IMG/VR virus record: IMGVR_UViG_3300027917_003468
Coordinates: 1 to 64,000 of that record
DNA length: 64,000 nucleotides
Source of the DNA: a virus
Lineage: Duplodnaviria; Heunggongvirae; Uroviricota; Caudoviricetes
Strand: one strand, 5' to 3'
Shown: positions 1-64,000 of the stretch, one piece after another
How positions within the stretch are numbered: position 1 is the stretch's first letter
Layout of the letters: every line of letters starts with the position of its first letter
The notes under the pieces: generated by a model
The model's input: the letters and a program-made list of their open reading frames with translations, nothing else
Databases searched by the model: none
Told to the model about the DNA's origin: nothing
Position numbers and translations under genes: made by a program

Positions 1-146
1 GTCGCCCCGCTACCCACCCCTATTCGCTATGCCACATCCTCCCGGCGGGGCGACTGGTCTTTATTGTAAGGTAGAACGTACTTCCTATTGAGATATTCAG
101 TACTGAAATAGTACGAGCTCGAACCAAAAAATCCTTGTGAAAGTTC

Positions 147-180
147 TTGACATGGTCGCTTGTATTTGAGAGAATGATAG
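147..180 (+). promoter_or_regulatory. sigma70-like promoter (TTGACA -17- GAGAAT/TATTTG) upstream of ORF 235
   Basis: TTGACA at 147-152; AT-rich -10 region; RBS AAAGGAG before ATG 235. Confidence 0.4.
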
Positions 181-234
181 TGGGAGGTATTCAGTTTAAC
201 CGGTTGCCCTTTAGGGGCGGAAAGGAGCATTATC

Positions 235-561
235 ATGACTAAAACAAAGCTTCCTAGTTTAGAACAATGGGTTGCGTACTTCAGGGAACAGGCACAATGT
301 GGTACATCAGGGTGCGTCTACAATCCCATGCACGAGAATGCCACCATCATACTGGGAGAGGCGGAGTTATTGCTGGCGGATTGGCTTCGGGTCGGCAAGA
401 CTACACCAGAAATCGAGGAGAGATGTTCTAATCTGCAAAAAATGATTCTTGACCACGAAAAAATTAAATATGAACTTGGAGCCGATGAGCCATTGTATCA
501 GTTATTAGAACTTGTTTCTAGTATTGACGTCGGCACCATACCTGACACGTCGCAAAACTAA
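235..561 (+). CDS. hypothetical early protein
   Basis: ORF with RBS aaaggagc, own promoter and downstream hairpin terminator. Confidence 0.55.
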   Translation: MTKTKLPSLEQWVAYFREQAQCGTSGCVYNPMHENATIILGEAELLLADWLRVGKTTPEIEERCSNLQKMILDHEKIKYELGADEPLYQLLELVSSIDVGTIPDTSQN

Positions 562-568
562 ACTAATT

Positions 569-606
569 GTGCCCAGTAGAATGCCTCCCCTACTGGGCAT
601 TTTTAT
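569..606 (+). terminator. intrinsic terminator hairpin (GTGCCCAGTAG..CTACTGGGCA + T5)
   Basis: 10-bp stem with 11-nt loop followed by TTTTTATT; member of a repeated hairpin family (also 1200, 1648). Confidence 0.6.
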
Positions 607-663
607 TGGCCCGTATCCCCAGTATAACACCGTATCCGCAAGCAAGATCCGTGCCACCGAGCT

Positions 664-679
664 TGGCACGGAATTTGCA
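664..679 (+). promoter_or_regulatory. sigma-54 (-24/-12) promoter consensus TGGCACGgaatTTGCA
   Basis: Exact TGGCAC-N5-TTGCA spacing (GG 665-666, GC 677-678). Confidence 0.5.
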
Positions 680-726
680 TTACAGGGGCGTTTTGCCTTT
701 TAGAACGAGGTTTGTGCGATTTTTTT

Positions 727-768
727 CCAATCACCCCACCATATCATATCAAAGGGTGGGGTGATTGG
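727..768 (+). repeat. perfect 14-bp inverted repeat CCAATCACCCCACC/GGTGGGGTGATTGG with 14-nt loop
   Basis: Seen directly; lies downstream of putative sigma-54 promoter in leader of gene 933. Confidence 0.6.
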
Positions 769-854
769 AACAGAGTTATTTATCTTGCTAATAAGTATGT
801 TATACCTAGTAGAACAGCTCCTCCTAGCCACCTAAAAATAATTTGCTAAACTTC

Positions 855-882
855 TTGACAATCTTATCCGATTCGTTAAAAT
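855..882 (+). promoter_or_regulatory. sigma70-like promoter TTGACA-16-TAAAAT
   Basis: 855-860 TTGACA, 877-882 TAAAAT, 50 nt upstream of ATG 933. Confidence 0.5.
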
Positions 883-932
883 AGAAGATAGGGAGGCTTT
901 CAACAACTAACTAGTCTAAGGGAGGAATCAAG

Positions 933-1190
933 ATGACGTTATGGAAAACAATTAAAGTCGAATTGCTGACAACAAAAGATCTTATTGAGATCTTCGAGAA
1001 ACTGTCATCATATCGTCCGGCAAGTGTAAGGGAATTCGAGGCGATTGAAATGGCTATGAAGATCCGTAATAGCTTGATAGACTGGTCGCAAGTAGAAGAC
1101 GATCCAACCATCGACCAGTTTATCCGAGAACGTATCGAGGAAGATCTTAACAACAGTATTTCGGCATACATCGAGGAATACTCAATATAA
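933..1190 (+). CDS. hypothetical protein
   Basis: RBS AAGGGAGG 8 nt before ATG. Confidence 0.55.
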   Translation: MTLWKTIKVELLTTKDLIEIFEKLSSYRPASVREFEAIEMAMKIRNSLIDWSQVEDDPTIDQFIRERIEEDLNNSISAYIEEYSI

Positions 1191-1246
1191 CCACTTTGAC
1201 TAGGTAGAACGCCTCCCCTACCTAGTCATTTAGGGAGGGTAAGATT

Positions 1247-1636
1247 ATGAGTAAACCGAGAGAAGTTATTAGTGACAACCCAATCTATGATGCACTTCAG
1301 GAATGTATGTATGCCATGTCTTCACTTAACATGGAGGATGAAATCAACCCTGACTATGATCCCGATTCCGATGACTTCAACGACCATTTCATTTCAAACA
1401 AGTTTGTCTATGGGAAACATAGTTATGAACACATGAGAGCGGTCATCGAGGCTTTGTTCGTGGCAGAAGAAGAGAAGAAAAAGACCAAGGTCAAATTCTA
1501 TCAGGCCCTTGAGAAGCTACATTCTATGAAGCAAAACAATGAGCCAATTCCAGAAGAAGATACTTGCCACTCGATTGATTGTGAGTGTATCGATTGTTTG
1601 ATCCTTATAACGTACCAAAGATTTAATAAGATCTAA
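1247..1636 (+). CDS. hypothetical acidic protein
   Basis: RBS AGGGAGGG; followed by terminator hairpin. Confidence 0.55.
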   Translation: MSKPREVISDNPIYDALQECMYAMSSLNMEDEINPDYDPDSDDFNDHFISNKFVYGKHSYEHMRAVIEALFVAEEEKKKTKVKFYQALEKLHSMKQNNEPIPEEDTCHSIDCECIDCLILITYQRFNKI

Positions 1637-1647
1637 ATAAACTGATT

Positions 1648-1687
1648 GTGCCCAATAGAACACTCACTCTATTGGGCACTTTCTTTG
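1648..1687 (+). terminator. intrinsic terminator hairpin (GTGCCCAATAG..CTATTGGGCAC + T-rich)
   Basis: 11-bp stem, loop aacactcactc, followed by TTTCTTT. Confidence 0.55.
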
Positions 1688-2002
1688 TCTTGTATTCGGT
1701 TTATAACGTCTTTATATTTGGTATAGGTGGCGTTTTATTTTTTACAACACTTTTATTCCGCTCGCCCCGCTTTTTCCCGCCACCATCCCCATACACCTAC
1801 CTGGCGGGGCGAATGGAATAGGTTTTATTTTTCATTTTTTTTTCGTTTTTTTTTCGTTTTATATGTACAAGAACAATGGTATATCCAAGCTGGTAAGTGG
1901 GATGCCAGGGAGATCCACAAGATTCCTACTCAAATAGTGTATGCTCAAATAATACGTGGTGAAATAGTCCGTAGTGAAATAGTACGAGTTCGTACTATCT
2001 CT

Positions 2003-2018
2003 TGGCACGATAATTGCT
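2003..2018 (+). promoter_or_regulatory. sigma-54 (-24/-12) promoter consensus TGGCACGataaTTGCT
   Basis: Exact TGGCAC-N5-TTGCT; about 90 nt upstream of ATG 2109; preceded by GAAATAGTACGAG motif. Confidence 0.5.
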
Positions 2019-2108
2019 TGTAAAAAATGGTTCGTGAATCCTCTTGACAAGATATATATTGTTCATGTAGGATAAAAGGAAAAAACCACGAAAGGGGGTC
2101 GGGAGGCC

Positions 2109-2342
2109 ATGGAAAAACCTATTTCACGAAAGGGGGTAGAAATGGATCGACGGGAACAGTTGCAAGTTCTTACCACGGGGATTGCGCTCGAAACGCTCAA
2201 GGCAAAAATTGAACTTGCCATACGTTCATATACACCAGAAGATTATGAACGTATGTATCTGGCGAGCGCATTGACAAAGGTCCGTGAGTGTATCGATTGG
2301 ATAGACGATCTAATCTTACTTGCCAAATCAGAAAGGGGGTAA
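2109..2342 (+). CDS. hypothetical protein
   Basis: ORF after promoters; RBS GGGAGG. Confidence 0.5.
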   Translation: MEKPISRKGVEMDRREQLQVLTTGIALETLKAKIELAIRSYTPEDYERMYLASALTKVRECIDWIDDLILLAKSERG

Positions 2343-2557
2343 TGATGAGTCAATTATCGATCCAATCCTTGTATGATGTATTGGGGTATCTAGATCGGGC
2401 AAAACGCCGACTAATGACGGTGTATTCGTCAGATCTAGACGATGGACAAAGGGAAATTCTAGACGATGCTAGATCGGCGATACGGGCAATCGAACCAGAT
2501 CTGAGAGAGGTATTGAATGAACTTAAAACCGGCCAAAAATGGATTGCGCCGGAATGA
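2342..2557 (+). CDS. hypothetical protein (start ATGATG overlapping upstream stop TAATG)
   Basis: Translational coupling geometry; the track ORF started earlier at 2288 inside the previous gene. Confidence 0.4.
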   Translation: MMSQLSIQSLYDVLGYLDRAKRRLMTVYSSDLDDGQREILDDARSAIRAIEPDLREVLNELKTGQKWIAPE

Positions 2558-2569
2558 AAGGGGGATATC

Positions 2570-2890
2570 ATGTATCTCAAGAACCTAAGGCAAAATAGTC
2601 CGTACCTGATTGACGAGAACGGTATCTCTGTTATTAGTCCGTTCGGTGACAAATCTTCCTTGTATCTAATCAAGGATGCGGCCATTGGCGCATTCAGGGC
2701 ATTTACCGCTTGTGATGCCAAGAACCAGAAAGAGTTTATCCGATTGCTTGCAGAACAGATGGTCAAATTTGCTGTCGATGAATATGATTGGAACCCTGAT
2801 AACGCCAATGAGAGAATCAAGAGGGTTGTTTTGAATCCAATAGCAGAAGCATATGCACAAGGCTGGGCAGACAGTAGAGAGAATCCTTAA
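2570..2890 (+). CDS. hypothetical protein
   Basis: RBS AAAGGGGG; terminator follows. Confidence 0.55.
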   Translation: MYLKNLRQNSPYLIDENGISVISPFGDKSSLYLIKDAAIGAFRAFTACDAKNQKEFIRLLAEQMVKFAVDEYDWNPDNANERIKRVVLNPIAEAYAQGWADSRENP

Positions 2891-2902
2891 GCACTTTTCA
2901 AA

Positions 2903-2942
2903 GGCCCGTGAAATGCCCATCGATTCACGGGCCTTTCTATTT
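2903..2942 (+). terminator. intrinsic terminator (GGCCCGTGAA..TTCACGGGCC + TTTCTATTT)
   Basis: 10-bp GC-rich stem followed by T-rich run. Confidence 0.6.
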
Positions 2943-3120
2943 GGTAAAAAGCTATTAGCACGGTGTTTCTATATACAAAACACTCTTGATAACATTTCAC
3001 CCTCTTTCTACTCCCACCCTACCCATATTTTTTTCCTTGACTTTACCTCTAACTAAATACTATAATCTAAGTATACAATTCATAACCATAATCAACCAGC
3101 AATCAGAGAAGGATACTTAC

Positions 3121-3951
3121 ATGACTCATTTTCAGTTATCAGCAAAACTAAATCACATACAATCCAGATACACTTACAACGCCCAAGCTTTTGACGAGCT
3201 AGATGGGGAGAGTGCATATTGGCTGGGGTTTATATATGCTGATGGGAACATGTACAACAATCGACTCACTATATGTTTACAGGCCAGGGATAGGTACGTA
3301 CTAGAACATTTTCGTTCGTTCATGCAAGCTGACATTTCCCTGCACTACCGGCCTCGCACAAATGCCTACGCCGTCAGTATCGGAAATCCGTATCTTGCTG
3401 CACGGTTGAAGATGTTAGGGGTAGTTCCAAGGAAGGCTAGAAAGATTCGTTATCCTGAGGTTATAAGTGAGTTAGGGTTAGATGGCGCTTTTATTCGGGG
3501 CTATTTTGATGGAGACGGATGGATTGCAATAGGTAAGCGTTCTACTCTAAGACTGGGGTTTGCATCGAACAGAGATTTCTTGGATGGGATTACAACAGTT
3601 ATAGAGGGGAAACTGGCGATAGTGAAACCCACATTCTTTGCAAACAAGCGTAAGCATCGAAATGGTTATTATGGTTCCATTAACTATTCAGGACGAGAGG
3701 ACATAAAAAAGATTGTGGATTTCATGTGTTCTGATATGGGATTCTTTATGGAACGGAAATTGGGGAAATTCTACAAGCTCTACATGCAGCTAGAAAACAA
3801 AAAAGGGAGACTAACAGGAAAAGAACGTAACGGTCGCCTTTACAAGAAATTCTATCTTCCTGAAGCACACCAGCAAGCCTATAGCCAGCTCCTTCTATTG
3901 AGCAGGGTACATGAGCCCCTTCCACCCTTTCCCTTTCAATCGGGGCACTAA
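3121..3951 (+). CDS. LAGLIDADG homing endonuclease (free-standing)
   Basis: Two LAGLIDADG-type motifs: WLGFIYADGN and IRGYFDGDGW. Start moved to the Met at 3121; the track start 2986 looks too far upstream. Confidence 0.75.
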   Translation: MTHFQLSAKLNHIQSRYTYNAQAFDELDGESAYWLGFIYADGNMYNNRLTICLQARDRYVLEHFRSFMQADISLHYRPRTNAYAVSIGNPYLAARLKMLGVVPRKARKIRYPEVISELGLDGAFIRGYFDGDGWIAIGKRSTLRLGFASNRDFLDGITTVIEGKLAIVKPTFFANKRKHRNGYYGSINYSGREDIKKIVDFMCSDMGFFMERKLGKFYKLYMQLENKKGRLTGKERNGRLYKKFYLPEAHQQAYSQLLLLSRVHEPLPPFPFQSGH

Positions 3952-4326
3952 ATGAGAATTAGTTATCAGGGCAAAGAGATGCGGTTGTCAGACTGGGCAA
4001 GGGAGACTGGCACAGGGACAAAAACGATCATGTACAGGATCAAAGCTGGATGGAGTGTGGGGGAGGCATTAGGATTTGTTGAGCGAGAAAAGAAGGGGCC
4101 GCAGGATTACGTGAAGGCCAAACGGTTAACTTACAATGGTCAAACTGCTACCTACAAAGAATGGAGCGAACTGACTGGACTGCCTATTACCACCATCAAT
4201 TCCAGAGTGCTTGCAAACTGGCCGGAGGAAGCAGTACTGAATACCCCTCAAGGAACCCGACTGGAAGATTACCTGCAAGCTAGACGTGTTCGGGGGCTGT
4301 GGCGATTCTTGAAGTTCATTCTTTAG
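3952..4326 (+). CDS. tandem ~35-aa repeat DNA-binding-like protein (homing-endonuclease-associated HTH module?)
   Basis: ATG immediately after the homing-endonuclease stop codon; two repeats of a ~35-aa W..TG....I..R...W pattern. Confidence 0.45.
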   Translation: MRISYQGKEMRLSDWARETGTGTKTIMYRIKAGWSVGEALGFVEREKKGPQDYVKAKRLTYNGQTATYKEWSELTGLPITTINSRVLANWPEEAVLNTPQGTRLEDYLQARRVRGLWRFLKFIL

Positions 4327-4390
4327 TTTGTATATGCAGGAAGGGACAGCCAAGAAAATTTTTGGAAATAAAATCACTACTTCATTTTAC

Positions 4391-4420
4391 TTGACAACCC
4401 CTTACTCTACATAATATAAT
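4391..4420 (+). promoter_or_regulatory. sigma70-like promoter TTGACA ... TAATATAAT
   Basis: TTGACA 4391-4396; -10 candidates at 4412-4420. Confidence 0.4.
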
Positions 4421-4553
4421 CATCTAAATACCCATCAAATAGAGCAGCCGGTAAAATAATCGGTAATATTTGGCTACTTACCGGCAATTGGGGGCACTTA
4501 TCGGTAATATCTGGCAGTTTAATAAGCAATAGGCAAGCAATAAGGAGGAGCGT

Positions 4554-5294
4554 ATGGAGCAAGCTAATACCGCCTTTGCAAGGGATTCTGGCGCTGTAGC
4601 TTTCGGAATGGAAGTTTACGAGGCCTTGAGATCGTATGCAATGGCTAGGAGAGAGTGGCCAAAGACATTACGAAAGCATTTAATAGAGATAATGGCATTT
4701 AGGATTTTAAGGGACCAGACCACAGACCAGAGAGAGCGAAACAGGTATACCGGTTATATCACTTATCGTTGGAATTTCTGGAATAACCAAGCAAAGAACA
4801 GGCGATATTACGAGAATACCCGAGAATGGCAACGAGCGAAGGCCAAGGTACATCTGGAGGAAAACTGGGAGGAGATAAATCACAGGAAGCGGAAAAATAA
4901 TCGTAGGAGGACAGCAGAGAACAGGAAATTGGCAGAGCAAGGAGATTGGCGAGGGATAGTACAAAGGATGGTTACGTCGGTTCGGTCCAGGTCCAAGAAG
5001 AAGAATGCTTGGGATGAGCCATTTGACATAACCGATGAATGGATACTAACAGAGATGGAGCGTAGTGAATATAGGTGTCCAGATGACTGGCTGATACCGA
5101 GCATTGACCGTATAGATTCTACAAGAGGGTATACACAAGAGAACTGTCAGATTACATGTTTGCTATATAACTATTTGAAGAGGGAAATGAATGACGTAAT
5201 AGCAAGGAGGATGATGGCTGATTTTTTAGATATGGCTTGCTTTTATTGGCCGCAGAAGAAGATAGCAATGGCACGGGAGCAGACGGCAGCGTAA
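4554..5294 (+). CDS. basic protein with degenerate HNH-like motif (IDRID...ENCQ)
   Basis: Strong RBS TAAGGAGGAG; C-terminal IDRIDSTRGYTQENCQ resembles the HNH DHID..N..NL motif with His changed to Arg. Confidence 0.45.
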   Translation: MEQANTAFARDSGAVAFGMEVYEALRSYAMARREWPKTLRKHLIEIMAFRILRDQTTDQRERNRYTGYITYRWNFWNNQAKNRRYYENTREWQRAKAKVHLEENWEEINHRKRKNNRRRTAENRKLAEQGDWRGIVQRMVTSVRSRSKKKNAWDEPFDITDEWILTEMERSEYRCPDDWLIPSIDRIDSTRGYTQENCQITCLLYNYLKREMNDVIARRMMADFLDMACFYWPQKKIAMAREQTAA

Positions 5295-5469
5295 ACTTGG
5301 GGGCAAGGGCAATAACCGGCCAGATCTTACGGCTTAATAGGAAAGGGACAAGCTAACAGGAAAGATATTGCTGATAAAAACGCTTACTGCAGTGGATAGA
5401 GGGCACTGTAAACTTGTGTATTCTCAAACTTACAATGCCCCTGATCCTTTGCTGGTTGCTCGTTTAAGT

Positions 5470-6500
5470 GGTATGGATTTCTTCTTCCCTCTGGTTCATT
5501 TTGGCGAGCTGGCGGTCTAACTCTTCATGATTCACTTCTACACATTGGGGGTCTTAGCATGGATGATTCACTTTATGCCATTGGGTTCCTTTTACTTTGT
5601 GATTCGCTTTAGTCATATGGGCCTCTAAACTATGCTGGCTCACTCTAGGACTTTGGGCTCCTATGTGGGGATGATTCACTTAACAACAATGGATTTCTTT
5701 GGCTGGGTGGTTCACTTCTTTTTCAAGGGTTTCTTAAGAGTCTTGGCTCGCTTCGCTTATCTGGGTTTCTTTAAATTATTGGCTCGCTTTTGGTATATGG
5801 GTTTCTTATGACCGGTGATTCACTTAATCGCCATGGGTTTCTTATGAAAGGTGATTCACTAAACGATAATGGTTGCCTTTATCTGGGTGGTTCACTTCTT
5901 CTCTCAATGGGGTTCTTTCTTGTCATGATTCACTAATGCTCTTTGGATTTCTTTGAGTGGGTGATTCATTTCGGAAAGTTGGGTTTCTTAGAGATTGTGA
6001 TTCACTAACCAACCCTGGGCTTCTTTGATGTATTGATTCATTTCAATATCTTAGGTTTCTTAGGACCATTGATTCACTTTATGCCATTAAGAACCTATGG
6101 GTTCCTTTTACTTTGTGATTCACTTAATCATTTTGGGTTCCTTTGTAGCATTGATTTAAACACTTGATTCACTTTGCTCAATTGGATTCCTTGGAGTTCA
6201 TGATTCATTTCGGCAGCTTGGGTTCCTGCGTCCTAATGGTTTATTTGGGGACTCTGGGGTTTTTTGCGTCTATGGTTCACTTTACGGTCATGGAGTTCTG
6301 TCTGTCAATGATTCACTTGATCTTCCTGGGTTTCTTGGTTCTTGTGATTCACTTTGCGCCTCTAGGTTTCTTGCTTCTGATGGTTCACTTGCTCAAATTG
6401 GGCGTCTTTGATTTTGTGATTCACTTAATGATCATGGGTTCCTTTGAGTTTGTGGCTCATTTAAGGAGCTTGGTTGTCTTGAAAGTTATGATTATTCCTT
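5470..6500. repeat. non-coding tandem array, ~28 copies of a 36-bp unit (alternating 18-bp half-units TGATTCACTT / TGGGTTTCTT)
   Basis: Seen directly; each conserved block is followed by 7-8 variable nt; no long ORF except a repeat-driven 114-aa frame. Confidence 0.8.
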
Positions 6501-6507
6501 GCAAATA

Positions 6508-6542
6508 AAAGAGGGGGATCTAATATTCCCCCCTCACCGGTC
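6508..6542 (-). terminator. hairpin GAGGGGG..CCCCCTC followed by T-rich run on minus strand
   Basis: Immediately downstream of minus gene 6544..7497. Confidence 0.5.
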
Positions 6543-6543
6543 T

Positions 6544-7497
6544 CTAATGCAACAATTTCATACCCTCATATACCCATCCTCGTTCTTCGGGCATAATCAT
6601 TCTATGAGCTCCTCCTAAAACTGCCACTGGATATACAGGATCGGTAGGCAGTCCTGATAGTGTTCTTCCTACGTACCAGTAATCGGCCAGGAAGTGTTTG
6701 GCAATCTCCCGGCATGCAGCATTATGGCGATGACCTTTGCTGGCATCTTTCCACATGACTTGCTTGTATCCCCCTTTGACTCTGGTGTGGGTAATACGCT
6801 CTGAGTCGATATACTTGGCTTTTACTTTTTCCTCAAGATAAGCATAAGGCCCTATCGGATCTTTGTTCTTGGCACGAATCTGAGACATGGCCATATTATA
6901 AAGCGCTGTTCTCAGGTTTCGGTTGCCGCCTCCTTTCTCTCCTCTTTTGTAGCGTTGGTAGGCAGGTTTGTCGTAGCCAGCATAAGCCCAAAGACTGGAG
7001 GCGTGATCGGCCTTTTCCAGATCGAGATATACCGTGCAATAAGCTACCGTAATGGGACCGATGTAGGGAACGCCCAAAGCAGAGGTAATAAGCGGGTTGT
7101 TCTCGCTCATCACCAGAATATGCTCTGAGACTTGCTGGGAGAGTTTATTCAGCCTATTTCGGTGAGGTTCCAGGTGTGCTTCGTAGTAGGCCAAGGTTTC
7201 GGGGTTTAAGTGATCGGTTCGGCGTTTTTTGAAGGCATCGATCCTGTTTTCAAGGGAGACCACAAGTTTCAGGATTTGATTACGGTCGTCTACAAGGCTC
7301 TTCAGGTGATCCAGCTCTTCGGTACGGTCTCGCCAGCTATCGTGATGTTTCAGATGCTCAACCGGTTCCATATATACAACATTTTCTTCTGAGTAAGTTC
7401 CTCCTTTCGATCCAGGTACTACACGGTGTTTGTCTCGACCTGCCTCCGACCCCTCTTCTAGTTCTTCTACTACTTTTTCATCTTCTAGTTTTGTCAT
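6544..7497 (-). CDS. IS110-family transposase C-terminal (Transposase_20-like) domain protein without recognisable DEDD N-domain
   Basis: GVPYIGPITVAY...AYAGYDKPAYQRYKRGEKGGGNRNLRTALYNMAMSQIR matches the IS110 C-domain pattern; N-terminus is acidic/coiled-coil. Confidence 0.5.
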   Translation of the reverse strand: MTKLEDEKVVEELEEGSEAGRDKHRVVPGSKGGTYSEENVVYMEPVEHLKHHDSWRDRTEELDHLKSLVDDRNQILKLVVSLENRIDAFKKRRTDHLNPETLAYYEAHLEPHRNRLNKLSQQVSEHILVMSENNPLITSALGVPYIGPITVAYCTVYLDLEKADHASSLWAYAGYDKPAYQRYKRGEKGGGNRNLRTALYNMAMSQIRAKNKDPIGPYAYLEEKVKAKYIDSERITHTRVKGGYKQVMWKDASKGHRHNAACREIAKHFLADYWYVGRTLSGLPTDPVYPVAVLGGAHRMIMPEERGWVYEGMKLLH

Positions 7498-7568
7498 TTC
7501 TCAGCTCCTTTATAGTGGTTGGCTTATACTATAAAGATGCATGAGAATGGCGTTTTTATCATCTCACC

Positions 7569-8036
7569 TCAAAAAAAATTGAAATTTTTTATATCCTTGA
7601 CAATATCCTGCCAGAATCTCTCTCGTAGCCACTTATCCATTACGGTGATAAGGTGTTGGTAGCTTTCGGTAGGCAGGGATACTTCATATTTTGCTGCTCG
7701 AACAATATCATCCCTCGTTCCTTTGATTTGGTCGGTTATAAGCCATTGAGCAGAGTCAAATAGCTTTCGGTTATGGATGATCTCGAACTTGAATTGCGGG
7801 TTTTCACTATCAGCCCAGAGACGGAAGAGATAGGGATAGGGACGGATACGTGGATGTTTGTAATCTTCGTATGCCCAGAGAACACGCCAGTACTCGATTA
7901 CGTCAGGGTTATATTCCGGTTCTACCCAATTAGTGTCTTCGTAATAGCGTGTGGTTTGGTCCTGGGTTTTAGGTATTGGTATTACAGGGATCAAGGCGGC
8001 TGCAGGTAGAGCTCGTAAGAATTCACGTCTTTTCAT
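7569..8036 (-). CDS. secreted protein with Tat-like signal (MKRREFLRALPAAALIP)
   Basis: Internal Met gives an RREFL twin-arginine-like signal peptide; the longer track ORF (to 8189) would overlap the upstream gene extensively. Confidence 0.4.
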   Translation of the reverse strand: MKRREFLRALPAAALIPVIPIPKTQDQTTRYYEDTNWVEPEYNPDVIEYWRVLWAYEDYKHPRIRPYPYLFRLWADSENPQFKFEIIHNRKLFDSAQWLITDQIKGTRDDIVRAAKYEVSLPTESYQHLITVMDKWLRERFWQDIVKDIKNFNFF

Positions 8037-9231
8037 CTTGGGACTCCTTTGTGGTTTCGGGTTTCGTTCTTCTAGGGTTGTCAGGGATTCTAAAGTTAGG
8101 GCCGGTCCAGCTTGATATACCACTCTTACGGGCAGAGTGGGCGTATCGGTAAGTATGTCGGTGACGTCCAAGGATTCGTGCTTGGGCATTTAGGTCTGCT
8201 TGTAATCTTCGGTCAGTCCTCATAAGATATCTAGTGCTTTTCTCCAGTAAGATTAATCCCTTGTCCAGACCCCTTACCACTTTTGCCTGTTCTGTCACAT
8301 ACTCATGCAGGTACTCTCTACTGGCTGTTAGCTGCCGTATTGTCTTCTCTATGCTGCTGGTCTTGTAAGTTTGCTCTCGTAACTCCCGGCCTAACCGTTT
8401 CACCTCCTTTTCTAGGGCGGCTACTTGCTCTTTCATTTGTATGTCCTCCATTTCCGGCGGGACTATGAAGATCTCGCCATCAGGTCTATCCACTTCTGCC
8501 CGTTCTCTTAAATACGCCCTTTTCAGCTTCTCCAGTCCTTCCCGTTCGATCTGCCGTACCCGTTCCTTTGTTATGTCCATCTTCTGAGCAAGGCATTCGA
8601 GGGATATAGGATCGTCTTCTAACCCATCTAAGCCAAATCGATTCCTGAGGATGTACTGGTATCGATAATCCAAGCCTCCTAATGCCATTTTGAGGTAGTA
8701 CTTGTCTTCTTCTTTTAGTAAGAGCTCTTCAGGGCTCTCGGGTAAGGTATGGACATTGGCAAAAGCAAGTGCCTCGGATTTGGATACTTCGAGCTCGTAA
8801 TAGTTCTGCTTGGGGCTTCGGAACTCCTCAGGGAATAGATCTTCAGGTAACACGCCTAATGCCTCGGCCAGAAGACCTGCCGATTTGATCCAGTACAGGC
8901 CTTCGTAGCCGATGACAGGCTTATTCTTGTGGCCTCTGTGCTTGGCGCTTTTGGTGATCAGATCTTTCTTGAAGTTGAGTAAGCCCCCTACGGTTGAAGC
9001 GTCGATACCGGTTCTCCTGGCAAGTTCGCTCTGGTTGATGTTGCCCCACTTGTTCTTGACCAAGGTCCAGATGCGGTTGTTCTGTAACCTGACCTTTACC
9101 AGGAGATCTTTGGAAATTGTACTGTACTGATCATAAATGAACGGGACAGGTAGATCGTCCATAGCCCTTCTTTTCCTTACACCCTCAAGCTGTAGGTTGT
9201 GGTTGTATGGGCTATCCTTTCTTACTGTCAA
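8023..9231 (-). CDS. sigma-70 region-4-containing transcription regulator (N-terminal HTH + sigma region 4 + coiled coil)
   Basis: ILRNRFGLDGLEDDPISLECLAQKMDITKERVRQIEREGLEKLKRA is a typical region-4 HTH. Confidence 0.6.
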   Translation of the reverse strand: MTVRKDSPYNHNLQLEGVRKRRAMDDLPVPFIYDQYSTISKDLLVKVRLQNNRIWTLVKNKWGNINQSELARRTGIDASTVGGLLNFKKDLITKSAKHRGHKNKPVIGYEGLYWIKSAGLLAEALGVLPEDLFPEEFRSPKQNYYELEVSKSEALAFANVHTLPESPEELLLKEEDKYYLKMALGGLDYRYQYILRNRFGLDGLEDDPISLECLAQKMDITKERVRQIEREGLEKLKRAYLRERAEVDRPDGEIFIVPPEMEDIQMKEQVAALEKEVKRLGRELREQTYKTSSIEKTIRQLTASREYLHEYVTEQAKVVRGLDKGLILLEKSTRYLMRTDRRLQADLNAQARILGRHRHTYRYAHSARKSGISSWTGPNFRIPDNPRRTKPETTKESQDEKT

Positions 9232-9637
9232 ATATATACCACAAAATTTTAAAACTTGTGGGATTGGAGGTACATACTCATTTGTTGACCCTCTTTATAC
9301 CACGAGAATTGCACCTTGTCAATATCTTTATTAAAAAATTTTATAGGCATATTCTAAATGGATGTTTTATACCATAAAACACTTTTGAGTAAATGGCTTC
9401 TTATTTTTTTGTGCGATTGCGTCATCCAGCTGTTCCTTAGCTCAACGCCACACATGATCAAATACTGTCTCAAAATCATCAAGCGGGTAGGTTTCTTGAA
9501 GGTTAAACTCATCTCCGTTTGTCTTTACCTGAATGCGCAGCTCGAAAGTGGATGGCCTTTCGAAGTATCTTACCACTCTAATTTTCACTTCATTCAGAAT
9601 CATCTACATCCTCCTCAAGTCTTGGTAGCATAGCATC

Positions 9638-10264
9638 CTAACAGTTCCCATCATGAACTTCGTAAATATAGCCACATACTGAACATCTCACTGTATAGTC
9701 CCATTCGATTGCGTTCATACAATCCATACTATAAACAGGGTAAGAATTATAATTATAGACGTTGATATTTCTGAAGATGGTAGTTCGGGGGCATCCGCAT
9801 TTGACCAGGTATGCTTCCTCCCAGACACGTTTGAGTTTGGAATGTTTATCATACCACTCCCTGTCTCTTGGAAGCATATAACTGACTCGGTCGGGTGCTG
9901 GTTTCATCCAGTCCCGTTTGAACTCATAAGCTACCCGTCTGGCTTCTGACAGGCATCGGTTGATCCACCAGTCTTCGTCTCCGTCTACTACAAACCGGTC
10001 GATATCATTACAGTGGCATCCTTTATGGTGTAGGGTAACTTCCTCAACACCGCCTGGATCATCTTCTAGTGGATCAGAAGCGCCACAATTAGGGCACCCG
10101 TTGTCAGGATAGTTACATACACCACATACAATACAGTCAAAAGAATGCCAATCATCTTTCTCATGTACAGTCAAGGCTTCACAACTACCGCACCAGCGAT
10201 AGCCTTCGGGTACTTGAACCACACCCTCTTTCACAGTTAATTCGGGATAGCTTTTTTTGTTCAT
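9638..10264 (-). CDS. cysteine-rich hypothetical protein
   Basis: Many CxxC pairs; no recognised family. Confidence 0.5.
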   Translation of the reverse strand: MNKKSYPELTVKEGVVQVPEGYRWCGSCEALTVHEKDDWHSFDCIVCGVCNYPDNGCPNCGASDPLEDDPGGVEEVTLHHKGCHCNDIDRFVVDGDEDWWINRCLSEARRVAYEFKRDWMKPAPDRVSYMLPRDREWYDKHSKLKRVWEEAYLVKCGCPRTTIFRNINVYNYNSYPVYSMDCMNAIEWDYTVRCSVCGYIYEVHDGNC

Positions 10265-10311
10265 CTCTCGAATTTGTTTATTCTATAGATTTTGCGGTCG
10301 GCGTCACAAAA

Positions 10312-11178
10312 TTACTTCACACCATCTAGACTGATAAGAAATCCGCCATTAGCTCCTGCCAGTCTCGGTACTGCTCCGTCCCATTTATCAATCATTCGAT
10401 ATTGTACAAGAGTATCTGTCAAAGATGCAGCTACAATTTTATTGGCTTTGGCCTGGGCTTCAGCTTCAATCAATGTAGATTCAGCATTTCCTCTCGCTTC
10501 GGCGATTTTCTTTTGAGCCTCGGCCTTTTTTTCTTTAATCTCATTTTCTCTTTGCTGAGCTCTTTGGACCGCCTCTATTTTTGCGTTTAGAGCTGCTACA
10601 ACACTGCCTGGAAGACGAAGACTGCCGATAAAATAAAGTCTTTCCAAGTCAATACCGATAGGAGCAACCTGTTCTCTAATCAGATCTTCGGCAGCACTTA
10701 ATATTTCCATTTTACCTGGACCGTAGACAAACTCAACTTCTTTTTGGCTACATATAGTATTAAGAGCATCACGAGCCATATTTCGTAGGTAAACGTCTGT
10801 AATCTCGTCAACACCACGGCGGTACTTCTGAAAGACCGTGTCTACTTTATCGGGCTCGATCTTGTAGGATATTCCAACATCTGCTCCGATAGTTAGTCCT
10901 TCCTTAGTCTGCATGGTAATGGATTCATCATCTGTTGAACCTTCCCGTGAATCGGCGGTCCAGACATAATTCTGCGTGAAGGTAGGAAACTGATAGACTG
11001 AATAAGTAATACCTAACCAGACATACCCTACACCAACTTCTTCAGTCTCCACTCCTTTCTCGCTCCCGAATTTGTTTACTTTCACTCCTCGATATCCCGG
11101 TTGAATCCGAACACATCCCAGAGCTGTCACTGCTATGATAAGTGACAGCATTAGCAAGATCTTTAAGTGCTTTGTCAT
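10312..11178 (-). CDS. SPFH/band-7 (HflC/stomatin-like) lipoprotein
   Basis: Signal peptide plus lipobox ALGC; SPFH-like core; C-terminal coiled coil. Confidence 0.65.
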   Translation of the reverse strand: MTKHLKILLMLSLIIAVTALGCVRIQPGYRGVKVNKFGSEKGVETEEVGVGYVWLGITYSVYQFPTFTQNYVWTADSREGSTDDESITMQTKEGLTIGADVGISYKIEPDKVDTVFQKYRRGVDEITDVYLRNMARDALNTICSQKEVEFVYGPGKMEILSAAEDLIREQVAPIGIDLERLYFIGSLRLPGSVVAALNAKIEAVQRAQQRENEIKEKKAEAQKKIAEARGNAESTLIEAEAQAKANKIVAASLTDTLVQYRMIDKWDGAVPRLAGANGGFLISLDGVK

Positions 11179-11347
11179 AATTGAACCTCCTTAAGATACG
11201 GGTTAAAAGGAATATGGTAAAGGCAGCGACGCCGACCGCTCCAATAGCAGCTGCGGGGGTGTTCTTCATTGAAATTAACCACGGACCTAAGAACCCATAA
11301 ACTAAAACACATGCAATAAGCCAAAAAAGGAAGGTTAAGATCTTCAT
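11042..11347 (-). CDS. small two-TM membrane protein (NfeD-like partner?)
   Basis: Two hydrophobic helices; overlaps the SPFH gene by ~137 nt so the extent is uncertain. Confidence 0.3.
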   Translation of the reverse strand: MKILTFLFWLIACVLVYGFLGPWLISMKNTPAAAIGAVGVAAFTIFLLTRILRRFNYDKALKDLANAVTYHSSDSSGMCSDSTGISRSESKQIRERERSGD

Positions 11348-11730
11348 ATTACTCTCCTTTTCTTTTCCAACTCCTTACGAAAATCTTCAAACATCTTCTT
11401 GTGGAGGGTCTGTAGGCAAAGGTCGATGTTTCTCATAGCCTCAAGTTTATCTACTACGAGGCTAGGTGCATTAAGGCAATAGTTCACCTCATATCGCTTT
11501 TCATCCGTTGTTTTCGACCACGCCAGTACATGAAGGCCATGGTCTATTACAGCTTCTGCCTTAGCCATAACACTGAAGCGAACCTCATGATATGGAATGG
11601 ATAACTCTATCTCAGAGGGTTCCCAGTATGGGGGGACAAAGCTAGGTTTGTTATATCTCTCTGAAAACTCCAATCGCTTTCGTAGCCTATCGTTTTCCTC
11701 TTCTAGAAACATTTCATATACTGTTTTCAT
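11344..11730 (-). CDS. hypothetical protein
   Basis: ORF in operon context. Confidence 0.45.
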   Translation of the reverse strand: MKTVYEMFLEEENDRLRKRLEFSERYNKPSFVPPYWEPSEIELSIPYHEVRFSVMAKAEAVIDHGLHVLAWSKTTDEKRYEVNYCLNAPSLVVDKLEAMRNIDLCLQTLHKKMFEDFRKELEKKRRVI

Positions 11731-12179
11731 AATTTGCGGTATCCTATTTTGACCAGCAATTTACACAGATATCAGTTTGTACAATCTCTGGATGCTGTTC
11801 TCTTAAGATATGTTTCTCCCCATCTGCATCTTCATATATTTTTACTACTATGAGTAACATTAACATTATTCTTTAATGTTAATGTTACTCATACAGATAT
11901 TAAAGGCAAAGCACCAATTCCATTTTGGATCAGGTAAACATAGAATACTTTCAGGTGTCACTAGTTTAAAGTAGCACCCAACAATAACCCAAGAAAATGG
12001 CGGTAAGTAAGTTTTCTCTGTGACGATAATACGTTCTTTATAGAGATAACCATGCCTCTTGAGTTTTTGGATCCAAGGCTGTTCTGTCCATGAAAGTGGT
12101 ATATGTATTGTTGCGGCGGTTGGTAGAATAATTGCACTTTTTAGAAACTCACGTCTGGTTACCACACCTTCTCCCCCAT

Positions 12180-12395
12180 TTAGAAACAGCTCGCCGGTTT
12201 TCCTGTTGAGCCTTGAGTAACACATCGAGAGCATACCATTCCTGTTTCGGTTTTCTCTCCGGTTCTTACTATCTTCTGTTTACCCTCCTCATCGGTTTGG
12301 ATCTCACAACACTCCACCATATACTCAGCTAGTACCATCTGCCCACCGCACCAGCACAGATCATTCAGGGGACATAGAACTCGTTCAAGTTTCAT
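12180..12395 (-). CDS. small Cys-rich protein
   Basis: CxxC..CC..C pattern. Confidence 0.3.
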   Translation of the reverse strand: MKLERVLCPLNDLCWCGGQMVLAEYMVECCEIQTDEEGKQKIVRTGEKTETGMVCSRCVTQGSTGKPASCF

Positions 12396-12904
12396 CTCTT
12401 ATCCTCTCTTATCCTCTTACAGTATCGTAGCCAACCTTCCTTATCTTTCTCTACGAGGAAAGGTTTGACCAACTCCCCAATTCTGATAGCATTTTGGTAC
12501 CAGATATATCCTTCTCCTTGTTCTCCCCAAAGGTTATCCATCCCTAAACACTTACCAAGAGCTGCAATACTGGCTCCAGGGAAAGATTTATTCAAGAGCT
12601 CTTCACTATGCTCAAATATCCAATCCAGATCCGACTGTTCAGCAATACGAGCTTCTATCTCAGCCTTCCACACATCGATAAGATCTGTACGCCCCTTTTC
12701 GATGAGGATCAGGTTTTCTTCGTCATACCAAGAGCATTGTCCCTTGTTTTTGATAAGAAGACAATACTCCGGTGCGTCGGTACCACCGTATTTGTCTGCA
12801 TATGAGTACATTACAATTGCATCAGCACCGGAGATAAAATGACTCATATACTCTGGTAGCTTATCAACTATCTTTACTAGATCTCCCCTTTGAAACTTCT
12901 GCAT
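12392..12904 (-). CDS. hypothetical protein
   Basis: ORF, operon context. Confidence 0.5.
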   Translation of the reverse strand: MQKFQRGDLVKIVDKLPEYMSHFISGADAIVMYSYADKYGGTDAPEYCLLIKNKGQCSWYDEENLILIEKGRTDLIDVWKAEIEARIAEQSDLDWIFEHSEELLNKSFPGASIAALGKCLGMDNLWGEQGEGYIWYQNAIRIGELVKPFLVEKDKEGWLRYCKRIREDKR

Positions 12905-13331
12905 CTGCTGGATCCTCTTTTCGCTGGAATATGCTTGCTCGGTGCTTTTCTATGTTAATCTTTTTCTGGTAGCAATAATCTCTTCCTTCTTCCAGAATTC
13001 CAATAAAGGAATTCAGGTGTTTCTCATCAATAATCATTAAGTCAGTATTCATCTCAAGATAACCGGTGAAGAGAAGACGTATTACAGCACCAAGTCTTCT
13101 CCAGTAATTTGTAATACGGTTCCGCAAGTCACAAAGGAATTTGCCATAACTATAATTAGGGTAGTAATACATATCACCATAGATTGTAAGTTGTACTCCC
13201 CATTCCTTATTAAGTTCTATATCTACTGTCCAATTGTGTCTCGGATCACTGCAATTACAAAGGAGCTGATAGGTTTTGGACATGTCAGTTTCGTAATCGA
13301 GCGCTACCTTATATACGGCCTTCTCTTGCAT
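12864..13331 (-). CDS. hypothetical protein
   Basis: ORF. Confidence 0.45.
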   Translation of the reverse strand: MQEKAVYKVALDYETDMSKTYQLLCNCSDPRHNWTVDIELNKEWGVQLTIYGDMYYYPNYSYGKFLCDLRNRITNYWRRLGAVIRLLFTGYLEMNTDLMIIDEKHLNSFIGILEEGRDYCYQKKINIEKHRASIFQRKEDPADAEVSKGRSSKDS

Positions 13332-13334
13332 TAC

Positions 13335-13526
13335 TTACTCCTCGTTGATGTGCTTATCCCACGCTTCACGATAGGTCAATTCTGTATGAATGGCACTGGC
13401 TCCTTCTGGATAGTTTTGAGAGAACCACATCTGATCAAGAAGCCATACAAGATAAGAGTTTGGTACATCCTCAATATCTTGTCCTTTGAATTTACCGAAA
13501 GGGAGTGTAAAAAGACTTTCTGCCAT
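13335..13526 (-). CDS. hypothetical small protein
   Basis: ORF tightly packed. Confidence 0.35.
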   Translation of the reverse strand: MAESLFTLPFGKFKGQDIEDVPNSYLVWLLDQMWFSQNYPEGASAIHTELTYREAWDKHINEE

Positions 13527-13537
13527 AGCTTATTCCT

Positions 13538-13825
13538 CTACTCCGGTATAGTCTTTAGCCATTCACCAACATCCCACACAGAAATGAGGAACATCATCTT
13601 ATTATAGGATGGAAGAGATTCATACCAGTCGTAATACCGTTTCCAGTTCCCATCTTCATTCTCGATAGCTTCTTTCGCCTTTATGCTGGCTGCTCGAAGT
13701 AGTATCTGTCTGGCATTGAATACCCATCGATTTCTAATAAAGAATATAATAGAGATGCCGAATCCTGTAATAGCTCCAAGAAATAATATCTGTGTAGCGG
13801 TCAAAACTGAGCCTTCTATAGTCAT
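13538..13825 (-). CDS. small membrane protein
   Basis: One TM segment. Confidence 0.4.
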   Translation of the reverse strand: MTIEGSVLTATQILFLGAITGFGISIIFFIRNRWVFNARQILLRAASIKAKEAIENEDGNWKRYYDWYESLPSYNKMMFLISVWDVGEWLKTIPE

Positions 13826-13849
13826 GATTGAATTCCTCTTTTCTTATGT

Positions 13850-14182
13850 CTAGAAATAATCCTTGTCTACATTGGGGAGTTTTACCTCCTTGAACCATAA
13901 CGACAAGAGATAGGCGCATCCCGCTTCTTTGTGCTCGTGCTTAGGTTCGAAAGAGCGTAAGACAGCGGCAATGTGTCGAAGCGCTTTTTCTGCATTAATC
14001 CCATCTTTGGCGATAAAGTTGGTGTTTTTGGGCAGTCCATCAAAGAACCACTTGGAAATAATCCTGTTCCAGTCAGTCTTAAATCGCTGAAATTCTTCGG
14101 GAAGATCTTCATAAGGAGGCAAGAGCTCTTTGATCCTACCACCAAATGCCAATTCAACATCAGTGACTTCTTGTGGTTCCAT
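13850..14182 (-). CDS. hypothetical protein
   Basis: ORF. Confidence 0.4.
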   Translation of the reverse strand: MEPQEVTDVELAFGGRIKELLPPYEDLPEEFQRFKTDWNRIISKWFFDGLPKNTNFIAKDGINAEKALRHIAAVLRSFEPKHEHKEAGCAYLLSLWFKEVKLPNVDKDYF

Positions 14183-14205
14183 AGCCTTCCCCTATTGAAG
14201 ATTTA

Positions 14206-14658
14206 CTATAATTCTATATCCTTGGAATTGTCAACTTTTAATTTGGAGGATTTGGGCTTATTTGTGGGTTTAGACTGCTTTATTACAGGTGCTTCAGAAT
14301 CGATTGTATCTTCAATACTTAGCTCAATTAGTTGTATTTCGTCATTCCATTTTACAGTATGGAGAGTTCTTTCATTAGGAGTAAGCCCATAATGTTTCAA
14401 GAAGGCTCGTCCATGTACAGTACCATATCTCGTATTGGATCTCTTTTGGATACTATAGGTATATTGGGCTTTTCTGTTTACTGGCATAATACCTACTTTT
14501 TTACTTTCATCGTCATAATATAACTCAACGTACTGATGATCTTTGATAAACTTTTCTAAACATTGCTCGTTAAGATTAAACATTCCATTTTTTGTAATTG
14601 ATATCGCTGGAAATGGAAGAGCTCTGTAATTACTTGTCTTGAATTGTTTGAATGCCAT
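14206..14658 (-). CDS. hypothetical protein (start at internal Met MAFKQF)
   Basis: Trimmed to avoid a large overlap with the sigma-54 activator gene. Confidence 0.4.
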   Translation of the reverse strand: MAFKQFKTSNYRALPFPAISITKNGMFNLNEQCLEKFIKDHQYVELYYDDESKKVGIMPVNRKAQYTYSIQKRSNTRYGTVHGRAFLKHYGLTPNERTLHTVKWNDEIQLIELSIEDTIDSEAPVIKQSKPTNKPKSSKLKVDNSKDIEL

Positions 14659-15664
14659 GACCAATCTCCTTTCCCGTCCGTTCTCGGTACCGTTGAAGTT
14701 TGTAATGCAATTTACTTTTACTAATACCCAGTTCACATGCTGCAGCCTTTTGTACAAATCCAGTCTTTTTTAGACTACGTAAGATCCATTCCAATTCTAT
14801 ATCCTCTAGTGCCTCTGTCATCTTGTTAGTGTAGCCGTTCGTACTTAGATGTTCTACAGTATGTGTTATGAGCTTCTTGGTGTCCGTAGGGATGGTGCTT
14901 GCAAGAACAGCATCTTTCTTGTGGAATAATATATGATCTTCCTTAATCTGATCATCAAAACAGAATAACACTGCTTGTTCCAGTACGCTTTTCAGTTCTC
15001 GTATATTTCCAGGCCATAGGTAGTGTTGTAATTTTTCTATAGCTGCTTTAGAGAACGATTTTATTGTACGCTGTTTATTGTATCTCTCTCTGAATATGGT
15101 TACATAGTGTTTTACTAATAGTGGGATATCTTCTAATCTATCTCTTAATGTCGGAACCTGTATTGTTGTGGTATTCAAACGGTAAAAGAGATCATCTCTA
15201 AATTTGTTCTGGTTAATCAACGTAATCATATCTTTGTTTGATAACGAAATAAATCGAGTATTGATATGAAAGGATTCGGTCCCACCTACCATTTCAAATT
15301 GCTGATTCTCCACTACTCTTAAAATCTTGGCTTGTACTGCCCAGCTCATATTCGAAATTTCATCCAGTACCAATGTTCCCTGGTCGGCAATGTGTAGCTT
15401 TCCTAATTTTCTTGTACTGGCATCTGTGAAGGCTCCTTTTACATGTCCAAACAATTCGGATTCTAATAGAGAGTCTTGTATAGCAGCGCAGTTTACTTTG
15501 ACTAGTTTATTTCTTATCCTTGCACTTTGTCTGTGCAGCTCATCTGCCACTAATTCTTTTCCTACTCCTGTTTCTCCTAGAACCAGTACAGGAATGGAGG
15601 AAGGAGCAACAAGCTTTATTTTTTCTTTTACTTCTTTGATTGCTTCACTTTTTCCTACTATCAC
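14630..15664 (-). CDS. sigma-54-dependent transcriptional activator (bEBP AAA+ domain + C-terminal Fis-type HTH; no receiver domain)
   Basis: Walker A GETGVGKE; ESELFGHVKGAFTDA (GAFTGA-like); Walker B LVLDE; C-terminal HTH AAACELGISKSKLHYKL. Confidence 0.8.
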   Translation of the reverse strand: MIVGKSEAIKEVKEKIKLVAPSSIPVLVLGETGVGKELVADELHRQSARIRNKLVKVNCAAIQDSLLESELFGHVKGAFTDASTRKLGKLHIADQGTLVLDEISNMSWAVQAKILRVVENQQFEMVGGTESFHINTRFISLSNKDMITLINQNKFRDDLFYRLNTTTIQVPTLRDRLEDIPLLVKHYVTIFRERYNKQRTIKSFSKAAIEKLQHYLWPGNIRELKSVLEQAVLFCFDDQIKEDHILFHKKDAVLASTIPTDTKKLITHTVEHLSTNGYTNKMTEALEDIELEWILRSLKKTGFVQKAAACELGISKSKLHYKLQRYRERTGKEIGHGIQTIQDK

Positions 15665-15765
15665 AAACTGTTCCGTCCTTGTTCACCTCATTTTGTGGAT
15701 CTGCCGATAACTCCATCCGCATATACAGAGCGTATCCCAACAATGCTCACAATCAGCCATTCCCA

Positions 15766-16140
15766 TTATTTATCCTCTCCTGCCTGTTCCCAGATACAAT
15801 GTTGGCAACGAGTCATAAACCAGCCGTTCTTATCATGGAGGGTTGCCCAGGTACTTCCACATCTCTCACATATGTAACTAGAGAGCCATTCGACAAAATG
15901 AATAGTTTTATGTGCAGCCTCATTTCCTCCCTCATAATAAAACCGTAGAGTCCCGAATTTTTCTTTTACCTGGATGGCTTTGACCTGTGGCATATTCTGT
16001 TGGTCGGTTAGATGCTGTAAGTACTTTGAGAGCCGGTCAATTAACCAGCTCCATCCGTCCAAATGCTCGAAGATGAAGTCTTTGTCGTAAATCTTTGAAT
16101 ACTTCCAGATAAGTTCTTTACGTAGTTCGTGACTCAGCAT
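15766..16140 (-). CDS. hypothetical Zn-binding protein
   Basis: CERCG...CQHC. Confidence 0.4.
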   Translation of the reverse strand: MLSHELRKELIWKYSKIYDKDFIFEHLDGWSWLIDRLSKYLQHLTDQQNMPQVKAIQVKEKFGTLRFYYEGGNEAAHKTIHFVEWLSSYICERCGSTWATLHDKNGWFMTRCQHCIWEQAGEDK

Positions 16141-16158
16141 GTTGTCTCCTATCTACGT

Positions 16159-16368
16159 CTACCAGTCCGTATTTTTTCTATATTTAAGAATTTGCTCTAC
16201 TGCTGTACTTATTACTTGAGAGAATTCATGGATAGAGTAGGCTATTGCAAGTAACCCACGAGAAATCATTCTACCGTCACTAGTAAGACCACGGTCGATT
16301 TTTTCTTCTATCACTTGTAACTTTGATTCGGTAAACCCCCGAATATATGATCTCTCCTCCAAATCCAT
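16159..16368 (-). CDS. hypothetical small protein
   Basis: ORF. Confidence 0.3.
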   Translation of the reverse strand: MDLEERSYIRGFTESKLQVIEEKIDRGLTSDGRMISRGLLAIAYSIHEFSQVISTAVEQILKYRKNTDW

Positions 16369-16371
16369 TTA

Positions 16372-17343
16372 CTATGTCTCCGCTTTTTTAATTTGTTTTG
16401 CGGGAACTCCAGCCACAACTACATTAGGGGGGACATCATCAATTACAACGGCTCCCATACCCACTACACAATCCTTTCCGAGTCTTAGGCCGTTAAGGAT
16501 GGAAGCGCTGGGACCAACCCATACACAGTCTCCCATCTCAACACTTCCTCCAATCATGGCAAGAGCTACAATAGCGCAGCTTTTGCCAATCTTACAGTTA
16601 TGCGCTATATGCACCAAGTTATCGATTTTACTTCCTTCCCCTATTATAGTATCTCCTAGAGCTCCTCTGTCCACACAGGTATTTGCTTGTATCTCAACAC
16701 GATCCTCAATGATTACTCGACCTAGTTGTGGAAATTTTATAAGGTTGCCAGATGAAGTTCGCCACATTCCAAATCCGTCTGCTCCAATAATCGTACCAGC
16801 GTGGATAGTAACATCTTTACCTATTACTGTTTTAGGATGAATATGTGTATGTCCATGGAGACAACAATGGCTACCTACTTCACAGTTATTACCTACATAT
16901 GCAAATGGGCCTATGTAAGAGCTCGGATCGATTTTTGCTGAGGGCTCTATGATAGCTGAAGGATGGATCCCACCTAAGAATATGGAGCTGAAAAGTTTTG
17001 CTACCTCAATAAAGGCAAGTCTTGGGTTATCAACAAAAATTAATGTACTTGAAGTTATCCCACTGCAAACACGTTGGAGACTTGTTGGGCATATAATAGC
17101 TGATGCACGGCTGGTTTTAATTTTCTCCTGGCTTTGTATCATTTGATCTTGAGTGAATTCGGGGATCTCATCAATTATATCTAAGGGTCTCCGCTTTCGA
17201 TTACTAATACCTGGGAAATCGCAAAATGTAATTGTCCCTGTATCAGCCTCATGAATCGGCGCAACACGGTGGATTTCTATATCGAGATTGCCCCAGGTTG
17301 TATAAGGACAGCTAATTCTCTGGAGGATTACTTGTAGATTCAT
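16372..17343 (-). CDS. left-handed beta-helix (hexapeptide-repeat) sugar N-acyltransferase, LpxD/PglD-like
   Basis: Long run of [LIV]GxxxxI hexapeptides; C-terminal [10 protein letters not shown]. Confidence 0.7.
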
Positions 17344-17949
17344 CTAGTCAACCCACCTTTTTATAATAAATGCCTCTGCGTGGACTACTCCGATATGCTG
17401 CCCACGTAAACGAGCCAATGCTTCAATCTGTTCTAAGGATCGGTGCTGTCTAACTAATGTTTTATAGCGTCTGTAGGCTTCTAACTTTTGCTCTATATTG
17501 ATAGGTACAAAGTAATTAACTTCATAGTCCATGTTGTACCAGAAACAATCGAGCAGTTCATAGACAAGTACCTTCTTTACAAAAAATATTTCATCGTGTG
17601 GCCTGAGAGCTGTCATAGCAGTATCGTAGATAAGACGGTGATCTTGATTGTACGAAGGATATGGCAAGAAGATGCGGTCAGGTTGCTGCTCATTGATAAT
17701 TTTTTGGAACACATTAACCCAATATTGTTCGCCATAGTACTGGTAGCGATTAGCTTCTATACGGAACTCGCTATCCCAGGAGTATTTTAGAAATTCAGCA
17801 ACAGTTTTGAGATCGTCGATTAGATGTTCCTTGGTTACGTGGGGGAGTAGATTAAGACCACAAAAATACACATGGGAAGAAGAACTGAGTATGCCTCCGC
17901 ACCCAAGTACTTCGTCATCTACGTGGGGAGATATAATAAGATCTTTCAC
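17344..17949 (-). CDS. PIG-L/LmbE-family deacetylase
   Basis: N-terminal SPHVDDEVLGCGG motif. Confidence 0.65.
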   Translation of the reverse strand: MKDLIISPHVDDEVLGCGGILSSSSHVYFCGLNLLPHVTKEHLIDDLKTVAEFLKYSWDSEFRIEANRYQYYGEQYWVNVFQKIINEQQPDRIFLPYPSYNQDHRLIYDTAMTALRPHDEIFFVKKVLVYELLDCFWYNMDYEVNYFVPINIEQKLEAYRRYKTLVRQHRSLEQIEALARLRGQHIGVVHAEAFIIKRWVD

Positions 17950-18257
17950 TCTTCTTCTCCCTTCACATAATTGTCTATCAATCCATCAACATCTTCATCA
18001 AGCTCAAATTCAAAATTCTGTGGGAGTGCTTTCTTCTCTTCTGCTGTAAATCCTTTGTCATTACTTACTCTCTCACACACCCATTCCCTGTAGTCTAATT
18101 CTGGAATGAAGCATATTCGACAACATATTCCGTCAAATGAGGGCGAGTTCATATTGCAGTTAACCCAGTCTCCGCACTCTTCACTGTACGCTGTATTTAC
18201 TATAATTCCAGTAAGTACGAGTATTATTCCTATAAGTAGTATAGTTAGTTTATCCAT
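17946..18257 (-). CDS. small secreted Cys-rich protein
   Basis: Signal peptide MDKLTILLIGIILVLTGIIVNTAYS. Confidence 0.45.
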   Translation of the reverse strand: MDKLTILLIGIILVLTGIIVNTAYSEECGDWVNCNMNSPSFDGICCRICFIPELDYREWVCERVSNDKGFTAEEKKALPQNFEFELDEDVDGLIDNYVKGEEE

Positions 18258-18697
18258 GCGCCTTTTCCTCTCTTTAATGTTTTTCTATGGGAGGTTGATA
18301 ACTTTTTCTGCTTTTTGTATCCTAGATCATCTTCTAACTCTTTTAAGATTATGTTCCATCTCTTCTTGATGTATTTCCTAAAGGTGGGATCATTCTTGAA
18401 TAGTATTGCCATTGCACACATAAGCTGCATATGTTCTGGTACTGGATCATCATCTCCTAAGTGAGCGGGTAGAAAAAGAGTACTCTCTTTCTCTCCGATA
18501 ACTAAGGCTACATCCCCCTCATTCAGTTCGATGGATGCGGGTGTGTCTTCCGTTGTCTGGGAAGTTTTTATTAGTGGCTCCTTCTTAGTTATTTTACTTT
18601 TTTGTTTTGGCTGTGCTTTTGGCATTTTGCCTCCATTTATTCCGCAGGAATAGTAACCCACCAAAGACAATTCTTGTTGTGATCCCGTTTTTGACAT
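18245..18697 (-). CDS. hypothetical protein
   Basis: ORF. Confidence 0.4.
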   Translation of the reverse strand: MSKTGSQQELSLVGYYSCGINGGKMPKAQPKQKSKITKKEPLIKTSQTTEDTPASIELNEGDVALVIGEKESTLFLPAHLGDDDPVPEHMQLMCAMAILFKNDPTFRKYIKKRWNIILKELEDDLGYKKQKKLSTSHRKTLKRGKGAWIN

Positions 18698-18912
18698 ATG
18701 CTTTTGGAAAGTACAGGTTGGGTTCTAATCGTTTCCCAAGTCATGCATTGACCCGTGCTTTTGGAATATTCCTTGCAGATCCGCTCTACCTGAATCGGTC
18801 CCATATTGTACCTTATTTCTTCCTGGCCCATTTGTGTAGATTGGGCTGAAATTATAACCGGCAGTAAAATTCCAATTCCTGTCAGTAGGCATATTGTCTT
18901 TACTAGTCTCAT
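18637..18912 (-). CDS. small secreted protein (start MRLVKTI, RBS GGAGAA)
   Basis: Signal peptide begins at an internal Met of the track ORF. Confidence 0.4.
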   Translation of the reverse strand: MRLVKTICLLTGIGILLPVIISAQSTQMGQEEIRYNMGPIQVERICKEYSKSTGQCMTWETIRTQPVLSKSICQKRDHNKNCLWWVTIPAE

Positions 18913-18934
18913 GGTATTCTCCTTCTTGGATTTT

Positions 18935-19291
18935 CTACTTTTTTTGAATGATGTGAGTAATAAAATACCGACTCTCTCCTCTCCATGGAATTTGAGGTAT
19001 GATCTCCCTATATCCGAGTGTAGCCAACTTTCCACTTCTTGCCACATCTTCCACCTGTTTGATGAGGTCTAGATTACCGCCGCCCATCTTTTCCACAGAG
19101 AATTTCCAGATGTTTTCAAGAGTTCCTGATGCTCCTTCTGCCCCTAACGTCATTGTTCCTTCCCATGTTTTGAATATCACCCCCTTCCGGCTGAATTTTG
19201 TAATTACCCCTGTACGTTCTCCTTCACTGTAAGTACATGCCTGTACTGTGATAAATCCAATTAGTAATACTCCGTAAACTAGTTTCTTCAT
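18935..19291 (-). CDS. lipoprotein
   Basis: Signal plus lipobox VQAC. Confidence 0.45.
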   Translation of the reverse strand: MKKLVYGVLLIGFITVQACTYSEGERTGVITKFSRKGVIFKTWEGTMTLGAEGASGTLENIWKFSVEKMGGGNLDLIKQVEDVARSGKLATLGYREIIPQIPWRGESRYFITHIIQKK

Positions 19292-19662
19292 TCTTCTCCT
19301 CCTTTCTGTTTGTCTTCATCTTCTATCTTATCAAGTTCTTCTGCCCATATCTCTTCATATCCATGCAAAGAATAACCGATATCTCTGTAAAACTGCATAA
19401 AGTCATCTATTATGGTAGGATCGTCAAGTTGTGGCATAAAGTAACCCCACATATCATTTAGATTTATTTTATCTGCTAACCATCGAATAGTTGGTCTTGC
19501 TTGGTATCGGTATGTTCCATGATCATCAAGTATGATTGGATGGTCTGAAAGGGAGGCCGTGAATTGGAAACGTTTTGGAATATCCTTGAGACTTACAATC
19601 TTTCCTTTTCTCATTTCCTCCTCCCAGTTAAAGTAAAATAGCTCCTTGATACTGCCAGTCAT
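19288..19662 (-). CDS. hypothetical protein
   Basis: ORF coupled to the radical-SAM gene. Confidence 0.4.
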   Translation of the reverse strand: MTGSIKELFYFNWEEEMRKGKIVSLKDIPKRFQFTASLSDHPIILDDHGTYRYQARPTIRWLADKINLNDMWGYFMPQLDDPTIIDDFMQFYRDIGYSLHGYEEIWAEELDKIEDEDKQKGGEE

Positions 19663-20512
19663 ATCGTAAATGTCCGTCAGGAAAGAATATGAGTTGCCTT
19701 AACTTTTCTTCACTGGGATCTATGGTAAGACAATCAGTAAGGCATATATTCTGGCCGTCCCACTCATATACTGTAGCTCCATGCATCAGATCCATGAGTT
19801 TGACTGCCTTTTCATCAAAGAAGTGCCTGATGTCATTTATTTGGAAATTAGATAATTTGTGGGCCTCGATGAAGTCAGTGATATTCCCAGGTGCGGTTGA
19901 TACTTGAGGCCTTCCAATCCGTCTGAAGGTGAGTTGCTCGACACGATTGTACCGACAGAAATCAGCAAGTTTGAGCATGTGATCCACCGAATCAATGTAA
20001 TTCTTCATAAGTATACAAGAGAGCCGGATGCTGTACCCAATACCATGGAGTAGGTTGATTACATCTTCCAGGTTGATATAGTCTGAGTTCGGGCAAAAAA
20101 TTCTCTTATTTTTCTCTTGTCGGTAATCTGCTATAGAAAGGGCAATGGTTGTTAGTCCATTATTATACCAACGCTGTAGGTAGCTGTCTATATTTTTCTT
20201 GGGATTTCCAAATAAAAGTCCATTGGTCTGAAGCTCAATAAATGGGAACTCATATTTTTTTATTGCATCTAAATACCAATTGATTTCTAGAGGATGTAAA
20301 GTAGGTTCCCCCTTTCCAGTGAGAAGAACTGTGGAGACATTACTTTGCTGGGCATAACGGCATGCAATCTGAAAATTTCTACGGTTTAACTGGTCCAGCG
20401 ATCTTTGTTTTAGCTCAACACCCATTTTCGGTGTCATTTTCGAGACGCAGAAGGGGCAGTGTGCATTACAGGCTCTGGTTCCTATACAGATCGAGAACGT
20501 TTGGATCTTCAC
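19628..20512 (-). CDS. radical SAM enzyme
   Basis: CNAHCPFC (CxxxCxxC) near the N-terminus. Confidence 0.7.
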   Translation of the reverse strand: MKIQTFSICIGTRACNAHCPFCVSKMTPKMGVELKQRSLDQLNRRNFQIACRYAQQSNVSTVLLTGKGEPTLHPLEINWYLDAIKKYEFPFIELQTNGLLFGNPKKNIDSYLQRWYNNGLTTIALSIADYRQEKNKRIFCPNSDYINLEDVINLLHGIGYSIRLSCILMKNYIDSVDHMLKLADFCRYNRVEQLTFRRIGRPQVSTAPGNITDFIEAHKLSNFQINDIRHFFDEKAVKLMDLMHGATVYEWDGQNICLTDCLTIDPSEEKLRQLIFFPDGHLRYDWQYQGAILL

Positions 20513-20698
20513 TATTTACCCTTTCTCTTGGTAGGCTCTCCTGATATGTTTCGTTCAGTAGCACATATAGTACATCGATAAATGAATCCTTCTGGAGCCT
20601 TCTTCGTGGGATTATGCCACCTATTTCCCTTTCCGTACTTCTGGTCTTGGAATTCATGCTGGCATGTACATTTTAGAACCATAGTCTTCTCTTATGAC

Positions 20699-21826
20699 CT
20701 AATCTTTTCCAAGTATCTTTTTGAGATACGTCACCAACTGTTTTGCTCTTATATCTACTGTATGATAACGATGTACTAGCTCGAATCCAGCTTTTGTTAT
20801 ACGTTCCAATTCTTCTGATTGCCCTAACCAATGTATGATCTTATCTTTGATGCTCTTATCATTTAATGATATCTCTATCATGTTATTATCTGGAATAAAG
20901 CCTAATCTTCCTAGTTCTGGTGTATAATCGGAGAGTAGAGCCGAATTACAGGCTGGTATCTCAAAAGTTTTCAACACGGAATAGTTTAATATACTTGTAC
21001 AGGAAACCGCCATGAAAGAGCTGTTAATCATCTTAGCGTATTTTTTGCCGGTATATGTCCCTAACTCTCTTTTTGTGTATATCTCATGTGGGAGAGGAAG
21101 GTGCATGCAGAACGATTCCTCTTTAAGTTCTTGGCTCATACGATATCGGAGAGGGTATACTTCTGAATTGTTATGTCCAGTTAATAGACATCCAATAGAT
21201 TTTTCATGTCTATAGTCTTTATAGATTGTAGGAGATATACATAGAGGTAACCACATTACCTGTTCCATATTTATGTCTGGAAGGAGTGTATTGAATGGAT
21301 CATAATAAGCAGCCAACATGACTTCAAATCCAAATTCAGTATTAACCTTTCTAATTTGCTTTTGTAGTCTAGATCCGTGGATGTCAACTAATCTTAGGAC
21401 TTTGAGCTGATCGTATTTTTTCCACTTTTCTGTCATGAATGCCCAGATCGCATCACAGATAATGACATCGCAATTTTCTACCTTGCGTTTGGATAACAGT
21501 GGTTCTGATTCAATTGTCCCATTCCATACCTTATCTCTCCAAACAGAATGCTCCAGTTTTATATTACGCTCTTCGAGATATACATTGGCATATTTGGCCA
21601 CAGCTCTGGGCAACGGTGTAAAATATTGTGAATCCCATCTTTTAGAGCGATCAACGGTCAGCCATAAAATTGTAATATCATGATTACTGCTGCTAATAAG
21701 TTTACTGTGTGGTTCAAGATACCTATAAAATCCTTTTTCTACCCTCCTTTTGGCAACGCTCTCGGAAACACTCTTGATAGCTCCATCAGCAATTCTTTCG
21801 ATCTTGACTACTGGTTGTTTGGCCAA
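20699..21826 (-). CDS. CgeB-like/DUF3880-like glycosyltransferase-family protein; paralog of 51844..52854
   Basis: Shared C-terminal block FEIPACNSALLSDYTPELGRLGFIPDNNMIEI with the paralog. Confidence 0.5.
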   Translation of the reverse strand: MAKQPVVKIERIADGAIKSVSESVAKRRVEKGFYRYLEPHSKLISSSNHDITILWLTVDRSKRWDSQYFTPLPRAVAKYANVYLEERNIKLEHSVWRDKVWNGTIESEPLLSKRKVENCDVIICDAIWAFMTEKWKKYDQLKVLRLVDIHGSRLQKQIRKVNTEFGFEVMLAAYYDPFNTLLPDINMEQVMWLPLCISPTIYKDYRHEKSIGCLLTGHNNSEVYPLRYRMSQELKEESFCMHLPLPHEIYTKRELGTYTGKKYAKMINSSFMAVSCTSILNYSVLKTFEIPACNSALLSDYTPELGRLGFIPDNNMIEISLNDKSIKDKIIHWLGQSEELERITKAGFELVHRYHTVDIRAKQLVTYLKKILGKD

Positions 21827-21835
21827 ATAATTCTC

Positions 21836-22105
21836 CTATAGGAGGCTTTGTATAGCTGTTGTTCTGGTTCTTGGCTTTGCTTTTCTTGATCGGGAAAGTT
21901 TTTTTACTTTCTTTGTCTGATGAGTGGTGCTGCAGTTAGGGCAAAGCCAATGTGCTACAGAGCCGTCAGTTTTGGTTTCTCTCCACCCACAAATTGTAGC
22001 AAGTCTGAAAAGATCTTTAGTAGTTACGTGCTCGATCTTCCTGCTACAGTTCCGATCATCACACTCAATGTAGTTAAAGTGTCCCATTGTCTTTACAACT
22101 GGCAT
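21836..22105 (-). CDS. small Zn-ribbon protein with basic tail
   Basis: C..C ... CPNC; KK-rich C-terminus. Confidence 0.4.
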   Translation of the reverse strand: MPVVKTMGHFNYIECDDRNCSRKIEHVTTKDLFRLATICGWRETKTDGSVAHWLCPNCSTTHQTKKVKKLSRSRKAKPRTRTTAIQSLL

Positions 22106-22394
22106 GACTCTCTCCTTTTTCTCTGTTTTTGCTGGTAGTGCTGGGCTTTGTTAAATTATCTCAAAATTCTTTATAAAGTACTTTAATATATGAATACAAC
22201 ATCTTATGTCCGTGAGTTAATATCAAATGACTTTGTAATCCAGAAGGTTTTTATAAAAATCAATTTAGAATGAACTCTCCCATTGGTACTGATTTTTGGT
22301 ATTTTATTGCCTATACCAATACCAATGGGGAGATTGTTTGCACGGTTAAGAAATACAGGACTTTTACTTCAGTAAATGGCATCATCCACTCTGT

Positions 22395-22859
22395 TTATGA
22401 GATGACATTAATTGCAAGAACCGTCCCCTGTTGTGCTGCTTTAGGGAGTTTCTTCTTTGAACCATTAACTGGTTGTGTGTGGAGCTTCCATCTGTTCTTG
22501 TCCTGGTATAAGAAAAGGCGGAGCTCCTGTTTCTTGATCTTCTTCTTCTGGGCCGTGAGAATCTCCTCTCGATTTTTTTTGTAGTAGTCTTTTAGATAGG
22601 CTTGGATCTCCTTTCTATACTTCCTGTAACGCTTTTGTTGATAGGCAATGATTTTGTCTTTGTTCTTTTGGTAGTACTCCGCACGTTCTGCCTTGTGTAT
22701 CTGGTAGTATCTTTTCTGATACTCCCGCACCTTCTTGGGGGTGCGGTAAGCCTTCTTTGGCTTACCTGTAGTGCGTGTCTTTCTCATTTTCCTCCCCTTT
22801 GTTTGAAGTTGTCGTTTCCTACCTACTTTGATGCCTTCCGGCCAAGGAAAGTACCGCAA
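22395..22859 (-). CDS. highly basic Lys/Arg/Tyr-rich protein (nucleic-acid-binding?)
   Basis: KRYRKYRKEIQAYLKDYYKK repeats. Confidence 0.45.
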   Translation of the reverse strand: MRYFPWPEGIKVGRKRQLQTKGRKMRKTRTTGKPKKAYRTPKKVREYQKRYYQIHKAERAEYYQKNKDKIIAYQQKRYRKYRKEIQAYLKDYYKKNREEILTAQKKKIKKQELRLFLYQDKNRWKLHTQPVNGSKKKLPKAAQQGTVLAINVIS

Positions 22860-23151
22860 GTGTGCGAATTTTTTGTATTTTCTACGGTGGCTTTTTAATC
22901 ATAACTTATCCTCCTATTTTAGTGGGTTATAAAAAATATGTTACACTCTACTTGAATTTAATTAATTTTATTTTTAGTTGAGCTCGTTAGAGTAGAGTAG
23001 TTGTCGAACCGCCTCTATTTCATGCCAACGTTCAAGAGCTATCTGCAATTTATGAATAGTAGTTTCTAAAATGTCTCCTTCGGGAATCGTATATTTTGAT
23101 ATGTGCCCATTCATAGTTATGATAAGTGCGAGTGCAGTAAGTAAGGCATCT

Positions 23152-24111
23152 TCAATTTTGTCTACTTCTGGCACTTTCACTATTCCTCTTTCTCTTGTGA
23201 TATTTTAAAATCCTGGCAAGGGAATCAGAGTAGGGAAGTGTCCTAGCGGTTTTAGATTTTTTCATAGCAAGTAACTGTGCCACAATCTTTGCCTCTTCTT
23301 GGCTGTATCGCAACCGTTTGGGATCTACTTTAGTACCTTTTGTTCCTGTCATATCACTGAGCATTTTATTTATATCATCAAGAAACTTTGGGTTGGCAAC
23401 TACGTCTAGATCGTAGCCACCTACAATTCTAGTAGCTGTTCCTCGCCCATCAAAATAGCCTCTTATGAATGACGTATGCAGTAAAGAATTGTTTAGGATA
23501 TTAGGATACTTGATATGTACAATGGGACGGACACCTAATTCAGAGAGCTTACTAACCAGTTCCTTACAGGTTATGGTAAAACGGATCCGAGTATCAGTTG
23601 TGATCCAAGGCTGTTTTGTATTTAGGAACTCTCGAAATCTATTAATTCGCATGGTGTGGAATCTGTCACTTGGAGCATTCACCTCAAAATGGTATTTGGA
23701 CTTGAGAAACCCTCTAGAATAAAGATATCCTAACCAATACACGGAGTGAATGTTGAGAGTATCAAATGCCTTATAGTTTATATCGTATTTTCTTCTTTTA
23801 ACGGGCTCTACTTTATTGCTCTTGAATATACGGGAGATGGTACTTGGACATACGTTATATTGTCTTGCTAGTTCTTCCAGGGTTTCTCCATTATACTTTT
23901 GGCACATGGTCTTAATTTGTTCAGGTGATAATTTTCTCCAACTACCACGCTTTCTAATAGGTTCCCCCCAAGCAATTAAATTTTTGGACACAGTCTCATG
24001 GGAAACACCATACTTTCTTCCTATAGCTCTGAGGGAACGACCTCTTTGGTAATCTTGTATTATTCTAGTTTTGAATCTCTCTACGGTGCTCACCGGTAAT
24101 ACCTCTTTCAA
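23152..24111 (-). CDS. LAGLIDADG homing endonuclease with N-terminal HTH domains
   Basis: VYWLGYLYSRGF and FIRGYFDGRGT motifs; N-terminal HTH repeats; paralog of 3121..3951. Confidence 0.75.
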   Translation of the reverse strand: MKEVLPVSTVERFKTRIIQDYQRGRSLRAIGRKYGVSHETVSKNLIAWGEPIRKRGSWRKLSPEQIKTMCQKYNGETLEELARQYNVCPSTISRIFKSNKVEPVKRRKYDINYKAFDTLNIHSVYWLGYLYSRGFLKSKYHFEVNAPSDRFHTMRINRFREFLNTKQPWITTDTRIRFTITCKELVSKLSELGVRPIVHIKYPNILNNSLLHTSFIRGYFDGRGTATRIVGGYDLDVVANPKFLDDINKMLSDMTGTKGTKVDPKRLRYSQEEAKIVAQLLAMKKSKTARTLPYSDSLARILKYHKRKRNSESARSRQN

Positions 24112-24124
24112 AGAACACTGTTCT

Positions 24125-24460
24125 TTATTCAGGATCTTCTTGTTCTAGAAGTAGTTCTTTGCGCCCACAGTTAGGACATTTTTTATCAGGATCCTTCTCA
24201 TAGTCTTTATAAGTGTACCAATACATGTGTGTTATTGTCTCGGCTATATATTGCAACTCACAAGCGGTATGTAAGAAGATATCGATGGCTTCAATGTTTT
24301 GCCCGTTGATTCTAGGTGTGATTGATCGGACCTTGGGGTCATTAATGGCAAGTTCGAATATTCCTTTGATAGCAGAAAAGGTGTCGTTTTTGAATGGATG
24401 GTATTCATCATTCCAAAAATGATCTTGCGCCCAGCTACAACTCTGGCATGCAACAAACAT
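24125..24460 (-). CDS. hypothetical Zn-ribbon protein
   Basis: CPNCG motif. Confidence 0.4.
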   Translation of the reverse strand: MFVACQSCSWAQDHFWNDEYHPFKNDTFSAIKGIFELAINDPKVRSITPRINGQNIEAIDIFLHTACELQYIAETITHMYWYTYKDYEKDPDKKCPNCGRKELLLEQEDPE

Positions 24461-24488
24461 TTCGCCCCCCTTCTTTTGTCAAAAGATA

Positions 24489-24845
24489 TCATCTGACAAC
24501 ATCCCCCTTTTCTTGTGCAGCTTGATTTTCCTCCTCCTTCATTAACTTCGGAAGGTTAATTAGATTGGTTATTTGCTCGTCCTGCAATCTAATAATAGTA
24601 CAGAGTTTGTATACAAGTTCTGGAGATTGAGCGAGGAATTCCAACAGAGTGGCACTAGTAATTTTTCTAACTTGTTGTAAGGTCAATGGTGGGTTGATTT
24701 GTTCGACGGCCTCTTCTATAACTTCAATATCTTTTATGGTAATCAGTTCGGGTCTTTTATTGATGAAGGTTCGCAGATTAGTTATAGGCATTTTTATTAT
24801 TCCCTGTATGTCTTTTGGCTGGCGTGAGTGGATTCGAACCACCAT
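24489..24845 (-). CDS. hypothetical protein
   Basis: ORF; the track end overlaps tRNA-Asn slightly. Confidence 0.35.
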   Translation of the reverse strand: MVVRIHSRQPKDIQGIIKMPITNLRTFINKRPELITIKDIEVIEEAVEQINPPLTLQQVRKITSATLLEFLAQSPELVYKLCTIIRLQDEQITNLINLPKLMKEEENQAAQEKGDVVR

Positions 24846-24892
24846 ATTCCTGATTAACAGTCAGGCTCCATTGCCGAGTCGGACACACGCCA
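24816..24892 (-). tRNA. tRNA-Asn (anticodon GTT), CCA encoded
   Basis: Hand-folded cloverleaf: acceptor TGGCGTG/CACGCCA, T-loop GGTTCGAATCC, anticodon loop CTGTTAA. Confidence 0.75.
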
Positions 24893-24971
24893 GGATTGGG
24901 GCATATCTCTAATCTGGACTGCGATCCGACTATTCTCGTGTTGATGAATACAGAATGTCATCTTTTCCTCC

Positions 24972-25045
24972 CTTTAACTGGCTTGGGGAAAAGGACTCGA
25001 ACCCTTATTTCTGGAGCCAAATTCCAGCGTCCTGCCGTTGGACGA
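24972..25045 (-). tRNA. tRNA-Gln (TTG), CCA encoded
   Basis: Acceptor TTGGGGA/TCCCCAA, T-loop GGTTCGAGTCC, anticodon loop ATTTGGC. Confidence 0.7.
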
Positions 25046-25210
25046 TCCCCAAACTCTTTCGCTGGTTAATTTATTCATGGTCTGACGGTACCATAGCTCT
25101 GGATTCTTGTCAATACCTTTTAGAAAAAAAATTGAATCCCAAGAAAATATTTGATTCGGTTACAGAGAGTGTTATAATAAAATAACTAAATAATATAACA
25201 GGGGAATTCC

Positions 25211-25837
25211 ATGGATAATAAACCTTTCCTAACTGTTGTAACTCGTTGCTTTAAAAGGCCTTTGTTGTTACGAGAAAATGTAAAATCTCTTAAATCACAA
25301 ACGGACCCAGATTATGAACAGATTTTTATCATAGATCGTAAAGGTAAAGGTCTTGCTGCTGCTGATCGAGTCTTGGATGAGTACAAGGATCTCAATACGG
25401 GCCAGTACATTCTTGTATTAGATGACGATGACATGGTTCTAGAATCCGAGTTTATTGCTACTGTCAAGGAGGTGGCAAAAGATAAAGATCCAGATGTAAT
25501 TATATGGAGAGGTCGGTTTGGTAAAGGATATCAAACCGACCTTCCACCTAAAGATACTAATTGGGGAAAGACTATTGTAAAAGCTAAAATAGGCAGTTTC
25601 AACTATGCCATAAAAAATGAACTTTATAAAAAACATATTCATGTCTGCAAAACCGGAGTGGCTGGTGACTTTGATTTTCTAAAAAAAGTTCTTAATCAAT
25701 GTCCTCCTCAAAAGGTTGTGTGGCTTGATACTACCTTTGTTGGAATACAGGTAAAGAGTAAAGGTAGAGCCGTTCAAAGTGTACGTAAGATTGGTAACAA
25801 AAGAGTTCTCAGTCGCCATAAGAATCGCTGGCGGTAA
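25211..25837 (+). CDS. GT-A-like glycosyltransferase-family protein; paralog of 53621..54238
   Basis: FLTVVTRCFKRP...DPDYEQIFIIDRKGKGL matches FLTIITRAYKKP...DADYEHIILEDKIGKGL; isolated + strand gene with extended -10 TGTTATAAT upstream. Confidence 0.55.
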   Translation: MDNKPFLTVVTRCFKRPLLLRENVKSLKSQTDPDYEQIFIIDRKGKGLAAADRVLDEYKDLNTGQYILVLDDDDMVLESEFIATVKEVAKDKDPDVIIWRGRFGKGYQTDLPPKDTNWGKTIVKAKIGSFNYAIKNELYKKHIHVCKTGVAGDFDFLKKVLNQCPPQKVVWLDTTFVGIQVKSKGRAVQSVRKIGNKRVLSRHKNRWR

Positions 25838-25839
25838 TA

Positions 25840-26235
25840 TTACTTGATCTCAATCTTCTTTACGTATTTCTCTTTCTTTGGAATCGTGATTAGTAGGATA
25901 CCGTTCTTTAGCTCTCCCTCAATCTGATCTACTATAATATTATCTGGTAGGGAATAGGTTCTAGAGAAGGCTCCGCTAAAATCCCATTCGTCGCTCTTTT
26001 CTTTCTTCTCGCCCCGAATACTTATAATACCATCAGAAATTTCTACTGTAACTTCATCCTTCTCAAATCCAACCGCTTCTGCACGAATAAGATACTCTTT
26101 GTCGGTTTCTTTCGTTTTCAGTTCAAAAGATGCATTCCCAGCCCCTCCCCAGGTAGTATCCATATCTGACCAGTAGGGAAAAAGAGACTGGTTGAAATCA
26201 AACAATGATTTTAATGGATTGTATTTTACTATCAT
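25840..26235 (-). CDS. small heat-shock protein (Hsp20/alpha-crystallin domain)
   Basis: Alpha-crystallin pattern: AEAVGFEKDEVTVEI..ISIRGEK...F.R...LP...V....GILLITIPKK. Confidence 0.65.
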   Translation of the reverse strand: MIVKYNPLKSLFDFNQSLFPYWSDMDTTWGGAGNASFELKTKETDKEYLIRAEAVGFEKDEVTVEISDGIISIRGEKKEKSDEWDFSGAFSRTYSLPDNIIVDQIEGELKNGILLITIPKKEKYVKKIEIK

Positions 26236-26438
26236 GGTTTTATCCCCCTATCTTAGTATGTTTGTATGCCGCAGTAAAGGACAGCACCTAGATAACCAGT
26301 GACGAGTAGAGTTGCTATTGTAAGCCCAACTTCAGCTATTTTTTCTTTGGTACATTTACTCATCTTTAATTCCTCCCGGTTTGTTTTTACTAGATATATT
26401 CCAGTATACCTAGTAAAATAATCATTAATTTAAACCGG

Positions 26439-26933
26439 TCAACCTTTTGTTTTGAGATATTCTAAAATTTTACACATCCGATTATATGTGCGCTCATGAA
26501 TATCTGTGTAACCTTTTCTTCCTTCGGAATTACCAGCTACATTGAGTACGTGAATTGAATTTTTTTCAATCCACATAGCTACCTTCTCAGTTTCCTTGTC
26601 ATCCTCTTTTTTTAGATCAATATCAAAATGGGGCTTGTTACAGTATTTTATTGCCTGTCTGGTACATCGTTCTCCAGCAGTATTAAATGTTACAGCAAAT
26701 CGTATAGTACCGTCAGATATGATTACATTTGCCCATGTACGTTGAGGATATCCCCCCCCTTTAAGTTCAGCAAGTCCAAATCTATTTTTCAATAGTTTCT
26801 TGTTCGGGCCATCTAGAGTCATCCAACCTTCAGGGGCAAATCCGCCAGTTTTGATCTTATATTTTTTAGCTGCAAATAAACCGGCCTGATCTGCTCCTGT
26901 TTGACCTCCAGATATAATCATTTCTAATGGCAT
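26439..26933 (-). CDS. SLOG-superfamily protein (putative molybdenum-cofactor-carrier-like, GGQTGAD motif)
   Basis: MIISGGQTGADQAGL N-terminal motif. Confidence 0.45.
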   Translation of the reverse strand: MPLEMIISGGQTGADQAGLFAAKKYKIKTGGFAPEGWMTLDGPNKKLLKNRFGLAELKGGGYPQRTWANVIISDGTIRFAVTFNTAGERCTRQAIKYCNKPHFDIDLKKEDDKETEKVAMWIEKNSIHVLNVAGNSEGRKGYTDIHERTYNRMCKILEYLKTKG

Positions 26934-26948
26934 CTTCTTACCTCTTGA

Positions 26949-27446
26949 TCATGTCTTTCTTTTCACCTTGTATACTCTTCTTTTCTTTACTATCGGTTCT
27001 TGTACTTTCTTCACAACAGGAGCAGATTTGAGAGCCCCCGCTTTCTTGAGTTTGACATACTCCTGATACTCCTGCCAAATTTTGTCTACTCGTATCTTCT
27101 TCTTTGTCTTACCGAAACTACTGATGGCCATCTTCTTTATATTTTTGAATTCTTTCTTTGCCACTTCAGAGCTATCTCCTATTCTCATGTCCTCCACCGA
27201 TTTACAAACATGATGGAACCCGAGAAAGTACATAGGACAGTAAGTACAGACAGCAGTAGTAGCTTTTGTTTGTTGATGTATATTCTGGCAGAGGGGACGT
27301 AATACTGTAGCCTGATCGATATACTGGAAGTTAAACGCCATCCAGATATCCAGAGTTCTGTCAATAGCTTTTAGTAGGTCCTCACGATCTACACCTTTGA
27401 AACCCATATGATTTCTCCTTATAGAAGTACTAATAACATAATACAA
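26949..27446 (-). CDS. hypothetical protein with Lys-rich tail
   Basis: ORF. Confidence 0.4.
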   Translation of the reverse strand: MYYVISTSIRRNHMGFKGVDREDLLKAIDRTLDIWMAFNFQYIDQATVLRPLCQNIHQQTKATTAVCTYCPMYFLGFHHVCKSVEDMRIGDSSEVAKKEFKNIKKMAISSFGKTKKKIRVDKIWQEYQEYVKLKKAGALKSAPVVKKVQEPIVKKRRVYKVKRKT

Positions 27447-27523
27447 ATAAGACCAAAAATTGTTGACAAAAGAATTAGGTCTTCGATTTCTCTGGGGTCC
27501 ATTTTATTGCCTTCCTGTATTAC

Positions 27524-27607
27524 GGAGGATAGAGGATTTGAACCCCTACTGGTGTTACCCAGACTTCCGATTTCGAGTCGGATACCTTACCATTCAGTCA
27601 ATCCTCC
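27524..27607 (-). tRNA. tRNA-Ser (CGA), long variable arm, no encoded CCA
   Basis: Acceptor GGAGGAT/ATCCTCC; anticodon arm TCCGA-CTCGAAA-TCGGA; long extra arm; T-loop GGTTCAAATCC. Confidence 0.7.
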
Positions 27608-27789
27608 AATTTTTTGAGAATGTTTTTATAATGCTCTAAAGCTTTTATAGTGTCCCAATAAGTATAAGTAGATAGAATATCCTCGCTTTTTGTAATTTCC
27701 CATATTTCATCGTCAACATCTCTTGGGTCCATAAATTCACTTCTGGGATAAAGTAAATAGGCTAAAGCTTTCATAACTGGATCAATCAT

Positions 27790-28188
27790 TTAATTCTCCT
27801 TATTTATCTCTTCTCGCATCCAGTTACTTAATGGGCAATCCTGTTTTAAGAGCTCTTCAAAATAACCTGGTGCGTGAGAGAGGTAGACACGAGTGTGTTT
27901 ATCATTTTGGATTAGCACACTTTTGAATGTGGGAGTCCAAACATGGCCACACCCAGAAGGTTCGGTTTCGAAGTCTTTCTCCTTACAGATCCTTTCCTTC
28001 TCTACCCATTTCTTTGCACTCATGTAATATTCATATAACTCATTGTAAGTTGGCTCTCTACCATTTAGAGACCAATCATAATCACAACAGATATCATCGA
28101 TCTCTTTGCCGCACTTTGGACAATCAATATAACCCATCATAATAGTCAATCCTCCACAATATTTTTTGCTGCTTCTTCCCCAGCCCAT
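27790..28188 (-). CDS. hypothetical Zn-binding protein
   Basis: CPKCG..CC. Confidence 0.4.
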   Translation of the reverse strand: MGWGRSSKKYCGGLTIMMGYIDCPKCGKEIDDICCDYDWSLNGREPTYNELYEYYMSAKKWVEKERICKEKDFETEPSGCGHVWTPTFKSVLIQNDKHTRVYLSHAPGYFEELLKQDCPLSNWMREEINKEN

Positions 28189-28344
28189 AGTATTAGGTCG
28201 TCTGAAAGCTGCGGGTTTTCTTTTGAGATTATCTGTGCATAGGTTATCATGGCTTTTCTTGAGGCTACTGCGTATATGTCAGTACCCTTTGGCTTGAGAA
28301 CAAAATACTTCATTACTAGACCTTCCATTTCTTCCTCCTTCCAT

Positions 28345-28422
28345 TGGCAGGTGGGACAGGATTCGAACCCGCACAGTCTCTGGATTTGGAGTCCAGTGCC
28401 TTACCAGTTTGGCTACCCACCT
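28345..28422 (-). tRNA. tRNA-Trp (CCA), CCA encoded
   Basis: T-loop GGTTCGAATCC; anticodon loop CTCCAAA; acceptor pairs. Confidence 0.7.
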
Positions 28423-28598
28423 ATGTTATCTTTCTTATACCTGTGAAGTCCATTTCTTGCTCCACAGATAGGACATTTTTTCCATTCGTTCACTAACATC
28501 ATATCACATTTGTCGCACCAAAACTTCCCCTTTTTTGGTGTGAATCTTTCTTCTCTATTTGATTGTTTATACTTGTAGAGCTCTAATACTGTTGCCAA
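28413..28598 (-). CDS. small Zn-ribbon protein
   Basis: CDKCD...CPICG; 3' end overlaps tRNA-Trp by ~10 nt. Confidence 0.35.
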   Translation of the reverse strand: MATVLELYKYKQSNREERFTPKKGKFWCDKCDMMLVNEWKKCPICGARNGLHRYKKDNIGG

Positions 28599-28618
28599 TG
28601 TTTACCTCCTGCATGTCA

Positions 28619-29023
28619 TTAAAAGGTATAGAGACTTTCCTTTTTTTCTTTTGCTCGTTGCTGTTGGATTTTGAGGGTTTCGCAGCTCTGTTGTAGTACT
28701 GTGTCATTTGGAGTCCTGCGTAATTCTCTCAGGCAATTATTGTAGTCCCTTTCAAGTGAGTCCTCTAAATAATCATATTGCTGATACTGCTGCCCCTTTT
28801 GGAAATCCTTCATAGTTTGAACTGTTTCAAGTTCTAGTTGTACGATTTTTTGTTCCAATTTCTCTTCAATATGTAAAAATCCTTTCTTCACTTCTTCACA
28901 CTTTGCAAGCCGATCATCGTATTTGATAAATCCAAAAATAAGTCCAAATGCGACACCAACACCAGTAACCGTTTTCCAAATTCTACCGTTAGTTTTCTTT
29001 CTGTTATTATTGTTCTCAGTCAT
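28619..29023 (-). CDS. membrane-anchored coiled-coil protein
   Basis: N-terminal TM segment. Confidence 0.4.
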   Translation of the reverse strand: MTENNNNRKKTNGRIWKTVTGVGVAFGLIFGFIKYDDRLAKCEEVKKGFLHIEEKLEQKIVQLELETVQTMKDFQKGQQYQQYDYLEDSLERDYNNCLRELRRTPNDTVLQQSCETLKIQQQRAKEKKESLYTF

Positions 29024-29079
29024 GGTTCTCTCCTTCTATCCTATTACTGATACTTGACAACAACACTAGTGCTTTCCTC

Positions 29080-29110
29080 TTGACTTTCGATTTTTCTTGC
29101 GTTATTATAT
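29080..29110 (+). promoter_or_regulatory. sigma70-like promoter TTGACT-17-TATTAT(ATAAT)
   Basis: Upstream of + gene 29192. Confidence 0.5.
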
Positions 29111-29191
29111 AATACATAGCTCGTAATGTGCAACCTCAAAACAGAGGCTGGTTAAACAAAAAAGGCCAGTGTAGACAAAGGAGAAGGCTCA

Positions 29192-29656
29192 ATGACAGAA
29201 CAAGATCTAAAGTACCAACAAGAACGTGAATTCGAAACTGGTATGGATGAGTTCTTCAAAGCACACACGCTAGGAAGATCGAGTTCAGAGGCCGAGAATC
29301 TAAGAAATCTGTATGCAAACATCAAGAGAACATTTGATGAGTACCAGCAAGAAAGTCTGGAATCCATCAAGAGAAATCGGACATTTGTAGATAAGGTGCT
29401 TACAGATGCGCAGCAAAATGATAATGCTCGGCAAAACATTGCCAACCAAGCGCTACAGAATGCAGTAGAAACAGCGAATATGGTAGGCAAACAGGCTGTA
29501 CGGCATAGTGACATTGCGATTGATCGGCAGTGGAATGTGGATGAGCAAGGATATACAGCACAGAAAATCCTAGCTGCGATCCAAGATCCCGCAGTGATTG
29601 CTGCTATGGCTGCGTCGATTGCGAAGGCTATGACTGACATGGCCGGTAACAAGTAA
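29192..29656 (+). CDS. hypothetical protein (moron-like: own promoter and terminator, opposite strand to neighbours)
   Basis: RBS AAGGAGAAGG; followed by terminator 29686-29720. Confidence 0.55.
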   Translation: MTEQDLKYQQEREFETGMDEFFKAHTLGRSSSEAENLRNLYANIKRTFDEYQQESLESIKRNRTFVDKVLTDAQQNDNARQNIANQALQNAVETANMVGKQAVRHSDIAIDRQWNVDEQGYTAQKILAAIQDPAVIAAMAASIAKAMTDMAGNK

Positions 29657-29685
29657 CCTGTTCTATTTATAAGAGCTGGAGATAG

Positions 29686-29720
29686 GCGTGGGGCATTGTG
29701 TTCCACGCCTATTTTTTGAT
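29686..29720 (+). terminator. intrinsic terminator ATAGGCGTGG..CCACGCCTAT + T6
   Basis: 10-bp stem plus TTTTTTG. Confidence 0.65.
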
Positions 29721-29791
29721 AGAGACGAAGGGAATTGAACCCCCATATCACGGTTCGTAGCCGTGCGCTCTATCCTTTGAGCTACGTCTCT
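29720..29791 (-). tRNA. tRNA-Arg (ACG)
   Basis: D-arm TAGCTCAAAGGATAGAGC; anticodon arm CACGG-CTACGAA-CCGTG. Confidence 0.75.
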
Positions 29792-30128
29792 ATGGTACGA
29801 AATTGTAACCAAGGTATTCTATCACTCCGTGTACAATTTGCTTTGCTATTTTTTTGTTGGGAGCTGCCTTGATAAATTCATTAATGGCAACTAGAGGAAT
29901 CCTACCATCTTCCAACTTCTCATCCAGAAACCATCCAATATTGTATACTATTGCATCTGCATCTGACATAATCATATACGTTCCAGGGGTGTAGGTGGGT
30001 GGATCGTCTGGACGTTCTTGTGTATTGAATTCCTTATTTTCTTTGAGTGCTTCTCCAATTTCTTTTATCACGAACTCAGATACTTCATCTCCCCATTGCC
30101 AGACTTCTTTGCTCAAATGTGCTGTCAT
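29790..30128 (-). CDS. hypothetical protein
   Basis: ORF between tRNAs. Confidence 0.4.
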   Translation of the reverse strand: MTAHLSKEVWQWGDEVSEFVIKEIGEALKENKEFNTQERPDDPPTYTPGTYMIMSDADAIVYNIGWFLDEKLEDGRIPLVAINEFIKAAPNKKIAKQIVHGVIEYLGYNFVP

Positions 30129-30146
30129 AAGACTCCTCCCGTTTTA

Positions 30147-30222
30147 TGGTGGTGACGATAGGATTCGAACCTATGCTCTCTGGATTATCGGTCCAACGCT
30201 TTACCAGCTAAGCTACGTCACC
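30147..30222 (-). tRNA. tRNA-Ile (GAT) tentative, CCA encoded
   Basis: Acceptor GGTGACG/CGTCACC; D-arm GCTTAGCTGGTAAAGC; anticodon loop CCGATAA (C at position 33 is unusual). Confidence 0.65.
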
Positions 30223-30499
30223 AATTACATTAAATAAAATCCTTCTGTAAACTGCTCAATGAATACGGGGGTACTATCGCCGACCCACGCACCTAAAACA
30301 TTGTATTCAAAATATTCCATAGCTTCATCGTTGGTCATACCTTTTCCTATTAATATCTGGATACAATTGTCATAATCATAACATGCCACTGCAGGTTGCC
30401 CCGCTCGATAACATATTCCTATTAAAGCCTCTTCAAATCCATCAGCAAGTAAAGCATCTTCATTTGCATCGGTAAGCATCTCAACCTTCTCCTCAAATT

Positions 30500-31261
30500 T
30501 CATAAGATATGTACTCCCAATGAATGTCTGAATGCTTTTGATATCACAGTCTTTCCTGTGAGTAATTTGGTTCTTCCTAGGGTTTTAAATTTTTTGGGAA
30601 AGATACTATTGTACAAGGTGAAGCAGAGAGTATCTTCACTAATCAATGACATCATACGTTTCTCTTCCTTAAAGAACAGACCTGCATTTTCGATTTTTAC
30701 AGGATATACCTTTCTCTGTTCCACCTTGTAACATTTTTTGTGAAGCTTTTGGACTATTGGTGTTAATGATTTGTGGCCAAGATCTCCCCATTTGAACTTC
30801 GTCTTGTTTTTGATTAGATAATCTAGTATATTGACGTAAGCTGAAATAATCTTTCCACCCTTCTGACTGCCCATAAAGCAAGCACCTACATACTGTTTCT
30901 TGTACGCCTCTTGAATACTGTAAACAAAATCCTTTTTCATTTTATGTAGTGCCGCATGAACCTCCTCAAAATCTCTTATAACCAATGTATCTGAATCTAG
31001 CCACACACCACCATATTTTTTTAGAAGAGCGGCTCGTATATAATTGGATCTGGCTGTAACTGTATGTACTGGATTAGTGTCGTACCCAACTTGATATACT
31101 CTTTCATTCAGATCTGGTAAAAATTTTCTCAGATTTTTGGGAGTTATGTGATTAACTGTAAAGTGCTTGCTGCAGTGCTTTGTTATAGTCTCCTCACATA
31201 CACTTATATATCCAGGTTTTGATGATCCTTTAGGCGTTTCCCAATAAGTAAATAAGTGCAT
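30500..31261 (-). CDS. DxD-type glycosyltransferase (capsule-synthesis/Gly_transf_sug-like)
   Basis: AALLKKYGGVWLDSDT motif. Confidence 0.45.
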   Translation of the reverse strand: MHLFTYWETPKGSSKPGYISVCEETITKHCSKHFTVNHITPKNLRKFLPDLNERVYQVGYDTNPVHTVTARSNYIRAALLKKYGGVWLDSDTLVIRDFEEVHAALHKMKKDFVYSIQEAYKKQYVGACFMGSQKGGKIISAYVNILDYLIKNKTKFKWGDLGHKSLTPIVQKLHKKCYKVEQRKVYPVKIENAGLFFKEEKRMMSLISEDTLCFTLYNSIFPKKFKTLGRTKLLTGKTVISKAFRHSLGVHIL

Positions 31262-31413
31262 AATATTAGCTCATGCACTGGCACATCTGGCATATAACAA
31301 TAATAAACATTACAACTCCCAGCTCATTTAGATGCCTTTCGATTTGGGTCAGCAACTCAATAATTTGGTTAGCACTTTCAGGATCCATATATACTATATC
31401 TCCATTCTGCTGA

Positions 31414-31896
31414 TTATGGTAAACTTATTGATACAACTGGTGAATTGTTGTTTGTCTCATCTGATTCATCCACTCGACAATGTTCTGGCATGAATTCATC
31501 ACCAGCACAGCTATCACCTTCGGCCCACATATCAACAGTTATACCATGTGTCTGGGGTATAAAGGTAACTACTCCAACAAATGTCTCCTCATATCCTTCT
31601 CTTAATGAGGCTGTAGTAGACGGATACCAAAAATTCGTTTGCCCAGGAACAGCAAATGAGACTACAAAAGGTGGATGATAGGCTTCTGTACTATTGGCCC
31701 ACATAGCTGTTTTGAATGTACCAGCACTTCCATCACCTTGATTCCTTACTGTTACTGTTGCTGGAACTTGAACAGATCCAGCCGCATTGATTGATGGAGT
31801 TCCTAATATAAGATTAGGTACCACTATGTCAGGTGTGCAACCAAACAAAGTGATTATAAGGAGGAAAATTGATGTTAAGATGTAATATGATTTCAT
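31414..31896 (-). CDS. lipoprotein
   Basis: Signal plus lipobox LFGC. Confidence 0.45.
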   Translation of the reverse strand: MKSYYILTSIFLLIITLFGCTPDIVVPNLILGTPSINAAGSVQVPATVTVRNQGDGSAGTFKTAMWANSTEAYHPPFVVSFAVPGQTNFWYPSTTASLREGYEETFVGVVTFIPQTHGITVDMWAEGDSCAGDEFMPEHCRVDESDETNNNSPVVSISLP

Positions 31897-31995
31897 AATG
31901 CATGCTCCCTTCTATTATGATAATTATGTAACTACTGCCTACAAACTTAACCTTTTATTTTATATTTATAAGGCACTTTTATGTGCTCTTGTTTT

Positions 31996-32070
31996 TGGGA
32001 GCAGGGAGGGGATTCGAACCCCTGTAGACTGGCGTATGAGACCAGTGAGAAACCACTTCTCCACCCTGCT
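31996..32070 (-). tRNA. tRNA-Met/CAT-anticodon tRNA (could be initiator, elongator or lysidine-Ile)
   Basis: Acceptor AGCAGGG/CCCTGCT; anticodon arm CTGGT-CTCATAC-GCCAG; T-loop GGGGTTCGAATCCCC; CCA encoded. Confidence 0.7.
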
Positions 32071-32248
32071 ATATTAGTTCAGGTGGCCCATAAGGTCCAG
32101 ATACTTCGATATGTCTGATATTTAGTATTGTTACTCCCTCGTACATCAGTTCTCTCCTTGCCTTCATCTCTGCTTCTTTTACAGATCCAGCGTCTATCAA
32201 AAAGGAGTCGATTGCTTCATACACGATTTCTACTTGATATTCGGGCAT
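32069..32248 (-). CDS. small protein between tRNAs (start MPEYQVE, RBS AAAGGGGGGA)
   Basis: Trimmed so it does not overlap the tRNAs. Confidence 0.35.
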   Translation of the reverse strand: MPEYQVEIVYEAIDSFLIDAGSVKEAEMKARRELMYEGVTILNIRHIEVSGPYGPPELI

Positions 32249-32269
32249 GGTCTGTTCTCCCCCCTTTAA

Positions 32270-32345
32270 TGGAAGGCGTGGCGGGACTCGAACCCACAAC
32301 TTTCAGCTTAGAAGGCTGATACTCTTTCCGTTGAGTTACACGCCT
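32270..32345 (-). tRNA. tRNA-Arg (TCT), CCA encoded
   Basis: Acceptor AGGCGTG/CACGCCT; anticodon arm TCAGC-CTTCTAA-GCTGA; T-loop GGGTTCGAGTCCCG. Confidence 0.7.
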
Positions 32346-32791
32346 ACTTATTATTTCTTTAAAAGTTTTCCTATTGTACTGTTCTTCCCATACCATTCAT
32401 AACTGCAAAGTATCCTCTCATCCCACTCGTAACTGTGATGTAGTAACTTTCCATCCTGCCTTCTCCTTTTCGTACCTTTCTATTAGCCGAGATCTTATCC
32501 TTGTGGTATATTTTGATCTCCATATCCATCTTGAAACTAAATCCCTAAATATGGTTATAGGTGATGTCACTAGTCTCAATGGAAAAATTTGAAAGGCACA
32601 GATATTACAATGGAGGACGCAACTGCCTTTCCTCAGCTCATTGAAAAATGATATGGATTTTGGGGGAACACATTTATTATCTGCTATCCAAGGTGTTTCA
32701 AATCCAAAGTAAGTTACCCACGACCAACTTTCATATATGTGGTAGATCCTTGGGAATTTTTCTTTGAGTGCCATTCTATTCTCCTTTGGTA

Positions 32792-32879
32792 TGGCGGAGG
32801 GTAGAGGATTCGAACCCCTGCAGGTGTCACCCTGATGTCGATTTTCAAGACCGCTACCTTACCACTCGGTCAACCCTCC
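32792..32879 (-). tRNA. tRNA-Ser (TGA), long variable arm, CCA encoded
   Basis: Acceptor GGAGGGT/ACCCTCC; anticodon loop CTTGAAA; long extra arm. Confidence 0.65.
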
Positions 32880-33307
32880 TATCGTACTACTTCCTCTAAG
32901 ATAGTTCTGAATTTAGCTCTGTATGTAATATTACCGCACCACTTTCCTTTTTCAAATATATCTTCAAATAAGCATCTGATAACAACAATATCACGATACC
33001 TATTACCACCTAAATTTTTCAACTTTAGAGCGCCGTGTTTAGTTGGAAAGAAATAAAATCCGCCAACTTTGGAATTTTTTCTAATTGCTATTTCCTTACA
33101 GATTATTCCCTCCTCATCAGTTGTATAACTCCGATACGTTGCTCTATATCGTTTTTCTTTCTCATAGTTATAAGAAACGCAGTAAAACGGTATATAATAA
33201 TCATCACGCTTCTCGGTTACGGCATAGCCGATCTTCTTATCAATATGAACTCTTTCTCCTGTTCCGAGATCTAAACACATATTGATGCCTTTCTTATTAA
33301 TTAGCTC

Positions 33308-33577
33308 CTATTCATATCCAAGAGTCCTATCGATTTCATCTTTTATTTGTTGCAGTCCTTCCTCAGTATAATACATCAAATGCATACTGCCATCTTTACA
33401 TTTATACACACGCCCAAGTTCCTCTGAATCTAGTGGTTCGTAAAAAATTATAATACACTCGCAATTCAATGGTACAAAGTTTTCTAGCTTTCGTTCTTTT
33501 ATTTGTCGGCTTTCTGATGGGGTATATGAGAGAAGCAGTAGTATCAAAAGGACAAGCATAGATAGCTTGTTTCTCAT
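33308..33577 (-). CDS. small secreted protein
   Basis: Signal peptide MRNKLSMLVLLILLLLS. Confidence 0.4.
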   Translation of the reverse strand: MRNKLSMLVLLILLLLSYTPSESRQIKERKLENFVPLNCECIIIFYEPLDSEELGRVYKCKDGSMHLMYYTEEGLQQIKDEIDRTLGYE

Positions 33578-33615
33578 GGTATCTCTTATGTGTTGTAAGG
33601 TTCATCTTATTTTCT

Positions 33616-33795
33616 TTATATATCCTTCCCCAACCAAATTTCTGCTTCGTCCTCTGCCTTGTAATCGTCGGATTTTTTGTAGCACTCATCACTACAATAG
33701 ATCCACCACCAATCTTCCCAGAATTCACTGTATTTGTCAAATCTTTGTGTGGGACGTTTACATATGGGACAAATAAATTTATACCATCCACTCAT
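33616..33795 (-). CDS. 59-aa Zn-ribbon protein (MSGWYKFICPICKRPT...), ATGA-coupled to upstream gene; not in the ORF track (below its length threshold)
   Basis: Read by hand from the minus strand; C..C...C..C pattern; the end coordinate is approximate by ±1 nt. Confidence 0.35.
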   Translation of the reverse strand: MSGWYKFICPICKRPTQRFDKYSEFWEDWWWIYCSDECYKKSDDYKAEDEAEIWLGKDI

Positions 33796-35060
33796 ACTGC
33801 TCTTATTCCAATCCTTGCCTTTTCAATCTGTTGCTTGGGTAGAGTATTTTTATTTATTTCTGCATAGAGAGTAGACAGTGTGTATGTATCCTTATCCTTA
33901 ATCCAAGTACTCTTCTTACCTCTGTCCTTTAGCCATTTTTTAGCTTGAGAACTTGTAAACGGCTCGAATTTGAGTTTTTGTAAGCATCTTCCAGATCTAA
34001 GAAAAGCTGGATCAATATCTTGTTCTTTTTCATTAGAGGTTATGAGAAAGAGTAGTCGTAATCCCTGCCCTAAAATACCGTCTGTAAGATTAAGCAGCCG
34101 AGACATCGCACCACTTTCATGTACTCTGGATTCCTTCAAAAGAAAGTTCAGACCGTCTTCAATGATAAAAAGCTTGAGTGCAGCGTTTTCTTTTCTTTCC
34201 TGTTGTCTGCTACTCTCTCCAAATGCTGTTAGTGGTATCTCCGAGTCAGAGCGGAAATCTGATATGATGATCTCTTTCATATATCCACCGTCATTAAAGA
34301 AACGTTCTGGGTCAATTACATAAATAAAATCAACATCGTTTTTCCATTCTCTCATCAGAGCACGGATGAGAAAGCTCTTCCCAGTACCTGGATCTCCGTG
34401 CCAAAATATAAATTTTCCAAGATCATCGGGTTGTTCTGCATGCAGTAAACTTTCTACATGCTCTTCAAGTAGAGGATAATTCGGTTTGATCTCTCCCCAT
34501 GACGGACAAATAATCTCTCGGCTTGATATGTTTGCATCACCAGAACTATCCATATAGGTAAAGGTTACTCTTACAATTCTAGGATCTTTCGGTAAGGCAA
34601 TATATTCTTCCAAAAGTTTATTAAAAAAAGGAAGGAGCTGTTGATGAAAATAAGCCTGTCCTTGTACTAGATCTTGTGCATATAAATCTACTACGAATGT
34701 TCCTATATGAAATGTAAGTTTAAGGACTATAGTTCCCTCTACTGGAGTACTAATCCATCTACTAGGTATGACTTTATAAATATACTGGTACTTATATCCA
34801 CTGTATCGATAATTAATTATTGTGTATTGATCTCTATCAAGTTTATTGATAACTATATCTCTACGAAATGTATCAGATAGTTTTTGCCACATCGCACTAT
34901 CAATATAACGTATATGTTCACCTTTAAACTCGTCGAGAATACTTGTATACTTTGCAAATTCTTCAATATCGTTTGCAAAAATCGTATGAGTTTCTTTTTT
35001 CATGCCTCCCCTTTCAGATATATGCCTGTTGACGCCCCATTGGGGCGTAGTCAACCACAC
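33792..35060 (-). CDS. AAA-family ATPase
   Basis: Walker A GDPGTGKS; Walker B FIIED; RSGRCLQKLKF arginine-finger/sensor region. Confidence 0.65.
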   Translation of the reverse strand: MWLTTPQWGVNRHISERGGMKKETHTIFANDIEEFAKYTSILDEFKGEHIRYIDSAMWQKLSDTFRRDIVINKLDRDQYTIINYRYSGYKYQYIYKVIPSRWISTPVEGTIVLKLTFHIGTFVVDLYAQDLVQGQAYFHQQLLPFFNKLLEEYIALPKDPRIVRVTFTYMDSSGDANISSREIICPSWGEIKPNYPLLEEHVESLLHAEQPDDLGKFIFWHGDPGTGKSFLIRALMREWKNDVDFIYVIDPERFFNDGGYMKEIIISDFRSDSEIPLTAFGESSRQQERKENAALKLFIIEDGLNFLLKESRVHESGAMSRLLNLTDGILGQGLRLLFLITSNEKEQDIDPAFLRSGRCLQKLKFEPFTSSQAKKWLKDRGKKSTWIKDKDTYTLSTLYAEINKNTLPKQQIEKARIGIRAV

Positions 35061-35223
35061 CTGTCACAGAGGTATTGGTAACACATATGTCCTGTTCCTG
35101 TATCAGGCATGCCAGATATCACCCCCTTTCATATATAGAAGGATGAGGCACAGATGATCCGACCGTGGTGATGTTTTTGCAGTACAAGGAGAAATATCTC
35201 TGTGCCCCATCCTATGCACTTAT

Positions 35224-35637
35224 TTATTTTACATCAGTTACTTGTAGATTTGTACATCCTTGTGGTGGCTCAATAGCAGGTGTAGTAGCTTGAATGATGT
35301 TCGTCCAACAAAATATGATGCCTGTCCCATAATGAGCACCAACACGAATCTCATACGTCGTTTCTGGCGGAAGATCTTGAATAGTAAAGGTCTTTTGTCT
35401 GTCAGTACTATCAGAAGTATTCCAGATTGTAGAACCCAAAACTCGCCACTGCACTCGTGAAATGATTGGCTTATCTGGAGGGATAGGGTATCCTGCTATT
35501 GAACAATCCCCATCTGAAACTGTAGTTAATGGTAAATCCCATGCTAGGCTAATAGAGTGGGAGTTTGCCGCTTGCGTAACACTTCCAATCAAACTACACA
35601 CTAAAATGGCAATTAGTAGTAACCTGTACAATCTCAT
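35224..35637 (-). CDS. secreted protein, possible FN3-like fold
   Basis: Signal peptide ending VTQA. Confidence 0.4.
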   Translation of the reverse strand: MRLYRLLLIAILVCSLIGSVTQAANSHSISLAWDLPLTTVSDGDCSIAGYPIPPDKPIISRVQWRVLGSTIWNTSDSTDRQKTFTIQDLPPETTYEIRVGAHYGTGIIFCWTNIIQATTPAIEPPQGCTNLQVTDVK

Positions 35638-35849
35638 TTTTTATTCCTCCGTTCTTGTTTGGGTTTACCTACGATAAGTGACATTGGAATTTGATGGTAG
35701 TCGAGCTCTTCTACAATGGCTTCTGCAATTTCTCTTGGTTGTTCTTCAATGTGTCTGTAAATAATAAATACTATCTCGTCTACTTTTGATTCCATGAAAA
35801 TTTTGAGCTCTTCGGGTGTCACGTTTTTGCTAATTTCTCCAATGCACCT

Positions 35850-36731
35850 TTATATTTTTACTATATGTTGTTGCAGAAGCAAAGCAAACTCACTTTCACG
35901 ATCAAGTTCTCTCATATCTATTTTCCATGGTACAAGTTCGGCTCCATCACCTCTAATGGTATAGAATTCTCCACATTCGTCGCACACATAAATACAATGG
36001 TATCTATTTTGCTCTACTCCTACAGCGTTTTGGAGCTCAGGTAATACAATTTTAAGAAGACCAGTACTTTTCATGGTATGTATCATATTGCTGGGTACTG
36101 GATATTTCATTCCTTTTATGAGCTCCATCCTCAGCCTTTCTGCAGAGATACGTCTAATCTGCCGTGCATTTCTCCTTATACCGTTGAAGGTTTCTGGTGC
36201 TATGCTCATGTCCATGTCCAACGCCATGAACCGGCAAGCTCTCAACATTCTTAAGTAATCTTCCTGAAACCGTTTGTCTGCATTCCCTACAGTACGAATG
36301 ACTTTGTGGGAAATATCACGCTGTCCACCAAAGGGATCTAAAATACCATCGGTCTCCAAATCCAGTGCTATGGCATTCATAGTAAAATCTCGACGTTCAA
36401 GGTCGTCATTAATACTGTTAGAGAATTTTACAATGGGTTTCCTACCATTACATTGGAGATCCTTCCTAAAAGTAGTAATTTCAACTGCGTAATTTCGTTC
36501 TTTGCAGTAGATACCTAAAGTGCCGAAACTCTTACCAACACTGTAAATATAATAATCAGAGAATAACTTTTCGATTTCGTGCGGTTTCGCATTAGTGGCA
36601 AGATCTATATCTAATGGTTCTCTCTTGAGGTAAAGATCCCGCAGATATCCGCCGACAATATATGCCTTGTATCCTCTGCATATAAGCCTCTCGCCTATAA
36701 TCTGTGCAAATTCACCTAGTACGACACTCAT
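35850..36731 (-). CDS. cca: tRNA nucleotidyltransferase (CCA-adding enzyme) head/neck domain
   Basis: VGGYLRDLYL...DIDLAT (GGxxRD..DxD) and RRDFTMNA motifs. Confidence 0.8.
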   Translation of the reverse strand: MSVVLGEFAQIIGERLICRGYKAYIVGGYLRDLYLKREPLDIDLATNAKPHEIEKLFSDYYIYSVGKSFGTLGIYCKERNYAVEITTFRKDLQCNGRKPIVKFSNSINDDLERRDFTMNAIALDLETDGILDPFGGQRDISHKVIRTVGNADKRFQEDYLRMLRACRFMALDMDMSIAPETFNGIRRNARQIRRISAERLRMELIKGMKYPVPSNMIHTMKSTGLLKIVLPELQNAVGVEQNRYHCIYVCDECGEFYTIRGDGAELVPWKIDMRELDRESEFALLLQQHIVKI

Positions 36732-37392
36732 ATAAATATCTCTTTACCCTGTGTAGGAGTAGTTCTTTCTTATTGATCTCTGGATGTTCTAGTACCTGTT
36801 CGAGTAGGTGATTCAGAAGCTTTCCAAATACAGGTCCAGGTTTCAGTCCTAACTCGATCAGGTCATGCCCATTGATATCCAAATCGGTTACCTGCATCGG
36901 TGGTTGTTCAGTTTCAATCTCTCTAATTTTCTTTATGAGCTCTTTCAGATGAAAGTTGATTGGGGGTAAACCAGCCTTTGCCAGATTCCCTTTTCGGTCT
37001 GCAATCCGTAACCTTAAGTTGTCTCGGTAATCAGGATTGTTTACCATCCACCTCTTGATACTCTTGGGCTTTGTATCAGGAGTTACGAAATGCATGTGAT
37101 TCCTGACAACTCTGCAGATGTACTCCGTCTCGTTGTTACTGAATTTTAACCGGTCGCAGATCTCTCGGACCATCTTTTCACCCTCTACTTCGTGGGCAAA
37201 GAAATGATAGTCACCAGTATCTTTATCAACAGTACGAGTAGGCACTTTTCCAATATCATGGAGTAGTGCTGCTAACCGTAGAAGTGGGAATCGAGGGTTA
37301 ATTGCGTCCATTGTACGTACACTATGGCTGTACACGTCAGATACCTCTTCCACGCACTTTAGGTTCTCGTATTTGCATTTGTGCTTTTTCAT
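36712..37392 (-). CDS. HD-domain plus CCA-enzyme C-terminal tail domain protein (separate ORF upstream of, and overlapping by 20 nt, the NTase head)
   Basis: LAALLHDIGK ... NHMHF HD motifs; tail TDLDINGHDLIELGLKPGPVFGKLL resembles CCA/poly(A) polymerase C-terminal domains. Confidence 0.65.
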   Translation of the reverse strand: MKKHKCKYENLKCVEEVSDVYSHSVRTMDAINPRFPLLRLAALLHDIGKVPTRTVDKDTGDYHFFAHEVEGEKMVREICDRLKFSNNETEYICRVVRNHMHFVTPDTKPKSIKRWMVNNPDYRDNLRLRIADRKGNLAKAGLPPINFHLKELIKKIREIETEQPPMQVTDLDINGHDLIELGLKPGPVFGKLLNHLLEQVLEHPEINKKELLLHRVKRYLYECRTR

Positions 37393-37440
37393 TTTTTCCT
37401 TGCGTGTTTTTACCCTGCATTTGCGTACTATCTCTACGCA

Positions 37441-37515
37441 TGGTGGTGGTGTCGGGGATCGAACCCGAATCTTGCCGTTATAAGCGACCTACTCTGCCCA
37501 TTGAGTTACACCACC
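37441..37515 (-). tRNA. tRNA-Ile (TAT) tentative, CCA encoded
   Basis: Acceptor GGTGGTG/CACCACC; D-arm ACTCAATGGGCAGAGT; anticodon loop CTTATAA (top stem pair mismatched); T-loop GGGTTCGATCCCC. Confidence 0.6.
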
Positions 37516-38328
37516 AAAATAGAAGTTCTCCAGACATTCCTGTAGGAGATCTCTTATTTCTTCGTGGTGTATTTCTGGCCCCCAAGGAAGTGCGGAGTTC
37601 TCATAGATATGCTGCAATCTCGTCTCCATTTGTTTGAAATATATATGCACTTCCTCTAGGGTATAGAATCCTTTCATAACGGATTTTAGCTGCTCTCTGT
37701 TACGAGTCAGGTCAATATTGCCTCCCAGTAGAATTTGCTCGACCTCATCAAGAAGCCGGAAGATATGAACAGCAAACTTCGTGTCATATCCATACTTCTC
37801 GATCAGTGCCTTTCTTTCTGGACTTTCCCTGCCGTCTGGATCGGTTTTGATCTTGTTCAATTGGCTGAATGCGTATCCTTTAAATTTGTGCCAGGATCCT
37901 TTATGCAAGAACAGGTGCCGATTCTTCCGCACTAGTGTTGCGATTTCTGTTTCAATCAGCACACAATTCCTGGCAGTGAACAAGCTATCAACCATATTTG
38001 GGTTATTTGCTTCTACCAGTTTAAAATACTTTGCGATGTTGTAAATCTGGAAGTCCAAACTATCTTTTTTTGTTTCCCCTTCTACCTCTCCCCTAAACTG
38101 GTCAAATTTAGGAAAGTCATCGTAACCATAGATAAACCCAGATGAACTAGGGTAAACATATTCAATGGGTGGAATGGTAAATCCGTACACATCCCAGTCA
38201 CTGTTCTCGTGATGAGTTCCATATGCGTGACTACCCATAAGAGTCAGGTACTGGATGTTATCAACCATCCACTCCTGCCCCTCGGTAACACGACTTCTAA
38301 TTTTCTTGAGGATCGTGTCTTTATTCAT
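37489..38328 (-). CDS. Pol-beta-superfamily nucleotidyltransferase (YcgL-like)
   Basis: MGSHAYGTHHENSDWDV = GS-x10-DxD minimal nucleotidyltransferase motif; last ~8 codons overlap tRNA-Ile(TAT). Confidence 0.55.
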   Translation of the reverse strand: MNKDTILKKIRSRVTEGQEWMVDNIQYLTLMGSHAYGTHHENSDWDVYGFTIPPIEYVYPSSSGFIYGYDDFPKFDQFRGEVEGETKKDSLDFQIYNIAKYFKLVEANNPNMVDSLFTARNCVLIETEIATLVRKNRHLFLHKGSWHKFKGYAFSQLNKIKTDPDGRESPERKALIEKYGYDTKFAVHIFRLLDEVEQILLGGNIDLTRNREQLKSVMKGFYTLEEVHIYFKQMETRLQHIYENSALPWGPEIHHEEIRDLLQECLENFYFGGVTQWAE

Positions 38329-38437
38329 TTTGTCCTAAGGAATAAGAGGAGGAGAGGGGCGAAACTCCCCTCCCCTTTAGATATCAGATTTAGACTTCGC
38401 CCATAACAAAGCTGCGGATAATTCGAGGTACGTCGGT

Positions 38438-38623
38438 TCATATGTGCGCCCATGTATACCTGTGAACAATATTCCAAACGTTTGTCCGTTTAGCTCCTGT
38501 CAATTGTGCTATTTTCCAAATCGGTACGCTCTTTTGATACAAACTCCGAATCTCTTTTACTTGCTCCTCGGTCAGTTTGGCTTGGAAGTTCTTCTCTCCG
38601 CCTAGTGATTGTTTTTGGTTCAT
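38438..38623 (-). CDS. small HTH protein translationally coupled to rsr
   Basis: ATGA overlap with the rsr stop; HTH-like IWKIAQLTGAKRTNVWNIV. Confidence 0.4.
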   Translation of the reverse strand: MNQKQSLGGEKNFQAKLTEEQVKEIRSLYQKSVPIWKIAQLTGAKRTNVWNIVHRYTWAHI

Positions 38624-40233
38624 ATTTTATCTGTAACAAACGCCTCGATAACACGGGGAACCTCTGCCGAGAAGCCAACACAATCAAGCATCCCAGCATC
38701 TGTAGGATCGGCAATGGAGAAGTTGGTTGCAGTCATACCCATTACAATCAACTTCGCATCTGGATTTACAGCCTTACGGTAGTTGCGCAGTGCCTGATAT
38801 GGATGTGTACGCCCATACCATGTCTCGTTATCAGTAATTACGAGAAAGGTATCGAACTCTGCTCCCATTTTCTGTGCGTGAATCATTGGTAGCGCACAGT
38901 CCGTAGAACCGAAGTTACTGTCCCTCATCTTCCGCACAACTGTATCTAGCCGTTGTTTTGGGCTAATATCCAGTGGCTTGAACTGGTGAGAGAACTTGTA
39001 TACCGCATAGTCCTTCTCCGTATTGGCTGTAACCAGTGCCATTGCTCCTGCTGCTTCCACGCATCGTAGGTTGCTGTTCATGAGGTGCCAACTCATGGAT
39101 CCAGATACGTCAACAGCAATCATGAACCGCTTTCCTGTAGGTTCCACCGCCTTGAATGCTAGATAGAAAGCGCTGTCCAAAGCATCCACGACTCTCTGTA
39201 CTGGCTTCCAAGATAGGCTTCCCCTGAACCCCTGCCCTTCTGCATATGTCTTCAGGGCGAACAGGATTGCGATTGGATGTACACGAGCCTTTTGTAGGGC
39301 CTTCACGTCTCCCAGACTGTCCTCAATTTTTCTTACTAGGTCTAGGTTGTCAGTAGTCAGAAGTCCAACAGAGCTCATTACTCCCAAGTTCCTGATCATC
39401 GCTGTCATGGGCATCTTCTCGGCAAGAGTTTCCCACACCTTTTTACTTTTCTTGAACTTGGTAGGAAGCATCTCATGAGTCAGACCATGATCTCTGACGA
39501 TCTCGGTCAGTCTCTTTTCTGTCATGCCTTCCTCATGTGCTCTCATGTAGGCATCCAGCAAAAGAATACCGGTAGGCTTCACTTTCTTTTCCTTACCCTT
39601 GCCTTCGTAGAAAGCATCCCTATCGGTTACCCATTTGAACAGTAAGGATTCTTTCTCATCACGAGGCTTACGATGGATGACCCTCAGAGCATCTCGTTGA
39701 GACCAGTCGCCTCGGCTTTGGTACTTCACCATCTGGTAGGCCAACTTGTCCAGTGGCTTCTGGTACCAGTTCCACATCAGTCTCCGTACCTTCCGGTTCC
39801 AGCTTGTCAGTTCGTTCAGGTATCCAACAAAGGTTAGAAAATGTGTACCGGTTCTGACCACCTTGTTGATGTTATCAGGAGAGACGGACTGTCCCTTCGG
39901 CTGATTCGCCACGCAAAGAGCAAGAGCAAACAATGCTGGATCGTTCTTGTGTGCCAGACCTTGATCAGAAACCTCAACGATCTCTTTCACTGTGCGGTCG
40001 AAATCAGTACTGATACACTCAAGAACATTCTGGGCGCTCTTGACTGTGAGTGGATGCTCCTTTGTGTAATAGGTTCCACCCTCTGTTCCAAGGATGAGGA
40101 ACCTACGAAGTGTCTGCCACTCGTCAACCTGGAAGACATACCCACCGGCATAGTTCTTGACCTGATCTTTTCTGGCTTTTGTTCGCTGGTTTGTGTTTGT
40201 TACAGCCTTTGCGTAGTTTAGTTTCCGTGCCAT
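38620..40233 (-). CDS. rsr: Ro60/Rsr orthologue (TROVE domain + von Willebrand factor A (vWA) domain with metal-ion-dependent adhesion site (MIDAS) motif)
   Basis: GYVFQVDEWQTLRRFLILGTEGGTYYTKEHPL and PALFALALC match the Ro60 N-terminus as recalled from memory (no alignment run); vWA MIDAS MIAVDVSGSM. Confidence 0.9.
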   Translation of the reverse strand: MARKLNYAKAVTNTNQRTKARKDQVKNYAGGYVFQVDEWQTLRRFLILGTEGGTYYTKEHPLTVKSAQNVLECISTDFDRTVKEIVEVSDQGLAHKNDPALFALALCVANQPKGQSVSPDNINKVVRTGTHFLTFVGYLNELTSWNRKVRRLMWNWYQKPLDKLAYQMVKYQSRGDWSQRDALRVIHRKPRDEKESLLFKWVTDRDAFYEGKGKEKKVKPTGILLLDAYMRAHEEGMTEKRLTEIVRDHGLTHEMLPTKFKKSKKVWETLAEKMPMTAMIRNLGVMSSVGLLTTDNLDLVRKIEDSLGDVKALQKARVHPIAILFALKTYAEGQGFRGSLSWKPVQRVVDALDSAFYLAFKAVEPTGKRFMIAVDVSGSMSWHLMNSNLRCVEAAGAMALVTANTEKDYAVYKFSHQFKPLDISPKQRLDTVVRKMRDSNFGSTDCALPMIHAQKMGAEFDTFLVITDNETWYGRTHPYQALRNYRKAVNPDAKLIVMGMTATNFSIADPTDAGMLDCVGFSAEVPRVIEAFVTDKI

Positions 40234-40263
40234 GACCGTCCCTCCCTATTATGGGGGTTTCAA

Positions 40264-41022
40264 GGAGCGAAGTGGTTAAGGCCTATCCCTAACCTCGGCT
40301 CCTCATTAAAAATAGAGAACTGGATATTATACTTGAGTGGCGTGGGTTGCTTATCGATCTTGGCTATCTCAGTTCTCTGAAAAAGTTGGGAGCAAATTTG
40401 AAAGAGGAAGTTGCCCGAAGGCATTGCGGGTTTGATTAAATGTCAAATGCGATAATCCTCTTTCCCCGGCTCCCCAAACTGGTTTAGATAAAAAAATGAG
40501 GGCAAATAAACTTTGGAAGGAGGTATCATTATAAGTGATAACCTTCCAAATTCGGCCCTCCATCTTACTCAAGAACTAGGTGCGCTTTTTGGAGGTGAGT
40601 TCCTTTCACCTAATGGCTTTCCTAGTTCTGTTTTAAAAGTTGAGAGCTAAACCCGACCAAAGATCTGCCATTTAACACTGGGGTTGGGCGGCAAAACCCT
40701 CCGTTAACCTTTGACCCTCGGCTCTCCATATCATTTATTCCAAAAAAGTGAGAGCAAATCTTAGAGACGATGCCTTTTCCAATTAGGCTATCGCCCCATA
40801 TGTGGGGCGAAATAGATTCGAACTATTAATAACCATCTCTATCCGGCTCTCCAAAAAATTTAGGAGCAAAATTTAGTAAGGGGATCGACATGATCGACAT
40901 GTATGATAACCCTTTACCATCGGCTCCTCAAATTGTCAGATATATATAAGGTTGAGAGCAAAAATTGTTAGAGGGAGCGTTCGCACCATTGCAAGGTAAC
41001 CCTCTACCATTCGGCTCTCCAA
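40264..41022 (-). ncRNA. tandem array of 6-7 small structured RNA genes (Y-RNA-like candidates) immediately 5' of rsr
   Basis: Units on the + strand (co-oriented with rsr; minus-strand reading favoured) at ~40264-40302, 40388-40474, 40498-40560, 40642-40736, 40750-40851, 40863-40927, 40954-41019. Each has a terminal stem GAGAGC/GCTCTC with compensatory variants (GAGGGC/GCCCTC, GGGAGC/GCTCCC, GGAGC/GCTCC) and a second co-varying inner stem. On the minus strand one unit carries a canonical T-arm AATAG-TTCGAAT-CTATT and another a GCC-UUCG-GGC tetraloop. Confidence 0.55.
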
Positions 41023-41042
41023 ACCTTTTATTTCAAGGGGGC

Positions 41043-41098
41043 GGGAGAAATGGACTGGAATCAAGATATTTGGTATTGGTTATATCTCCATTTCTCCC
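41043..41098. repeat. 12-bp perfect inverted repeat GGGAGAAATGGA/TCCATTTCTCCC with ~32-nt loop
   Basis: Seen directly, just beyond the RNA array. Confidence 0.5.
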
Positions 41099-41146
41099 TA
41101 TGTTAACTTGGACATGTAATACAATTGCCCAAGGGAACTGTTACAA

Positions 41147-41205
41147 GCTTGACTCTATTTGTAACACGGTATAAAAATCGTGTCAAGCTTTTTTTTGAAA
41201 AATTT
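41147..41205 (+). terminator. hairpin CAAGCTTGAC..GTCAAGCTTG followed by T8 (A8 precedes on the opposite strand)
   Basis: 10-bp stem plus TTTTTTTT; orientation is puzzling because the neighbouring genes are on the minus strand. Confidence 0.45.
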
Positions 41206-41213
41206 AAATTTTT

Positions 41214-41912
41214 TTATTTCCTTGGTTTATAAGCTGCAGCAATCTCTTTATCTATTTCACCTGTACCTACTTGAGCTTTGAAAATGGGCTCTTCCCGTTT
41301 TACCCATGGAACTCCAACAGAGGCCAGAACCTGCCGTGCTTCTGTACGTTTTACAGGCATGCAACTCATCCCGGCCATGATTGCTGCAATGGCTCTATCA
41401 AAGGCAATCTTACGTCCGGTAGCTTTACAGAATTTTTGCTTGCCACCAGGAAATTGAGAGACGTGTTCTAATGGTGAACAAATAGAAATGCCTCTGTAAG
41501 TAGCCCCAAAGTAAATAATATCGCATATACATACTACGGGTCTGTTGTTATCATCCCGTAAGAAGAAGAATCTGGGCTTTTTGATGTCTGGATCTTCACT
41601 GTTTGGGTCTACCAGTTCATTCAGGTTATCAGTAGCTTCCTTTATTTCCTCCTTAATATCCCTCCATTTCCTCTCAAGTTCTGTGTATTCCTCAACTGTC
41701 TTTATATGTTGTGTCTGTTCCATCTCTTTCTTAGCCTCTTCCGCATCCTTTTTAAGTCTCGTTACCTTCTGTCTGAGGCTGTCAACTATTGAGTACTTCT
41801 TGATGGTATCTACAATGTGTTTTCGACGTTCTTTTCTCTCCTTTTTTCTTGGGAATTGGGTTGCCTTTGTAGCGTCGTCTTGTGCTTCGACTTTACGCTC
41901 TCCTGGTTCCAT
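41214..41912 (-). CDS. hypothetical coiled-coil protein
   Basis: ORF; promoter-like TTGACA-15-TATAAA on the minus strand at ~42005-41975. Confidence 0.5.
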   Translation of the reverse strand: MEPGERKVEAQDDATKATQFPRKKERKERRKHIVDTIKKYSIVDSLRQKVTRLKKDAEEAKKEMEQTQHIKTVEEYTELERKWRDIKEEIKEATDNLNELVDPNSEDPDIKKPRFFFLRDDNNRPVVCICDIIYFGATYRGISICSPLEHVSQFPGGKQKFCKATGRKIAFDRAIAAIMAGMSCMPVKRTEARQVLASVGVPWVKREEPIFKAQVGTGEIDKEIAAAYKPRK

Positions 41913-42312
41913 GATCTTCTCCTTTCCTGATTGACATGGGGGAATAGTGATATACTATTCCTTTACTGAGTGAAGAGTTTATAGGAATTATCAAAGCCTG
42001 TCAACTAAATTTTTCTACATTTGGTAGTTGACATTATATATATTAACATACCATTATGATTTTTCTGGCAATTTGACTCCTCTCGGGCGTCTCTCTTTGC
42101 TTGACTTGTCCTCCTTTTGGGGTAGTAAAGGACCTTTAAGAGGGTTTTTGCATGAGATCGTGGAGGAAAGTAGACATTACCAGCTCCAGGTCTCCTTGAC
42201 AACCATGTATTTCTGGTCATGTACACGTTCCTTCTCCAAAGATTGCGATAAAAATGCCCCTGTTTCTATTATAAGTGACTTGACAGTTGGTCGTCTCTTC
42301 ACCTGATAGTAG

Positions 42313-43134
42313 TTATTCCTCTTCAGCTCCTCCAGGTTCAACGATTTCAATTGGATGTTCCTCTACGGTGGCTTCAATTTCTTTTTCGGGGGGACTCTCA
42401 ATCACTTCCTTTTGCGGCTCTTCCTTTAGCAGTGGATTTCTTAAGATTATCCAGTTCTCATTGATCGTGTAATCAACTTTGAGATCTTTACAGATTGTAT
42501 CTACACTGTGATAATTGTGGATATTAGCCCACAATTCTAGTTTTTCGCCAAAATAATCTGGAATGGTACGTTTTGCAGTAGTAGTTTCCTCGATTTCAGA
42601 AAAGGGCTTCACATCGATATGAACAACGGTTTTCCCAATAAGTAGGCTGCGCCGAAGGAATCTTTCTAGATCCTCTTGCTGTCGTATTACATGCCGTGTG
42701 AAAAGCAGATCAAAAGATTGTGGTGGTGGACGTTTGTAAAGATTTAGTTCGGTAAATGATATGCCAGGATTGTATACTCGTGCCATGGCCAATACAGAGG
42801 GTCTTATATCGAACCCGCTATATTCTACCCCTTTGAGATGTGCTCCATACTCCTTATAGAACAGACCGGCTCCACATCCTAGTTCAGCTACAGATTTAAA
42901 TCCCTCCTTCTTTATAAACTCTACGATGTTTGCGTGATCCTCTTTGATGCCATGCTGATACATCTTGTTGAAATGGTAGAGCATTCCTAGGTGATCCTTA
43001 CAGAGAGTTCCTGGGAATTTTATAGGAATACCTCCACGTTTGATTTGAGGTGGTCGTAGGTTTACTCTGGGGGTTTTTAAAGTCTTTTCACAAGCAGCAC
43101 ATTTGAAAGTTTCTATAGTTTCTATGATCTCCAT
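42313..43134 (-). CDS. class I SAM-dependent methyltransferase
   Basis: Motif I VAELGCGAGLF. Confidence 0.6.
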   Translation of the reverse strand: MEIIETIETFKCAACEKTLKTPRVNLRPPQIKRGGIPIKFPGTLCKDHLGMLYHFNKMYQHGIKEDHANIVEFIKKEGFKSVAELGCGAGLFYKEYGAHLKGVEYSGFDIRPSVLAMARVYNPGISFTELNLYKRPPPQSFDLLFTRHVIRQQEDLERFLRRSLLIGKTVVHIDVKPFSEIEETTTAKRTIPDYFGEKLELWANIHNYHSVDTICKDLKVDYTINENWIILRNPLLKEEPQKEVIESPPEKEIEATVEEHPIEIVEPGGAEEE

Positions 43135-43223
43135 GGTTTTCTCCTTTTAAATTGTATGTTTGTTTCCATTTGAGTAGCGACTTTGACTCTGCCATGTTCC
43201 AGTAAGTAATATTTTCTTGTTTT

Positions 43224-44408
43224 CTATTTCCATTTGTATCCTCTAAAAATAGCGTCTTTATTTACTCTATATATGAATGCGTTTATAAGACGCAATATTT
43301 CTACTAGCACTTCTGTTGTTAGAAGATTAGGTTTGAGGCCAAGATCTAATAGCTTTGTGTGTGTAGGATTGTAATAATGCTTCTCCTTCTCTACTCTGGG
43401 ATTTGGAATATGAGAGATCTTAACTTTCTTGTTTCCTTTACTTATAGTCTCATACGCCTCCTTGACCTTCTCTGCCAGTTCATTCACAGAAAATATCTCG
43501 GTTATCTGGTTATAGATCTCTAATTTTCCTGATTGTGGTGGATTCATTGCTGCTAGGTAAACACACTGCATTGTATCCTTAATGTTCAAGTATCCTCGTG
43601 TCTGACCGCCTTCTCCGTATATGGTAAGAGGATGATCAATCAGTGCTTGAACAAGAAAGCGATTCAAGACAGTACCAAAGACTTCATCATAATGGAAATT
43701 GGTAAGTAGTTCTATATCAATCTCTTTTTTATCCCCATCTTCTCTCATCTCGTCCGTCACAAGGCCGTAGACTGGACCCTGCATTAGGTCTGTAACACGC
43801 AATCCCCAAGTTCTCACGTAAAACCATAACATATCTGTATCCATCACCTTTGTTGTGTGATAAAGACTTCCAGCTGCTCGTGGAAATAAAAGTGTGTCTT
43901 TGCGCCCTTTGTAATCTAACTCAAACCAACCTTCAGGAATATCGACATTAGGTGTACCAAACTCACCCATGGTCCCCAGTTTGATAATGTGACAATTAGG
44001 ATTCGTGTCTTTTACAACATATGCGACATTTAAAGTACTGACAAGATTGTTTCGTAAGGTTTGCTCAGCACGTTTTCTGTCAATCATAGACCATGGACCC
44101 GATGGTTGTTCAGCATAATGTATAACAGCTTCGGGTTGGCAATACTCAAATACTCCTCGTAAAAAATCGTAATCAGTAACGTCACCGATTTCTAGTCCAA
44201 TTACTGTATTACTATCTGCTGAAGTATTCCAATGTTTTACTCGTTGATGAAGATTGGGGTTAGGAATAAGAGCTTCTACATCCAGATCCCTCGAAGCATT
44301 ACGTCTGAAATAGTTATCAACACCATAAACTGAATGTCCTCGTTTTGCGAAGTACATTGCAGTTGGCCACCCAAGATATCCGTCCATTCCTAGTATTAAG
44401 ATTCGCAT
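43224..44408 (-). CDS. NAD-dependent sugar epimerase/dehydratase, SQD1/SqdB-like (UDP-sulfoquinovose synthase family)
   Basis: GMDGYLG Rossmann motif; YHTTK catalytic motif; ~394 aa; WGLRVTDLMQGPVYG resembles SQD1. Confidence 0.6.
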   Translation of the reverse strand: MRILILGMDGYLGWPTAMYFAKRGHSVYGVDNYFRRNASRDLDVEALIPNPNLHQRVKHWNTSADSNTVIGLEIGDVTDYDFLRGVFEYCQPEAVIHYAEQPSGPWSMIDRKRAEQTLRNNLVSTLNVAYVVKDTNPNCHIIKLGTMGEFGTPNVDIPEGWFELDYKGRKDTLLFPRAAGSLYHTTKVMDTDMLWFYVRTWGLRVTDLMQGPVYGLVTDEMREDGDKKEIDIELLTNFHYDEVFGTVLNRFLVQALIDHPLTIYGEGGQTRGYLNIKDTMQCVYLAAMNPPQSGKLEIYNQITEIFSVNELAEKVKEAYETISKGNKKVKISHIPNPRVEKEKHYYNPTHTKLLDLGLKPNLLTTEVLVEILRLINAFIYRVNKDAIFRGYKWK

Positions 44409-45187
44409 TTGTTTTTGCTCTCCCGATTTTTAGTAACTCTTTTAGATTCTTCGATGAATTGCTGTAGCTTCTCAGCCGCTGCTTTTGGCCCGAGTTTGGG
44501 ATGCGCCATTAGTCGTTGGAATTGTCGTCTGTTATAGTGGCTTCCTTTCCCTTTTGAGTTCTTTCCTTGATAAGTACTTGTTCCATCACCACGAACCTTG
44601 ATTAATGCTTTATGTTCGTCAGTTTTTCCAAATGACCAACGCATATGCTCGATTAGTACACCTTTCACTAATGCTGTTCTATTGATGAGCTGGGCAGTTT
44701 GTGTGAACCAGTTATCGATTCCGTGAAAAGGGAGTGGAGGCGCATAATAACCGACGGCCCTTACCCAATTTTGATGAACAAATCCGTGTGTGCCCCAGTA
44801 TTGGTAATTCTTCCATCCATCGTTTGTCCATACATATTTTATTCTATCTAGAGGTTTCATGAATCGTGCTATGATTTGAGAATCCCAATTACGAGTCCTG
44901 AATACAATGTCATCAGATGAAAGCATGAGGATGTCACCAGTTGCTTTTTTGTAGGCTTCGTTCCACATATCACTTCCATTCTCCTGATGTGGGCCTATTG
45001 TACCAGTAACATTGGCATGTTCTGTTTGCATCTCATTAAATTTTTCAATTCCAACTTCATCGTCCTCGTCCAAATAGAATACTATCTCTAGATTTTCAGG
45101 GGCATGAGCCGTCTCTATTGCTGAGCCCCACACGCCATCCATATTCTTAGGACGCCCACGAGTAGGGGTGAGAAGTGATATTCTCAT
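44396..45187 (-). CDS. GT-A-like glycosyltransferase (putative)
   Basis: LLTPTRGRP N-terminus and DD motifs. Confidence 0.4.
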   Translation of the reverse strand: MRISLLTPTRGRPKNMDGVWGSAIETAHAPENLEIVFYLDEDDEVGIEKFNEMQTEHANVTGTIGPHQENGSDMWNEAYKKATGDILMLSSDDIVFRTRNWDSQIIARFMKPLDRIKYVWTNDGWKNYQYWGTHGFVHQNWVRAVGYYAPPLPFHGIDNWFTQTAQLINRTALVKGVLIEHMRWSFGKTDEHKALIKVRGDGTSTYQGKNSKGKGSHYNRRQFQRLMAHPKLGPKAAAEKLQQFIEESKRVTKNRESKNKCES

Positions 45188-46149
45188 TATTTGTTCTCCT
45201 TTAATTTTGGAAGGTTCAGGTGCTCAGTAATAGTTGTTAATATTACCTCAACGATATTCTGCCAGTTAAGATGAATAACACCTTGTCTTATTTTGGCTAC
45301 ATCGATATTTTCTATGGCATGTATAAAGGCAGACTCTAATGAATCAAAGCGATGTGCTGCAAAATGTTGTAAGCCTTTTAATAATTCTGGATTGATATAA
45401 CTTTTATTTGCTAAGAATAGTTGAGCTCCACACATTGAACTTTCTATTACAGAGAGACCTAGCGTTTCTTTGTGGGTGGGGCAGAAAAGGTGAGCTCTTC
45501 GGTAGTAAGGAAGATATACTTCATCCCAAGGCCCTGAGATACGTTTCGGTTTTCGATAGTTGTTGACATCATGGACTGTAGGATCTTCAAGGATCTTCAG
45601 TTCTAGCGTTATTCCTTTAGAGGCTACTTTTTCGAGAGCTTTGAAGTAACGCTCATATATCTTATAATTCTCTTTATTAGAGATATGGTCGAGCAGTATA
45701 CTAATGCGGTCGGTGGGCTGATTAGGCATACATCTCTTTGGATCTGCAGCCCAACTGATCTTTGTATCTCCGTAAGTTTCCAACATTGCAAATGCATGCT
45801 CATATTTCTTTGATTTTCTTGTAGATCCATTGACGGTATATATTTTCTTACTTCTAACTTTATTTAATAGTGGCTTCATGAATTTATCGTTCGCATATAA
45901 TTTACCAAACTTACGACTGCTGGAGAGTGGTTTGCAAGAAAGGATAGCATCTGCTTTAGGAAGAGCTTTTATTCGATTGATTACCTGTTTGCTATTTAGC
46001 GTTGGCCACTTTGCAATATCTTCCCTTGTAACTTCAATACCACGGCGTTCTAATTCCTCACAGATGAAGAATGAGGTGTTGCTGCTAAAGTTTTTAATAT
46101 CCTTCAGGGAACTGGCTTTTCCGTCGGATAGGAATATTATCCTTTTCAT
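45187..46149 (-). CDS. GT-B (family 1/4-like) glycosyltransferase
   Basis: C-terminal GLSVIESSMCGAQLF motif. Confidence 0.5.
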   Translation of the reverse strand: MKRIIFLSDGKASSLKDIKNFSSNTSFFICEELERRGIEVTREDIAKWPTLNSKQVINRIKALPKADAILSCKPLSSSRKFGKLYANDKFMKPLLNKVRSKKIYTVNGSTRKSKKYEHAFAMLETYGDTKISWAADPKRCMPNQPTDRISILLDHISNKENYKIYERYFKALEKVASKGITLELKILEDPTVHDVNNYRKPKRISGPWDEVYLPYYRRAHLFCPTHKETLGLSVIESSMCGAQLFLANKSYINPELLKGLQHFAAHRFDSLESAFIHAIENIDVAKIRQGVIHLNWQNIVEVILTTITEHLNLPKLKENK

Positions 46150-46766
46150 TTACCCACTCCCTTTAAGAGATAGAGATTACAGCTAGTAATTGGAGGTTTG
46201 CTCCATGTCCAAACTCTGGCTTGAGTATAGAACTTCTTGCAATGTTCATAAAAGGAATTATCAAGTACGCACGAAGGATGCCATAGATTTTTTGGCACAT
46301 AGTAAAGTTGTTTGTAGATTTCTGGCATACTGTTTACGTAAGACCAATTACTCTTCAAGAATATATCACTGATTATGGTGTTCATCCCAATAGTGGTTAT
46401 GACTATGTTGTGTAATAATATATGATCCATCATTCCATATTCACCAATTGGGTTGTGTGTATATATATAATCATAAGTTTTAGCTCTTATAGTTTTTTCT
46501 ATATGCTTCGCTAGTTCCTTGAGTTCTCCTCTACGAGCATCAACTTTGTAAAAGGCAGAATCATAGGCAAGACATGTGCAAGGAATCTTTAATGATTTGC
46601 AAAGATCAAATAGGGAGTATTTTCTTTTAGCGCACCAGGACCTATTGGGATTTCTCTCATCGCTAGCGCATATTAAGATTTCCTTCTCGCAGTCCTTGTT
46701 CTGTAATATAGGCCAACCGAAGATTATTTCGTCGTCAGGATGTGCCAGTACCATTAAAACCTTCAT
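46146..46766 (-). CDS. PIG-L/LmbE-family deacetylase (paralog of 17344..17949)
   Basis: MVLAHPDDEIIFGWP. Confidence 0.65.
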   Translation of the reverse strand: MKVLMVLAHPDDEIIFGWPILQNKDCEKEILICASDERNPNRSWCAKRKYSLFDLCKSLKIPCTCLAYDSAFYKVDARRGELKELAKHIEKTIRAKTYDYIYTHNPIGEYGMMDHILLHNIVITTIGMNTIISDIFLKSNWSYVNSMPEIYKQLYYVPKNLWHPSCVLDNSFYEHCKKFYTQARVWTWSKPPITSCNLYLLKGVGK

Positions 46767-46772
46767 GATAGA

Positions 46773-47573
46773 CTAACTCCTAAATTTCTGATCCTGCTTC
46801 TCCATTATAGGTTTATAAAAATCTTGTACTTTTTTATGCCCTACATGGAGTACTATCTCGTCTCCAATACCAGCATGTTTTTTGCAGACACACCATTGAG
46901 GAGGAAGTACATACGGATTGAAGTTATGACCTGATTCATATGTAGCTCGCCACAGTGCGATTGTTCCTCGTCCTGTTTGTTTCCTGTGTTTCATGTAGCA
47001 TTCTAAAAATTGAAGTGCTTTTGAATTGGTAGGATCTGTAGCCATGAAACCATTATTTACTGCTAATCCATAGCCCCCAGTTCCATCCAGTATCTTATCA
47101 CTATCTGCCCCAACTAAAGTATCTGTTTTAACCAAAAATCTTGGGTTGAGAGGAAAGCACACTCCAAATCGTTCAACTAAAGGTATGATCATTTTAACAG
47201 CATCAGAAATAACATATAGATCGGCATCCGCAGCAATTGCAATTTTATGTTCTGAATTTGCTAGTCCATATGCTCTAAAATATGAACTCGCTCTCCAACC
47301 ATATCGAGGATGAGATGGATCAAATGGAACAACTGGTCGAACAATCTCAATATTTGACTTATTAAGAGAATACCAGGGCTTCGATAATGAGATGTCTTCA
47401 AATAAAAGATCGGTATAAATAGTTAATCTCATATCGGGAAAATAACGCAGCATTGTTTTTAGTGTTGGGTTGAACCTATCATGTTTGGATAGATTTGCAT
47501 CCCCACTATTACGACGCCGCCTACCAAATTCCGACATTATTAAGTTAATCACTTTTCGATCCACCATACACAA
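46773..47573 (-). CDS. hypothetical (DxD-containing, possible glycosyltransferase)
   Basis: AADADLYV motif only. Confidence 0.35.
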   Translation of the reverse strand: MCMVDRKVINLIMSEFGRRRRNSGDANLSKHDRFNPTLKTMLRYFPDMRLTIYTDLLFEDISLSKPWYSLNKSNIEIVRPVVPFDPSHPRYGWRASSYFRAYGLANSEHKIAIAADADLYVISDAVKMIIPLVERFGVCFPLNPRFLVKTDTLVGADSDKILDGTGGYGLAVNNGFMATDPTNSKALQFLECYMKHRKQTGRGTIALWRATYESGHNFNPYVLPPQWCVCKKHAGIGDEIVLHVGHKKVQDFYKPIMEKQDQKFRS

Positions 47574-48118
47574 TTGTCTTCGATGTTAATTGTGTGCGTA
47601 CTTTCAAAAGCTTCATGTACAGCTTTTGCTACGCCCCAGTTACGTTCTGCTTCACGATTTTTGTAGTCGTGCCCTGCTAAGATTCCTCCTTTTCTAATCT
47701 TGGGCAACCATAAACTAATATCAAGTCTAACTGATTCATAGTGGTGGTCGGCGTCAATGAAAGCCCAATCGAATATTTCATCCTTAAATAGCTTACTAGC
47801 TTCTTCACTGGAAAGGCATAAGTATGAAATCTTTGGAGGTGCGTCTTTATATCTCTCACTAAGTCCAGTAATAAATTGTTGATAGGATTCAATATTCCCG
47901 CCTCCCTTTTGTTCTTTTGTTCTACCATAAGGATCAATACCAATAATAGTTTTCAGGTTGGGTAGATTCTTGTATAGACCGAAGAGATTAAGCGCTCGAT
48001 TCACACCAACCTCCACTCCGTATTCATGGTTACGATCCTTGAGTAAATTTTCCAATACTTCCCAACGTATCAATGGAGACATTGTGTAACTCCTTTTATT
48101 TTTCAATCCACCACACAA
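47549..48118 (-). CDS. TylF/MycF-type (Methyltransf_24-like) class I O-methyltransferase
   Basis: VEVGVNRA; FIDADHHYESVRLDISLWLP; tandem paralog of the next gene. Confidence 0.6.
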   Translation of the reverse strand: MCGGLKNKRSYTMSPLIRWEVLENLLKDRNHEYGVEVGVNRALNLFGLYKNLPNLKTIIGIDPYGRTKEQKGGGNIESYQQFITGLSERYKDAPPKISYLCLSSEEASKLFKDEIFDWAFIDADHHYESVRLDISLWLPKIRKGGILAGHDYKNREAERNWGVAKAVHEAFESTHTINIEDNCVWWIEK

Positions 48119-48605
48119 AATCGTCTTCTAGTTGAATATTATAATTACTATCTAATACTTCATGAACCGCCTGTCTAACTCTCCAACCACGTTCCTTCTC
48201 ATGCCTGTTATAATCATGCCCAATAAGAAGCCCTCTAGTTTTGACTTTAGGAAGCCACGCTAAAATATCTGCTTTAACAGCTTTATAAGTGTGATCACCA
48301 TCTATAAAAATGAAATCGAATATTTCATTTGCAAAGAGAGTAGCAGCTCTAATACTAGATAACTTAATAATGGACAATCTTATTTGGGGATGTTTGATAA
48401 GTTCTCTGAGTACTGTCTGATAACTTTTTTGGTTTCCTGGTTCTCCAGTAGGTGCTTTGTACGGATCAACACCAATAATCCTTTCTAGTTTTGGTAATCG
48501 TTGGGCTATATATATTATATTCCTCCCTTGATTAACTCCAATTTCCACTCCTAATTTATGACATCTAGATGTTAATAACTCCGTAAGAACTTCCCATCGT
48601 TTCAT
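48096..48605 (-). CDS. TylF/MycF-type O-methyltransferase (tandem paralog)
   Basis: VEIGVNQG; FIDGDHTYKAVKADILAWLP. Confidence 0.6.
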   Translation of the reverse strand: MKRWEVLTELLTSRCHKLGVEIGVNQGRNIIYIAQRLPKLERIIGVDPYKAPTGEPGNQKSYQTVLRELIKHPQIRLSIIKLSSIRAATLFANEIFDFIFIDGDHTYKAVKADILAWLPKVKTRGLLIGHDYNRHEKERGWRVRQAVHEVLDSNYNIQLEDDFVWWIEK

Positions 48606-48608
48606 TAG

Positions 48609-49436
48609 TTAACTCCTAGGATCAAACTTGAAAATTTTGGAGGAGAGTGCTGCTAGTTCACTATAGTTATTGAGTAGTTTCCAATCGCTATTGTCCAGAG
48701 TTTTCCAGCGAGATAATGTTTGCATTTTTTTAGCATTGTTTTGAAATTTGAATCTGTCAAAAGAAGATCCCATACTACTGACACGATTGATACCTTTGTC
48801 AGAGAATGGTTCTTCGATATATTTTGAAATCAGCTGGCGATATTCTTGATCCTTGCAAAATTGGTTGTAACTAACTGCAAACCAATCTTCTGTTGGATCC
48901 AAGAAAAATGTCTTTGCATATTGAATCCACAGCTCTATTCTTCTACGAGCTCTACCTTCTTCTAGTTCTTGCTGATCAACTTTTACTATACCTGTTTTCC
49001 AGCTCGCAAACCAATTGAATGGATCTCGTAAAATAACCAAAGCGTATTTTTTAGTTTTTCTTCTCCCTGTATCACCTTTCAATTTAGTTGGATCTCTACA
49101 AATATCTGTTTGACTGCGATATGTGTAGCGTTCTTGCTCTTTGCAGCTTCCGTTTTCGTAGCTAATAATTTGCGTACTGCCGTGTTTTGGTGTGGGAAAG
49201 GGAATACGCAATTTTGGTTCGGGCAATTTGTATCGTGGGCCATCTATATTGTAGCGTTGATCACTCAAGTAATTATTTAGGAATATATGGTGCCGTCTTA
49301 ATGTAGTATCAAGAGTTCGAGAGTCTAATCGCAAGAAGTTCTTTGGAAACGTGTGGTAGTAATGGCCAAATAAAAATTCAGTTAGTGCATGATTACCACA
49401 TCTAGAAATTCCCCATACAAAAATCTCTTTTAACAT
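48609..49436 (-). CDS. hypothetical; weak resemblance to sulfotransferase 5'-PSB P-loop (GISRCGNHAL)
   Basis: Motif-level only. Confidence 0.3.
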   Translation of the reverse strand: MLKEIFVWGISRCGNHALTEFLFGHYYHTFPKNFLRLDSRTLDTTLRRHHIFLNNYLSDQRYNIDGPRYKLPEPKLRIPFPTPKHGSTQIISYENGSCKEQERYTYRSQTDICRDPTKLKGDTGRRKTKKYALVILRDPFNWFASWKTGIVKVDQQELEEGRARRRIELWIQYAKTFFLDPTEDWFAVSYNQFCKDQEYRQLISKYIEEPFSDKGINRVSSMGSSFDRFKFQNNAKKMQTLSRWKTLDNSDWKLLNNYSELAALSSKIFKFDPRS

Positions 49437-49437
49437 T

Positions 49438-50199
49438 TTAGGCTTCCAATTTCAATCTTTTAAGTTCTTTTTGGAATATCTCTAAATTTTTCCACTTGCT
49501 TTCTTTATGCCCGTGCCAAACTTCTGACTCTTTATTAAGAAAGCCGTCATTCAGTGATAGCGGTAAAGCTTTGAATTTCATTTTCCTCTTTTCAAGGCAC
49601 TGTTTAAGAAGAAGTTGATCTCCTGATACGGATCTACCCTTAGAACGGGGGCGCATAAAATTAGTAATTTGAGATTCCATCAGCTGTTGCCACTCCTGTA
49701 CAAAAGCTAATACATTGTCATTGTGCCCAAATCCTACTAGTCCTGTTGCATAATGTTTATCTTTAGGCATATAAGGTCGGTAGAGGCACGTAATCTCAGC
49801 TTTGTTTTCTATCATGTTTTGAATACGAGTAATTTTCTTTCGTATCAGGACATCAACATCGAAGTAAATGAGAGGTTTTTGCTGTTCTTGGAGCGTCTTT
49901 AAAATATGTGCTCCCTTTGTGGCCATGAGCCAACCTTTATAGTGCTGTTGTGAGTAAGCACTGAAATCTTCTTTTCTTTCTGTAAATATAATTGAAGGAT
50001 TAAGCTGTAATAACTGCTGTTTAAAATCTTCTGGGAAATTTACAGCATAAAAATGAACTGCTTCGTTAGGATGCTGCATATGAAGACTCTCGGCCATAAT
50101 TAGAGTAAACTGTTTGTAGAGAGGAGTATCGTCTTTCTTGGGACCTTTGTATGCCCAGTTGTGAGGACTATTAATTCCTAGGAATGCAATAAAAGACAT
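49438..50199 (-). CDS. hypothetical (DVD motif, possible nucleotide-sugar transferase)
   Basis: YFDVDVL. Confidence 0.35.
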   Translation of the reverse strand: MSFIAFLGINSPHNWAYKGPKKDDTPLYKQFTLIMAESLHMQHPNEAVHFYAVNFPEDFKQQLLQLNPSIIFTERKEDFSAYSQQHYKGWLMATKGAHILKTLQEQQKPLIYFDVDVLIRKKITRIQNMIENKAEITCLYRPYMPKDKHYATGLVGFGHNDNVLAFVQEWQQLMESQITNFMRPRSKGRSVSGDQLLLKQCLEKRKMKFKALPLSLNDGFLNKESEVWHGHKESKWKNLEIFQKELKRLKLEA

Positions 50200-50214
50200 T
50201 ACTCGCTCGCTCCC

Positions 50215-51096
50215 TTACAGGTCTAAAGTCTCTTTGAACATTTTACGATAGTTTTCAGCTTGTATTTCCCATGACCACGCAGTTTCTGCTGTTTTTCTAG
50301 CTTCCCAACCCATACGCTTAACTGCCTGTTTATTATACCTGAAATACTTGAGTTTTTCAACGTACTCTGGAATTGCCAGCGATATTTGAAATCCGTTAAC
50401 ACCGTCTATAATAAATTCAGGCATATTACCAATAGAATTAGAAATAAGAGGTCTGCCGGTTGCAGCAGCTTCTAGTGCAGGATTCGGAGTACCATCAATG
50501 GTACTTGCTACTAAATATAGATCAATAGTTCGGTAAAATTCTGGGATTGTAATAATAGGATCAGCGTCTTTCCATGATTTGGTGAATGTCCTTAACTCTA
50601 CACCAGGAACCTTTCGGATAGCAGGAATTATGAATCTCCTTAATCCTTTTTCTGGCATTGGCTTTCCCAGGTAACCAACAACTATATTCGGGTTTCGTGT
50701 GGGCTCCTGATATTTAAATAAAGTACAATCAACACCATTTGGAGTGTAGTAAATCCTCTCATGCCGCCCATCCAATGCTCTAGTCAGTATACGACTATTA
50801 ACATGTAAACCTGCACAAACATCATTAAAATTCTTCTGTCCGATATGTTTCCTAAGAGCAAGATGTCCTGTGATCCCAGTCAGTTTACGATTTCTATCTA
50901 TATTCTGGATATATCTCAGATGGACAGGAGTGTAGGTGAGGTAGATATCATATTCATCTTTAATTCTGCTATTCAACTCCAGGTATTGAATTTGTACATC
51001 AAATTCATCGGAAAGATATTTTTGTAGGTAGCGGCTCTTTATTCCCCATGCCCATTGTGGAACATCTGGCATAAGTAAAATCTTTGGTTTCTTCAT
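50215..51096 (-). CDS. GT-B family-1-like glycosyltransferase (start at internal Met MKKPKIL)
   Basis: EAAATGRPLISNSIGNMPEFIIDGVNGF motif; start trimmed to remove a 152-nt overlap. Confidence 0.6.
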   Translation of the reverse strand: MKKPKILLMPDVPQWAWGIKSRYLQKYLSDEFDVQIQYLELNSRIKDEYDIYLTYTPVHLRYIQNIDRNRKLTGITGHLALRKHIGQKNFNDVCAGLHVNSRILTRALDGRHERIYYTPNGVDCTLFKYQEPTRNPNIVVGYLGKPMPEKGLRRFIIPAIRKVPGVELRTFTKSWKDADPIITIPEFYRTIDLYLVASTIDGTPNPALEAAATGRPLISNSIGNMPEFIIDGVNGFQISLAIPEYVEKLKYFRYNKQAVKRMGWEARKTAETAWSWEIQAENYRKMFKETLDL

Positions 51097-51100
51097 ACTA

Positions 51101-51847
51101 TTACCTAGCAATATACTCAAGCAGTTTTCTATTAGGATCTTTTTTACTTTTATCTCTACCTTCCTTGCCTTTGAAATGAATAATGTAAGGATGATGTATG
51201 AGCCACTCTGGTTTGTAGCAATTATACTTTTCGCAGGGAAGCTTTTGTACATTCATGGAAAGAAATTCAGGTTCTTCCATCAAATGCAAGAAGATGTTTT
51301 GTTCGTATTGACCTGTGTTATCAGGGACGTGCTTCTTAATCTTTGCCCACTTATTCCAAAGAGTTTCAGTCTGATTGGACAGACGCCAGAATACAACTCC
51401 TAAATTAGGATAGGCATCTTTGTGCTTGCGGAATTTTAGAATATAGCTTGAATCTTTACGTACTGTTAAAACAATCTCTGCATTAGGATCGATGTCTGGA
51501 AATTGTCCGTCTGCGATAGCCGTATCAGCATCTAGTTGTAGAATAGCTCCCTTTCGATCTATTCTTTTAATTGTTCTTAGAAATTCTACTCGATTATTTA
51601 TGATCATCTTATACTGAGGAGATTGTGTTCTGAAGGTTCCTTTATTCTTGTGAGGGAGGTCAATAACACTTACTTTATACTTATGTACTAAGAGCTCAAT
51701 TTCGCTCTCTGATAGTCCCACATCCCCTATAAATATCTGCTTTCGGTCTACATCAAATTTCCACAGGGACTCTAACAGTATCTTCAAGAATCTGATTACG
51801 TTATGACTGGCGATGATTCCTATTGAGTAGTCATGGATCGTTTTCAT
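51101..51847 (-). CDS. hypothetical (DAD motif; possible glycosyltransferase)
   Basis: LQLDADTAI. Confidence 0.4.
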   Translation of the reverse strand: MKTIHDYSIGIIASHNVIRFLKILLESLWKFDVDRKQIFIGDVGLSESEIELLVHKYKVSVIDLPHKNKGTFRTQSPQYKMIINNRVEFLRTIKRIDRKGAILQLDADTAIADGQFPDIDPNAEIVLTVRKDSSYILKFRKHKDAYPNLGVVFWRLSNQTETLWNKWAKIKKHVPDNTGQYEQNIFLHLMEEPEFLSMNVQKLPCEKYNCYKPEWLIHHPYIIHFKGKEGRDKSKKDPNRKLLEYIAR

Positions 51848-52854
51848 ATATACTTCTTCATACTTGCAATAAATTCTTTAGCCCTGATTTCTGTGGTGTG
51901 TCGTTCTAAAATGAGAGAATAGCCATTTCGGGTTATTTGTTCTAATTGGGAAGAAGCTAGCCATTTTTTAATCAAGATTTTAGAGTTATCCGTGTGCTTT
52001 ATCTCAATCATATTCTTACCAGGTACAAAACCAAGTTCTCCTAATTCAGGAATAAAGTCTGAGCATAAAGCAGTAGCACATGCAGGGATTTCAAAAAGTT
52101 TCATAACAGGATAGCCAAACCGAGAAGTACAACCAACCGCAATTTTGCATTCATTCAGTAGTCTTGCATAATCAATGCCTGATGGCCATGCTCTACCTTT
52201 TCCTGGCATTCTCTCGGAAGGCCGCTCGATTCGTTTATAAAAAGAGGCATTCTTCAATTCTTTGTCAATCTTGGCTCGAATGGGATAAACTTTGGAGTTA
52301 TTTATACCGGTAGAAAGGCACCCAATAGGTTTTTGGCGTCCATAGTCTCTAAATACCTCCCACGGAATTGAATGTGGTAACCAAATAATTGAATGGTTAT
52401 TTAAATAGGGGTGGAACTTCTTTGTGGCATTTTTATATCGCATGCAGAATATATTAAATTTGAAGTTGTTGTGGGCTTGTTCTACATATCGTCGTACCAT
52501 TGGCCCATGTTGATCTTCTATGAGTATTGCTTTGGGTATTTTAATATCTTTCCACCTTTCAGACATGAACCCAAAAATAGCATCTGTAAAAACTAAATCG
52601 TAATCATTAACCGTATCTAAATTTATCATAGAGGGTAATTTACGTCCCTGCATGACAACTTGCCTACAAAATGTACCTGCTACCGTATCGGGTTTTCGAA
52701 TAACAAAATCTACATGAACTAATTGTCTTACTGCTTGTTGTAATCCGGCAAATATATGAGAAGCAACTCGATTCGTTCTATCTATTGTCAGCCATAATAT
52801 CTTCATATCTATTTCCCAATCCTTACATTCCATTTTTTGTAGAAACGATCCCAA
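51844..52854 (-). CDS. CgeB-like/DUF3880-like glycosyltransferase-family protein (paralog of 20699..21826)
   Basis: LFEIPACATALCSDFIPELGELGFVPGKNMIEI. Confidence 0.5.
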   Translation of the reverse strand: MGSFLQKMECKDWEIDMKILWLTIDRTNRVASHIFAGLQQAVRQLVHVDFVIRKPDTVAGTFCRQVVMQGRKLPSMINLDTVNDYDLVFTDAIFGFMSERWKDIKIPKAILIEDQHGPMVRRYVEQAHNNFKFNIFCMRYKNATKKFHPYLNNHSIIWLPHSIPWEVFRDYGRQKPIGCLSTGINNSKVYPIRAKIDKELKNASFYKRIERPSERMPGKGRAWPSGIDYARLLNECKIAVGCTSRFGYPVMKLFEIPACATALCSDFIPELGELGFVPGKNMIEIKHTDNSKILIKKWLASSQLEQITRNGYSLILERHTTEIRAKEFIASMKKYI

Positions 52855-53621
52855 CTTCTTTTTGCGTGTTCTGCGTTGTGCCTAATCTTTTTGTACTTCG
52901 GATTCTTCTCATTTGGGTTATAAGCAGCGTAACCTCCTATGTTGAGGTATCCAATCTTCCAGTTAGCTTTTTTCATTTGCATACAGAAATCCATATCTCC
53001 CCATCCAATGTAGTAGTTTTTATCGAGATCACATTTATCGAATACTTCTTTTCGTATCATCATTGTAGCAGAACCTACCCCATCTAACTGTCCGAACGGT
53101 TTTGGAGCGGGTCTATTTAGAAGACGATCACCTTCTAATCTAGCTGTCATTGATGGAGGTCGACAAGATAAGGCAACAGCACCAAATTGGGACTTTCTTT
53201 CAAGTATAGAGGCTAAAACCTCTACTGCATAAGGTGGAAGAATAATGTCATCATCCAAAGTCATGATATAAGGAGTGCCAAAATGCTGACGGGCTCTAGT
53301 AACAACATCATTTCTTGGAACTCCAGAACCATGATTTCTATGTGTGAATTGTAGATCATATGCCCTGTAATATTTAGTAAGTGTTTGTACAAGCTTGATT
53401 TTGAAAGCTAGTGGCATAACTTCCGCAGCTTGTACACGTAGGCAAAGATACAATGGGGTCTTTATTGCTTTGTGAGTATTCTCCAATTGTTTGAATAATA
53501 GTTCGTAACGATAAAGTGATAGTGTGGCCATTGTAACAAGTGGTTCTTTTGCTTCTGCTATTTTCATTATAGTATTGGGATTTAGCCCTTCCCACTTCTT
53601 AGCCAATTCTTTAATTTCCAC
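52809..53621 (-). CDS. family-2-like glycosyltransferase
   Basis: MTLDDDIILP DxD motif; PRNDVVTRAR. Confidence 0.55.
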   Translation of the reverse strand: MEIKELAKKWEGLNPNTIMKIAEAKEPLVTMATLSLYRYELLFKQLENTHKAIKTPLYLCLRVQAAEVMPLAFKIKLVQTLTKYYRAYDLQFTHRNHGSGVPRNDVVTRARQHFGTPYIMTLDDDIILPPYAVEVLASILERKSQFGAVALSCRPPSMTARLEGDRLLNRPAPKPFGQLDGVGSATMMIRKEVFDKCDLDKNYYIGWGDMDFCMQMKKANWKIGYLNIGGYAAYNPNEKNPKYKKIRHNAEHAKRSWDRFYKKWNVRIGK

Positions 53622-54238
53622 TAAATATCCTTCCGATCCATTGCTTTACCGAATGATTTTTGCTGAGTTCTTACTAGAATCTTTCTTACCCAATGAATTT
53701 TATCTTTAGGTAATTCCTGGTACATGGCCAGGAGAAAATCGTAGTCTCCTGCGATTCCACTTTTACAGAGATGGATATGCTTGTTATAGAGCTCTTTCTT
53801 GGAACAGTAATTGAAGGATCCAATCAGGCCCCGAGCTGGGACGGTACCAAATCTATAATCGATAGGGGGCAAAGAGTATTCGATCTCAGAAAAGTACCCT
53901 CTCCATAAGATAAGACTAGGAGCATACTGCTGATCGAGGAATTTAAGAAGGGCAATGAAACCATGATTTGTAATTTCGTCGTCATCATCCAGAACCATAA
54001 TAAATTTTCCATGGCTTAAATCTTTCTTTTCATTTAATAACTGATCTGCCCATGCCAATCCCTTTCCTATTTTATCCTCTAATATTATATGCTCGTAATC
54101 CGCATCTGTTTGCATTTCCACAGAGGCAATGCAGCGGTGGAGGCAATTAGGCTTTTTATAGGCTCTTGTGATAATCGTTAAGAAGGGCTGCTTATCCAGG
54201 GGAGCAGCTTTTCCTCTATGACATTTGATATCAAGCAT
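53621..54238 (-). CDS. GT-A-like glycosyltransferase-family protein (paralog of 25211..25837)
   Basis: Aligned by eye to the 25211 protein; start placed at the Met just before LDKQPF. Confidence 0.5.
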   Translation of the reverse strand: MLDIKCHRGKAAPLDKQPFLTIITRAYKKPNCLHRCIASVEMQTDADYEHIILEDKIGKGLAWADQLLNEKKDLSHGKFIMVLDDDDEITNHGFIALLKFLDQQYAPSLILWRGYFSEIEYSLPPIDYRFGTVPARGLIGSFNYCSKKELYNKHIHLCKSGIAGDYDFLLAMYQELPKDKIHWVRKILVRTQQKSFGKAMDRKDI

Positions 54239-54804
54239 TTTCGCCCTTCTAAATCTCTGATGTGGATGTAGTAGACAATATGAGGATGCGTAGCTTCTAT
54301 CAGATTCAAGAGTCCACATATTGTAAAATAGACTTTATATTTATTTATTGCACTAGGGGGTGACAGAGGATCTTCGGGGGTATCGAGTAGTGGTGATAAG
54401 CAAAAGATAATATCATAAGTCTTTTTTGCATGTTCCACTCCTTTTGTAATATATTTCCAAACTTCTCGGGTCTCTACATTATGTTCAGAGAAGGTAAGAA
54501 AATATGCTACATTATCAAGTGTTGTCCTGTCAGAAACAAATCCGTACTTCTTATGTTTCCTTTCCCAATATACTTTCTTGTTTATCAAGCTCGACTGAAA
54601 TTCAAAGTTATCTTTCCTTGCCAATTCCAAGTCACCTTTATATACTGTATTGATTAATCTTCTAGTTTGATTCAAATAAGTATATTTAAATCCGTATTTT
54701 TCTACTATGTAATTAGCGGAAACTGTTTTCCCCGAACCTTGTCCCCCACAGAATGCGACACACAGTTTTGGATCCTCCCTATAGACACCTGTTTTTTCCC
54801 GCAC
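54178..54804 (-). CDS. P-loop nucleoside/nucleotide kinase-like protein
   Basis: Walker A CGGQGSGKTV. Confidence 0.45.
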   Translation of the reverse strand: MREKTGVYREDPKLCVAFCGGQGSGKTVSANYIVEKYGFKYTYLNQTRRLINTVYKGDLELARKDNFEFQSSLINKKVYWERKHKKYGFVSDRTTLDNVAYFLTFSEHNVETREVWKYITKGVEHAKKTYDIIFCLSPLLDTPEDPLSPPSAINKYKVYFTICGLLNLIEATHPHIVYYIHIRDLEGRKCLISNVIEEKLLPWISSPS

Positions 54805-55141
54805 GGCCCAATGCCTCCTCTATTTTTGTTGTAAGCAGTGAAATCCTTTCCAGCTTGATTATTAGCATAGCAGAATAATTTATGACATCTATGAGCTCAG
54901 AAATAGCTTCTGTAGATAAAGAGCGATTATCCTCATCAGGATCATAGGTACCATGCTTCCTTACACCATCCCTGAATTTCTGCACTGCCAATCCATGTAT
55001 ACGATGGAACTCTCTCTCGATATCTTCTTCTAGTACTCTATCTAATTTCTCATTAATGATATTAGTAGTTCTTCGTATACTATAACCAAGAACAGATTTT
55101 AATGGAGTTTGTCTTAATAGGTGTTTTATGAAATTAAACAT
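54779..55141 (-). CDS. hypothetical protein
   Basis: ORF. Confidence 0.35.
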   Translation of the reverse strand: MFNFIKHLLRQTPLKSVLGYSIRRTTNIINEKLDRVLEEDIEREFHRIHGLAVQKFRDGVRKHGTYDPDEDNRSLSTEAISELIDVINYSAMLIIKLERISLLTTKIEEALGRAGKNRCL

Positions 55142-55149
55142 AATAAATC

Positions 55150-55938
55150 CTACAGTGGCACATTAAATCCACTTGCTTGTTTATGCCCACCGCCTCCATA
55201 TTTTACAGCTATTTCGGAAACATCGATATCTGAACGGGATCGGAGTGAGAATATACGTTTCTCTCCATGGTCATAGTATACAACACCGAATGTGCCGATC
55301 TCTGCTAGTTTCCCTGCAATCTCGCTTTGATAGAGTGGACAATTAACAGCTTTTACCTGATGACCATCTATAACTATATCCCTCTTATTGATAGCTACAA
55401 GCCGATCTACATTCATATCAATGTGCCTCATGATTGCGGTACCGTCACTTATTAATTGCCCGATAGACGCATTCCCGCCTTCGATGAGTGTATCCCAAAC
55501 TTTAAAATCAAATGGATAACTACCAAGTCCATAAGTTACTTCTCTGGAGTTAGGAAGATCAAATTTCCACAGGTCTCGATCTTCGATATATTGAATTAAT
55601 GGTGGAATTTCTAGTCCCGGCATAAAAAGTATCCATGCCATAACAGCACCTGCCCGATCCGAAAATTTACAGTATGGTAAATCTTCGAGAACTGTTTTGG
55701 CTGAAATGTGGTGATCAAGTACGGTTAGAGATTTGGCAATGGAATGTATCTTTTCTATTTCTTCACGTTCAAAACTGAAGTCGAGTATATAGACGTCGTT
55801 GTCTTTACAAATATCGAATTTAGGAGGCTCGCCATACTGCCAGGAGTAGTATTCTGCTTTGGATCCAAACTTTTTCCATGCACAATAGGCAGCACCAAAA
55901 CCATCAGCATCCCGGTGATAAATTATTATTGTACTCAT
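55150..55938 (-). CDS. DHH/DHHA1 phosphoesterase (NrnA-like nanoRNase / pAp phosphatase candidate)
   Basis: HRDADGFGAAY (DHH motif I); VLDHH; C-terminal GGGGH. Confidence 0.65.
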   Translation of the reverse strand: MSTIIIYHRDADGFGAAYCAWKKFGSKAEYYSWQYGEPPKFDICKDNDVYILDFSFEREEIEKIHSIAKSLTVLDHHISAKTVLEDLPYCKFSDRAGAVMAWILFMPGLEIPPLIQYIEDRDLWKFDLPNSREVTYGLGSYPFDFKVWDTLIEGGNASIGQLISDGTAIMRHIDMNVDRLVAINKRDIVIDGHQVKAVNCPLYQSEIAGKLAEIGTFGVVYYDHGEKRIFSLRSRSDIDVSEIAVKYGGGGHKQASGFNVPL

Positions 55939-56033
55939 ACTTCTATCCTCCTTCTAGAATGCGCCATACATGGATAAGAGATTAATAATACAATATGTGG
56001 CTGCAAAATATAGTAGGATACGTTCGAAATTGG

Positions 56034-56964
56034 TCACTTTTTCTTTCTCCCTCTTTTCTTCTTTACCTTTGTCTTGGTTCGTTTTTTCACTTTTGTTTTG
56101 GATCGCTTCTTCACTTTCGATTTGGATTTTCTAGTAATCTTTTTACTTTTCCGTTTCTGCTGTTTTATTTCATTGATGGGGGGATGGGATTCCCAGTCAG
56201 TAAGAAACTCTATATAGCCGCATGTACACCTCCACTTTTCTTTATCTCTCCCTTCCCCCCGTTGCGCTATTCCTTTGAATTTTAGATTCTTGCCGCATTT
56301 GCCGCAAAGCATTTTTTTCCTTTCTTAGCGTATGTCGATTTCTTCGTGTCCTTCCAGTAAACGCTGAATTGATTGTTTGGGGTATTTAATCTTCTTTCTT
56401 ATTTTCGGTCTGTGAGTTTTCTCAGATCGTTGGATGGTTGGTTTGGATTTCCTACGTAGATATTTGTTTGTTTCACGCATGCATTTTACCTCTGTTGTGA
56501 TAAAAAAGGACGTAGATAGTTTTGGAGTTGAGTAAAATAGTTGGTAAGGGTGGAGATCTGGTGAAGACAAATTTCGATATTTTCAGTATCCAGGTGTTTG
56601 CGTAGAGTGTTACATATCTCTATCTGTAGAGATACAGTTTTTAGTTCCCCAAGTATTTCCTGTTGGCGTTTTTGTAGCGAGGCGAGCCGATAGGTATTGA
56701 AGTTAATAGGGCGCTCCTCTTTAATAGGTGCCTGATTGTAAGCGGCTATAACATCTTTTCCCATCGATTCCTTGTCTCTCTAAGATCTACGATGGAACGA
56801 TCTACTTTCGAAGCTGGATTTCGACTTTTAATTTTTTCCAGTTTCTTTAGATACTTAGTAATTTTTCTAATTTTGTTCTTGCGCCGCCTATCTTCTATTA
56901 TGTAACGCTGATTTTTCCTACTATCTTTTTTTGACCGTTTCTGGCTTCTACCTTGACGTGCCAC
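56034..56964 (-). CDS. cluster of 3-4 very small, extremely basic Lys/Arg-rich ORFs (56034..56312, 56325..56570, 56486..56764, 56746..56964)
   Basis: ORF track; overlapping alternatives, so the exact gene set is unclear. Confidence 0.3.
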
Positions 56965-57016
56965 AGAGTCTCCTTCTTAGTATAAAGATGAATGAAAACT
57001 AAGAATTTTTCAACTT

Positions 57017-57514
57017 TTATACAAAATCATCAAATTTTTCTTCTTCATCATCGTTAAATGACATGGATTGTGTAAGGATTTCAATGGCTTTATTCTCACA
57101 TTGTCGTATGTACTCCCTTGTGACTCCACGTTTTTTGCCGATCTCGTCCAGGGTTTTGTCACGATAGTAATATCTTTCAACAAGTATTTCTAACAACTTC
57201 TTTTGTTTTGGTTTGAAAAAGTGTTCTAGATAAGTAAATGCCTTATCACTGGTCTCAAACTTATCTAACATTGGTTTGAGGTCCTTATATTTGTTATCTA
57301 AAATTTCTACTCTTTTTGGCACTTTCGTTACCTCCTCTAATACTTCTCTACACGGTTTACAAATGCCTTTCTGATTTTTCATGATCACTTTGTCACAGAT
57401 ATCGCAATATTCGATAGGATTGGTTTTCCGTCGATGAAACCATCTGTAGCATATGATACACAGATCGAAGGCATAGAGCTCCTTATCCTTATGGCACCAC
57501 CAACATTTTGCCAT
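57017..57514 (-). CDS. sigma-70 region-4-like regulator with N-terminal Cys4 zinc ribbon
   Basis: CWWC..C..C..C..C; C-terminal RGVTREYIRQCENKAIEIL HTH. Confidence 0.55.
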   Translation of the reverse strand: MAKCWWCHKDKELYAFDLCIICYRWFHRRKTNPIEYCDICDKVIMKNQKGICKPCREVLEEVTKVPKRVEILDNKYKDLKPMLDKFETSDKAFTYLEHFFKPKQKKLLEILVERYYYRDKTLDEIGKKRGVTREYIRQCENKAIEILTQSMSFNDDEEEKFDDFV

Positions 57515-57534
57515 TGCTCTGCTCCTTCTTTTAA

Positions 57535-58002
57535 TTAAACATATCTCTGTATGCCTTCTTTATCCAAAAGAATAAGTTTACCCCATGTAGATTGTACGAT
57601 GAAAACTTTTTTCTCATCATTCAATATTGCATAGAAGACATCGAATTTTTTCTTGTCTGCGTCCGGTGATGATTGGTCATGCCAAACATTTATAATCGGA
57701 TACAGATACTCATTTGAGAATTTACCTACCTTACCCAATTGTTCTGAGGCACTATCATTTAGTTCAAAAGCAAGATCACAATCATCTACATCACTAACCT
57801 CTTCACACCACTTCGCAGGAATGACAAAAGTATTACCTCTATCATCAGGGATTGCGAAATAGAGAATAAACTTACGTGGTTCAGGATGGTGAAGATCGTG
57901 CCAGACATGGACTATTGGGTAACGGGGGTGCTTTTCATACTTGGCCAGGTTTTTTAGTTTATCTTTACCATAATCATTAATCTGCGCTTCTAACATCAGC
58001 AT
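57535..58002 (-). CDS. hypothetical protein
   Basis: ORF. Confidence 0.4.
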   Translation of the reverse strand: MLMLEAQINDYGKDKLKNLAKYEKHPRYPIVHVWHDLHHPEPRKFILYFAIPDDRGNTFVIPAKWCEEVSDVDDCDLAFELNDSASEQLGKVGKFSNEYLYPIINVWHDQSSPDADKKKFDVFYAILNDEKKVFIVQSTWGKLILLDKEGIQRYV

Positions 58003-58042
58003 TACCTCCTTTTAAATATCAGAACAGTTCACAAATTCGGAT

Positions 58043-58071
58043 TGACAATTCTAGGAATATTATATATTATA
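58043..58071 (+). promoter_or_regulatory. sigma70-like promoter TTGACA-17-TATTAT
   Basis: 40 nt upstream of gene 58112; marks the strand switch to the packaging module. Confidence 0.5.
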
Positions 58072-58111
58072 GAATATAGTTTTGCAACAAAAATAAATAA
58101 AAAGGTGGCGT

Positions 58112-58714
58112 ATGAGTAAATTGGTACGTTCGACTCGTAGTTTGGATGAGCATGTTGACAACCTGCTAAAAGTGCGGGAGCTCAGAAATGCTGGTAAGAG
58201 TAATCGTAGTATTTGTAAAGAGCTTAATATTAGCTACATCGTATTGAAGAATTACGAAACGATACTTGTTAAAAAAGAGCTTGAAGGATTATCAGATGAG
58301 TTCCAAAATGAAAAACGTTTGCTGTTAGATGATCAGGTTCTATCAGTAATAGGAAAATTAAATGAGGCTGGGAAAGCTGTCGAACAAGAACATGATAATT
58401 TAGTGGAACAAATCAATACCCTACTTGCAGATGATAAAATAGATGTGTTGGTAAAGGCCAAACTAAGAAGATTTGTTCGGTACCCTGTCAATGATATAGC
58501 ACACATTCAAAAACTTATACTCAATGCTGTCGAGCTGCGTTCAAAAATATGGGGGCTTGATAAGGAGCACAAAGAAACAGCTTCCATCACAAATAATAGG
58601 AAAATAGTTTTTCAGTTGAATGAAAAAGTCGAGACAGATGCCAATAAGTTAAACTCTATAGCAGATTCAATTATAGAAAATACACATGGGATGCGGATGC
58701 AAAAAGAGAACTAA
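58112..58714 (+). CDS. candidate small terminase subunit (HTH N-terminus, coiled coil)
   Basis: Position immediately upstream of the large terminase; N-terminal HTH-like NRSICKELNISYIVL. Confidence 0.4.
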   Translation: MSKLVRSTRSLDEHVDNLLKVRELRNAGKSNRSICKELNISYIVLKNYETILVKKELEGLSDEFQNEKRLLLDDQVLSVIGKLNEAGKAVEQEHDNLVEQINTLLADDKIDVLVKAKLRRFVRYPVNDIAHIQKLILNAVELRSKIWGLDKEHKETASITNNRKIVFQLNEKVETDANKLNSIADSIIENTHGMRMQKEN

Positions 58715-58934
58715 TGGTACGAGGGCAACAGCAACAGAGAATGCTTTACGATTTGTTTATTGTCCTCAGTGCGATGTGGTAAAAGCAAAAAGGGGCATAG
58801 CTTCTGAAATAGCGAAGTATAGATGCCCCCAATGTGACCACAAGCCGGTAATTTTTGCTAGGCCACCAACAGCACAAAGACTGCGTAGAGAGAAGGAGAG
58901 GCGAGGGATTGATGAGCCTTCAATCGGTAGCTAA
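58686..58934 (+). CDS. small Zn-ribbon protein
   Basis: CPQCD...CPQCD. Confidence 0.3.
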   Translation: MGCGCKKRTNGTRATATENALRFVYCPQCDVVKAKRGIASEIAKYRCPQCDHKPVIFARPPTAQRLRREKERRGIDEPSIGS

Positions 58935-61710
58935 TGATCAAATTACTGACAAACCAGTTCAAGTCGAATTGGATATGGATGAATGGTATAACTTGTGCCG
59001 TGAACGTCCTGATGCCTTTGCACACTATTATTTCAAACATATTCTTAGATCTCCTAGTAGCGACTTCCACTTCTTATTGTATTCTCTTATCAAAAAAATA
59101 AATGAGACACCCTATCCTAATAATATTGCTATTGCAGCCCCACGAGGAAGTGCCAAGACACAAATTATAAATGTAATCCTCCCTATCTGGTGTGCAGCCT
59201 TCGAACTAAAAAAATTTATTGTGGTTATGAGTGAAACAAGCAGATTGGCAGAAGCAAACTTAGAATCTATTAAGTATGAGCTTACGTCCAATGAACTTCT
59301 TGCTGAGCACTTTCCGCATCTTGTTGGTGAGGGAGCAACTTGGAGAAAGGAAGTTATTGATACTTGTAATGATATACGAATCATTGCAGTGGGCAGTGGT
59401 AAACAGGTACGAGGAAGTCAGAAGAAGGGAGGACACAGGCCTGATTTGACATTGTGCCATCCTGCTGGAACTAAAATACTAGGTACCAAAAATAATATTG
59501 ATGTATCTATGTTAACAGTAGGAGATAAAGTTTATAACCATAATTGGGAAGAGGATGAGATTATAGCCTGGAAACCTCATACTTGGACTGGTGATTACTA
59601 TAAATTCAAACTCTACGGGCACCCAGAAGAAATTGTAGCTACAGCAGGGCACCAATTTTTTGTAAGGAAGAGGGTAGGAAAAAAATATATAAGAACCGGT
59701 AATCACATGAAATGTTTAGATAGAGGAAAATGGAAGAGAAACCAATATGAATGCCTGGTAACATATTCAGAGCCCAAAAAATTGAATGTAAGAGAAATAG
59801 AAAAGGGGGATATGGTAGGGTATAAAATAAATACTAAAATAATTCCCATAGAAGAAATAGCAAGAAAAGAAAATTGGAATATATACAAACCTGGGGGGGA
59901 GATAATAAATAGGGATGATAAAGGTAGGATTGTACAAGGCGGTAAAGGATCATATAAGCCAGTAAATATTGGTGGTAAAGAGTGGTGGCTGGCTTCGAAG
60001 GAGTTTTGGTGGCTTGCAGGAGTATTTTTAGGAGATGGGACAGTAGATAGAAAAACAGGTTATAGTACTAGATTCTCTTGTAATCCGTCAGAAATAGACC
60101 ATATTAATAAAATTATTAGAAGTATCGAATTTTTGGGGAATACGCCCTCTAAAATCCGAGAGAAAACAGTTGTAAGTATACACCTATCAAATAGACTCAT
60201 AAATTATATTTTTAATCAATGGAAAAGAGAAAAGAACTCCCACAAAGTACCTTCAAGAAATATTGAGTTTTTAGATCCAGAATTACAAAGGCAATTAATC
60301 TTAGGTTATATTGCCGCAGATGGTTGGGTTTCTAAAGAGCAGGGGGTTAGAATTACATCGGTGTGTTTTGAGCTCCTAGAATTTATACAGAGGATCCTTC
60401 TTCGGCAGGGAATAGTTAGTAGTATTAGGAATGGAATAAAAGGAGGAGAGGTTAAAATATTTGACCGTATTGTAAACACTCAAGATAAGTATGATCTCTA
60501 TTTTAAACAAGATGCCTGGAAACTCGGTCTACTACCAAAACCAAAAAGCAAACTTAAATTGAATAAGCGCTGGTTTATTGAAGATGATACTGTGTGGAGA
60601 AAAGTTAAAAGTATAGGTTCAGAATATAAGACAGATATTGTATTTCCATTTAAAGTAAGAGATGAGCATTCTTATCTAACTACCCAATTTTATAGCCTAA
60701 ATTGTGATGACCTTTCCTCGGACGAGATGGTAAGAACAAAGAAAAGACGTGATGATCATGAGGATTGGTTTAGGAGGGCTGTTATGGGAATGGAAGGAAC
60801 GGCTGATACAAAAATGGATGTTATTGTCACAGGTACTATTCTACACCCCCATTGTCTTCTTTCCAAGTTACTAGATCCTAAAATATTTGCTGGTTGGGAA
60901 TCCTATAAATATAAAGCCATATACGAATTTTCTAAATCACCTCTATGGAAAACGTGGGAGCACCTTTATACAAGTTATGAGGATGAGAAGAGAGAAGAAA
61001 CTGCATACAATTTTTTTAAAGCGCATGAAAAAGAAATGCTAGAGGGTACTAAAGTGCTTTGGCCAGAGGGAGATGGGTACTATAAACTGATGGTTTATAA
61101 AATTAAAGCTGGACCAAGAGCTTTTGCTAGTGAGAAACAAAATACTGCAATTGATCCTTCACAAACTCTATTTGACCCACAAAGAATAGTTTACTTCGAC
61201 CGCAGGGACATAGATCTAGATAAATTGGTTATATATGGTGCTATAGATCCTGCTAGTGGTGAGGCAAAACGACAAGGAGACTTATCAGCAGTTGTAACTA
61301 TTGGCAGGGATCCAAAGTCAGGCATTATATATGTATTAGATGTAATGGCCGCAGCGAAGGGTCCTAGTTACTGTATTAAGTATATTAAAAGAGTGCATGA
61401 GCTCTATGACTACCGAAAGTTTGGAGTGGATCAGGACGCACTAAAAATGCTAAAGGATTTCATCGAGAAGGACATACCAGATTTACAGGGAAAATTAACC
61501 TTGTATGATTTGAGACTACCTAAACCTAAACGTATTGATCGATTAGAACCTATTATTCATAGTGGGCTCTTACGTTTTCAAAGGAATCAGTTAGAGGCGA
61601 CGGAGGAATTAACATTTTATCCCAATAGTGAGCATGACGATGTTCTGGATGCCTTAGAGATTGCTGTAAGACTTACAGGACACCGAGGTTACAGACTCTT
61701 AACATATTAG
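58912..61710 (+). CDS. terL: terminase large subunit interrupted by an intein
   Basis: Walker A AAPRGSAKT; exteins join to give RPDLTL-CDDL (Walker B-like); C-terminal nuclease region; start placed at MSLQSV after RBS GGAGAGG. Confidence 0.85.
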   Translation: MSLQSVANDQITDKPVQVELDMDEWYNLCRERPDAFAHYYFKHILRSPSSDFHFLLYSLIKKINETPYPNNIAIAAPRGSAKTQIINVILPIWCAAFELKKFIVVMSETSRLAEANLESIKYELTSNELLAEHFPHLVGEGATWRKEVIDTCNDIRIIAVGSGKQVRGSQKKGGHRPDLTLCHPAGTKILGTKNNIDVSMLTVGDKVYNHNWEEDEIIAWKPHTWTGDYYKFKLYGHPEEIVATAGHQFFVRKRVGKKYIRTGNHMKCLDRGKWKRNQYECLVTYSEPKKLNVREIEKGDMVGYKINTKIIPIEEIARKENWNIYKPGGEIINRDDKGRIVQGGKGSYKPVNIGGKEWWLASKEFWWLAGVFLGDGTVDRKTGYSTRFSCNPSEIDHINKIIRSIEFLGNTPSKIREKTVVSIHLSNRLINYIFNQWKREKNSHKVPSRNIEFLDPELQRQLILGYIAADGWVSKEQGVRITSVCFELLEFIQRILLRQGIVSSIRNGIKGGEVKIFDRIVNTQDKYDLYFKQDAWKLGLLPKPKSKLKLNKRWFIEDDTVWRKVKSIGSEYKTDIVFPFKVRDEHSYLTTQFYSLNCDDLSSDEMVRTKKRRDDHEDWFRRAVMGMEGTADTKMDVIVTGTILHPHCLLSKLLDPKIFAGWESYKYKAIYEFSKSPLWKTWEHLYTSYEDEKREETAYNFFKAHEKEMLEGTKVLWPEGDGYYKLMVYKIKAGPRAFASEKQNTAIDPSQTLFDPQRIVYFDRRDIDLDKLVIYGAIDPASGEAKRQGDLSAVVTIGRDPKSGIIYVLDVMAAAKGPSYCIKYIKRVHELYDYRKFGVDQDALKMLKDFIEKDIPDLQGKLTLYDLRLPKPKRIDRLEPIIHSGLLRFQRNQLEATEELTFYPNSEHDDVLDALEIAVRLTGHRGYRLLTY
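59455..60702 (+). mobile_element. intein (~416 aa) with LAGLIDADG homing-endonuclease domain inside terL
   Basis: Starts with CHPAGTKILG and ends ..FYSLN just before CDD; blocks LAGVFLGDGTV and LGYIAADGWVS. Confidence 0.75.
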
Positions 61711-61723
61711 AAGGATAACCAAG

Positions 61724-63334
61724 ATGCAAAAAGTACATGAGAGACGTCACCCACTGTACGAGGAATATCAGGATGACTGGGAATTTTATATGCAGAGTTT
61801 CAAAGGTGGTGATACATACCTGGAAAAATATCTCGCCACTCATCGTCTTGAGAATGCTGCAGACTATGGCCGACGTAAGCAAAGAGCCTACTACTTGAAT
61901 TACTGTGCTCCTATTGCAATGATTCCGTCAGATTTTATATTTAAGAAGGAAGCAACACGTCCCGCAGATGATACTTTAACTGCTATCCGAGAAGACGTGG
62001 ATATGAGAGGAACGAATATACATGAATTTATGCGGCGTATTTGTACATTAAGTTCTATCTACGGTCATATACATATTCTTATAGACCGACCCAGACCTCC
62101 ACAAGAATTTGAAGAATTAATTCTCAATGGTAAGACAACTAAATTAGATAGTATAGTTTTAAGACCCTATGCAACAATCATCGAACCACCAAATCTGTTA
62201 GACTGGTCAGTGAATGCGGAGACACAAGAACTTAATTGGATATTATTATATGAGGAAGTATATGACGATGAAAACTTCGAAGAAGAACGTGAGGTAAAAG
62301 CTCGATATAAAATATGGACAAAAGATGAATGGATTATCTACGATGAGGATAATAACATTACAGATAGAGGAATGCATGGTCTAGGATTTGTGCCGCTAAT
62401 TACATGTTATCATAAAGATATTGATCTTGATATGATTGGTGAAAGTATGTTGAAAGATGTGGCCGATGCAAACAAAGCTATCTTTAATTGGTGCAGTAAC
62501 ATTGATGAGATGATTGCACGTCAAACATTTTCGCAATTAATATGCCCTGATGATGGTTCCATGCTTACAGAGGAAGTAGATGAACAAGGCAAGTCGGCAG
62601 CATTGAAACAAGTAGGATCATCCACAATATTCACGTTCCCAGCCGATGCAAGACACGCACCAGCTTTTATTTCCCCAGATACTCGCCAAATTAGTACGAT
62701 ATGGGAAATGATACAAAACCATGTGAGAGAGATGTTTCGTATGGCAGGACTAGTATCCGCAAAAACATCCCTTGTACAACTCCAACAGCGTACAGGTCGA
62801 GCTCAAGAATTCGAATTTCTAGATATGGCAGTATTCTTTTCAGCAAAAGCAAAAAAACTTGAAAGTACAGAAAATAAAATGAATCGAGTTTTTTATAAAT
62901 GGATGGCTGTATATGATAGAAGTCCAGAACGATGCTACTATCCAGAAAAATTTGACATTACATCACCTAATGAAATTGTAGAACTATTCACGAAGGTAAC
63001 TCTCAATGCAATCTCAGGAACACTAAATAAAGAAATGGCAAAGAGACTGACACATCAAGTATTACCAAATGCTGAAGACGAAATAGTCGAGAAGATCTAT
63101 AAAGAGATTGAAGCAAATCAAGTACTTGAAGATCCAACACTATTAATGAAGGAGCAGCAAAAACCTAATATTAAGACTCCTCCTTCCCAAGACGAGGAAA
63201 GTAGTGAGGAGCAAGAAGAGGAGGAAGAAGAGGAGGAAGAAGAAAAAAAGCAAGGACAACCCAAAAAGGAACGAGTACCTAATACCAAAAATCCAACACG
63301 TAGAGCAAAATGGAGGAACCAACAAAATAAGTAA
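61724..63334 (+). CDS. portal protein (acidic poly-Glu C-terminus)
   Basis: Size and position directly after terL; no motif proof. Confidence 0.6.
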   Translation: MQKVHERRHPLYEEYQDDWEFYMQSFKGGDTYLEKYLATHRLENAADYGRRKQRAYYLNYCAPIAMIPSDFIFKKEATRPADDTLTAIREDVDMRGTNIHEFMRRICTLSSIYGHIHILIDRPRPPQEFEELILNGKTTKLDSIVLRPYATIIEPPNLLDWSVNAETQELNWILLYEEVYDDENFEEEREVKARYKIWTKDEWIIYDEDNNITDRGMHGLGFVPLITCYHKDIDLDMIGESMLKDVADANKAIFNWCSNIDEMIARQTFSQLICPDDGSMLTEEVDEQGKSAALKQVGSSTIFTFPADARHAPAFISPDTRQISTIWEMIQNHVREMFRMAGLVSAKTSLVQLQQRTGRAQEFEFLDMAVFFSAKAKKLESTENKMNRVFYKWMAVYDRSPERCYYPEKFDITSPNEIVELFTKVTLNAISGTLNKEMAKRLTHQVLPNAEDEIVEKIYKEIEANQVLEDPTLLMKEQQKPNIKTPPSQDEESSEEQEEEEEEEEEEKKQGQPKKERVPNTKNPTRRAKWRNQQNK

Positions 63335-63350
63335 AACTATAGGAATTTTA

Positions 63351-63378
63351 TTGACTTTATAATATTTTTCTATATAAT
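63351..63378 (+). promoter_or_regulatory. sigma70-like promoter TTGACT-16-TATAAT
   Basis: Upstream of ATG 63456. Confidence 0.5.
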
Positions 63379-63455
63379 GAAAATGATGGGTATTACTAGA
63401 TGTCTTACCCGTTGATTACAAACTACATCCCGAAGAGTCGGGAGAGGAGGTAAAA

Positions 63456-64000
63456 ATGCCAGAAGAGACGAAACAAGAAGACGGAAAGACCGGAGTAAGC
63501 GCCTCTGAAAAAAAGGTGGATGATCTCGAAAAACAGATTGAGTTAGAGAGAAAACGTCAGGAAAATTTGAAGGCTAAAGAAGAAGAAGACAAACTGCGTA
63601 AAGTAGAAAACGAAGAAGAGAAAGTAGCTGCCGCAAAAAAACCTGAAGAAGATCCTAACAAAATTACTGTTGAACGAGCATACCTTTCACAAATCAGAGA
63701 TGAGGCCAAGGGATATCGGAAAGAGCTAGAGAGCCTTAAAGAACAATTCACGAATGTGCAGTCCGTATTGAAGAATCAATTTGGAGTTGATTCTGCATCG
63801 GCTCTGCAAGAAAAATTGGAGGAAGCAAAAAAGGCAAAAGAGAAAGAAGAAGAAACAAAACTAAGTAAGGTTGAATTAGCTGAGAAACGTGCCCAAAGTT
63901 TAGAAAAACAACTCGAAGAGGAAAGAATCAAAAGTGAGACAAGAGTGAACGAGCTAATTAAATCTAGGGATGACATGATCATCCAACATTCACTAATCCA
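63456..64000 (+). CDS. scaffold-like coiled-coil protein (5' partial; runs off the window)
   Basis: RBS GGAGAGGAGG; Lys/Glu-rich heptad-like sequence; position after the portal. Confidence 0.45.
   Translation, partial: MPEETKQEDGKTGVSASEKKVDDLEKQIELERKRQENLKAKEEEDKLRKVENEEEKVAAAKKPEEDPNKITVERAYLSQIRDEAKGYRKELESLKEQFTNVQSVLKNQFGVDSASALQEKLEEAKKAKEKEEETKLSKVELAEKRAQSLEKQLEEERIKSETRVNELIKSRDDMIIQHSLI

Follow-up and report, generated by a model that had tools for sequence, protein, structure and literature searches.

The early region of this large uncultivated phage carries five exact sigma-54 (-24/-12) sequences, and the same phage encodes an enhancer-binding protein (EBP), the activator that such promoters use. 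On balance, we take the five sites to be genuine promoters for host RNA polymerase with sigma-54 (RpoN/SigL), controlled by the phage's own EBP. The phage probably runs its own sigma-54 transcription programme, which is undescribed for phages. Phages are known to redirect transcription through their own RNA polymerases, sigma-70-family factors, anti-sigmas and appropriators. To our knowledge, the only demonstrated case of a phage using the enhancer-dependent sigma-54 system is that of the host-dependent promoters of YuA.

Sigma-54 Sites of the Early Region

The sequence examined was 65,559 bp, consisting of the window, that is, the whole 64-kb stretch of DNA analysed, and 1,559 bp of the same phage contig before its start (L047/L053). 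Exact TGGCAC-N5-TTGC sites are found five times within 2,739 bp and are absent from the other ~63 kb. All five fit TGGCAC-N5-TTGC(A/T), with the GG and GC doublets exactly 10 bp apart, and the G at position 7 (the TGGCACG form) is present in four. All five are intergenic and confined to the terminal early region. When up to one mismatch was allowed on L047, five matches were found, every one exact, as against 0.72 expected. Weaker candidates elsewhere in the window were rejected, their core positions (TGG or GC-adjacent) being broken and most of them lying within genes.

The preliminary description of this DNA had reported TGGCACGGAATTTGCA at 664-679 and TGGCACGATAATTGCT at 2003-2018 on the plus strand, and both are exact and far above chance. 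It had also claimed that no further match was present, which is mistaken: a third exact site, TGGCACGGATCTTGCT, lies in the window on the minus strand, giving three against 0.07 expected, a count reached in 0 of 100 shuffles of the window. Its picture of two plus strand promoters upstream of early plus strand genes is right in that both sites exist, but the real layout is of two back-to-back pairs and one single site (Table 1).

Table 1. Sequence features of the early region and of the activator locus (window coordinates)
Feature	Position	Strand	Remarks
Sigma-54 -24/-12 element TGGCACGGATCTTGCT	641-656	-	Left arm of pair 1; exact consensus; predicted start ~630
Sigma-54 -24/-12 element TGGCACGGAATTTGCA	664-679	+	Right arm of pair 1; exact consensus; predicted start ~690
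Single sigma-54 -24/-12 element TGGCACGATAATTGCT	2003-2018	+	Exact consensus; predicted start ~2029
Second back-to-back pair GCAAGATCCGTGCCA-GATTTT-TGGCACAAGTCTTGCA	~ -721 to -685	both	~700 bp before window start; exact consensus
Motif copy TGAAATAGTAC	103-130	+	Upstream of sigma-70 promoter P3; no sigma-54 site there
Two TGAAATAGT(C/A)C motifs	1958-2001	+	Candidate enhancer or operator
Intrinsic terminator of gene 235-561	571-600	+	Start of the paralogous intergenic module carrying pair 1
Strong GC-rich hairpin	725-770	+	Between pair 1 and P4; z = -5.6
Sigma-70-type promoter P4, TTGACA-16-TAAAAT	855-882	+	Serves genes 933-1636
Sigma-70-type promoter P5, TTGACA-18-TAGGAT	2044-2073	+	Serves genes 2109-2890
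Conserved 150-aa ORF	14206-14658	-	Overlaps 3' end of EBP gene
Enhancer-binding protein, 344 aa	14630-15664	-	AAA+ sigma-54 interaction domain, lid, Fis-type HTH; no N-terminal regulatory domain

Layout of the Pairs and of the Single Site

In pair 1, 7 nt separate the TGG ends of the divergent arms. This pair is paralogous to the second pair, which is located 1.36 kb upstream, outside the window, and the minus arms of the two are identical in sequence. Both pairs sit in paralogous intergenic modules just past terminators. From their plus arms to the next ATG is 210-245 nt, a stretch that contains a strong hairpin and a complete sigma-70 promoter; the GC-rich hairpin that follows pair 1 is one of five such elements, others including 1-54 and 1754-1820. 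The minus arms are aimed the other way, through the terminator upstream and into the preceding early gene in antisense. For pair 1, a transcript from the predicted minus strand start would read through the reverse of the terminator, which has no clean U-run after its hairpin, and into gene 235-561. By orientation, three of the five predicted promoters point into early-gene clusters and two are antisense.

Of the five, only the site at 2003 has the position of an ordinary promoter. The -35 hexamer of P5 follows it at 25 nt and the ATG at 2109 at 90 nt, with the predicted start 15 nt before that -35 and 80 nt before that ATG. This site has no inverted partner and no hairpin potential. The distance of the plus arms of the pairs from the genes (over 200 nt) and the strong hairpin between are points against the sigma-54 promoter reading. 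As had also been proposed, a TTGACA-type sigma-70 promoter (P4 or P5) lies near each plus strand site in the window; a strong sigma-70 promoter is already present for every downstream cluster, and this, too, counts against that reading.

Sigma-54 holoenzyme might instead be bound at these sites mainly without transcription. Its stable closed complexes could be roadblocks or insulators that separate early transcription units, could occlude the sigma-70 promoter next to them, or could titrate host sigma-54 as a sink while the genome replicates, with the EBP serving another purpose or only clearing the complexes. We regard this as unlikely. It would suit the position of the pairs just downstream of terminators and between transcription units, as well as the abutment of the 2003 site on the UP/-35 region of P5. 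The arms of a pair are about one helical turn (~11 bp) apart; simultaneous binding of two polymerases is therefore improbable and both arms cannot be productive, which is also a point against the promoter reading. Additionally, arrays in other viral contigs reach 17 alternating sites, with convergent neighbours only 18 bp apart, and no EBP is found in the contig sequence. However, five sites make a small sink, the 2003 site is placed as a normal promoter, and the window phage and its relatives have kept an intact EBP. We know of no role of an EBP other than activating sigma-54 promoters, which also speaks against bound complexes that do not transcribe.

Consensus, Hairpin and Paralogue Comparison

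Both pairs fold to about -22 kcal/mol (z = -3.3 and -3.7), and the terminator scan flagged 648-672 on both strands. The same half-site is found in a Bacteroidales perfect palindrome that is apparently a plain hairpin element. It is conceivable, yet quite improbable, that the pairs are structural palindromes, either hairpins in RNA or DNA that act in termination or processing or an operator bound by a dimeric phage protein, and that their likeness to sigma-54 sites is incidental. Any two opposed consensus elements fold equally well by construction, and the hairpins have no U-tract after them. The stems vary between copies (9 bp vs 7+7 bp), whereas the consensus positions are invariant. Spacer pairing between the arms is at baseline, with 2-3 of 5 positions paired here and a mode of 2 of 5 over 114 back-to-back pairs from other contigs. 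The 2003 site has the same 11 consensus bases without a partner or a fold. Common to the five sites is the sigma-54 consensus, not a hairpin.

The plus arms of the two paralogous pairs differ at 5 of 16 positions, and all five differences fall in the five positions left free by the TGGCAC-N5-TTGCW core, a distribution expected by chance once in 4,368 in this one paralogue comparison in one genome. One of these differences affects the longer TGGCACG consensus, at its weakly conserved G (position 7). Around the arms, the intergenic modules of the paralogues share only some 54-71% identity. The limitation of changes to non-consensus positions, in a single within-genome paralogue comparison, points to selection on the -24/-12 elements and not on the hairpin.

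The same modules bear on whether the sites are chance matches or decaying relics, carried by duplication of the intergenic module and devoid of present function. The modules are paralogous, and the pair is absent from two of four aligned copies, one of which has the single site instead; sites present in only part of the copies are easily gained or lost. The identical minus arms are as expected after a recent duplication. We nevertheless find this reading very hard to credit, given the 0.07 matches expected per window, a single site outside the duplicated pair, no substitution at any consensus position and a dedicated EBP gene co-occurring with the sites. The site at 2003 falls in a 24-nt stretch that is missing from the paralogous promoter region 105-152.

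The genomic contexts of relatives were sought through the EBP, a 317-aa protein and a sigma-like protein. No early region of a related EBP-bearing phage was recovered by these routes, as the relatives' contigs stop before it. One of them (L052) ends 79 nt beyond the homologue of the 317-aa gene, which in the window phage borders a 36-bp repeat array. The gene of the 317-aa protein proved to be mobile, and its context in another contig (L050) is unrelated. Searches with the early proteins gave nothing in IMG/VR, Pfam or PHROG, and an Rfam scan of the early region gave no match. The contig in ENA has 1 mismatch to the window in 17.5 kb and is otherwise identical.

A Candidate Enhancer Motif

A duplication of GTGAAATAGT(C/A)CG ahead of the 2003 site, noted earlier, is borne out, with copies at 1958-1970 and 1973-1985, and a copy with CT for GT is located at 103-115. 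The TGAAATAGT(C/A)C palindrome motif occurs exactly four times, each time in the early region; outside it, there is no copy even at one mismatch. It is present upstream of each plus strand site, at distances of 15 bp to about 730 bp. The second motif before the 2003 site forms a 12+12 palindrome, GAAATAGTACGA-GT-TCGTACTATCTC. For the enhancer of the EBP, the TGAAATAGT(A/C)C palindrome is the best and the only candidate. Two features count against such a role: between the palindrome and the -24 element at 2003 there is 1 nt, which is unusually close, and the motif is also found at sigma-70 promoters without an adjacent sigma-54 site.

The Phage-Encoded Activator

The assignment of 14630-15664 on the minus strand as a sigma-54 activator gene is confirmed by Pfam matches to Sigma54_activat (PF00158, 8e-61, across the full model length), AAA_lid_14 and HTH_8 (5e-09). 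Its best solved homologues are the EBPs ZraR (7e-68), NtrC1, NifA and PspF. The motifs GETGVGKE, LVLDEI and WPGNIREL (Walker A and B, sensor II) are present and are kept in the phage clade. The GAFTGA loop, which makes contact with sigma-54, reads GAFTDA in the window EBP and its three closest relatives, GAFTSA in a fourth, and GAFTGA or GSFTGA in the more distant phage clade; GAFTDA is also found in one longer homologue (P0077). The G to D change is a possible point against the sigma-54 promoter reading. The F and T of the loop are kept. Short orthologues with 48-66% identity, all without a regulatory domain, are present in syntenic phage contigs. By these matches, the gene product is a genuine enhancer-binding protein and is apparently intact. 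Matches to the EBP obtained by tblastn in the phage collection were set aside, as they look like bacterial DNA filed as phage.

The EBP gene lies inside a long minus strand gene block without an excess of sigma-70-like promoter matches. Homologues of the 150-aa ORF hold the same overlapping position in three phage contigs (L003, L005, L007). This ORF has no Pfam or PHROG match, its AlphaFold model was discarded (pLDDT 36.7), and it may be a partner or regulator of the EBP. The window holds no sigma-54 gene: no ORF of at least 400 aa matches one, and no RpoN box is present. No close relative among isolated phages was found by megablast, and the portal protein is at most 27% identical to theirs. 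A host search by portal gave no match in the genome collection.

Proposed Mechanism

Once the phage DNA enters the cell, host sigma-54 holoenzyme, its presence in the host being assumed, would bind the sites as a silent closed complex. At the 2003 site, which overlaps the upstream (UP) region of P5, the bound sigma-54 polymerase may dampen P5 before activation. Without a sensory domain, the EBP would be active once made, as PspF is. After accumulating, it would open the closed complexes by ATP hydrolysis, and the outcome would be a delayed wave of transcription independent of sigma-70. Sense transcripts would enter three early-gene clusters: 933-1636, 2109-2890 and, before the window start, a 121-aa gene. 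The two minus arms would send antisense transcripts into the early genes that precede them, aiding the shut-off of these genes.

Relation to Known Systems and Other Viral Contigs

Part of the transcription of the Pseudomonas phage YuA depends on host sigma-54 (PMC10914365). Its -24/-12 promoters were shown with a promoter trap (Ceyssens et al. 2008, as cited in PMC10914365) and are supported by ONT-cappable-seq (PMC10914365). The window phage is like YuA in having a genome with -24/-12 promoters for host sigma-54 polymerase, which in its case are predicted from sequence. It is unlike YuA in that its sites occupy the early region, back-to-back pairs make up two of the three loci, and an EBP is encoded. 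In YuA, the dependence was reportedly confirmed in an rpoN mutant; the promoters are said to serve the region for particle formation and lysis, and reportedly no phage-encoded activator was described.

Like PspF and EBPs of the HrpR/HrpS type, the window EBP consists of an AAA+ domain and a C-terminal HTH with no regulatory domain in cis, an architecture which implies constitutive activity unless there is control in trans. The small conserved gene overlapping its 3' end recalls control by PspA or HrpV, but the ORF has no detectable similarity to either. Unlike PspF, HrpR and HrpS, the window EBP is encoded by a virus and has the loop GAFTDA, not GAFTGA. The Bdellovibrio phage phi1422 is an isolated phage for which a 'sigma-54-type regulator' is likewise annotated; Comeau et al. 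2012 (PMC3391216) name it only as a co-opted cellular gene and do not analyse its promoters. As phi1422 is not among the tblastn matches of the window EBP in the phage collection, the two regulators may be unrelated.

A group of IMG/VR phages (L114-L130), which have a phage DNA polymerase and primase and whose gene content shows no relation to that of the window phage, also combine a phage EBP and consensus sigma-54 sites on one genome. In these phages a short EBP gene is followed, 30-450 nt downstream, by an intergenic TGGCA(C/T)-N5-TTGCT site on its own strand, and further such sites lie 40-70 nt upstream of start codons. Unlike the EBP of the window phage, theirs has the AAA+ domain alone (about 260-290 aa) and lacks an HTH. 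Their sites occur singly and share the strand of the genes, with one directly after the EBP gene. No description of this pairing of EBP and site was found in the literature.

A scan for back-to-back sites returned 36 IMG/VR contigs and more than 120 metagenome contigs, many of them with arrays of 6-17 alternately oriented consensus sites. All seven arrays checked lie in a divergent control region, often at a contig end, with the large terminase gene 0.5-2.5 kb away. The isolate closest to one of the array-bearing contigs, Sinorhizobium phage phiM5, has no sigma-54 sites. The pattern was also tried in bacterial genomes as a taxon test and was uninformative on sigma-54, the matches being mostly one Bacteroidales perfect-palindrome element; ORF-based 'intragenic' labels for these matches are unreliable because of spurious ORFs.

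More speculatively, and with rather low odds in our view, sigma-54 site clusters may be a widespread undescribed phage device, of which the window phage shows one form, and in which the silent, long-lived closed complex captures host polymerase on the first-entering DNA, insulates transcription units or drains the sigma-54 pool. Some lineages, such as the window phage and L114-L130, would then have added an always-on EBP, giving a private promoter class independent of sigma-70.

Significance

If the five sites are promoters under the phage's own control, a phage with an activator devoid of a regulatory domain would possess a promoter class of its own, which stays silent until turned on by the phage and is immune to any shut-off of sigma-70 transcription. 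Such a class would act as a simple temporal switch and would also be a compact orthogonal expression module. Given the back-to-back geometry and the antisense arms, one element could couple the shut-off of early genes with their re-expression.

Phage and Early Region

A large, uncultivated tailed phage is the source of the window (64 kb, 39.9% G+C). Genes in it specify a large terminase and a portal, a sigma-70 region 4 protein, a Ro60/TROVE protein and many glycosyltransferases, along with ten tRNAs. LAGLIDADG and intein-splicing family matches, the latter below cutoff, suggest an intein within the terminase. Megablast found no close relative among isolated phages, and the best portal identity is at most 27%. 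The same phage is represented by a 78-kb ENA contig, in which one base differs over the 17.5 kb compared, and which extends 1,559 bp upstream of the window start before stopping (L047; L053 in window orientation). Upstream positions are given as negative window coordinates.

From the contig end to about 5.3 kb, the plus strand carries a row of short ORFan genes. Most units there have a sigma-70-type promoter that is close to perfect, and clean intrinsic terminators close several of them; from its resemblance to the usual early or host-takeover module, we infer that this region is early. Of its three homing-endonuclease-type genes, two are each preceded by a consensus sigma-70 promoter of their own. 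Between 6.5 and 58 kb there are minus-strand genes only, and sigma-70-like promoter matches show no excess in that block. The two parts are separated by about 1 kb (5470-6500) of degenerate 36-bp tandem repeats, with about 28 copies at 60-70% identity and a unit of roughly TGGGTTTCTT-N8-GTGATTCACTT-N7. The array is taken as non-coding because its ORFs look broken, and could act as an origin or as an array of protein-binding sites. One contig from a relative stops 79 nt beyond the homologue of the gene flanking it here. A 317-aa protein (6544-7497, minus strand) has more than 200 homologues (41-54% identity) spread over many unrelated large viral contigs, some with Transposase_20 or HNH matches, and behaves like a mobile gene rather than a syntenic phage gene.

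Coordinates of features in the window and in compared contigs
Feature	Position	Strand	Remarks
Third sigma-54 site, TGGCACGGATCTTGCT	641-656	-	Exact; back-to-back with the 664 site
GC-rich hairpins	1-54, 725-770, 1754-1820; L053:1-37, 908-965
LAGLIDADG homing-endonuclease-type gene	2986/3120-3951		Inside early region
HNH homing-endonuclease-type genes	3952-4326, 4554-5294		Inside early region
150-aa ORF	14206-14658	-	Overlaps EBP gene stop by ~29 nt
LpxD-like hexapeptide acyltransferase	16372-17949	-	Adjoins PIG-L-like gene
Ten tRNA genes	24816-37515
Ro60/TROVE protein	38620-40233	-	Carries vWA domain
Several glycosyltransferases and an epimerase	43-52 kb
Large terminase	58855-61710		951 aa
Short-EBP group, examples	L125:9851-10706; L119:9818-10886; L126		Five sites in L126
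Dense arrays	L013:3562-3780; L033:3411-3705; L045:3199-3472; L172, L166, L152		IMG/VR and metagenome contigs
Bacteroidales palindrome	L291:1838-1876		Phocaeicola vulgatus; also ~60 other Bacteroidales genomes and IMG/VR contigs L023, L038

Sigma-54 Sites and Intergenic Modules

The preliminary description reported two exact sigma-54 (RpoN) -24/-12 sites on the plus strand, at 664-679 and 2003-2018, and no other match. Both are present and exact, and the sigma-70 promoters near them and the GTGAAATAGT(A/C)CG motif, duplicated just ahead of the second site and recurring farther upstream, are as described. The count was too low: the window contains three TGGCAC-N5-TTGC matches rather than two, where 0.07 would be expected. 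The third site forms a back-to-back pair with that at 664, with seven bases between their TGG ends. The 1.56 kb upstream of the window holds a second such pair, GCAAGATCCGTGCCA-GATTTT-TGGCACAAGTCTTGCA, making five exact sites in all, spanning 2,739 bp. No further exact site occurs in the remaining ~63 kb of window and upstream extension, or in the L001-covered stretch beyond the window end. That the five are chance matches or a relic is very improbable.

By alignment, four successive intergenic regions are paralogous: a terminator comes first in each, followed by a GTATAAC block, then a GGCGTTTTGC-TTTTA-AAC block and finally a GC-rich hairpin whose long loop is C-rich. In two of the four modules a back-to-back pair is present, as a 45-65-nt indel between the GTATAAC and GGCGTTTTGC-TTTTA-AAC blocks; the other two lack it. 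Site 2003 is placed elsewhere, within a 24-nt stretch that has a TGAAATAGTAC palindrome on one side and, on the other, the UP/-35 region of the sigma-70-type promoter P5; this stretch is missing from the paralogous promoter region at 105-152. There are five of the GC-rich hairpins, C(A/G)CCCCGC...GCGGGG(T/C)G, in the gaps between units, and each intergenic module is followed by one. Their loops are mostly 33-35 nt, C-rich and G-poor, two of them being identical, and Rfam gave no match for them.

Promoter Elements or Hairpins

The pairs fold well, at about -22 kcal/mol, as would be expected if they served as hairpins, or as the operator of another protein. However, two opposed consensus elements are bound to fold in this way by construction, and the single site 2003 gives no fold. 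Complementarity between the spacers of opposed arms is no higher than expected, with 2-3 of five positions here and a mode of 2 among 114 such pairs from other contigs. The minus-strand arms of the two pairs are identical. Of the 16 positions in the plus arms, five differ, and these coincide with the five left free by the TGGCAC-N5-TTGCW core (a chance of 1 in 4,368), a placement that may reflect selection on the sigma-54 elements. One of the five is position 7, the weakly conserved G in the longer TGGCACG consensus. The surrounding modules are just 54-71% identical. The feature common to the five sites is the -24/-12 consensus, and it is mainly this that argues for sigma-54 elements rather than hairpins, in a comparison made within one genome, as relatives' contigs stop short of the early region. 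We consider the hairpin or operator explanation improbable.

The Activator and a Candidate Enhancer

The gene at 14630-15664 (minus strand), previously proposed as a sigma-54 activator, encodes a 344-aa enhancer-binding protein (EBP) with a full-length match to the Pfam sigma-54 interaction domain (8e-61), after which come an AAA lid and an HTH of the Fis type. Among proteins of solved structure, its best homologues are ZraR, NtrC1, NifA and PspF. The protein begins right at the AAA+ domain, and so lacks a sensory or receiver domain. Its Walker A and Walker B motifs and sensor II are intact, and the sigma-54-contacting loop reads GAFTDA, not GAFTGA. Eight metagenomic homologues (48-66% identity) are just as short; wherever context is available, the gene lies in a syntenic phage contig and an overlapping ORF of 141-148 aa comes after it. 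This rules out a stray host gene and, as judged from these contigs, makes the EBP a stable component of the phage lineage. The corresponding 150-aa ORF here is conserved at that position in every related phage contig (31-40% identity), matches no family, and may regulate the EBP in trans.

The one candidate enhancer found is TGAAATAGT(A/C)C, with four copies, all in the early region, and none elsewhere even at one mismatch. A 12+12 palindrome that it forms at 1976-2001 stops one base short of the -24 element, and each plus-oriented site has one copy upstream, at 15 bp, ~545 bp and ~730 bp. It could equally be an operator of the sigma-70 promoters P1, P3 and P5.

Predicted Transcription

Starts were predicted by assuming 12 nt past the C of the GC doublet. 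For site 2003, this gives ~2029, which is 15 nt ahead of the P5 -35 and 80 nt ahead of the ATG at 2109, an ordinary promoter geometry by position; a sigma-54 polymerase bound there would cover the P5 UP region. Transcripts from the plus arms would start at ~690 and ~-674. From there, 210-245 nt remain to the next gene, an interval that in each case includes a strong hairpin (z = -5.6 and -3.6) and a complete sigma-70 promoter. For the minus arms, the predicted starts are ~630 and ~-733; these transcripts would cross the upstream terminator, which lacks a clean U-tract when read in reverse, and run antisense to the preceding early genes. The original observation is real and stronger than reported, and its reading as sigma-54 promoters is plausible but too simple.

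Possible Sigma-54 Control in Other Viral Contigs

An EBP profile search found relatives in 133 IMG/VR contigs. In one group (L114-L130, L134; 28-51% G+C), with phage DNA polymerase (DNA polymerase A), primase and helicase genes, the EBP is short (~260-290 aa) and AAA+ only. At about 14 loci, a same-strand intergenic TGGCA(C/T)-N5-TTGCT site lies 30-450 nt after the EBP gene, and more such sites lie 40-70 nt ahead of start codons. The group looks like an unrelated lineage with a working phage EBP and sigma-54 regulon.

The back-to-back architecture was found in 36 IMG/VR contigs, where the chance expectation is below one (a rough figure, derived solely by assuming a collection size and taking base frequencies as random), and in at least 120 metagenome contigs. 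Many, unrelated and of 30-68% G+C, carry dense arrays in which 6-17 consensus sites alternate in orientation. All seven arrays checked occupy a divergent intergenic control region, with the large terminase gene 0.5-2.5 kb away, and often lie near a contig end. Convergent neighbours as close as 18 bp cannot all be productive, and no EBP gene occurs in the examined sequence around the arrays, so some phage sites may act by binding alone. This phage does encode an EBP, and for its own sites we hold binding-only roles to be rather unlikely.

Bacterial genomes proved uninformative as a test, since the pattern there is mostly one Bacteroidales perfect-palindrome element, GCAAAAGACGTGCCA-AGTTAAATA-TGGCACGTCTTTTGC. 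This element is conserved, adjoins a lysozyme-like gene and matches the sigma-54 consensus in both halves; it looks like a plain hairpin.

Implications

Full-text literature searches turned up no description of a phage with both an EBP gene of its own and sigma-54 promoters. According to PMC10914365, which cites Ceyssens 2008, part of the transcription of phage YuA is host sigma-54-dependent; PMC3391216 mentions in passing a "sigma-54-type regulator" in Bdellovibrio phage phi1422; and PMC7693777 describes a Pectobacterium phage protein whose similarity to sigma-54 by HHpred is weak. The short-EBP group and the array contigs bear on the plausibility of sigma-54 control in phages. On balance, we lean slightly towards functional EBP-activated sigma-54 promoters, which would re-drive three early clusters and send antisense transcription into two. 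The mechanism would be the known one of sigma-54 and EBP, in a new setting and a new geometry.

Follow-up and report, generated by a model that had tools for sequence, protein, structure and literature searches.

A probable phage-borne TIGR-TasH system with a 28-unit dual-repeat array

Main finding

The gene at 6544–7497 of the phage DNA analysed here (a stretch of 64,000 nucleotides, hereafter the window) encodes a protein that, judged by sequence comparison and a predicted structure, is assigned to TasH, the effector with an HNH domain in TIGR-Tas systems, which were first described in 2025. This assignment is better than that to Transposase_20. Gene and adjacent 36-bp array very probably constitute a phage-borne TIGR-TasH system, i.e. 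a CRISPR-like cutter of DNA that is guided by RNA. The features of the locus are summarised in Table 1.

Table 1. Features of the putative TIGR-TasH locus (positions in the window)
Feature	Position	Strand	Basis
tasH gene, putative 317-aa TIGR-associated HNH nuclease	6544..7497	-	ORF; PDB, BLASTP, NCBIfam and Foldseek matches
Predicted HNH (beta-beta-alpha-metal) nuclease core, residues ~20–55, DKHRVVPGSKGGTYSEENVVYMEPVEHLKHH	7333..7440	-	SpTasH alignment, conservation, model
Predicted coiled-coil dimerisation region, residues ~58–131	7105..7326	-	Model helices; SpTasH and IS110 alignments
Predicted Nop-like (Transposase_20-like) guide-RNA-binding domain, residues ~135–310, with Y289/H298 processing loop	6568..7095	-	Pfam, NF052498, conservation
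GC-rich hairpin with T-run, terminator-like, possibly an attenuator	6512..6533	-	Terminator scan: 7 pairs, then CTTTTATTTG
Dual-repeat TIGR array, 28 units	5456..6498	-	Repeat families, unit-by-unit parse
17-bp hairpin after the last, degenerate edge repeat	5400..5441	-	RNA fold

Family assignment of the encoded protein

The 317-aa ORF runs without interruption over exactly 6544–7497 on the minus strand and is not extendable upstream. The domain order of the product is HNH, coiled coil and Nop-like RNA-binding domain. In a Pfam search, residues 143–211 matched Transposase_20 (PF02371) with an E value of 6.6e-5 and 23.7 bits (gathering score 21.3), and the protein contains the motif block IGPITVAY...WAYAGY...GGGNRNLRTALYNMA. 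The match is genuine but marginal, and it bears out the Transposase_20-like C-terminal domain that had been recognised in the initial annotation. The catalytic DEDD domain is missing, as had likewise been stated: DEDD_Tnp_IS110 (PF01548) gave no match in the 317-aa protein at E values up to 10. The Transposase_20 match was also obtained for SpTasH, the TasH of Salicola phage CGphi29, and for 19 of 22 family members. A Pfam HNH match was found neither in the protein studied here nor in SpTasH, which is an active nuclease. Since SpTasH gives the same Transposase_20 match and no Pfam HNH match, this combination of a marginal Transposase_20 match with no Pfam HNH is a signature typical of the TasH family. 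The Transposase_20 match thus reflects shared domain ancestry, not membership of the transposase family.

Comparison with the NCBIfam model NF052498 (TIGR_Tas_endo; "TIGR-Tas system RNA-guided endonuclease") yielded an E value of 3.7e-27 and 95.7 bits, which is just below the curated cut-off of 100 bits; the alignment covers model positions 2–213 of 215 and protein residues 66–276. SpTasH reaches 118.9 bits on the same model. The NCBIfam IS110 model NF033542 matched with E 8e-8 and 31.7 bits, far under its cut-off of 140 bits, and the match is partial (model positions 135–310 to protein residues 56–225). The best PDB match is the TasH of Salicola phage CGphi29 (E 5.3e-71, residues 22–312), for which eight entries were matched, including 9W02–9W04, 9VZX and 21KL. 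The next match after TasH is TasR (9MTY) with E 4e-13. In a BLASTP comparison with the Salicola TasH, an identity of 41% over ~290 residues (22–310) was observed (E 1e-80). The closest homologue, P0002, shows 84% identity.

The AlphaFold2 model, built with 36 homologues, has a mean pLDDT of 90.5. Foldseek placed TasH 9W04 at the top rank (TM 0.80–0.82, 293 aligned columns), followed by TasR 9MTY (TM ~0.52) and then by the bridge recombinases IS621 and ISCro4 (TM ~0.46); E values against IS110-type recombinases (IS621) were about 1e-5–1e-6. Because TasH ranks first in both the sequence and the structure searches, the kinship with IS110 is real but distant. An orphan or domesticated IS110 fragment, as the gene had been read initially, is therefore not supported by the PDB, NF052498 and Foldseek results. 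The precomputed Pfam annotation field for the locus is empty, and automated annotation gives it no label; since, in addition, the NCBIfam score lies just below its cut-off, loci of this kind are easily misread as IS110 fragments.

HNH core and N-terminus

Residues 22–52 align with the HNH domain of SpTasH, and the core residues are H24, N39, H48 and H52. In this alignment H48 corresponds to H54 of SpTasH, whose exchange in the H54A mutant results in a catalytically dead protein (bioRxiv 10.64898/2026.08.11.744272). G33 was found to be invariant in alignments of 22 and 36 sequences, and for G32, N39, H48 and H52 conservation in them is complete or reaches at least 90%. In the model, the core consists of a strand (22–25), a second strand (40–43) and a helix (45–51), with pLDDT values around 88–91. 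The Pfam HNH family (PF01844) is matched by 3 of 22 family members, among them P0045 and P0094. The N-terminus had been described as an unrelated acidic coiled coil. Residues 1–20 are indeed acidic and a coiled coil is present; what had been overlooked is the HNH core.

In most relatives a CxLxGxxLP segment precedes the HNH core. It is absent here, with an acidic stretch in its place, so that the nuclease competence of the predicted HNH domain is not guaranteed. The locus could then be a TIGR-Tas system with a nuclease-impaired TasH that, owing to a truncated N-terminal HNH segment, serves as an RNA-guided DNA binder, a transcriptional repressor or a nickase. Apart from the missing CxLxG segment, this reading draws on the failure to detect Pfam HNH in the protein and on reports that dead SpTasH (H54A) as well as inactive TasR and TasA repress transcription (bioRxiv 10.64898/2026.08.11.744272; 10.64898/2026.09.09.750476). 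However, H24, N39, H48 and H52 are all present, the active SpTasH likewise lacks a Pfam HNH match, and a beta-beta-alpha core is modelled with the confidence given above. Other members without the CxLxGxxLP segment (P0002, P0012, P0108 and P0118) also keep the core motif. We consider an impaired nuclease unlikely and retain the reading as a TasH with a predicted functional HNH core.

Coiled coil and Nop-like domain

Two long helices (residues 60–90 and 99–131) are modelled with pLDDT values of 95–98. They align with the coiled coil of SpTasH and with the IS110 model from position 135 onward, and the region is predicted to be the dimerisation element common to Tas and IS110 proteins. That the coiled coil is unrelated to IS110, as had been assumed, does not agree with its alignment to the IS110 and Tas models.

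In the Nop-like domain, Y289 is invariant across the family alignments. H298 is located in a conserved LGGxHRTIMPEERGW loop, in which the position of the His shifts by two residues among family members. The corresponding residues Y289 and H296 of SpTasH serve metal-independent processing of pre-tigRNA (PMC13421893; bioRxiv 10.64898/2026.09.09.750476). The Nop-like domain of Tas proteins is related to the RNA-binding domain of IS110 (PMC12045711), and the ligand of the Transposase_20/Nop-like domain in characterised members is guide RNA and not DNA (PMC12045711, PMC13421893). Because the domain binds guide RNA in these relatives, the expected ligand is RNA from the array, not repeat DNA.

Structure and composition of the 36-bp array

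The presence of a 36-bp array beside the gene, already recorded in the initial annotation, was confirmed. It begins 46 nt downstream of the tasH stop codon on the same strand, and direct-repeat families with a spacing of 36 nt span about 5470–6500. Read on the minus strand, each unit is composed of the edge repeat AAGTGAATCA, the 8-nt spacer A, the loop repeat AAGAAACCCA and the 8-nt spacer B. Both repeats are 10 nt in length, with strong conservation at positions 1–3 and 8–10. The length of the units is exactly 36 nt in 25 of 28 cases; the exceptions are units 10, 11 and 16 (49, 46 and 38 nt), which may give no functional guides. Among the 28 spacers of each type, 27 are distinct both for A and for B, and the array holds 27 distinct spacer pairs. 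Both spacers of unit 25 recur in unit 11, which features a 10-nt insertion. Units 19–21 bear AAGCGAGCCA, an alternative, covarying edge repeat of the type usually seen in other TasH arrays. A second such array was not found within the 64-kb window.

Dual-repeat TIGR arrays have been defined by two alternating repeats of 8–12 nt and 36-nt tigRNAs, with 16 variable nt in SpTIGR (PMC12045711), and the anatomy of the array fits this definition. With 28 units it is the longest among the loci examined, the others having about 4–21 units. The TIGRFinder totals (65,635 tigRNAs in 4,126 arrays) correspond to roughly 16 tigRNAs for each dual-repeat array, a number that the array studied here also surpasses. 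The same phage is represented by three further assemblies, namely a 78-kb ENA contig and two Logan assemblies. Their arrays are identical but for one SNP, present in two of them, and no spacer turnover is visible across these three.

Linkage, strand and RNA structure

When IMG/VR was scanned with the family alignment, 43 viral homologue loci were obtained. In each of them the gene is directly adjoined by a period-36 array on its downstream and/or upstream side, and all repeat chains detected in the 43 loci are on the strand of the gene. This linkage supports the functional coupling of the protein with the adjacent array that had been suspected from their proximity.

The repeats carry signs of pairing at the RNA level. 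In 14 of the 28 units, the pair at edge positions 8:3 is U.G, which is possible in minus-strand RNA alone. Edge positions 4:7 covary across the family (T/A 12, C/G 10 and T/T 2 among 24 distinct family consensus pairs), and similar covariation has been reported for TasR edge repeats. Both patterns lend indirect support to the predicted transcription of the array and its processing into 36-nt tigRNAs.

These observations bear on the proposal that a domesticated IS110 C-terminal module binds the double-stranded repeat TGATTCACTT, which is the reverse complement of the edge repeat, so that the protein would be a centromere-, iteron- or other repeat-binding protein. The significant Pfam match to Transposase_20, the weak NCBIfam IS110 match (E 8e-8) and the position of the gene next to the array are in line with it. 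However, the 31.7 bits on the IS110 model compare with a cut-off of 140 bits and with 95.7 bits on the TIGR-Tas model, and the nearest solved structures are TasH-tigRNA complexes. The domain binds guide RNA in TasH, TasR and IS110 (PMC12045711), the repeats show covariation of the RNA type together with G.U pairs, and the HNH core and the Tyr/His loop for RNA processing are conserved. An iteron array would also have no need for 27 distinct spacer pairs. Binding of the repeat DNA by this domain is thus not supported and is very improbable, which leaves binding of array-derived RNA as the preferred reading.

That the array is a degenerate CRISPR, a coding 12-residue repeat or satellite DNA is hardly credible: the period of 36 is divisible by 3 and a plus-strand ORF of 114 aa (6164–6508) contains a 12-residue repeat, but no frame is open across the array (two further plus-strand ORFs comprise 50 and 59 aa), two 10-nt repeats that alternate, with variable segments of 8 nt, do not make up a CRISPR structure, the same architecture and orientation were found beside every TasH homologue examined, and Rfam reports tRNAs alone in the window at gathering thresholds.

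Two hairpins flank the array. The first follows directly after the tasH stop codon, 14 nt ahead of the array, and has a fold energy of −13.8 kcal/mol, which is not significant compared to shuffled sequences. SpTasH also has a hairpin at the corresponding place, between stop codon and array. As the first hairpin is terminator-like, with a T-run, and separates tasH from the array, their co-transcription would need read-through. The second hairpin (5400–5441) folds on the minus strand with −31.5 kcal/mol (z −5.0) and an uninterrupted stem of 17 bp; on the plus strand the stem is broken, and no T-run follows directly after the hairpin. It is likely to be the 3′ end structure of the array transcript.

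Proposed mechanism

By analogy with the 41%-identical Salicola orthologue, the steps from transcription and processing to assembly of the dimer with tigRNA, dual-strand targeting and cleavage can be proposed as follows. tasH (6544–7497) and the array (6498 to 5456) would be transcribed in the same direction from the minus strand. The Tyr/His loop in the Nop-like domain of TasH would cut the long array transcript inside each edge repeat and release 36-nt tigRNAs, each consisting of half an edge repeat, the 8-nt spacer A, the loop repeat, the 8-nt spacer B and half an edge repeat. For unit 5, the predicted tigRNA is AAUCA-CAAGAACC-AAGAAACCCA-GGAAGAUC-AAGUG, and the duplex predicted to match this guide is 5′-CAAGAACC GATCTTCC-3′, i.e. 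CAAGAACCGATCTTCC.

A TasH dimer, joined by the coiled coil, would bind one tigRNA via the conserved repeat ends flanking the spacers. Of the two spacers, A would base-pair with one strand of the DNA, and B with the other strand over the neighbouring 8 bp, so that 16 bp would be recognised with no PAM. Each HNH domain would nick one strand, which would yield a staggered double-strand break. The current guess of the field is that TIGR systems are used to compete with other mobile elements or to manipulate the host.

Target searches

The 28 spacer pairs were compared with the 64-kb window in the published geometry, A followed by the reverse complement of B, in the inverse geometry and with a control, allowing gaps of 0–2. 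No self-target was found in the window at up to one mismatch. Matches with two mismatches were at the level of mispaired spacers (5 vs 4.7 and 7 vs 5.3; P 0.51 and 0.26).

In IMG/VR, guide 8, searched as TTAGGACG N0-2 CGGCAGCT, gave 16 matches in unrelated GC-rich contexts, which include copies of one gene and a tRNA-like sequence. None of the guide-8 loci in IMG/VR was matched by a second guide. In a database of this size, chance occurrences of a 16-mer are to be expected; the matches, being consistent with chance, were rejected as real targets. According to the literature, natural targets of TIGR systems are hard to identify.

Genomic context, array growth and significance

The phage that carries the locus is roughly 78 kb or more in size and bears tRNAs. 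A search of cultured-phage DNA with 5300–12000 gave a single match of 113 bp, to Stenotrophomonas phage Pokken. The seven neighbouring proteins have no tblastn match in any of the other TasH loci, indicating that the module comprises the gene and the array only.

Points of interest of the locus are the length of the array, the unit duplication, the mixed edge repeats and the HNH variant without the N-terminal segment. It is conceivable, if rather doubtful, that the array expanded by duplication within itself and recombination with foreign TIGR arrays, not by acquisition of the Cas1/2 type, or else that the HNH variant has an altered activity (nickase or DNA binder). Duplication and recombination are suggested because unit 11 repeats the spacers of unit 25 and units 19–21 carry the alternative edge repeat. 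If this is true, the array, which is unusually long, may retain traces of the way in which TIGR arrays expand.

The locus adds a well-preserved TasH array of 28 guides in a tRNA-carrying phage. Its 27 distinct guides, internal duplication and mixed edge-repeat types can be used for comparative work on array evolution, and the guides for target hunting if a metagenome of the host community is available. The understanding of how TIGR-TasH works is left unchanged by it.

Comparison with known systems

Like CRISPR-Cas, the locus has a repeat-spacer array adjoining an effector gene, and in both cases the transcript is processed (here, as predicted) to unit guides. It differs in having two alternating 10-nt repeats and split 8+8-nt spacers that would read opposite strands, with no PAM predicted and no Cas1/Cas2 adaptation genes. 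A CRISPR array, with one repeat of ~25–36 nt and spacers of similar size, was rejected based on the two different 10-nt repeats and the 8-nt spacers.

The Nop5 and Nop56/58 proteins of box C/D particles share the Nop fold; the motifs it reads are short and conserved and flank two guide segments (PMC12045711). The box C/D snoRNP differs in that it guides RNA methylation via fibrillarin, with L7Ae at K-turns.

The IS110/IS1111 recombinases (IS621, 8WT6/8WT9) have a homologous coiled coil and RNA-binding domain, and a bipartite guide RNA is common to them and to the system predicted here. In contrast, the protein has neither the DEDD/RuvC-like domain nor the role of a recombinase with a catalytic serine, and its putative nuclease is HNH. 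Many short guides are arranged in an array, compared to one bridge RNA in IS110, and transposon ends are not evident. Assignment as an IS110/IS1111 transposase was rejected based on the missing PF01548 match and on the score and partial coverage obtained with NF033542.

TIGR-TasR (TaTasR of Thermoproteota, 9MTY) and TasA have in common with the locus the Nop-like domain, the coiled coil and dual-repeat arrays giving rise (here, as predicted) to 36-nt tigRNAs, whose tandem spacers recognise both DNA strands. TasR differs by an N-terminal RuvC domain and spacers of 9 nt, TasA by the lack of a nuclease. The similarity of TasR to the protein is confined to the Nop region (E 4e-13; TM about 0.52).

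The closest counterpart is SpTIGR-TasH of Salicola phage CGphi29 (Faure et al., Science 2025; cryo-EM structures 9W02–9W04, 9VZX and 21KL). The order HNH, coiled coil, Nop-like domain is common to both proteins, as are the catalytic His (H54 in SpTasH, H48 in the present protein) and the processing Tyr, Y289 in either case. In both, the array lies downstream on the strand of tasH, with 36-nt units and 8-nt spacers. The Salicola repeats AAGCGAGCCA (edge) and AAGACAACCA (loop) are very similar to those found here, from which they differ at 3 and 2 of 10 positions, respectively; the Salicola edge has C4/G7, whereas a covarying T4/A7 pair is found here. SpTIGR has about 10 units compared to 28, so that the array studied here is about threefold longer. 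On the protein level, D30 of SpTasH corresponds to a His (H24), and in place of the N-terminal segment of SpTasH, ~27 residues with HCEITG, there is a shorter, acidic one. The processing His lies further along the loop by two residues, as in the majority of the family. The two phages are unrelated. TIGR-TasH is already known as a kind of system, and the locus adds a clear further example of it.

Genes surrounding tasH and the TIGR array

Three endonuclease-like genes on the plus strand run towards the array's distal end, and the region they occupy (3121-5294) resembles a hot spot of mobile nuclease genes (see table). On the other side, the gene of a protein with a Sigma-70 region 4 is located two genes upstream of tasH, the gene of the TIGR-associated HNH nuclease, and on the same strand; no conservation of this gene was found beside other tasH genes. 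In the wider gene content, the cluster of ten tRNAs is typical for a large phage genome. An LpxD-like protein, a fragment resembling PIG-L and a sigma-54 activator are also encoded; such regulatory or auxiliary content is unusual in a phage.

Positions of the features discussed (window coordinates unless stated otherwise)
Feature	Position	Strand	Remarks
LAGLIDADG-like gene	3121-3951	plus	phrog_4645, E 2e-36
HNH endonuclease family gene	3952-4326	plus	phrog_3377
Endonuclease VII/HNH-like gene	4554-5294	plus	phrog_3322, E 1e-11
Unit 25	5574-5609	minus	same spacers as unit 11
Edge repeats flanking units 19-21	5744-5798	minus	alternative edge type
Unit 11	6080-6125	minus	duplicate of unit 25 with insertion
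402-aa protein gene	8023-9231	minus	Sigma-70 region 4 (E 8e-11) and HTH
LpxD/hexapeptide-repeat-like protein, PIG-L-like fragment, sigma-54 activator AAA+ with HTH_8	about 14630-17343		155-2868 of L003, another assembly of the phage
10-tRNA cluster	24816-37515	minus	Asn, Gln, Ser x2, Trp, Arg x2, Ile x2, Met
XAI95461.1	4950-5675 of L002, the Mvi-JY20 locus		241 aa, annotated hypothetical

Homologues in other genomes

The majority of the TasH homologues in the homologue list are found on contigs of just 1-3 kb. Short-read assemblies were probably broken by the repeat arrays, and TIGR array lengths obtained from metagenomes are therefore likely to be underestimates. The protein XAI95461.1 of the Microcystis phage Mvi-JY20, a cultured cyanophage, yielded a score of 193 bits against the NCBIfam model NF052498 and lacks the HNH region, and hence looks like a TasA. 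A period-32-41 scan, which covers the dual-repeat type only, detected no array of this type in the 5 kb flanking its gene on each side.

Variation and duplication within the array

Compared to L003 and L005, two assemblies of the same phage, the array differs by single SNPs only (6428 and 6324), both of which are within spacer B, in units 2 and 5. These two events are too few for interpretation. Units 11 and 25 are an intra-array duplication, sharing spacer A (caaagtaa), the loop repeat and spacer B (atggcata), with unit 11 carrying a 10-nt insertion (taggttctta) 3' of the loop repeat. This duplication is a possible hint on how TIGR arrays expand.

The usual edge repeat of the array features T4/A7, whereas two successive edge repeats around units 19-21 have the covarying C4/G7 alternative, AAGCGAGCCA. 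Their presence suggests that the array either recombined with a different TIGR array or drifted by compensatory change. The sequence of these two repeats is exactly that of the Salicola-type edge repeat, as in the array of Salicola phage CGphi29.

Follow-up and report, generated by a model that had tools for sequence, protein, structure and literature searches.

The question raised by this locus is whether a tailed phage carries an activator of its own for sigma-54-dependent transcription and, if so, which promoters that activator would serve. The window, meaning the whole stretch of 64,000 nucleotides analyzed here (positions 1 to 64,000 of IMG/VR virus record IMGVR_UViG_3300027917_003468), had been annotated from its letters as encoding a 344-residue sigma-54 enhancer-binding protein (bEBP) and as containing two perfect sigma-54 promoters. 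In the literature, we found no report of phage-encoded bEBPs, phage sigma-54 promoters, or use of the sigma-54/bEBP pathway by phages.

Domain organization of the phage bEBP

The gene lies at positions 14630–15664, as in the initial annotation, which left the strand unstated. It is on the minus strand with a GTG start, and the translation of the plus strand is riddled with stop codons. The Pfam model Sigma54_activat (PF00158) matches residues 2–169 over its complete length (model positions 1–168 of 168) with 8.1e-61 and 205 bits, the cut-off being 20.2. The AAA lid is recognized by AAA_lid_14 of Pfam (9.9e-21), and the C-terminal Fis-type helix-turn-helix (HTH), at residues 286–326 (14687–14809, minus strand), by HTH_8 (Pfam PF02954, model positions 2–42 of 42) with 4.9e-9 and 36.2 bits against a cut-off of 22. 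In the PDB, 35 solved bEBP chains match the protein below 1e-30. By HMM, the protein belongs to the sigma-54 AAA+ family and not to MoxR or RuvB.

No domain precedes the AAA+ domain, as had been annotated. The first residue of the protein coincides with the start of the AAA+ model, the closest homologues begin at the same residue, and the receiver domain model PF00072 of Pfam gives no match in the 344-residue protein. Furthermore, an in-frame TGA is located six codons 5' of the GTG, which rules out an N-terminal domain.

All the motifs quoted in the initial annotation were verified by translation. On the minus strand, Walker A (GETGVGKE, residues 30–37) is encoded at 15554–15577, the loop-region peptide ESELFGHVKGAFTDA at 15419–15463, the L1 loop GAFTDA (residues 77–82), the sigma-54 contact motif, at 15419–15436, and Walker B (LVLDE, residues 98–102) at 15359–15373. 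Among 14 homologues, G30, E31, G33, G35, K36, and E37 in Walker A are invariant, as are D101 and E102 in Walker B. In the L1 loop, G77, F79, T80, and A82 are unchanged in 14 of 14 sequences. Asn58, Arg156 and Arg162 (in FRDDLFYRL), and Arg222 (in GNIREL) are also present and are invariant or nearly so in the same alignment; from PspF and NtrC1, we take these residues to be the glutamate switch, the arginine fingers, and sensor II, respectively.

Variation in the sigma-54 contact loop

The loop is a natural variant of GAFTGA. The five closest relatives (P0001–P0005) also have GAFTDA, the next one (P0006) has GAFTSA, and the more distant clade members (P0007–P0009) have the canonical GAFTGA or GSFTGA, that is, G[AS]FTGA. 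TyrR, a bEBP-family member, acts without sigma-54, and the TyrR model matches the phage protein at 2e-57. A regulator of this kind, in which GAFTDA is a lost sigma-54 contact and the HTH and ATPase act on sigma-70-type promoters, is very improbable here, since the Phe and Thr residues of the loop, the critical contacts, are invariant in the homologues, canonical loops are retained within the clade, and perfect sigma-54 promoters occur in the same genome. The operator-like repeats on either side of the sigma-70-like promoters in the early modules would fit such a regulator, as would VfmH, another GAFTDA protein, which failed to pull down sigma-54. GAFTDA is, however, a documented natural variant that is present in the sigma-54-dependent activator DVU2106 and is listed with the variants expected to keep activation (PMC4641369).

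The translated residues thus bear out the assignment of the ORF to the bEBP family as a full member, with intact ATPase and sigma-54-contact residues. The best explanation of the ORF is that it encodes a functional sigma-54-dependent bEBP cut down to the AAA+ motor, the lid, and the Fis-type HTH.

A coupled ORF downstream of the bEBP gene

The bEBP gene is followed by a conserved ORF of 150 codons (14206–14658, minus strand), the ATG of which overlaps the last bEBP codons, with AGGAG 8 nt upstream. An ORF for 140–148 residues overlapping the 3' end of the bEBP gene is also found in the contigs of the relatives, and the alignment shows 27–41% identity. The 150-residue protein has no match in Pfam, PHROG, PADLOC, or PDB, and a PDB profile search with it gave chance matches only. 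The AlphaFold2 single-sequence model (pLDDT of 36.7) was unusable.

In the best-studied bEBPs without such N-terminal domains, PspF and HrpR/HrpS, control acts in trans. The 150-residue protein is a candidate for a trans-acting partner of the bEBP. The bEBP may be constitutively active, as had been annotated, though this is unproven because the conserved partner ORF is translationally coupled to it.

Phage context and distribution of the bEBP clade

The window belongs to a tailed phage, uncultivated and about 78 kb in size. A matching ENA contig of the same phage (ERZ27279932 k141_3111640, 78 kb) is 99.994% identical over 17.5 kb. Ten tRNAs, a large terminase subunit (TerL, 1.5e-73 to phrog_38), and a portal protein (2e-64 to phrog_145) are encoded. 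The bEBP homologues with 48–66% identity are all 305–359 residues long and are all located in syntenic phage-like contigs, to which the small clade of short bEBPs is restricted, whereas the best identity in the GTDB representative genomes is not above 48%. The nearest bacterial homologues carry a receiver domain, which the nine members of the phage clade lack. The bEBP gene is therefore phage-borne, and a clade of uncultivated tailed phages has conserved it together with the coupled ORF downstream.

The view that such genes are uncommon in phages also stands. Megablast with 12 kb around the gene gave no DNA match in 50,697 deposited phage records, and tblastn with the protein against the same records gave matches below 41% identity, mostly to mislabelled bacterial contigs. 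Neither the protein nor the clade alignment retrieved a clade member in scans of IMG/VR. The PHROGs family matching the protein is phrog_7998, for which the function is given as unknown. An IS110-like neighbor gene, used as an anchor, retrieved many long phage contigs. With the exception of the same phage, they have this gene in replication modules, and neither a bEBP nor a sigma-54 site lies within 10 kb.

Only one bEBP gene was seen in the phage. A phage-encoded sigma-54 was considered and rejected, because the RpoN-box motif is absent from about 75 kb of the phage; the sigma factor would thus have to come from the host. Host assignment through the portal protein failed, the nearest cultured phages being only about 25% identical and infecting various Proteobacteria, so a host rpoN is deduced solely from the phage promoters. 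The phage also encodes a Ro60/TROVE protein (Pfam), a PAS protein, and, as had been annotated, two proteins with sigma-70 region 4, which is the only part detected in either. They consist of 402 residues (8023–9231, minus strand; Sigma70_r4, 8.2e-11) and 165 residues (57017–57514, minus strand; 4.1e-9), and both match phrog_351.

Sigma-54 promoter sites

Three sites in the window match TGGCAC-N5-TTGC perfectly, namely 642–656 on the minus strand and 664–678 and 2003–2017 on the plus strand. The two sites annotated as perfect are indeed perfect, while the count was too low. In the shuffled window, 0.07 perfect sites are expected, and none of 100 shuffles reaches three. In the phage, there are five perfect sites forming two back-to-back pairs and one single site, and the five, counted in the locus L091, compare with 0.01 expected. 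The second pair is located 0.7 kb beyond the window start. All five sites are intergenic and lie within about 3.4 kb of the leftmost, early-like region, and no perfect site was found in the other ~70 kb of the phage examined. The promoters are thus non-random, and the connection with the phage bEBP suggested in the initial annotation is stronger than could be seen from two sites. Against the extended consensus TGGCACG-N4-TTGCW, each window site scores 16/16, and the sites of the outside pair score 16/16 and 15/16. The GG and GC doublets of the sites are exactly one helical turn apart.

The pair in the window (642–678) consists of TGGCACGGATCTTGC on the minus strand (642–656) and TGGCACGGAATTTGC on the plus strand (664–678) with 7 bp between them. 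In the comparison of the two paralogous pairs, all consensus positions of the plus-strand arm are kept and none of the five spacer positions is the same; the central gap also differs in length and sequence. This pattern suggests that selection has acted to keep the contacts with sigma-54 and not to preserve a hairpin. A hairpin or terminator was also considered as the main explanation of the 642–678 repeat and was rejected, because the paralogous pair retains the consensus elements but loses the complementarity of the arms, and only 43% of the spacer positions are complementary across 46 unique pairs taken from other viral contigs.

The pairs sit directly after terminators, between modules, and back-to-back geometry is odd for productive promoters. 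Such placement would also suit sites that trap the holoenzyme, either as E-sigma54 roadblocks or insulators between early modules or as a sigma-54 sponge, with the phage bEBP clearing or firing the trapped complexes at a set time. We know of no precedent for this use of sigma-54 sites. In other viral contigs, dense alternating arrays are found, and some sites face each other only 3 nt apart, so not all of them can be productive promoters. One study describes E-sigma54 on promoters as stable and transcriptionally inactive (PMC4591121). The phage in the window, however, has pairs only, without arrays, and its single site is positioned like an ordinary promoter, which makes the use as traps improbable. 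This single site, TGGCACGATAATTGCT (2003–2018, plus strand), is a perfect extended promoter. It is located 92 nt upstream of an ORF (2109–2342) and 26 bp upstream of a sigma-70-like −35 element, and falls inside a 27-bp stretch that is inserted here when the paralogous module (89–153) is taken as reference.

Neighboring elements and candidate enhancers

The initial annotation had suggested looking for activator-site palindromes upstream of the sigma-54 promoters. A perfect 9 + 9 palindrome, ATAGTACGA-GT-TCGTACTAT, is located at 1979–1998 (at about −40), 4 bp short of the −24 element at 2003, and closes a run of 15-bp repeats (about 1928–1995). Degenerate copies of the palindrome also precede sigma-70-like promoters without a sigma-54 site, and the palindrome is therefore not specific to sigma-54 promoters. 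Neither a palindrome nor a motif of at least 11 nt (one mismatch allowed) common to the sigma-54 promoter regions was found.

Immediately downstream of the plus-strand site in the pair lies a GC-rich inverted repeat with 23-bp arms (725–770; fold z = −4.9), which is 95–140 bp upstream of the point where transcription from the minus-strand site would start. The repeat may be an RNA hairpin or a candidate enhancer. Related repeats are found at 1754–1820 and at the window start (1–55). The 1979–1998 palindrome and the GC-rich inverted repeats are both enhancer candidates, neither of which is specific to sigma-54 sites.

The module downstream of the pair has a sigma-70-like promoter, TTGACA-16-TAAAAT (855–882, plus strand), and similar ones are present at 147–175 and 2044–2073. 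The sigma-70-like promoters of the modules have a conserved A-tract plus TTCTTGACA. Six early ORFs, used as a chimeric query, gave no detectable homologues, and in the JGI metagenomes a family-specific DNA pattern retrieved a single fragment of 1.5 kb, which belongs to the same phage, making phylogenetic footprinting of the promoters impossible. No strong sigma-54 site was found in the other bEBP-carrying phage contigs (L001–L010), which do not include the early regions.

Comparison with known regulators

Among chromosomal regulators, PspF of Enterobacteria has the same organization, an AAA+ domain joined by a linker to a Fis-type HTH, with no N-terminal sensory domain. The solved PspF AAA+ domains match at 1.5e-55, and TIGR02974 aligns end to end (residues 2–326 with model positions 1–336 of 336). 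The phage protein is no orthologue, with 272.9 bits against a cut-off of 443.55 for TIGR02974 and 232.1 against 529 for NF008622. PspF is encoded on the chromosome, is kept inactive by PspA via the surface residue Trp56, and activates pspA and pspG. In contrast, the phage protein is phage-encoded, has the GAFTDA loop, and is followed by the unrelated 150-residue ORF; the residue aligned with Trp56 appears to be Ile, judging by eye from the two sequences.

HrpR and HrpS of Pseudomonas syringae are likewise AAA+ proteins with an HTH and no further domain, and their activity is set in trans by the small partner proteins HrpV and HrpG. The coupled downstream ORF of the phage could act as a partner of the HrpV/HrpG type, though it has no detectable similarity to anything. 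HrpR and HrpS, unlike the single phage bEBP, are two paralogues forming a hetero-hexamer for a bacterial virulence regulon. The central domains of ZraR, NtrC1, and NifA are the closest solved relatives and have all the mechanistic motifs in common with the phage protein. ZraR (1ojl) matches at 6.8e-68 over residues 2–325, including the HTH. The receiver or GAF domains that gate assembly in these proteins are absent from the phage protein.

In PADLOC, the CRISPR-associated CARF_AAA_HTH regulators of the RtcR type give the best match (5.6e-92, model positions 169–478 of 481), and the NCBIfam RtcR model also matches highly (3e-84). The matches cover the AAA+ and HTH parts, whereas the CARF sensor (model positions 1–168) is missing, and the RtcR score is 283.8 against a cut-off of 650. 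In Salmonella, Ro60 and RtcB share an operon controlled by RtcR (compare PMC9879122), and the Ro60/TROVE gene of the phage fits this RNA-repair theme. A regulator directed at the host could be imagined from these similarities. It would bind enhancers on the host chromosome and switch on a host sigma-54 regulon beneficial to the phage, such as an RNA-repair operon (rsr/rtcBA type) or envelope-stress, nitrogen, or motility genes, while the sigma-54 sites of the phage would be served by host activators or otherwise used. The specific DNA-binding HTH has been kept, yet no common site was found near the phage promoters; the Ro60/TROVE protein and the 10 tRNAs give the phage an RNA-repair flavor, and many viral contigs have sigma-54 sites without a nearby bEBP. 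The RtcR, NifA, NorR, and PspF models of NCBIfam, however, score alike and all far below their curated cut-offs, indicating no specific affinity to RtcR, and the simplest targets for the protein are the five perfect sigma-54 promoters of the phage itself. We therefore regard action on host promoters as unlikely.

The missing CARF domain could also suggest an anti-defense decoy, a sensor-less subunit that joins or competes with CARF- or receiver-controlled host bEBPs and blunts a sigma-54-dependent defense or stress response. Since bEBPs work as hexamers, mixed rings are conceivable. We give hardly any credence to this role, because the similarity is generic to the bEBP family and all catalytic residues, needless in a pure poison subunit, are intact.

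Proposed action on the phage promoters

The reading that we prefer, with a probability of roughly 60%, is that the phage activates the host sigma-54 holoenzyme at its own promoters. After infection, the bEBP would assemble into the usual ring and, by ATP hydrolysis and with its GAFTDA loop, would remodel the sigma-54 RNA polymerase of the host, present in closed complexes at the consensus −24/−12 promoters of the phage. These promoters lie in the leftmost region, which is early-like, among strong sigma-70-type promoters. The plus-strand sites would provide the small-ORF modules with a second, sigma-70-independent route of transcription, and short, structured antisense RNAs reaching into the preceding module would arise from the minus-strand site of each pair.

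Other phage regulators, namely MotA/AsiA and gp55/gp33 of T4, gp28 of SPO1, Q of lambda, and Mor/C of Mu, re-target host RNA polymerase. The phage bEBP would resemble them in directing the polymerase of the host to phage promoters later on, whereas all of those either target the sigma-70 family or take its place. To our knowledge, all the well-studied phage takeovers of host transcription involve the sigma-70 family or phage polymerases.

Sigma-54 sites in other viruses and implications

The same back-to-back sigma-54 architecture, often arrayed, was observed in at least 50 diverse viral contigs, compared with 2 for a scrambled control. The fetched segments of these contigs contain no bEBP, indicating that sigma-54 sites in phages do not necessarily depend on an activator encoded by the phage. 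The pairs and arrays in these unrelated contigs suggest that the phenomenon is wider than this phage. Tentatively, and at somewhat less than even odds, tailed phages of many hosts may exploit host sigma-54 through a recurrent cis architecture, to which this lineage added its own activator. The architecture would consist of back-to-back or arrayed −24/−12 sites adjoining large hairpins, at early modules or just upstream of packaging genes, and acquisition of the sensor-less activator with its coupled partner would have freed the pathway from host signaling. If so, sigma-54 would be a previously unrecognized axis of phage gene control, and sigma-54-driven phage antisense or small RNAs would be one possible output.

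Sigma-54 transcription is mechanistically separate, with a closed complex that is locked and is opened only by an ATP-driven activator, and is therefore immune to phage action on sigma-70. A phage with its own always-available activator and consensus promoters would have a private, nearly leak-free transcription channel. Such a pair would also be a compact, orthogonal activator-promoter set for synthetic biology.

Domain architecture of the enhancer-binding protein

The ORF that the initial annotation assigned to 14630..15664 is real: read on the minus strand from a GTG start, it specifies a bacterial enhancer-binding protein (bEBP) of 344 aa, and the plus-strand frame over the same interval is riddled with stops. 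Translation of the minus strand recovers every motif quoted there: Walker A (GETGVGKE, 15554-15577), the ESELFGHVKGAFTDA stretch containing the L1 loop (GAFTDA, 15419-15436), Walker B (LVLDE, 15359-15373), and the HTH (14687-14809). The side chains expected for catalysis, N58, R156, R162, and R222, are present and conserved; from PspF and NtrC1 we take N58 to be the glutamate-switch Asn, R156 and R162 the arginine fingers, and R222 the arginine of sensor II.

Against Pfam, the entire 168-position Sigma54_activat model is matched (8.1e-61), together with AAA_lid_14 (9.9e-21) and HTH_8 (4.9e-9), whereas AAA_5, MCM, and Mg_chelatase are at least 30 orders of magnitude poorer. The nearest solved structures are sigma-54 activators, ZraR first (6.8e-68, HTH included), followed by NtrC1, NifA, FleQ, and PspF. 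The predicted membership in the sigma-54 activator family is secure. An AAA+ and HTH combination also occurs in the CARF-AAA-HTH regulators; we regard an anti-defence decoy related to them as very improbable.

The first residue of the bEBP coincides with position 1 of the AAA+ model, an in-frame TGA lies six codons 5' of the GTG, and the closest homologues start at the same residue. Since these observations agree, the N-terminal regulatory domain reported as missing is truly absent and not lost through an annotation artefact. Together, the motifs and profiles show a catalytically intact protein, as judged by its residues, with a DNA-binding domain and no sensor; its activity is predicted. The architecture resembles that of PspF, but the protein is not an orthologue of PspF, RtcR, or NtrC.

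The GAFTDA variant of the L1 loop

The L1 motif is GAFTDA, not GAFTGA. Loss of loop conservation had been named as a point against the assignment, as had a match to another AAA+ family; neither is the case, and the G, F, T, and final A are invariant in 14 homologues. GAFTDA is kept in the five nearest relatives, one relative has GAFTSA, and the loop reads GAFTGA or GSFTGA in the three clade members that are more distant. Among the natural variants that Kazakov et al. expect to retain activation is GAFTDA; they cite a sigma-54-dependent regulon for DVU2106, which carries it (PMC4641369). VfmH from Dickeya, also with GAFTDA, gave no sigma-54 pull-down, the effect of the G-to-D change being left open by the authors (PMC10714721). 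The VfmH result would suit a bEBP acting independently of sigma-54, and the DVU2106 regulon would not; we regard such a regulator as very improbable.

Phage origin and relatives

The window encodes a large terminase (phrog_38, 1.5e-73), a portal protein (phrog_145, 2e-64) about 25% identical to portals of phages infecting various Proteobacteria, and ten tRNA genes. A 78,120-bp ENA contig belongs to the same phage (99.994% identity across 17.5 kb). A database of 5.8 billion proteins contains one entry identical to the bEBP; eight relatives share 48-66% identity with it, and all are 305-359 aa long without a sensor domain. Next below this clade come ordinary bacterial response-regulator bEBPs at no more than 44%. 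The contigs of five relatives are phage-like, with long one-strand runs of small unannotated genes as well as HNH, glycosyltransferase, and HSP20 genes, and the gene order around the bEBP is syntenic with the window. The PHROGs match is phrog_7998 (6e-55), a family without assigned function.

Phage-borne bEBPs had been called uncommon, and the surveys agree. Across 185,579 reference genomes of bacteria and archaea, no match exceeds 48% identity, even over the best segment only. A generic bEBP pattern matched 230 IMG/VR contigs, the best being 49% identical to the phage protein; among the best 80 of the 230, most proteins have long N-terminal extensions, only about 12 are short, and many of the genes lie close to a contig end, as expected of prophage host flanks. 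No phage-encoded bEBP was reported in the literature searched. By these comparisons, the bEBP is a phage gene and represents a new phage-specific clade within a well-known family.

A coupled partner ORF

The last bEBP codons overlap the start of an ORF of 140-150 aa in each of the five lineages examined. In the window, this partner (14206..14658, minus strand, 150 aa) is preceded by AGGAG 8 nt upstream and is coupled to the bEBP gene in translation. Identity among the five orthologues is 27-41%, and the N- and C-terminal ends are conserved; the window copy has no match in Pfam, PHROGs, PADLOC, or PDB, and its single-sequence AlphaFold model (pLDDT 36.7) is unusable. The best-studied bEBPs lacking a regulatory domain, PspF and HrpR/S, are controlled in trans by small partners, so that the "constitutively active" of the initial annotation is better read as the absence of covalently attached sensor gating. 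The same phage encodes a stand-alone PAS-domain protein of 282 aa, adjoining an amidase gene about 6 kb past the right end of the window (about 70.0-70.9 kb in window coordinates; 18285-19133 of L229, a stretch of the same phage). It is conceivable that this protein is a detached sensor for the bEBP.

Other genes and repeats

The proteins at 8023-9231 and 57017-57514 (minus strand) both show sigma-70 region 4, as previously noted, and this region only, with region 2 not detected. Instead of complete sigma factors, they may be sigma-appropriating factors or regulators that bind at −35. The large terminase (58855-61710, plus strand, 951 aa) aligns with its PHROG family over two separate segments. 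Between them, residues ~240-610 match LAGLIDADG_3 (4.7e-14), with a weak match to an intein splicing domain as well; the gene is probably split by a LAGLIDADG intein, judging from these matches. Another LAGLIDADG-like ORF lies at 2986-3951.

About 28 tandem non-coding 36-bp repeats (5470-6500; consensus ATGGGTTTCTT-N9-GTGATTCACTT-N6) lie directly 3' of an IS110-like gene (6544..7497; Transposase_20, phrog_4285). A similar 36-bp array occupies the same position (3535-4389 of contig L232) in a phage with a 54%-identical IS110-like homologue, and homologues elsewhere are found in replication modules. The array and protein resemble an origin of the iteron type and the protein that binds it.

A Ro60/TROVE protein with a vWA domain (38620-40233, minus strand; 6e-65 and 1.7e-37) is encoded near the tRNA genes (24816-37515), a set with an RNA-repair or quality-control flavour; no Y-RNA-like Rfam match reached the gathering threshold. 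In some bacteria, RNA-repair sets are controlled by the sigma-54 activator RtcR. The sugar-modifying gene block is unusually large (16372-17949 and ~42300-54320, minus strand), with more glycosyltransferase-like genes at 20699-21826 and 25211-25837. The LpxD-like acyltransferase was called by Pfam scan; the precomputed annotation of L229 and L091, another stretch of this phage, marks PIG-L (faintly) and several glycosyltransferases; the others were called by eye from ORF translations.

Sigma-54 sites and their modules

Perfect TGGCAC-N5-TTGC sites are found at 642-656 (minus), 664-678 (plus), and 2003-2017 (plus), against 0.07 expected in the window from dinucleotide-preserving shuffles. Each scores 16/16 against TGGCACG-N4-TTGCW, and the next-best site across the 64 kb is far weaker. 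The ENA contig reaches 1,559 bp past the window start, where a second pair of sites (TGGCACGGATCTTGC and TGGCACAAGTCTTGC) stands back to back, giving five perfect sites within 19 kb against 0.01 expected. The "two perfect sigma-54 promoters" of the initial annotation are three perfect matches in the window and five in the phage DNA examined. No perfect site occurs in a further 9.3 kb past the right end, and no sigma-54 gene (RpoN box) in about 75 of 78 kb of phage DNA.

None of the five sites lies within a gene; they fall in a left-end region made up of at least five paralogous modules (window 1-2100 and L091 17498-19056). Each module runs from a terminator through, in some, a sigma-54 pair, a long GC-rich inverted repeat (e.g., 1-55 and 1754-1820; arms GTCGCCCCGC/GCGGGGCGAC, the 33-nt loop identical in two copies), in some, 15-bp repeats (TGAAATAGTNCGTAG) ending in a palindrome, and an A-tract with a TTCTTGACA-type sigma-70-like promoter, to a few small orphan ORFs, for which no homologues were found. 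The statistics show that the consensus −24/−12 sites, as predicted elements, are non-random and confined to this early-like region.

Since 642-678 is an inverted repeat flagged by the terminator scan, a hairpin was considered. When the two paralogous pairs are compared, their left arms are identical across 19 nt; the right arms share all 11 consensus positions (TGGCAC, TTGCA) and none of the five spacer positions, and the central gap differs in length and sequence. A hairpin is not the best explanation of this pattern, which is the one expected from selection on sigma-54 contacts. Compared with the paralogous module at 89-153, the module of the 2003 site has a 27-bp insertion, and the site lies within it.

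The upstream activator sites anticipated for these promoters did not emerge: no enhancer motif is common to the promoter regions. Just 4 bp separate a perfect palindrome (1979-1998) from the −24 element, and related copies of it occur at modules without a sigma-54 site. A distance canonical for enhancers (95-140 bp) separates the GC-rich inverted repeat at 725-770 from the minus-strand site only. The other bEBP contigs have no strong sigma-54 site, and they end before any early region; a family-specific metagenome scan returned the same phage only. Activation directed at host genes instead would fit the lack of a shared enhancer and leave the clustered phage sites aside; we consider it unlikely.

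Proposed mechanism

We favor, at a probability of about 0.6, activation of the host sigma-54 holoenzyme by the bEBP at the phage's own promoters, as the sites and protein together suggest. Host E-sigma54 would sit at the phage sites as closed complexes, and the bEBP, expressed from the long leftward gene block, would open them. The plus-strand sites (664, 2003, and one outside the window) would read into the small-ORF modules, as the adjacent sigma-70-like promoters do, providing a second, sigma-70-independent route for these genes. The minus-strand sites face the terminator of the preceding module and may yield short antisense RNAs. Both predicted transcripts of the 642/664 pair are strongly structured in their 5' parts (z = −4.9 and −3.1), which carries little weight alone. 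The sites could also be traps for the holoenzyme, to be fired or cleared by the bEBP; this reading is compatible with pairs placed behind terminators, less so with the single, promoter-like site at 2003, and quite doubtful to us.

Sigma-54 pairs in other viral contigs

The pattern GCAA-N5-GTGCCA-N4-9-TGGCAC-N5-TTGC, which stands for a pair of back-to-back sites, matches at least 50 IMG/VR contigs of 30 to 68% GC, against two matches for a scrambled pattern of equal composition. Around the listed pairs are 110 further sigma-54-like sites unforced by the pattern, at 4.6 per kb within 250 bp and 0.42 per kb farther off; their profile follows the known consensus also at unweighted positions (e.g., a purine at position 8 in 76%). 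At least two extra sites occur in 24 of the 50 loci listed, and orientation alternates within arrays. Hairpins do not account for the pairs, the arm spacers being merely 43% complementary. At five loci examined, the arrays are immediately upstream of terminase (terS/terL) and portal genes; examples of arrays and pairs are L102 418-600, L097 2435-2585, L131 7700-7925, and L124 360-3800, the last with early-type modules (pair, hairpin, and sigma-70-like promoter) resembling the window. No bEBP gene is present in the fetched segments of these contigs, and the literature searched held no description of recurrent viral sigma-54 pairs or arrays.

The constancy of the motif across differing base compositions suggests that whatever binds it is universally conserved, sigma-54 being the obvious candidate. 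These pairs make the window sites more credible as sigma-54 sites, and indicate that a phage-encoded activator is not required for such sites in phages. A phage that would drive the host sigma-54 polymerase with its own activator, as proposed here, is new as far as we could establish, and is well motivated by the sequence statistics.
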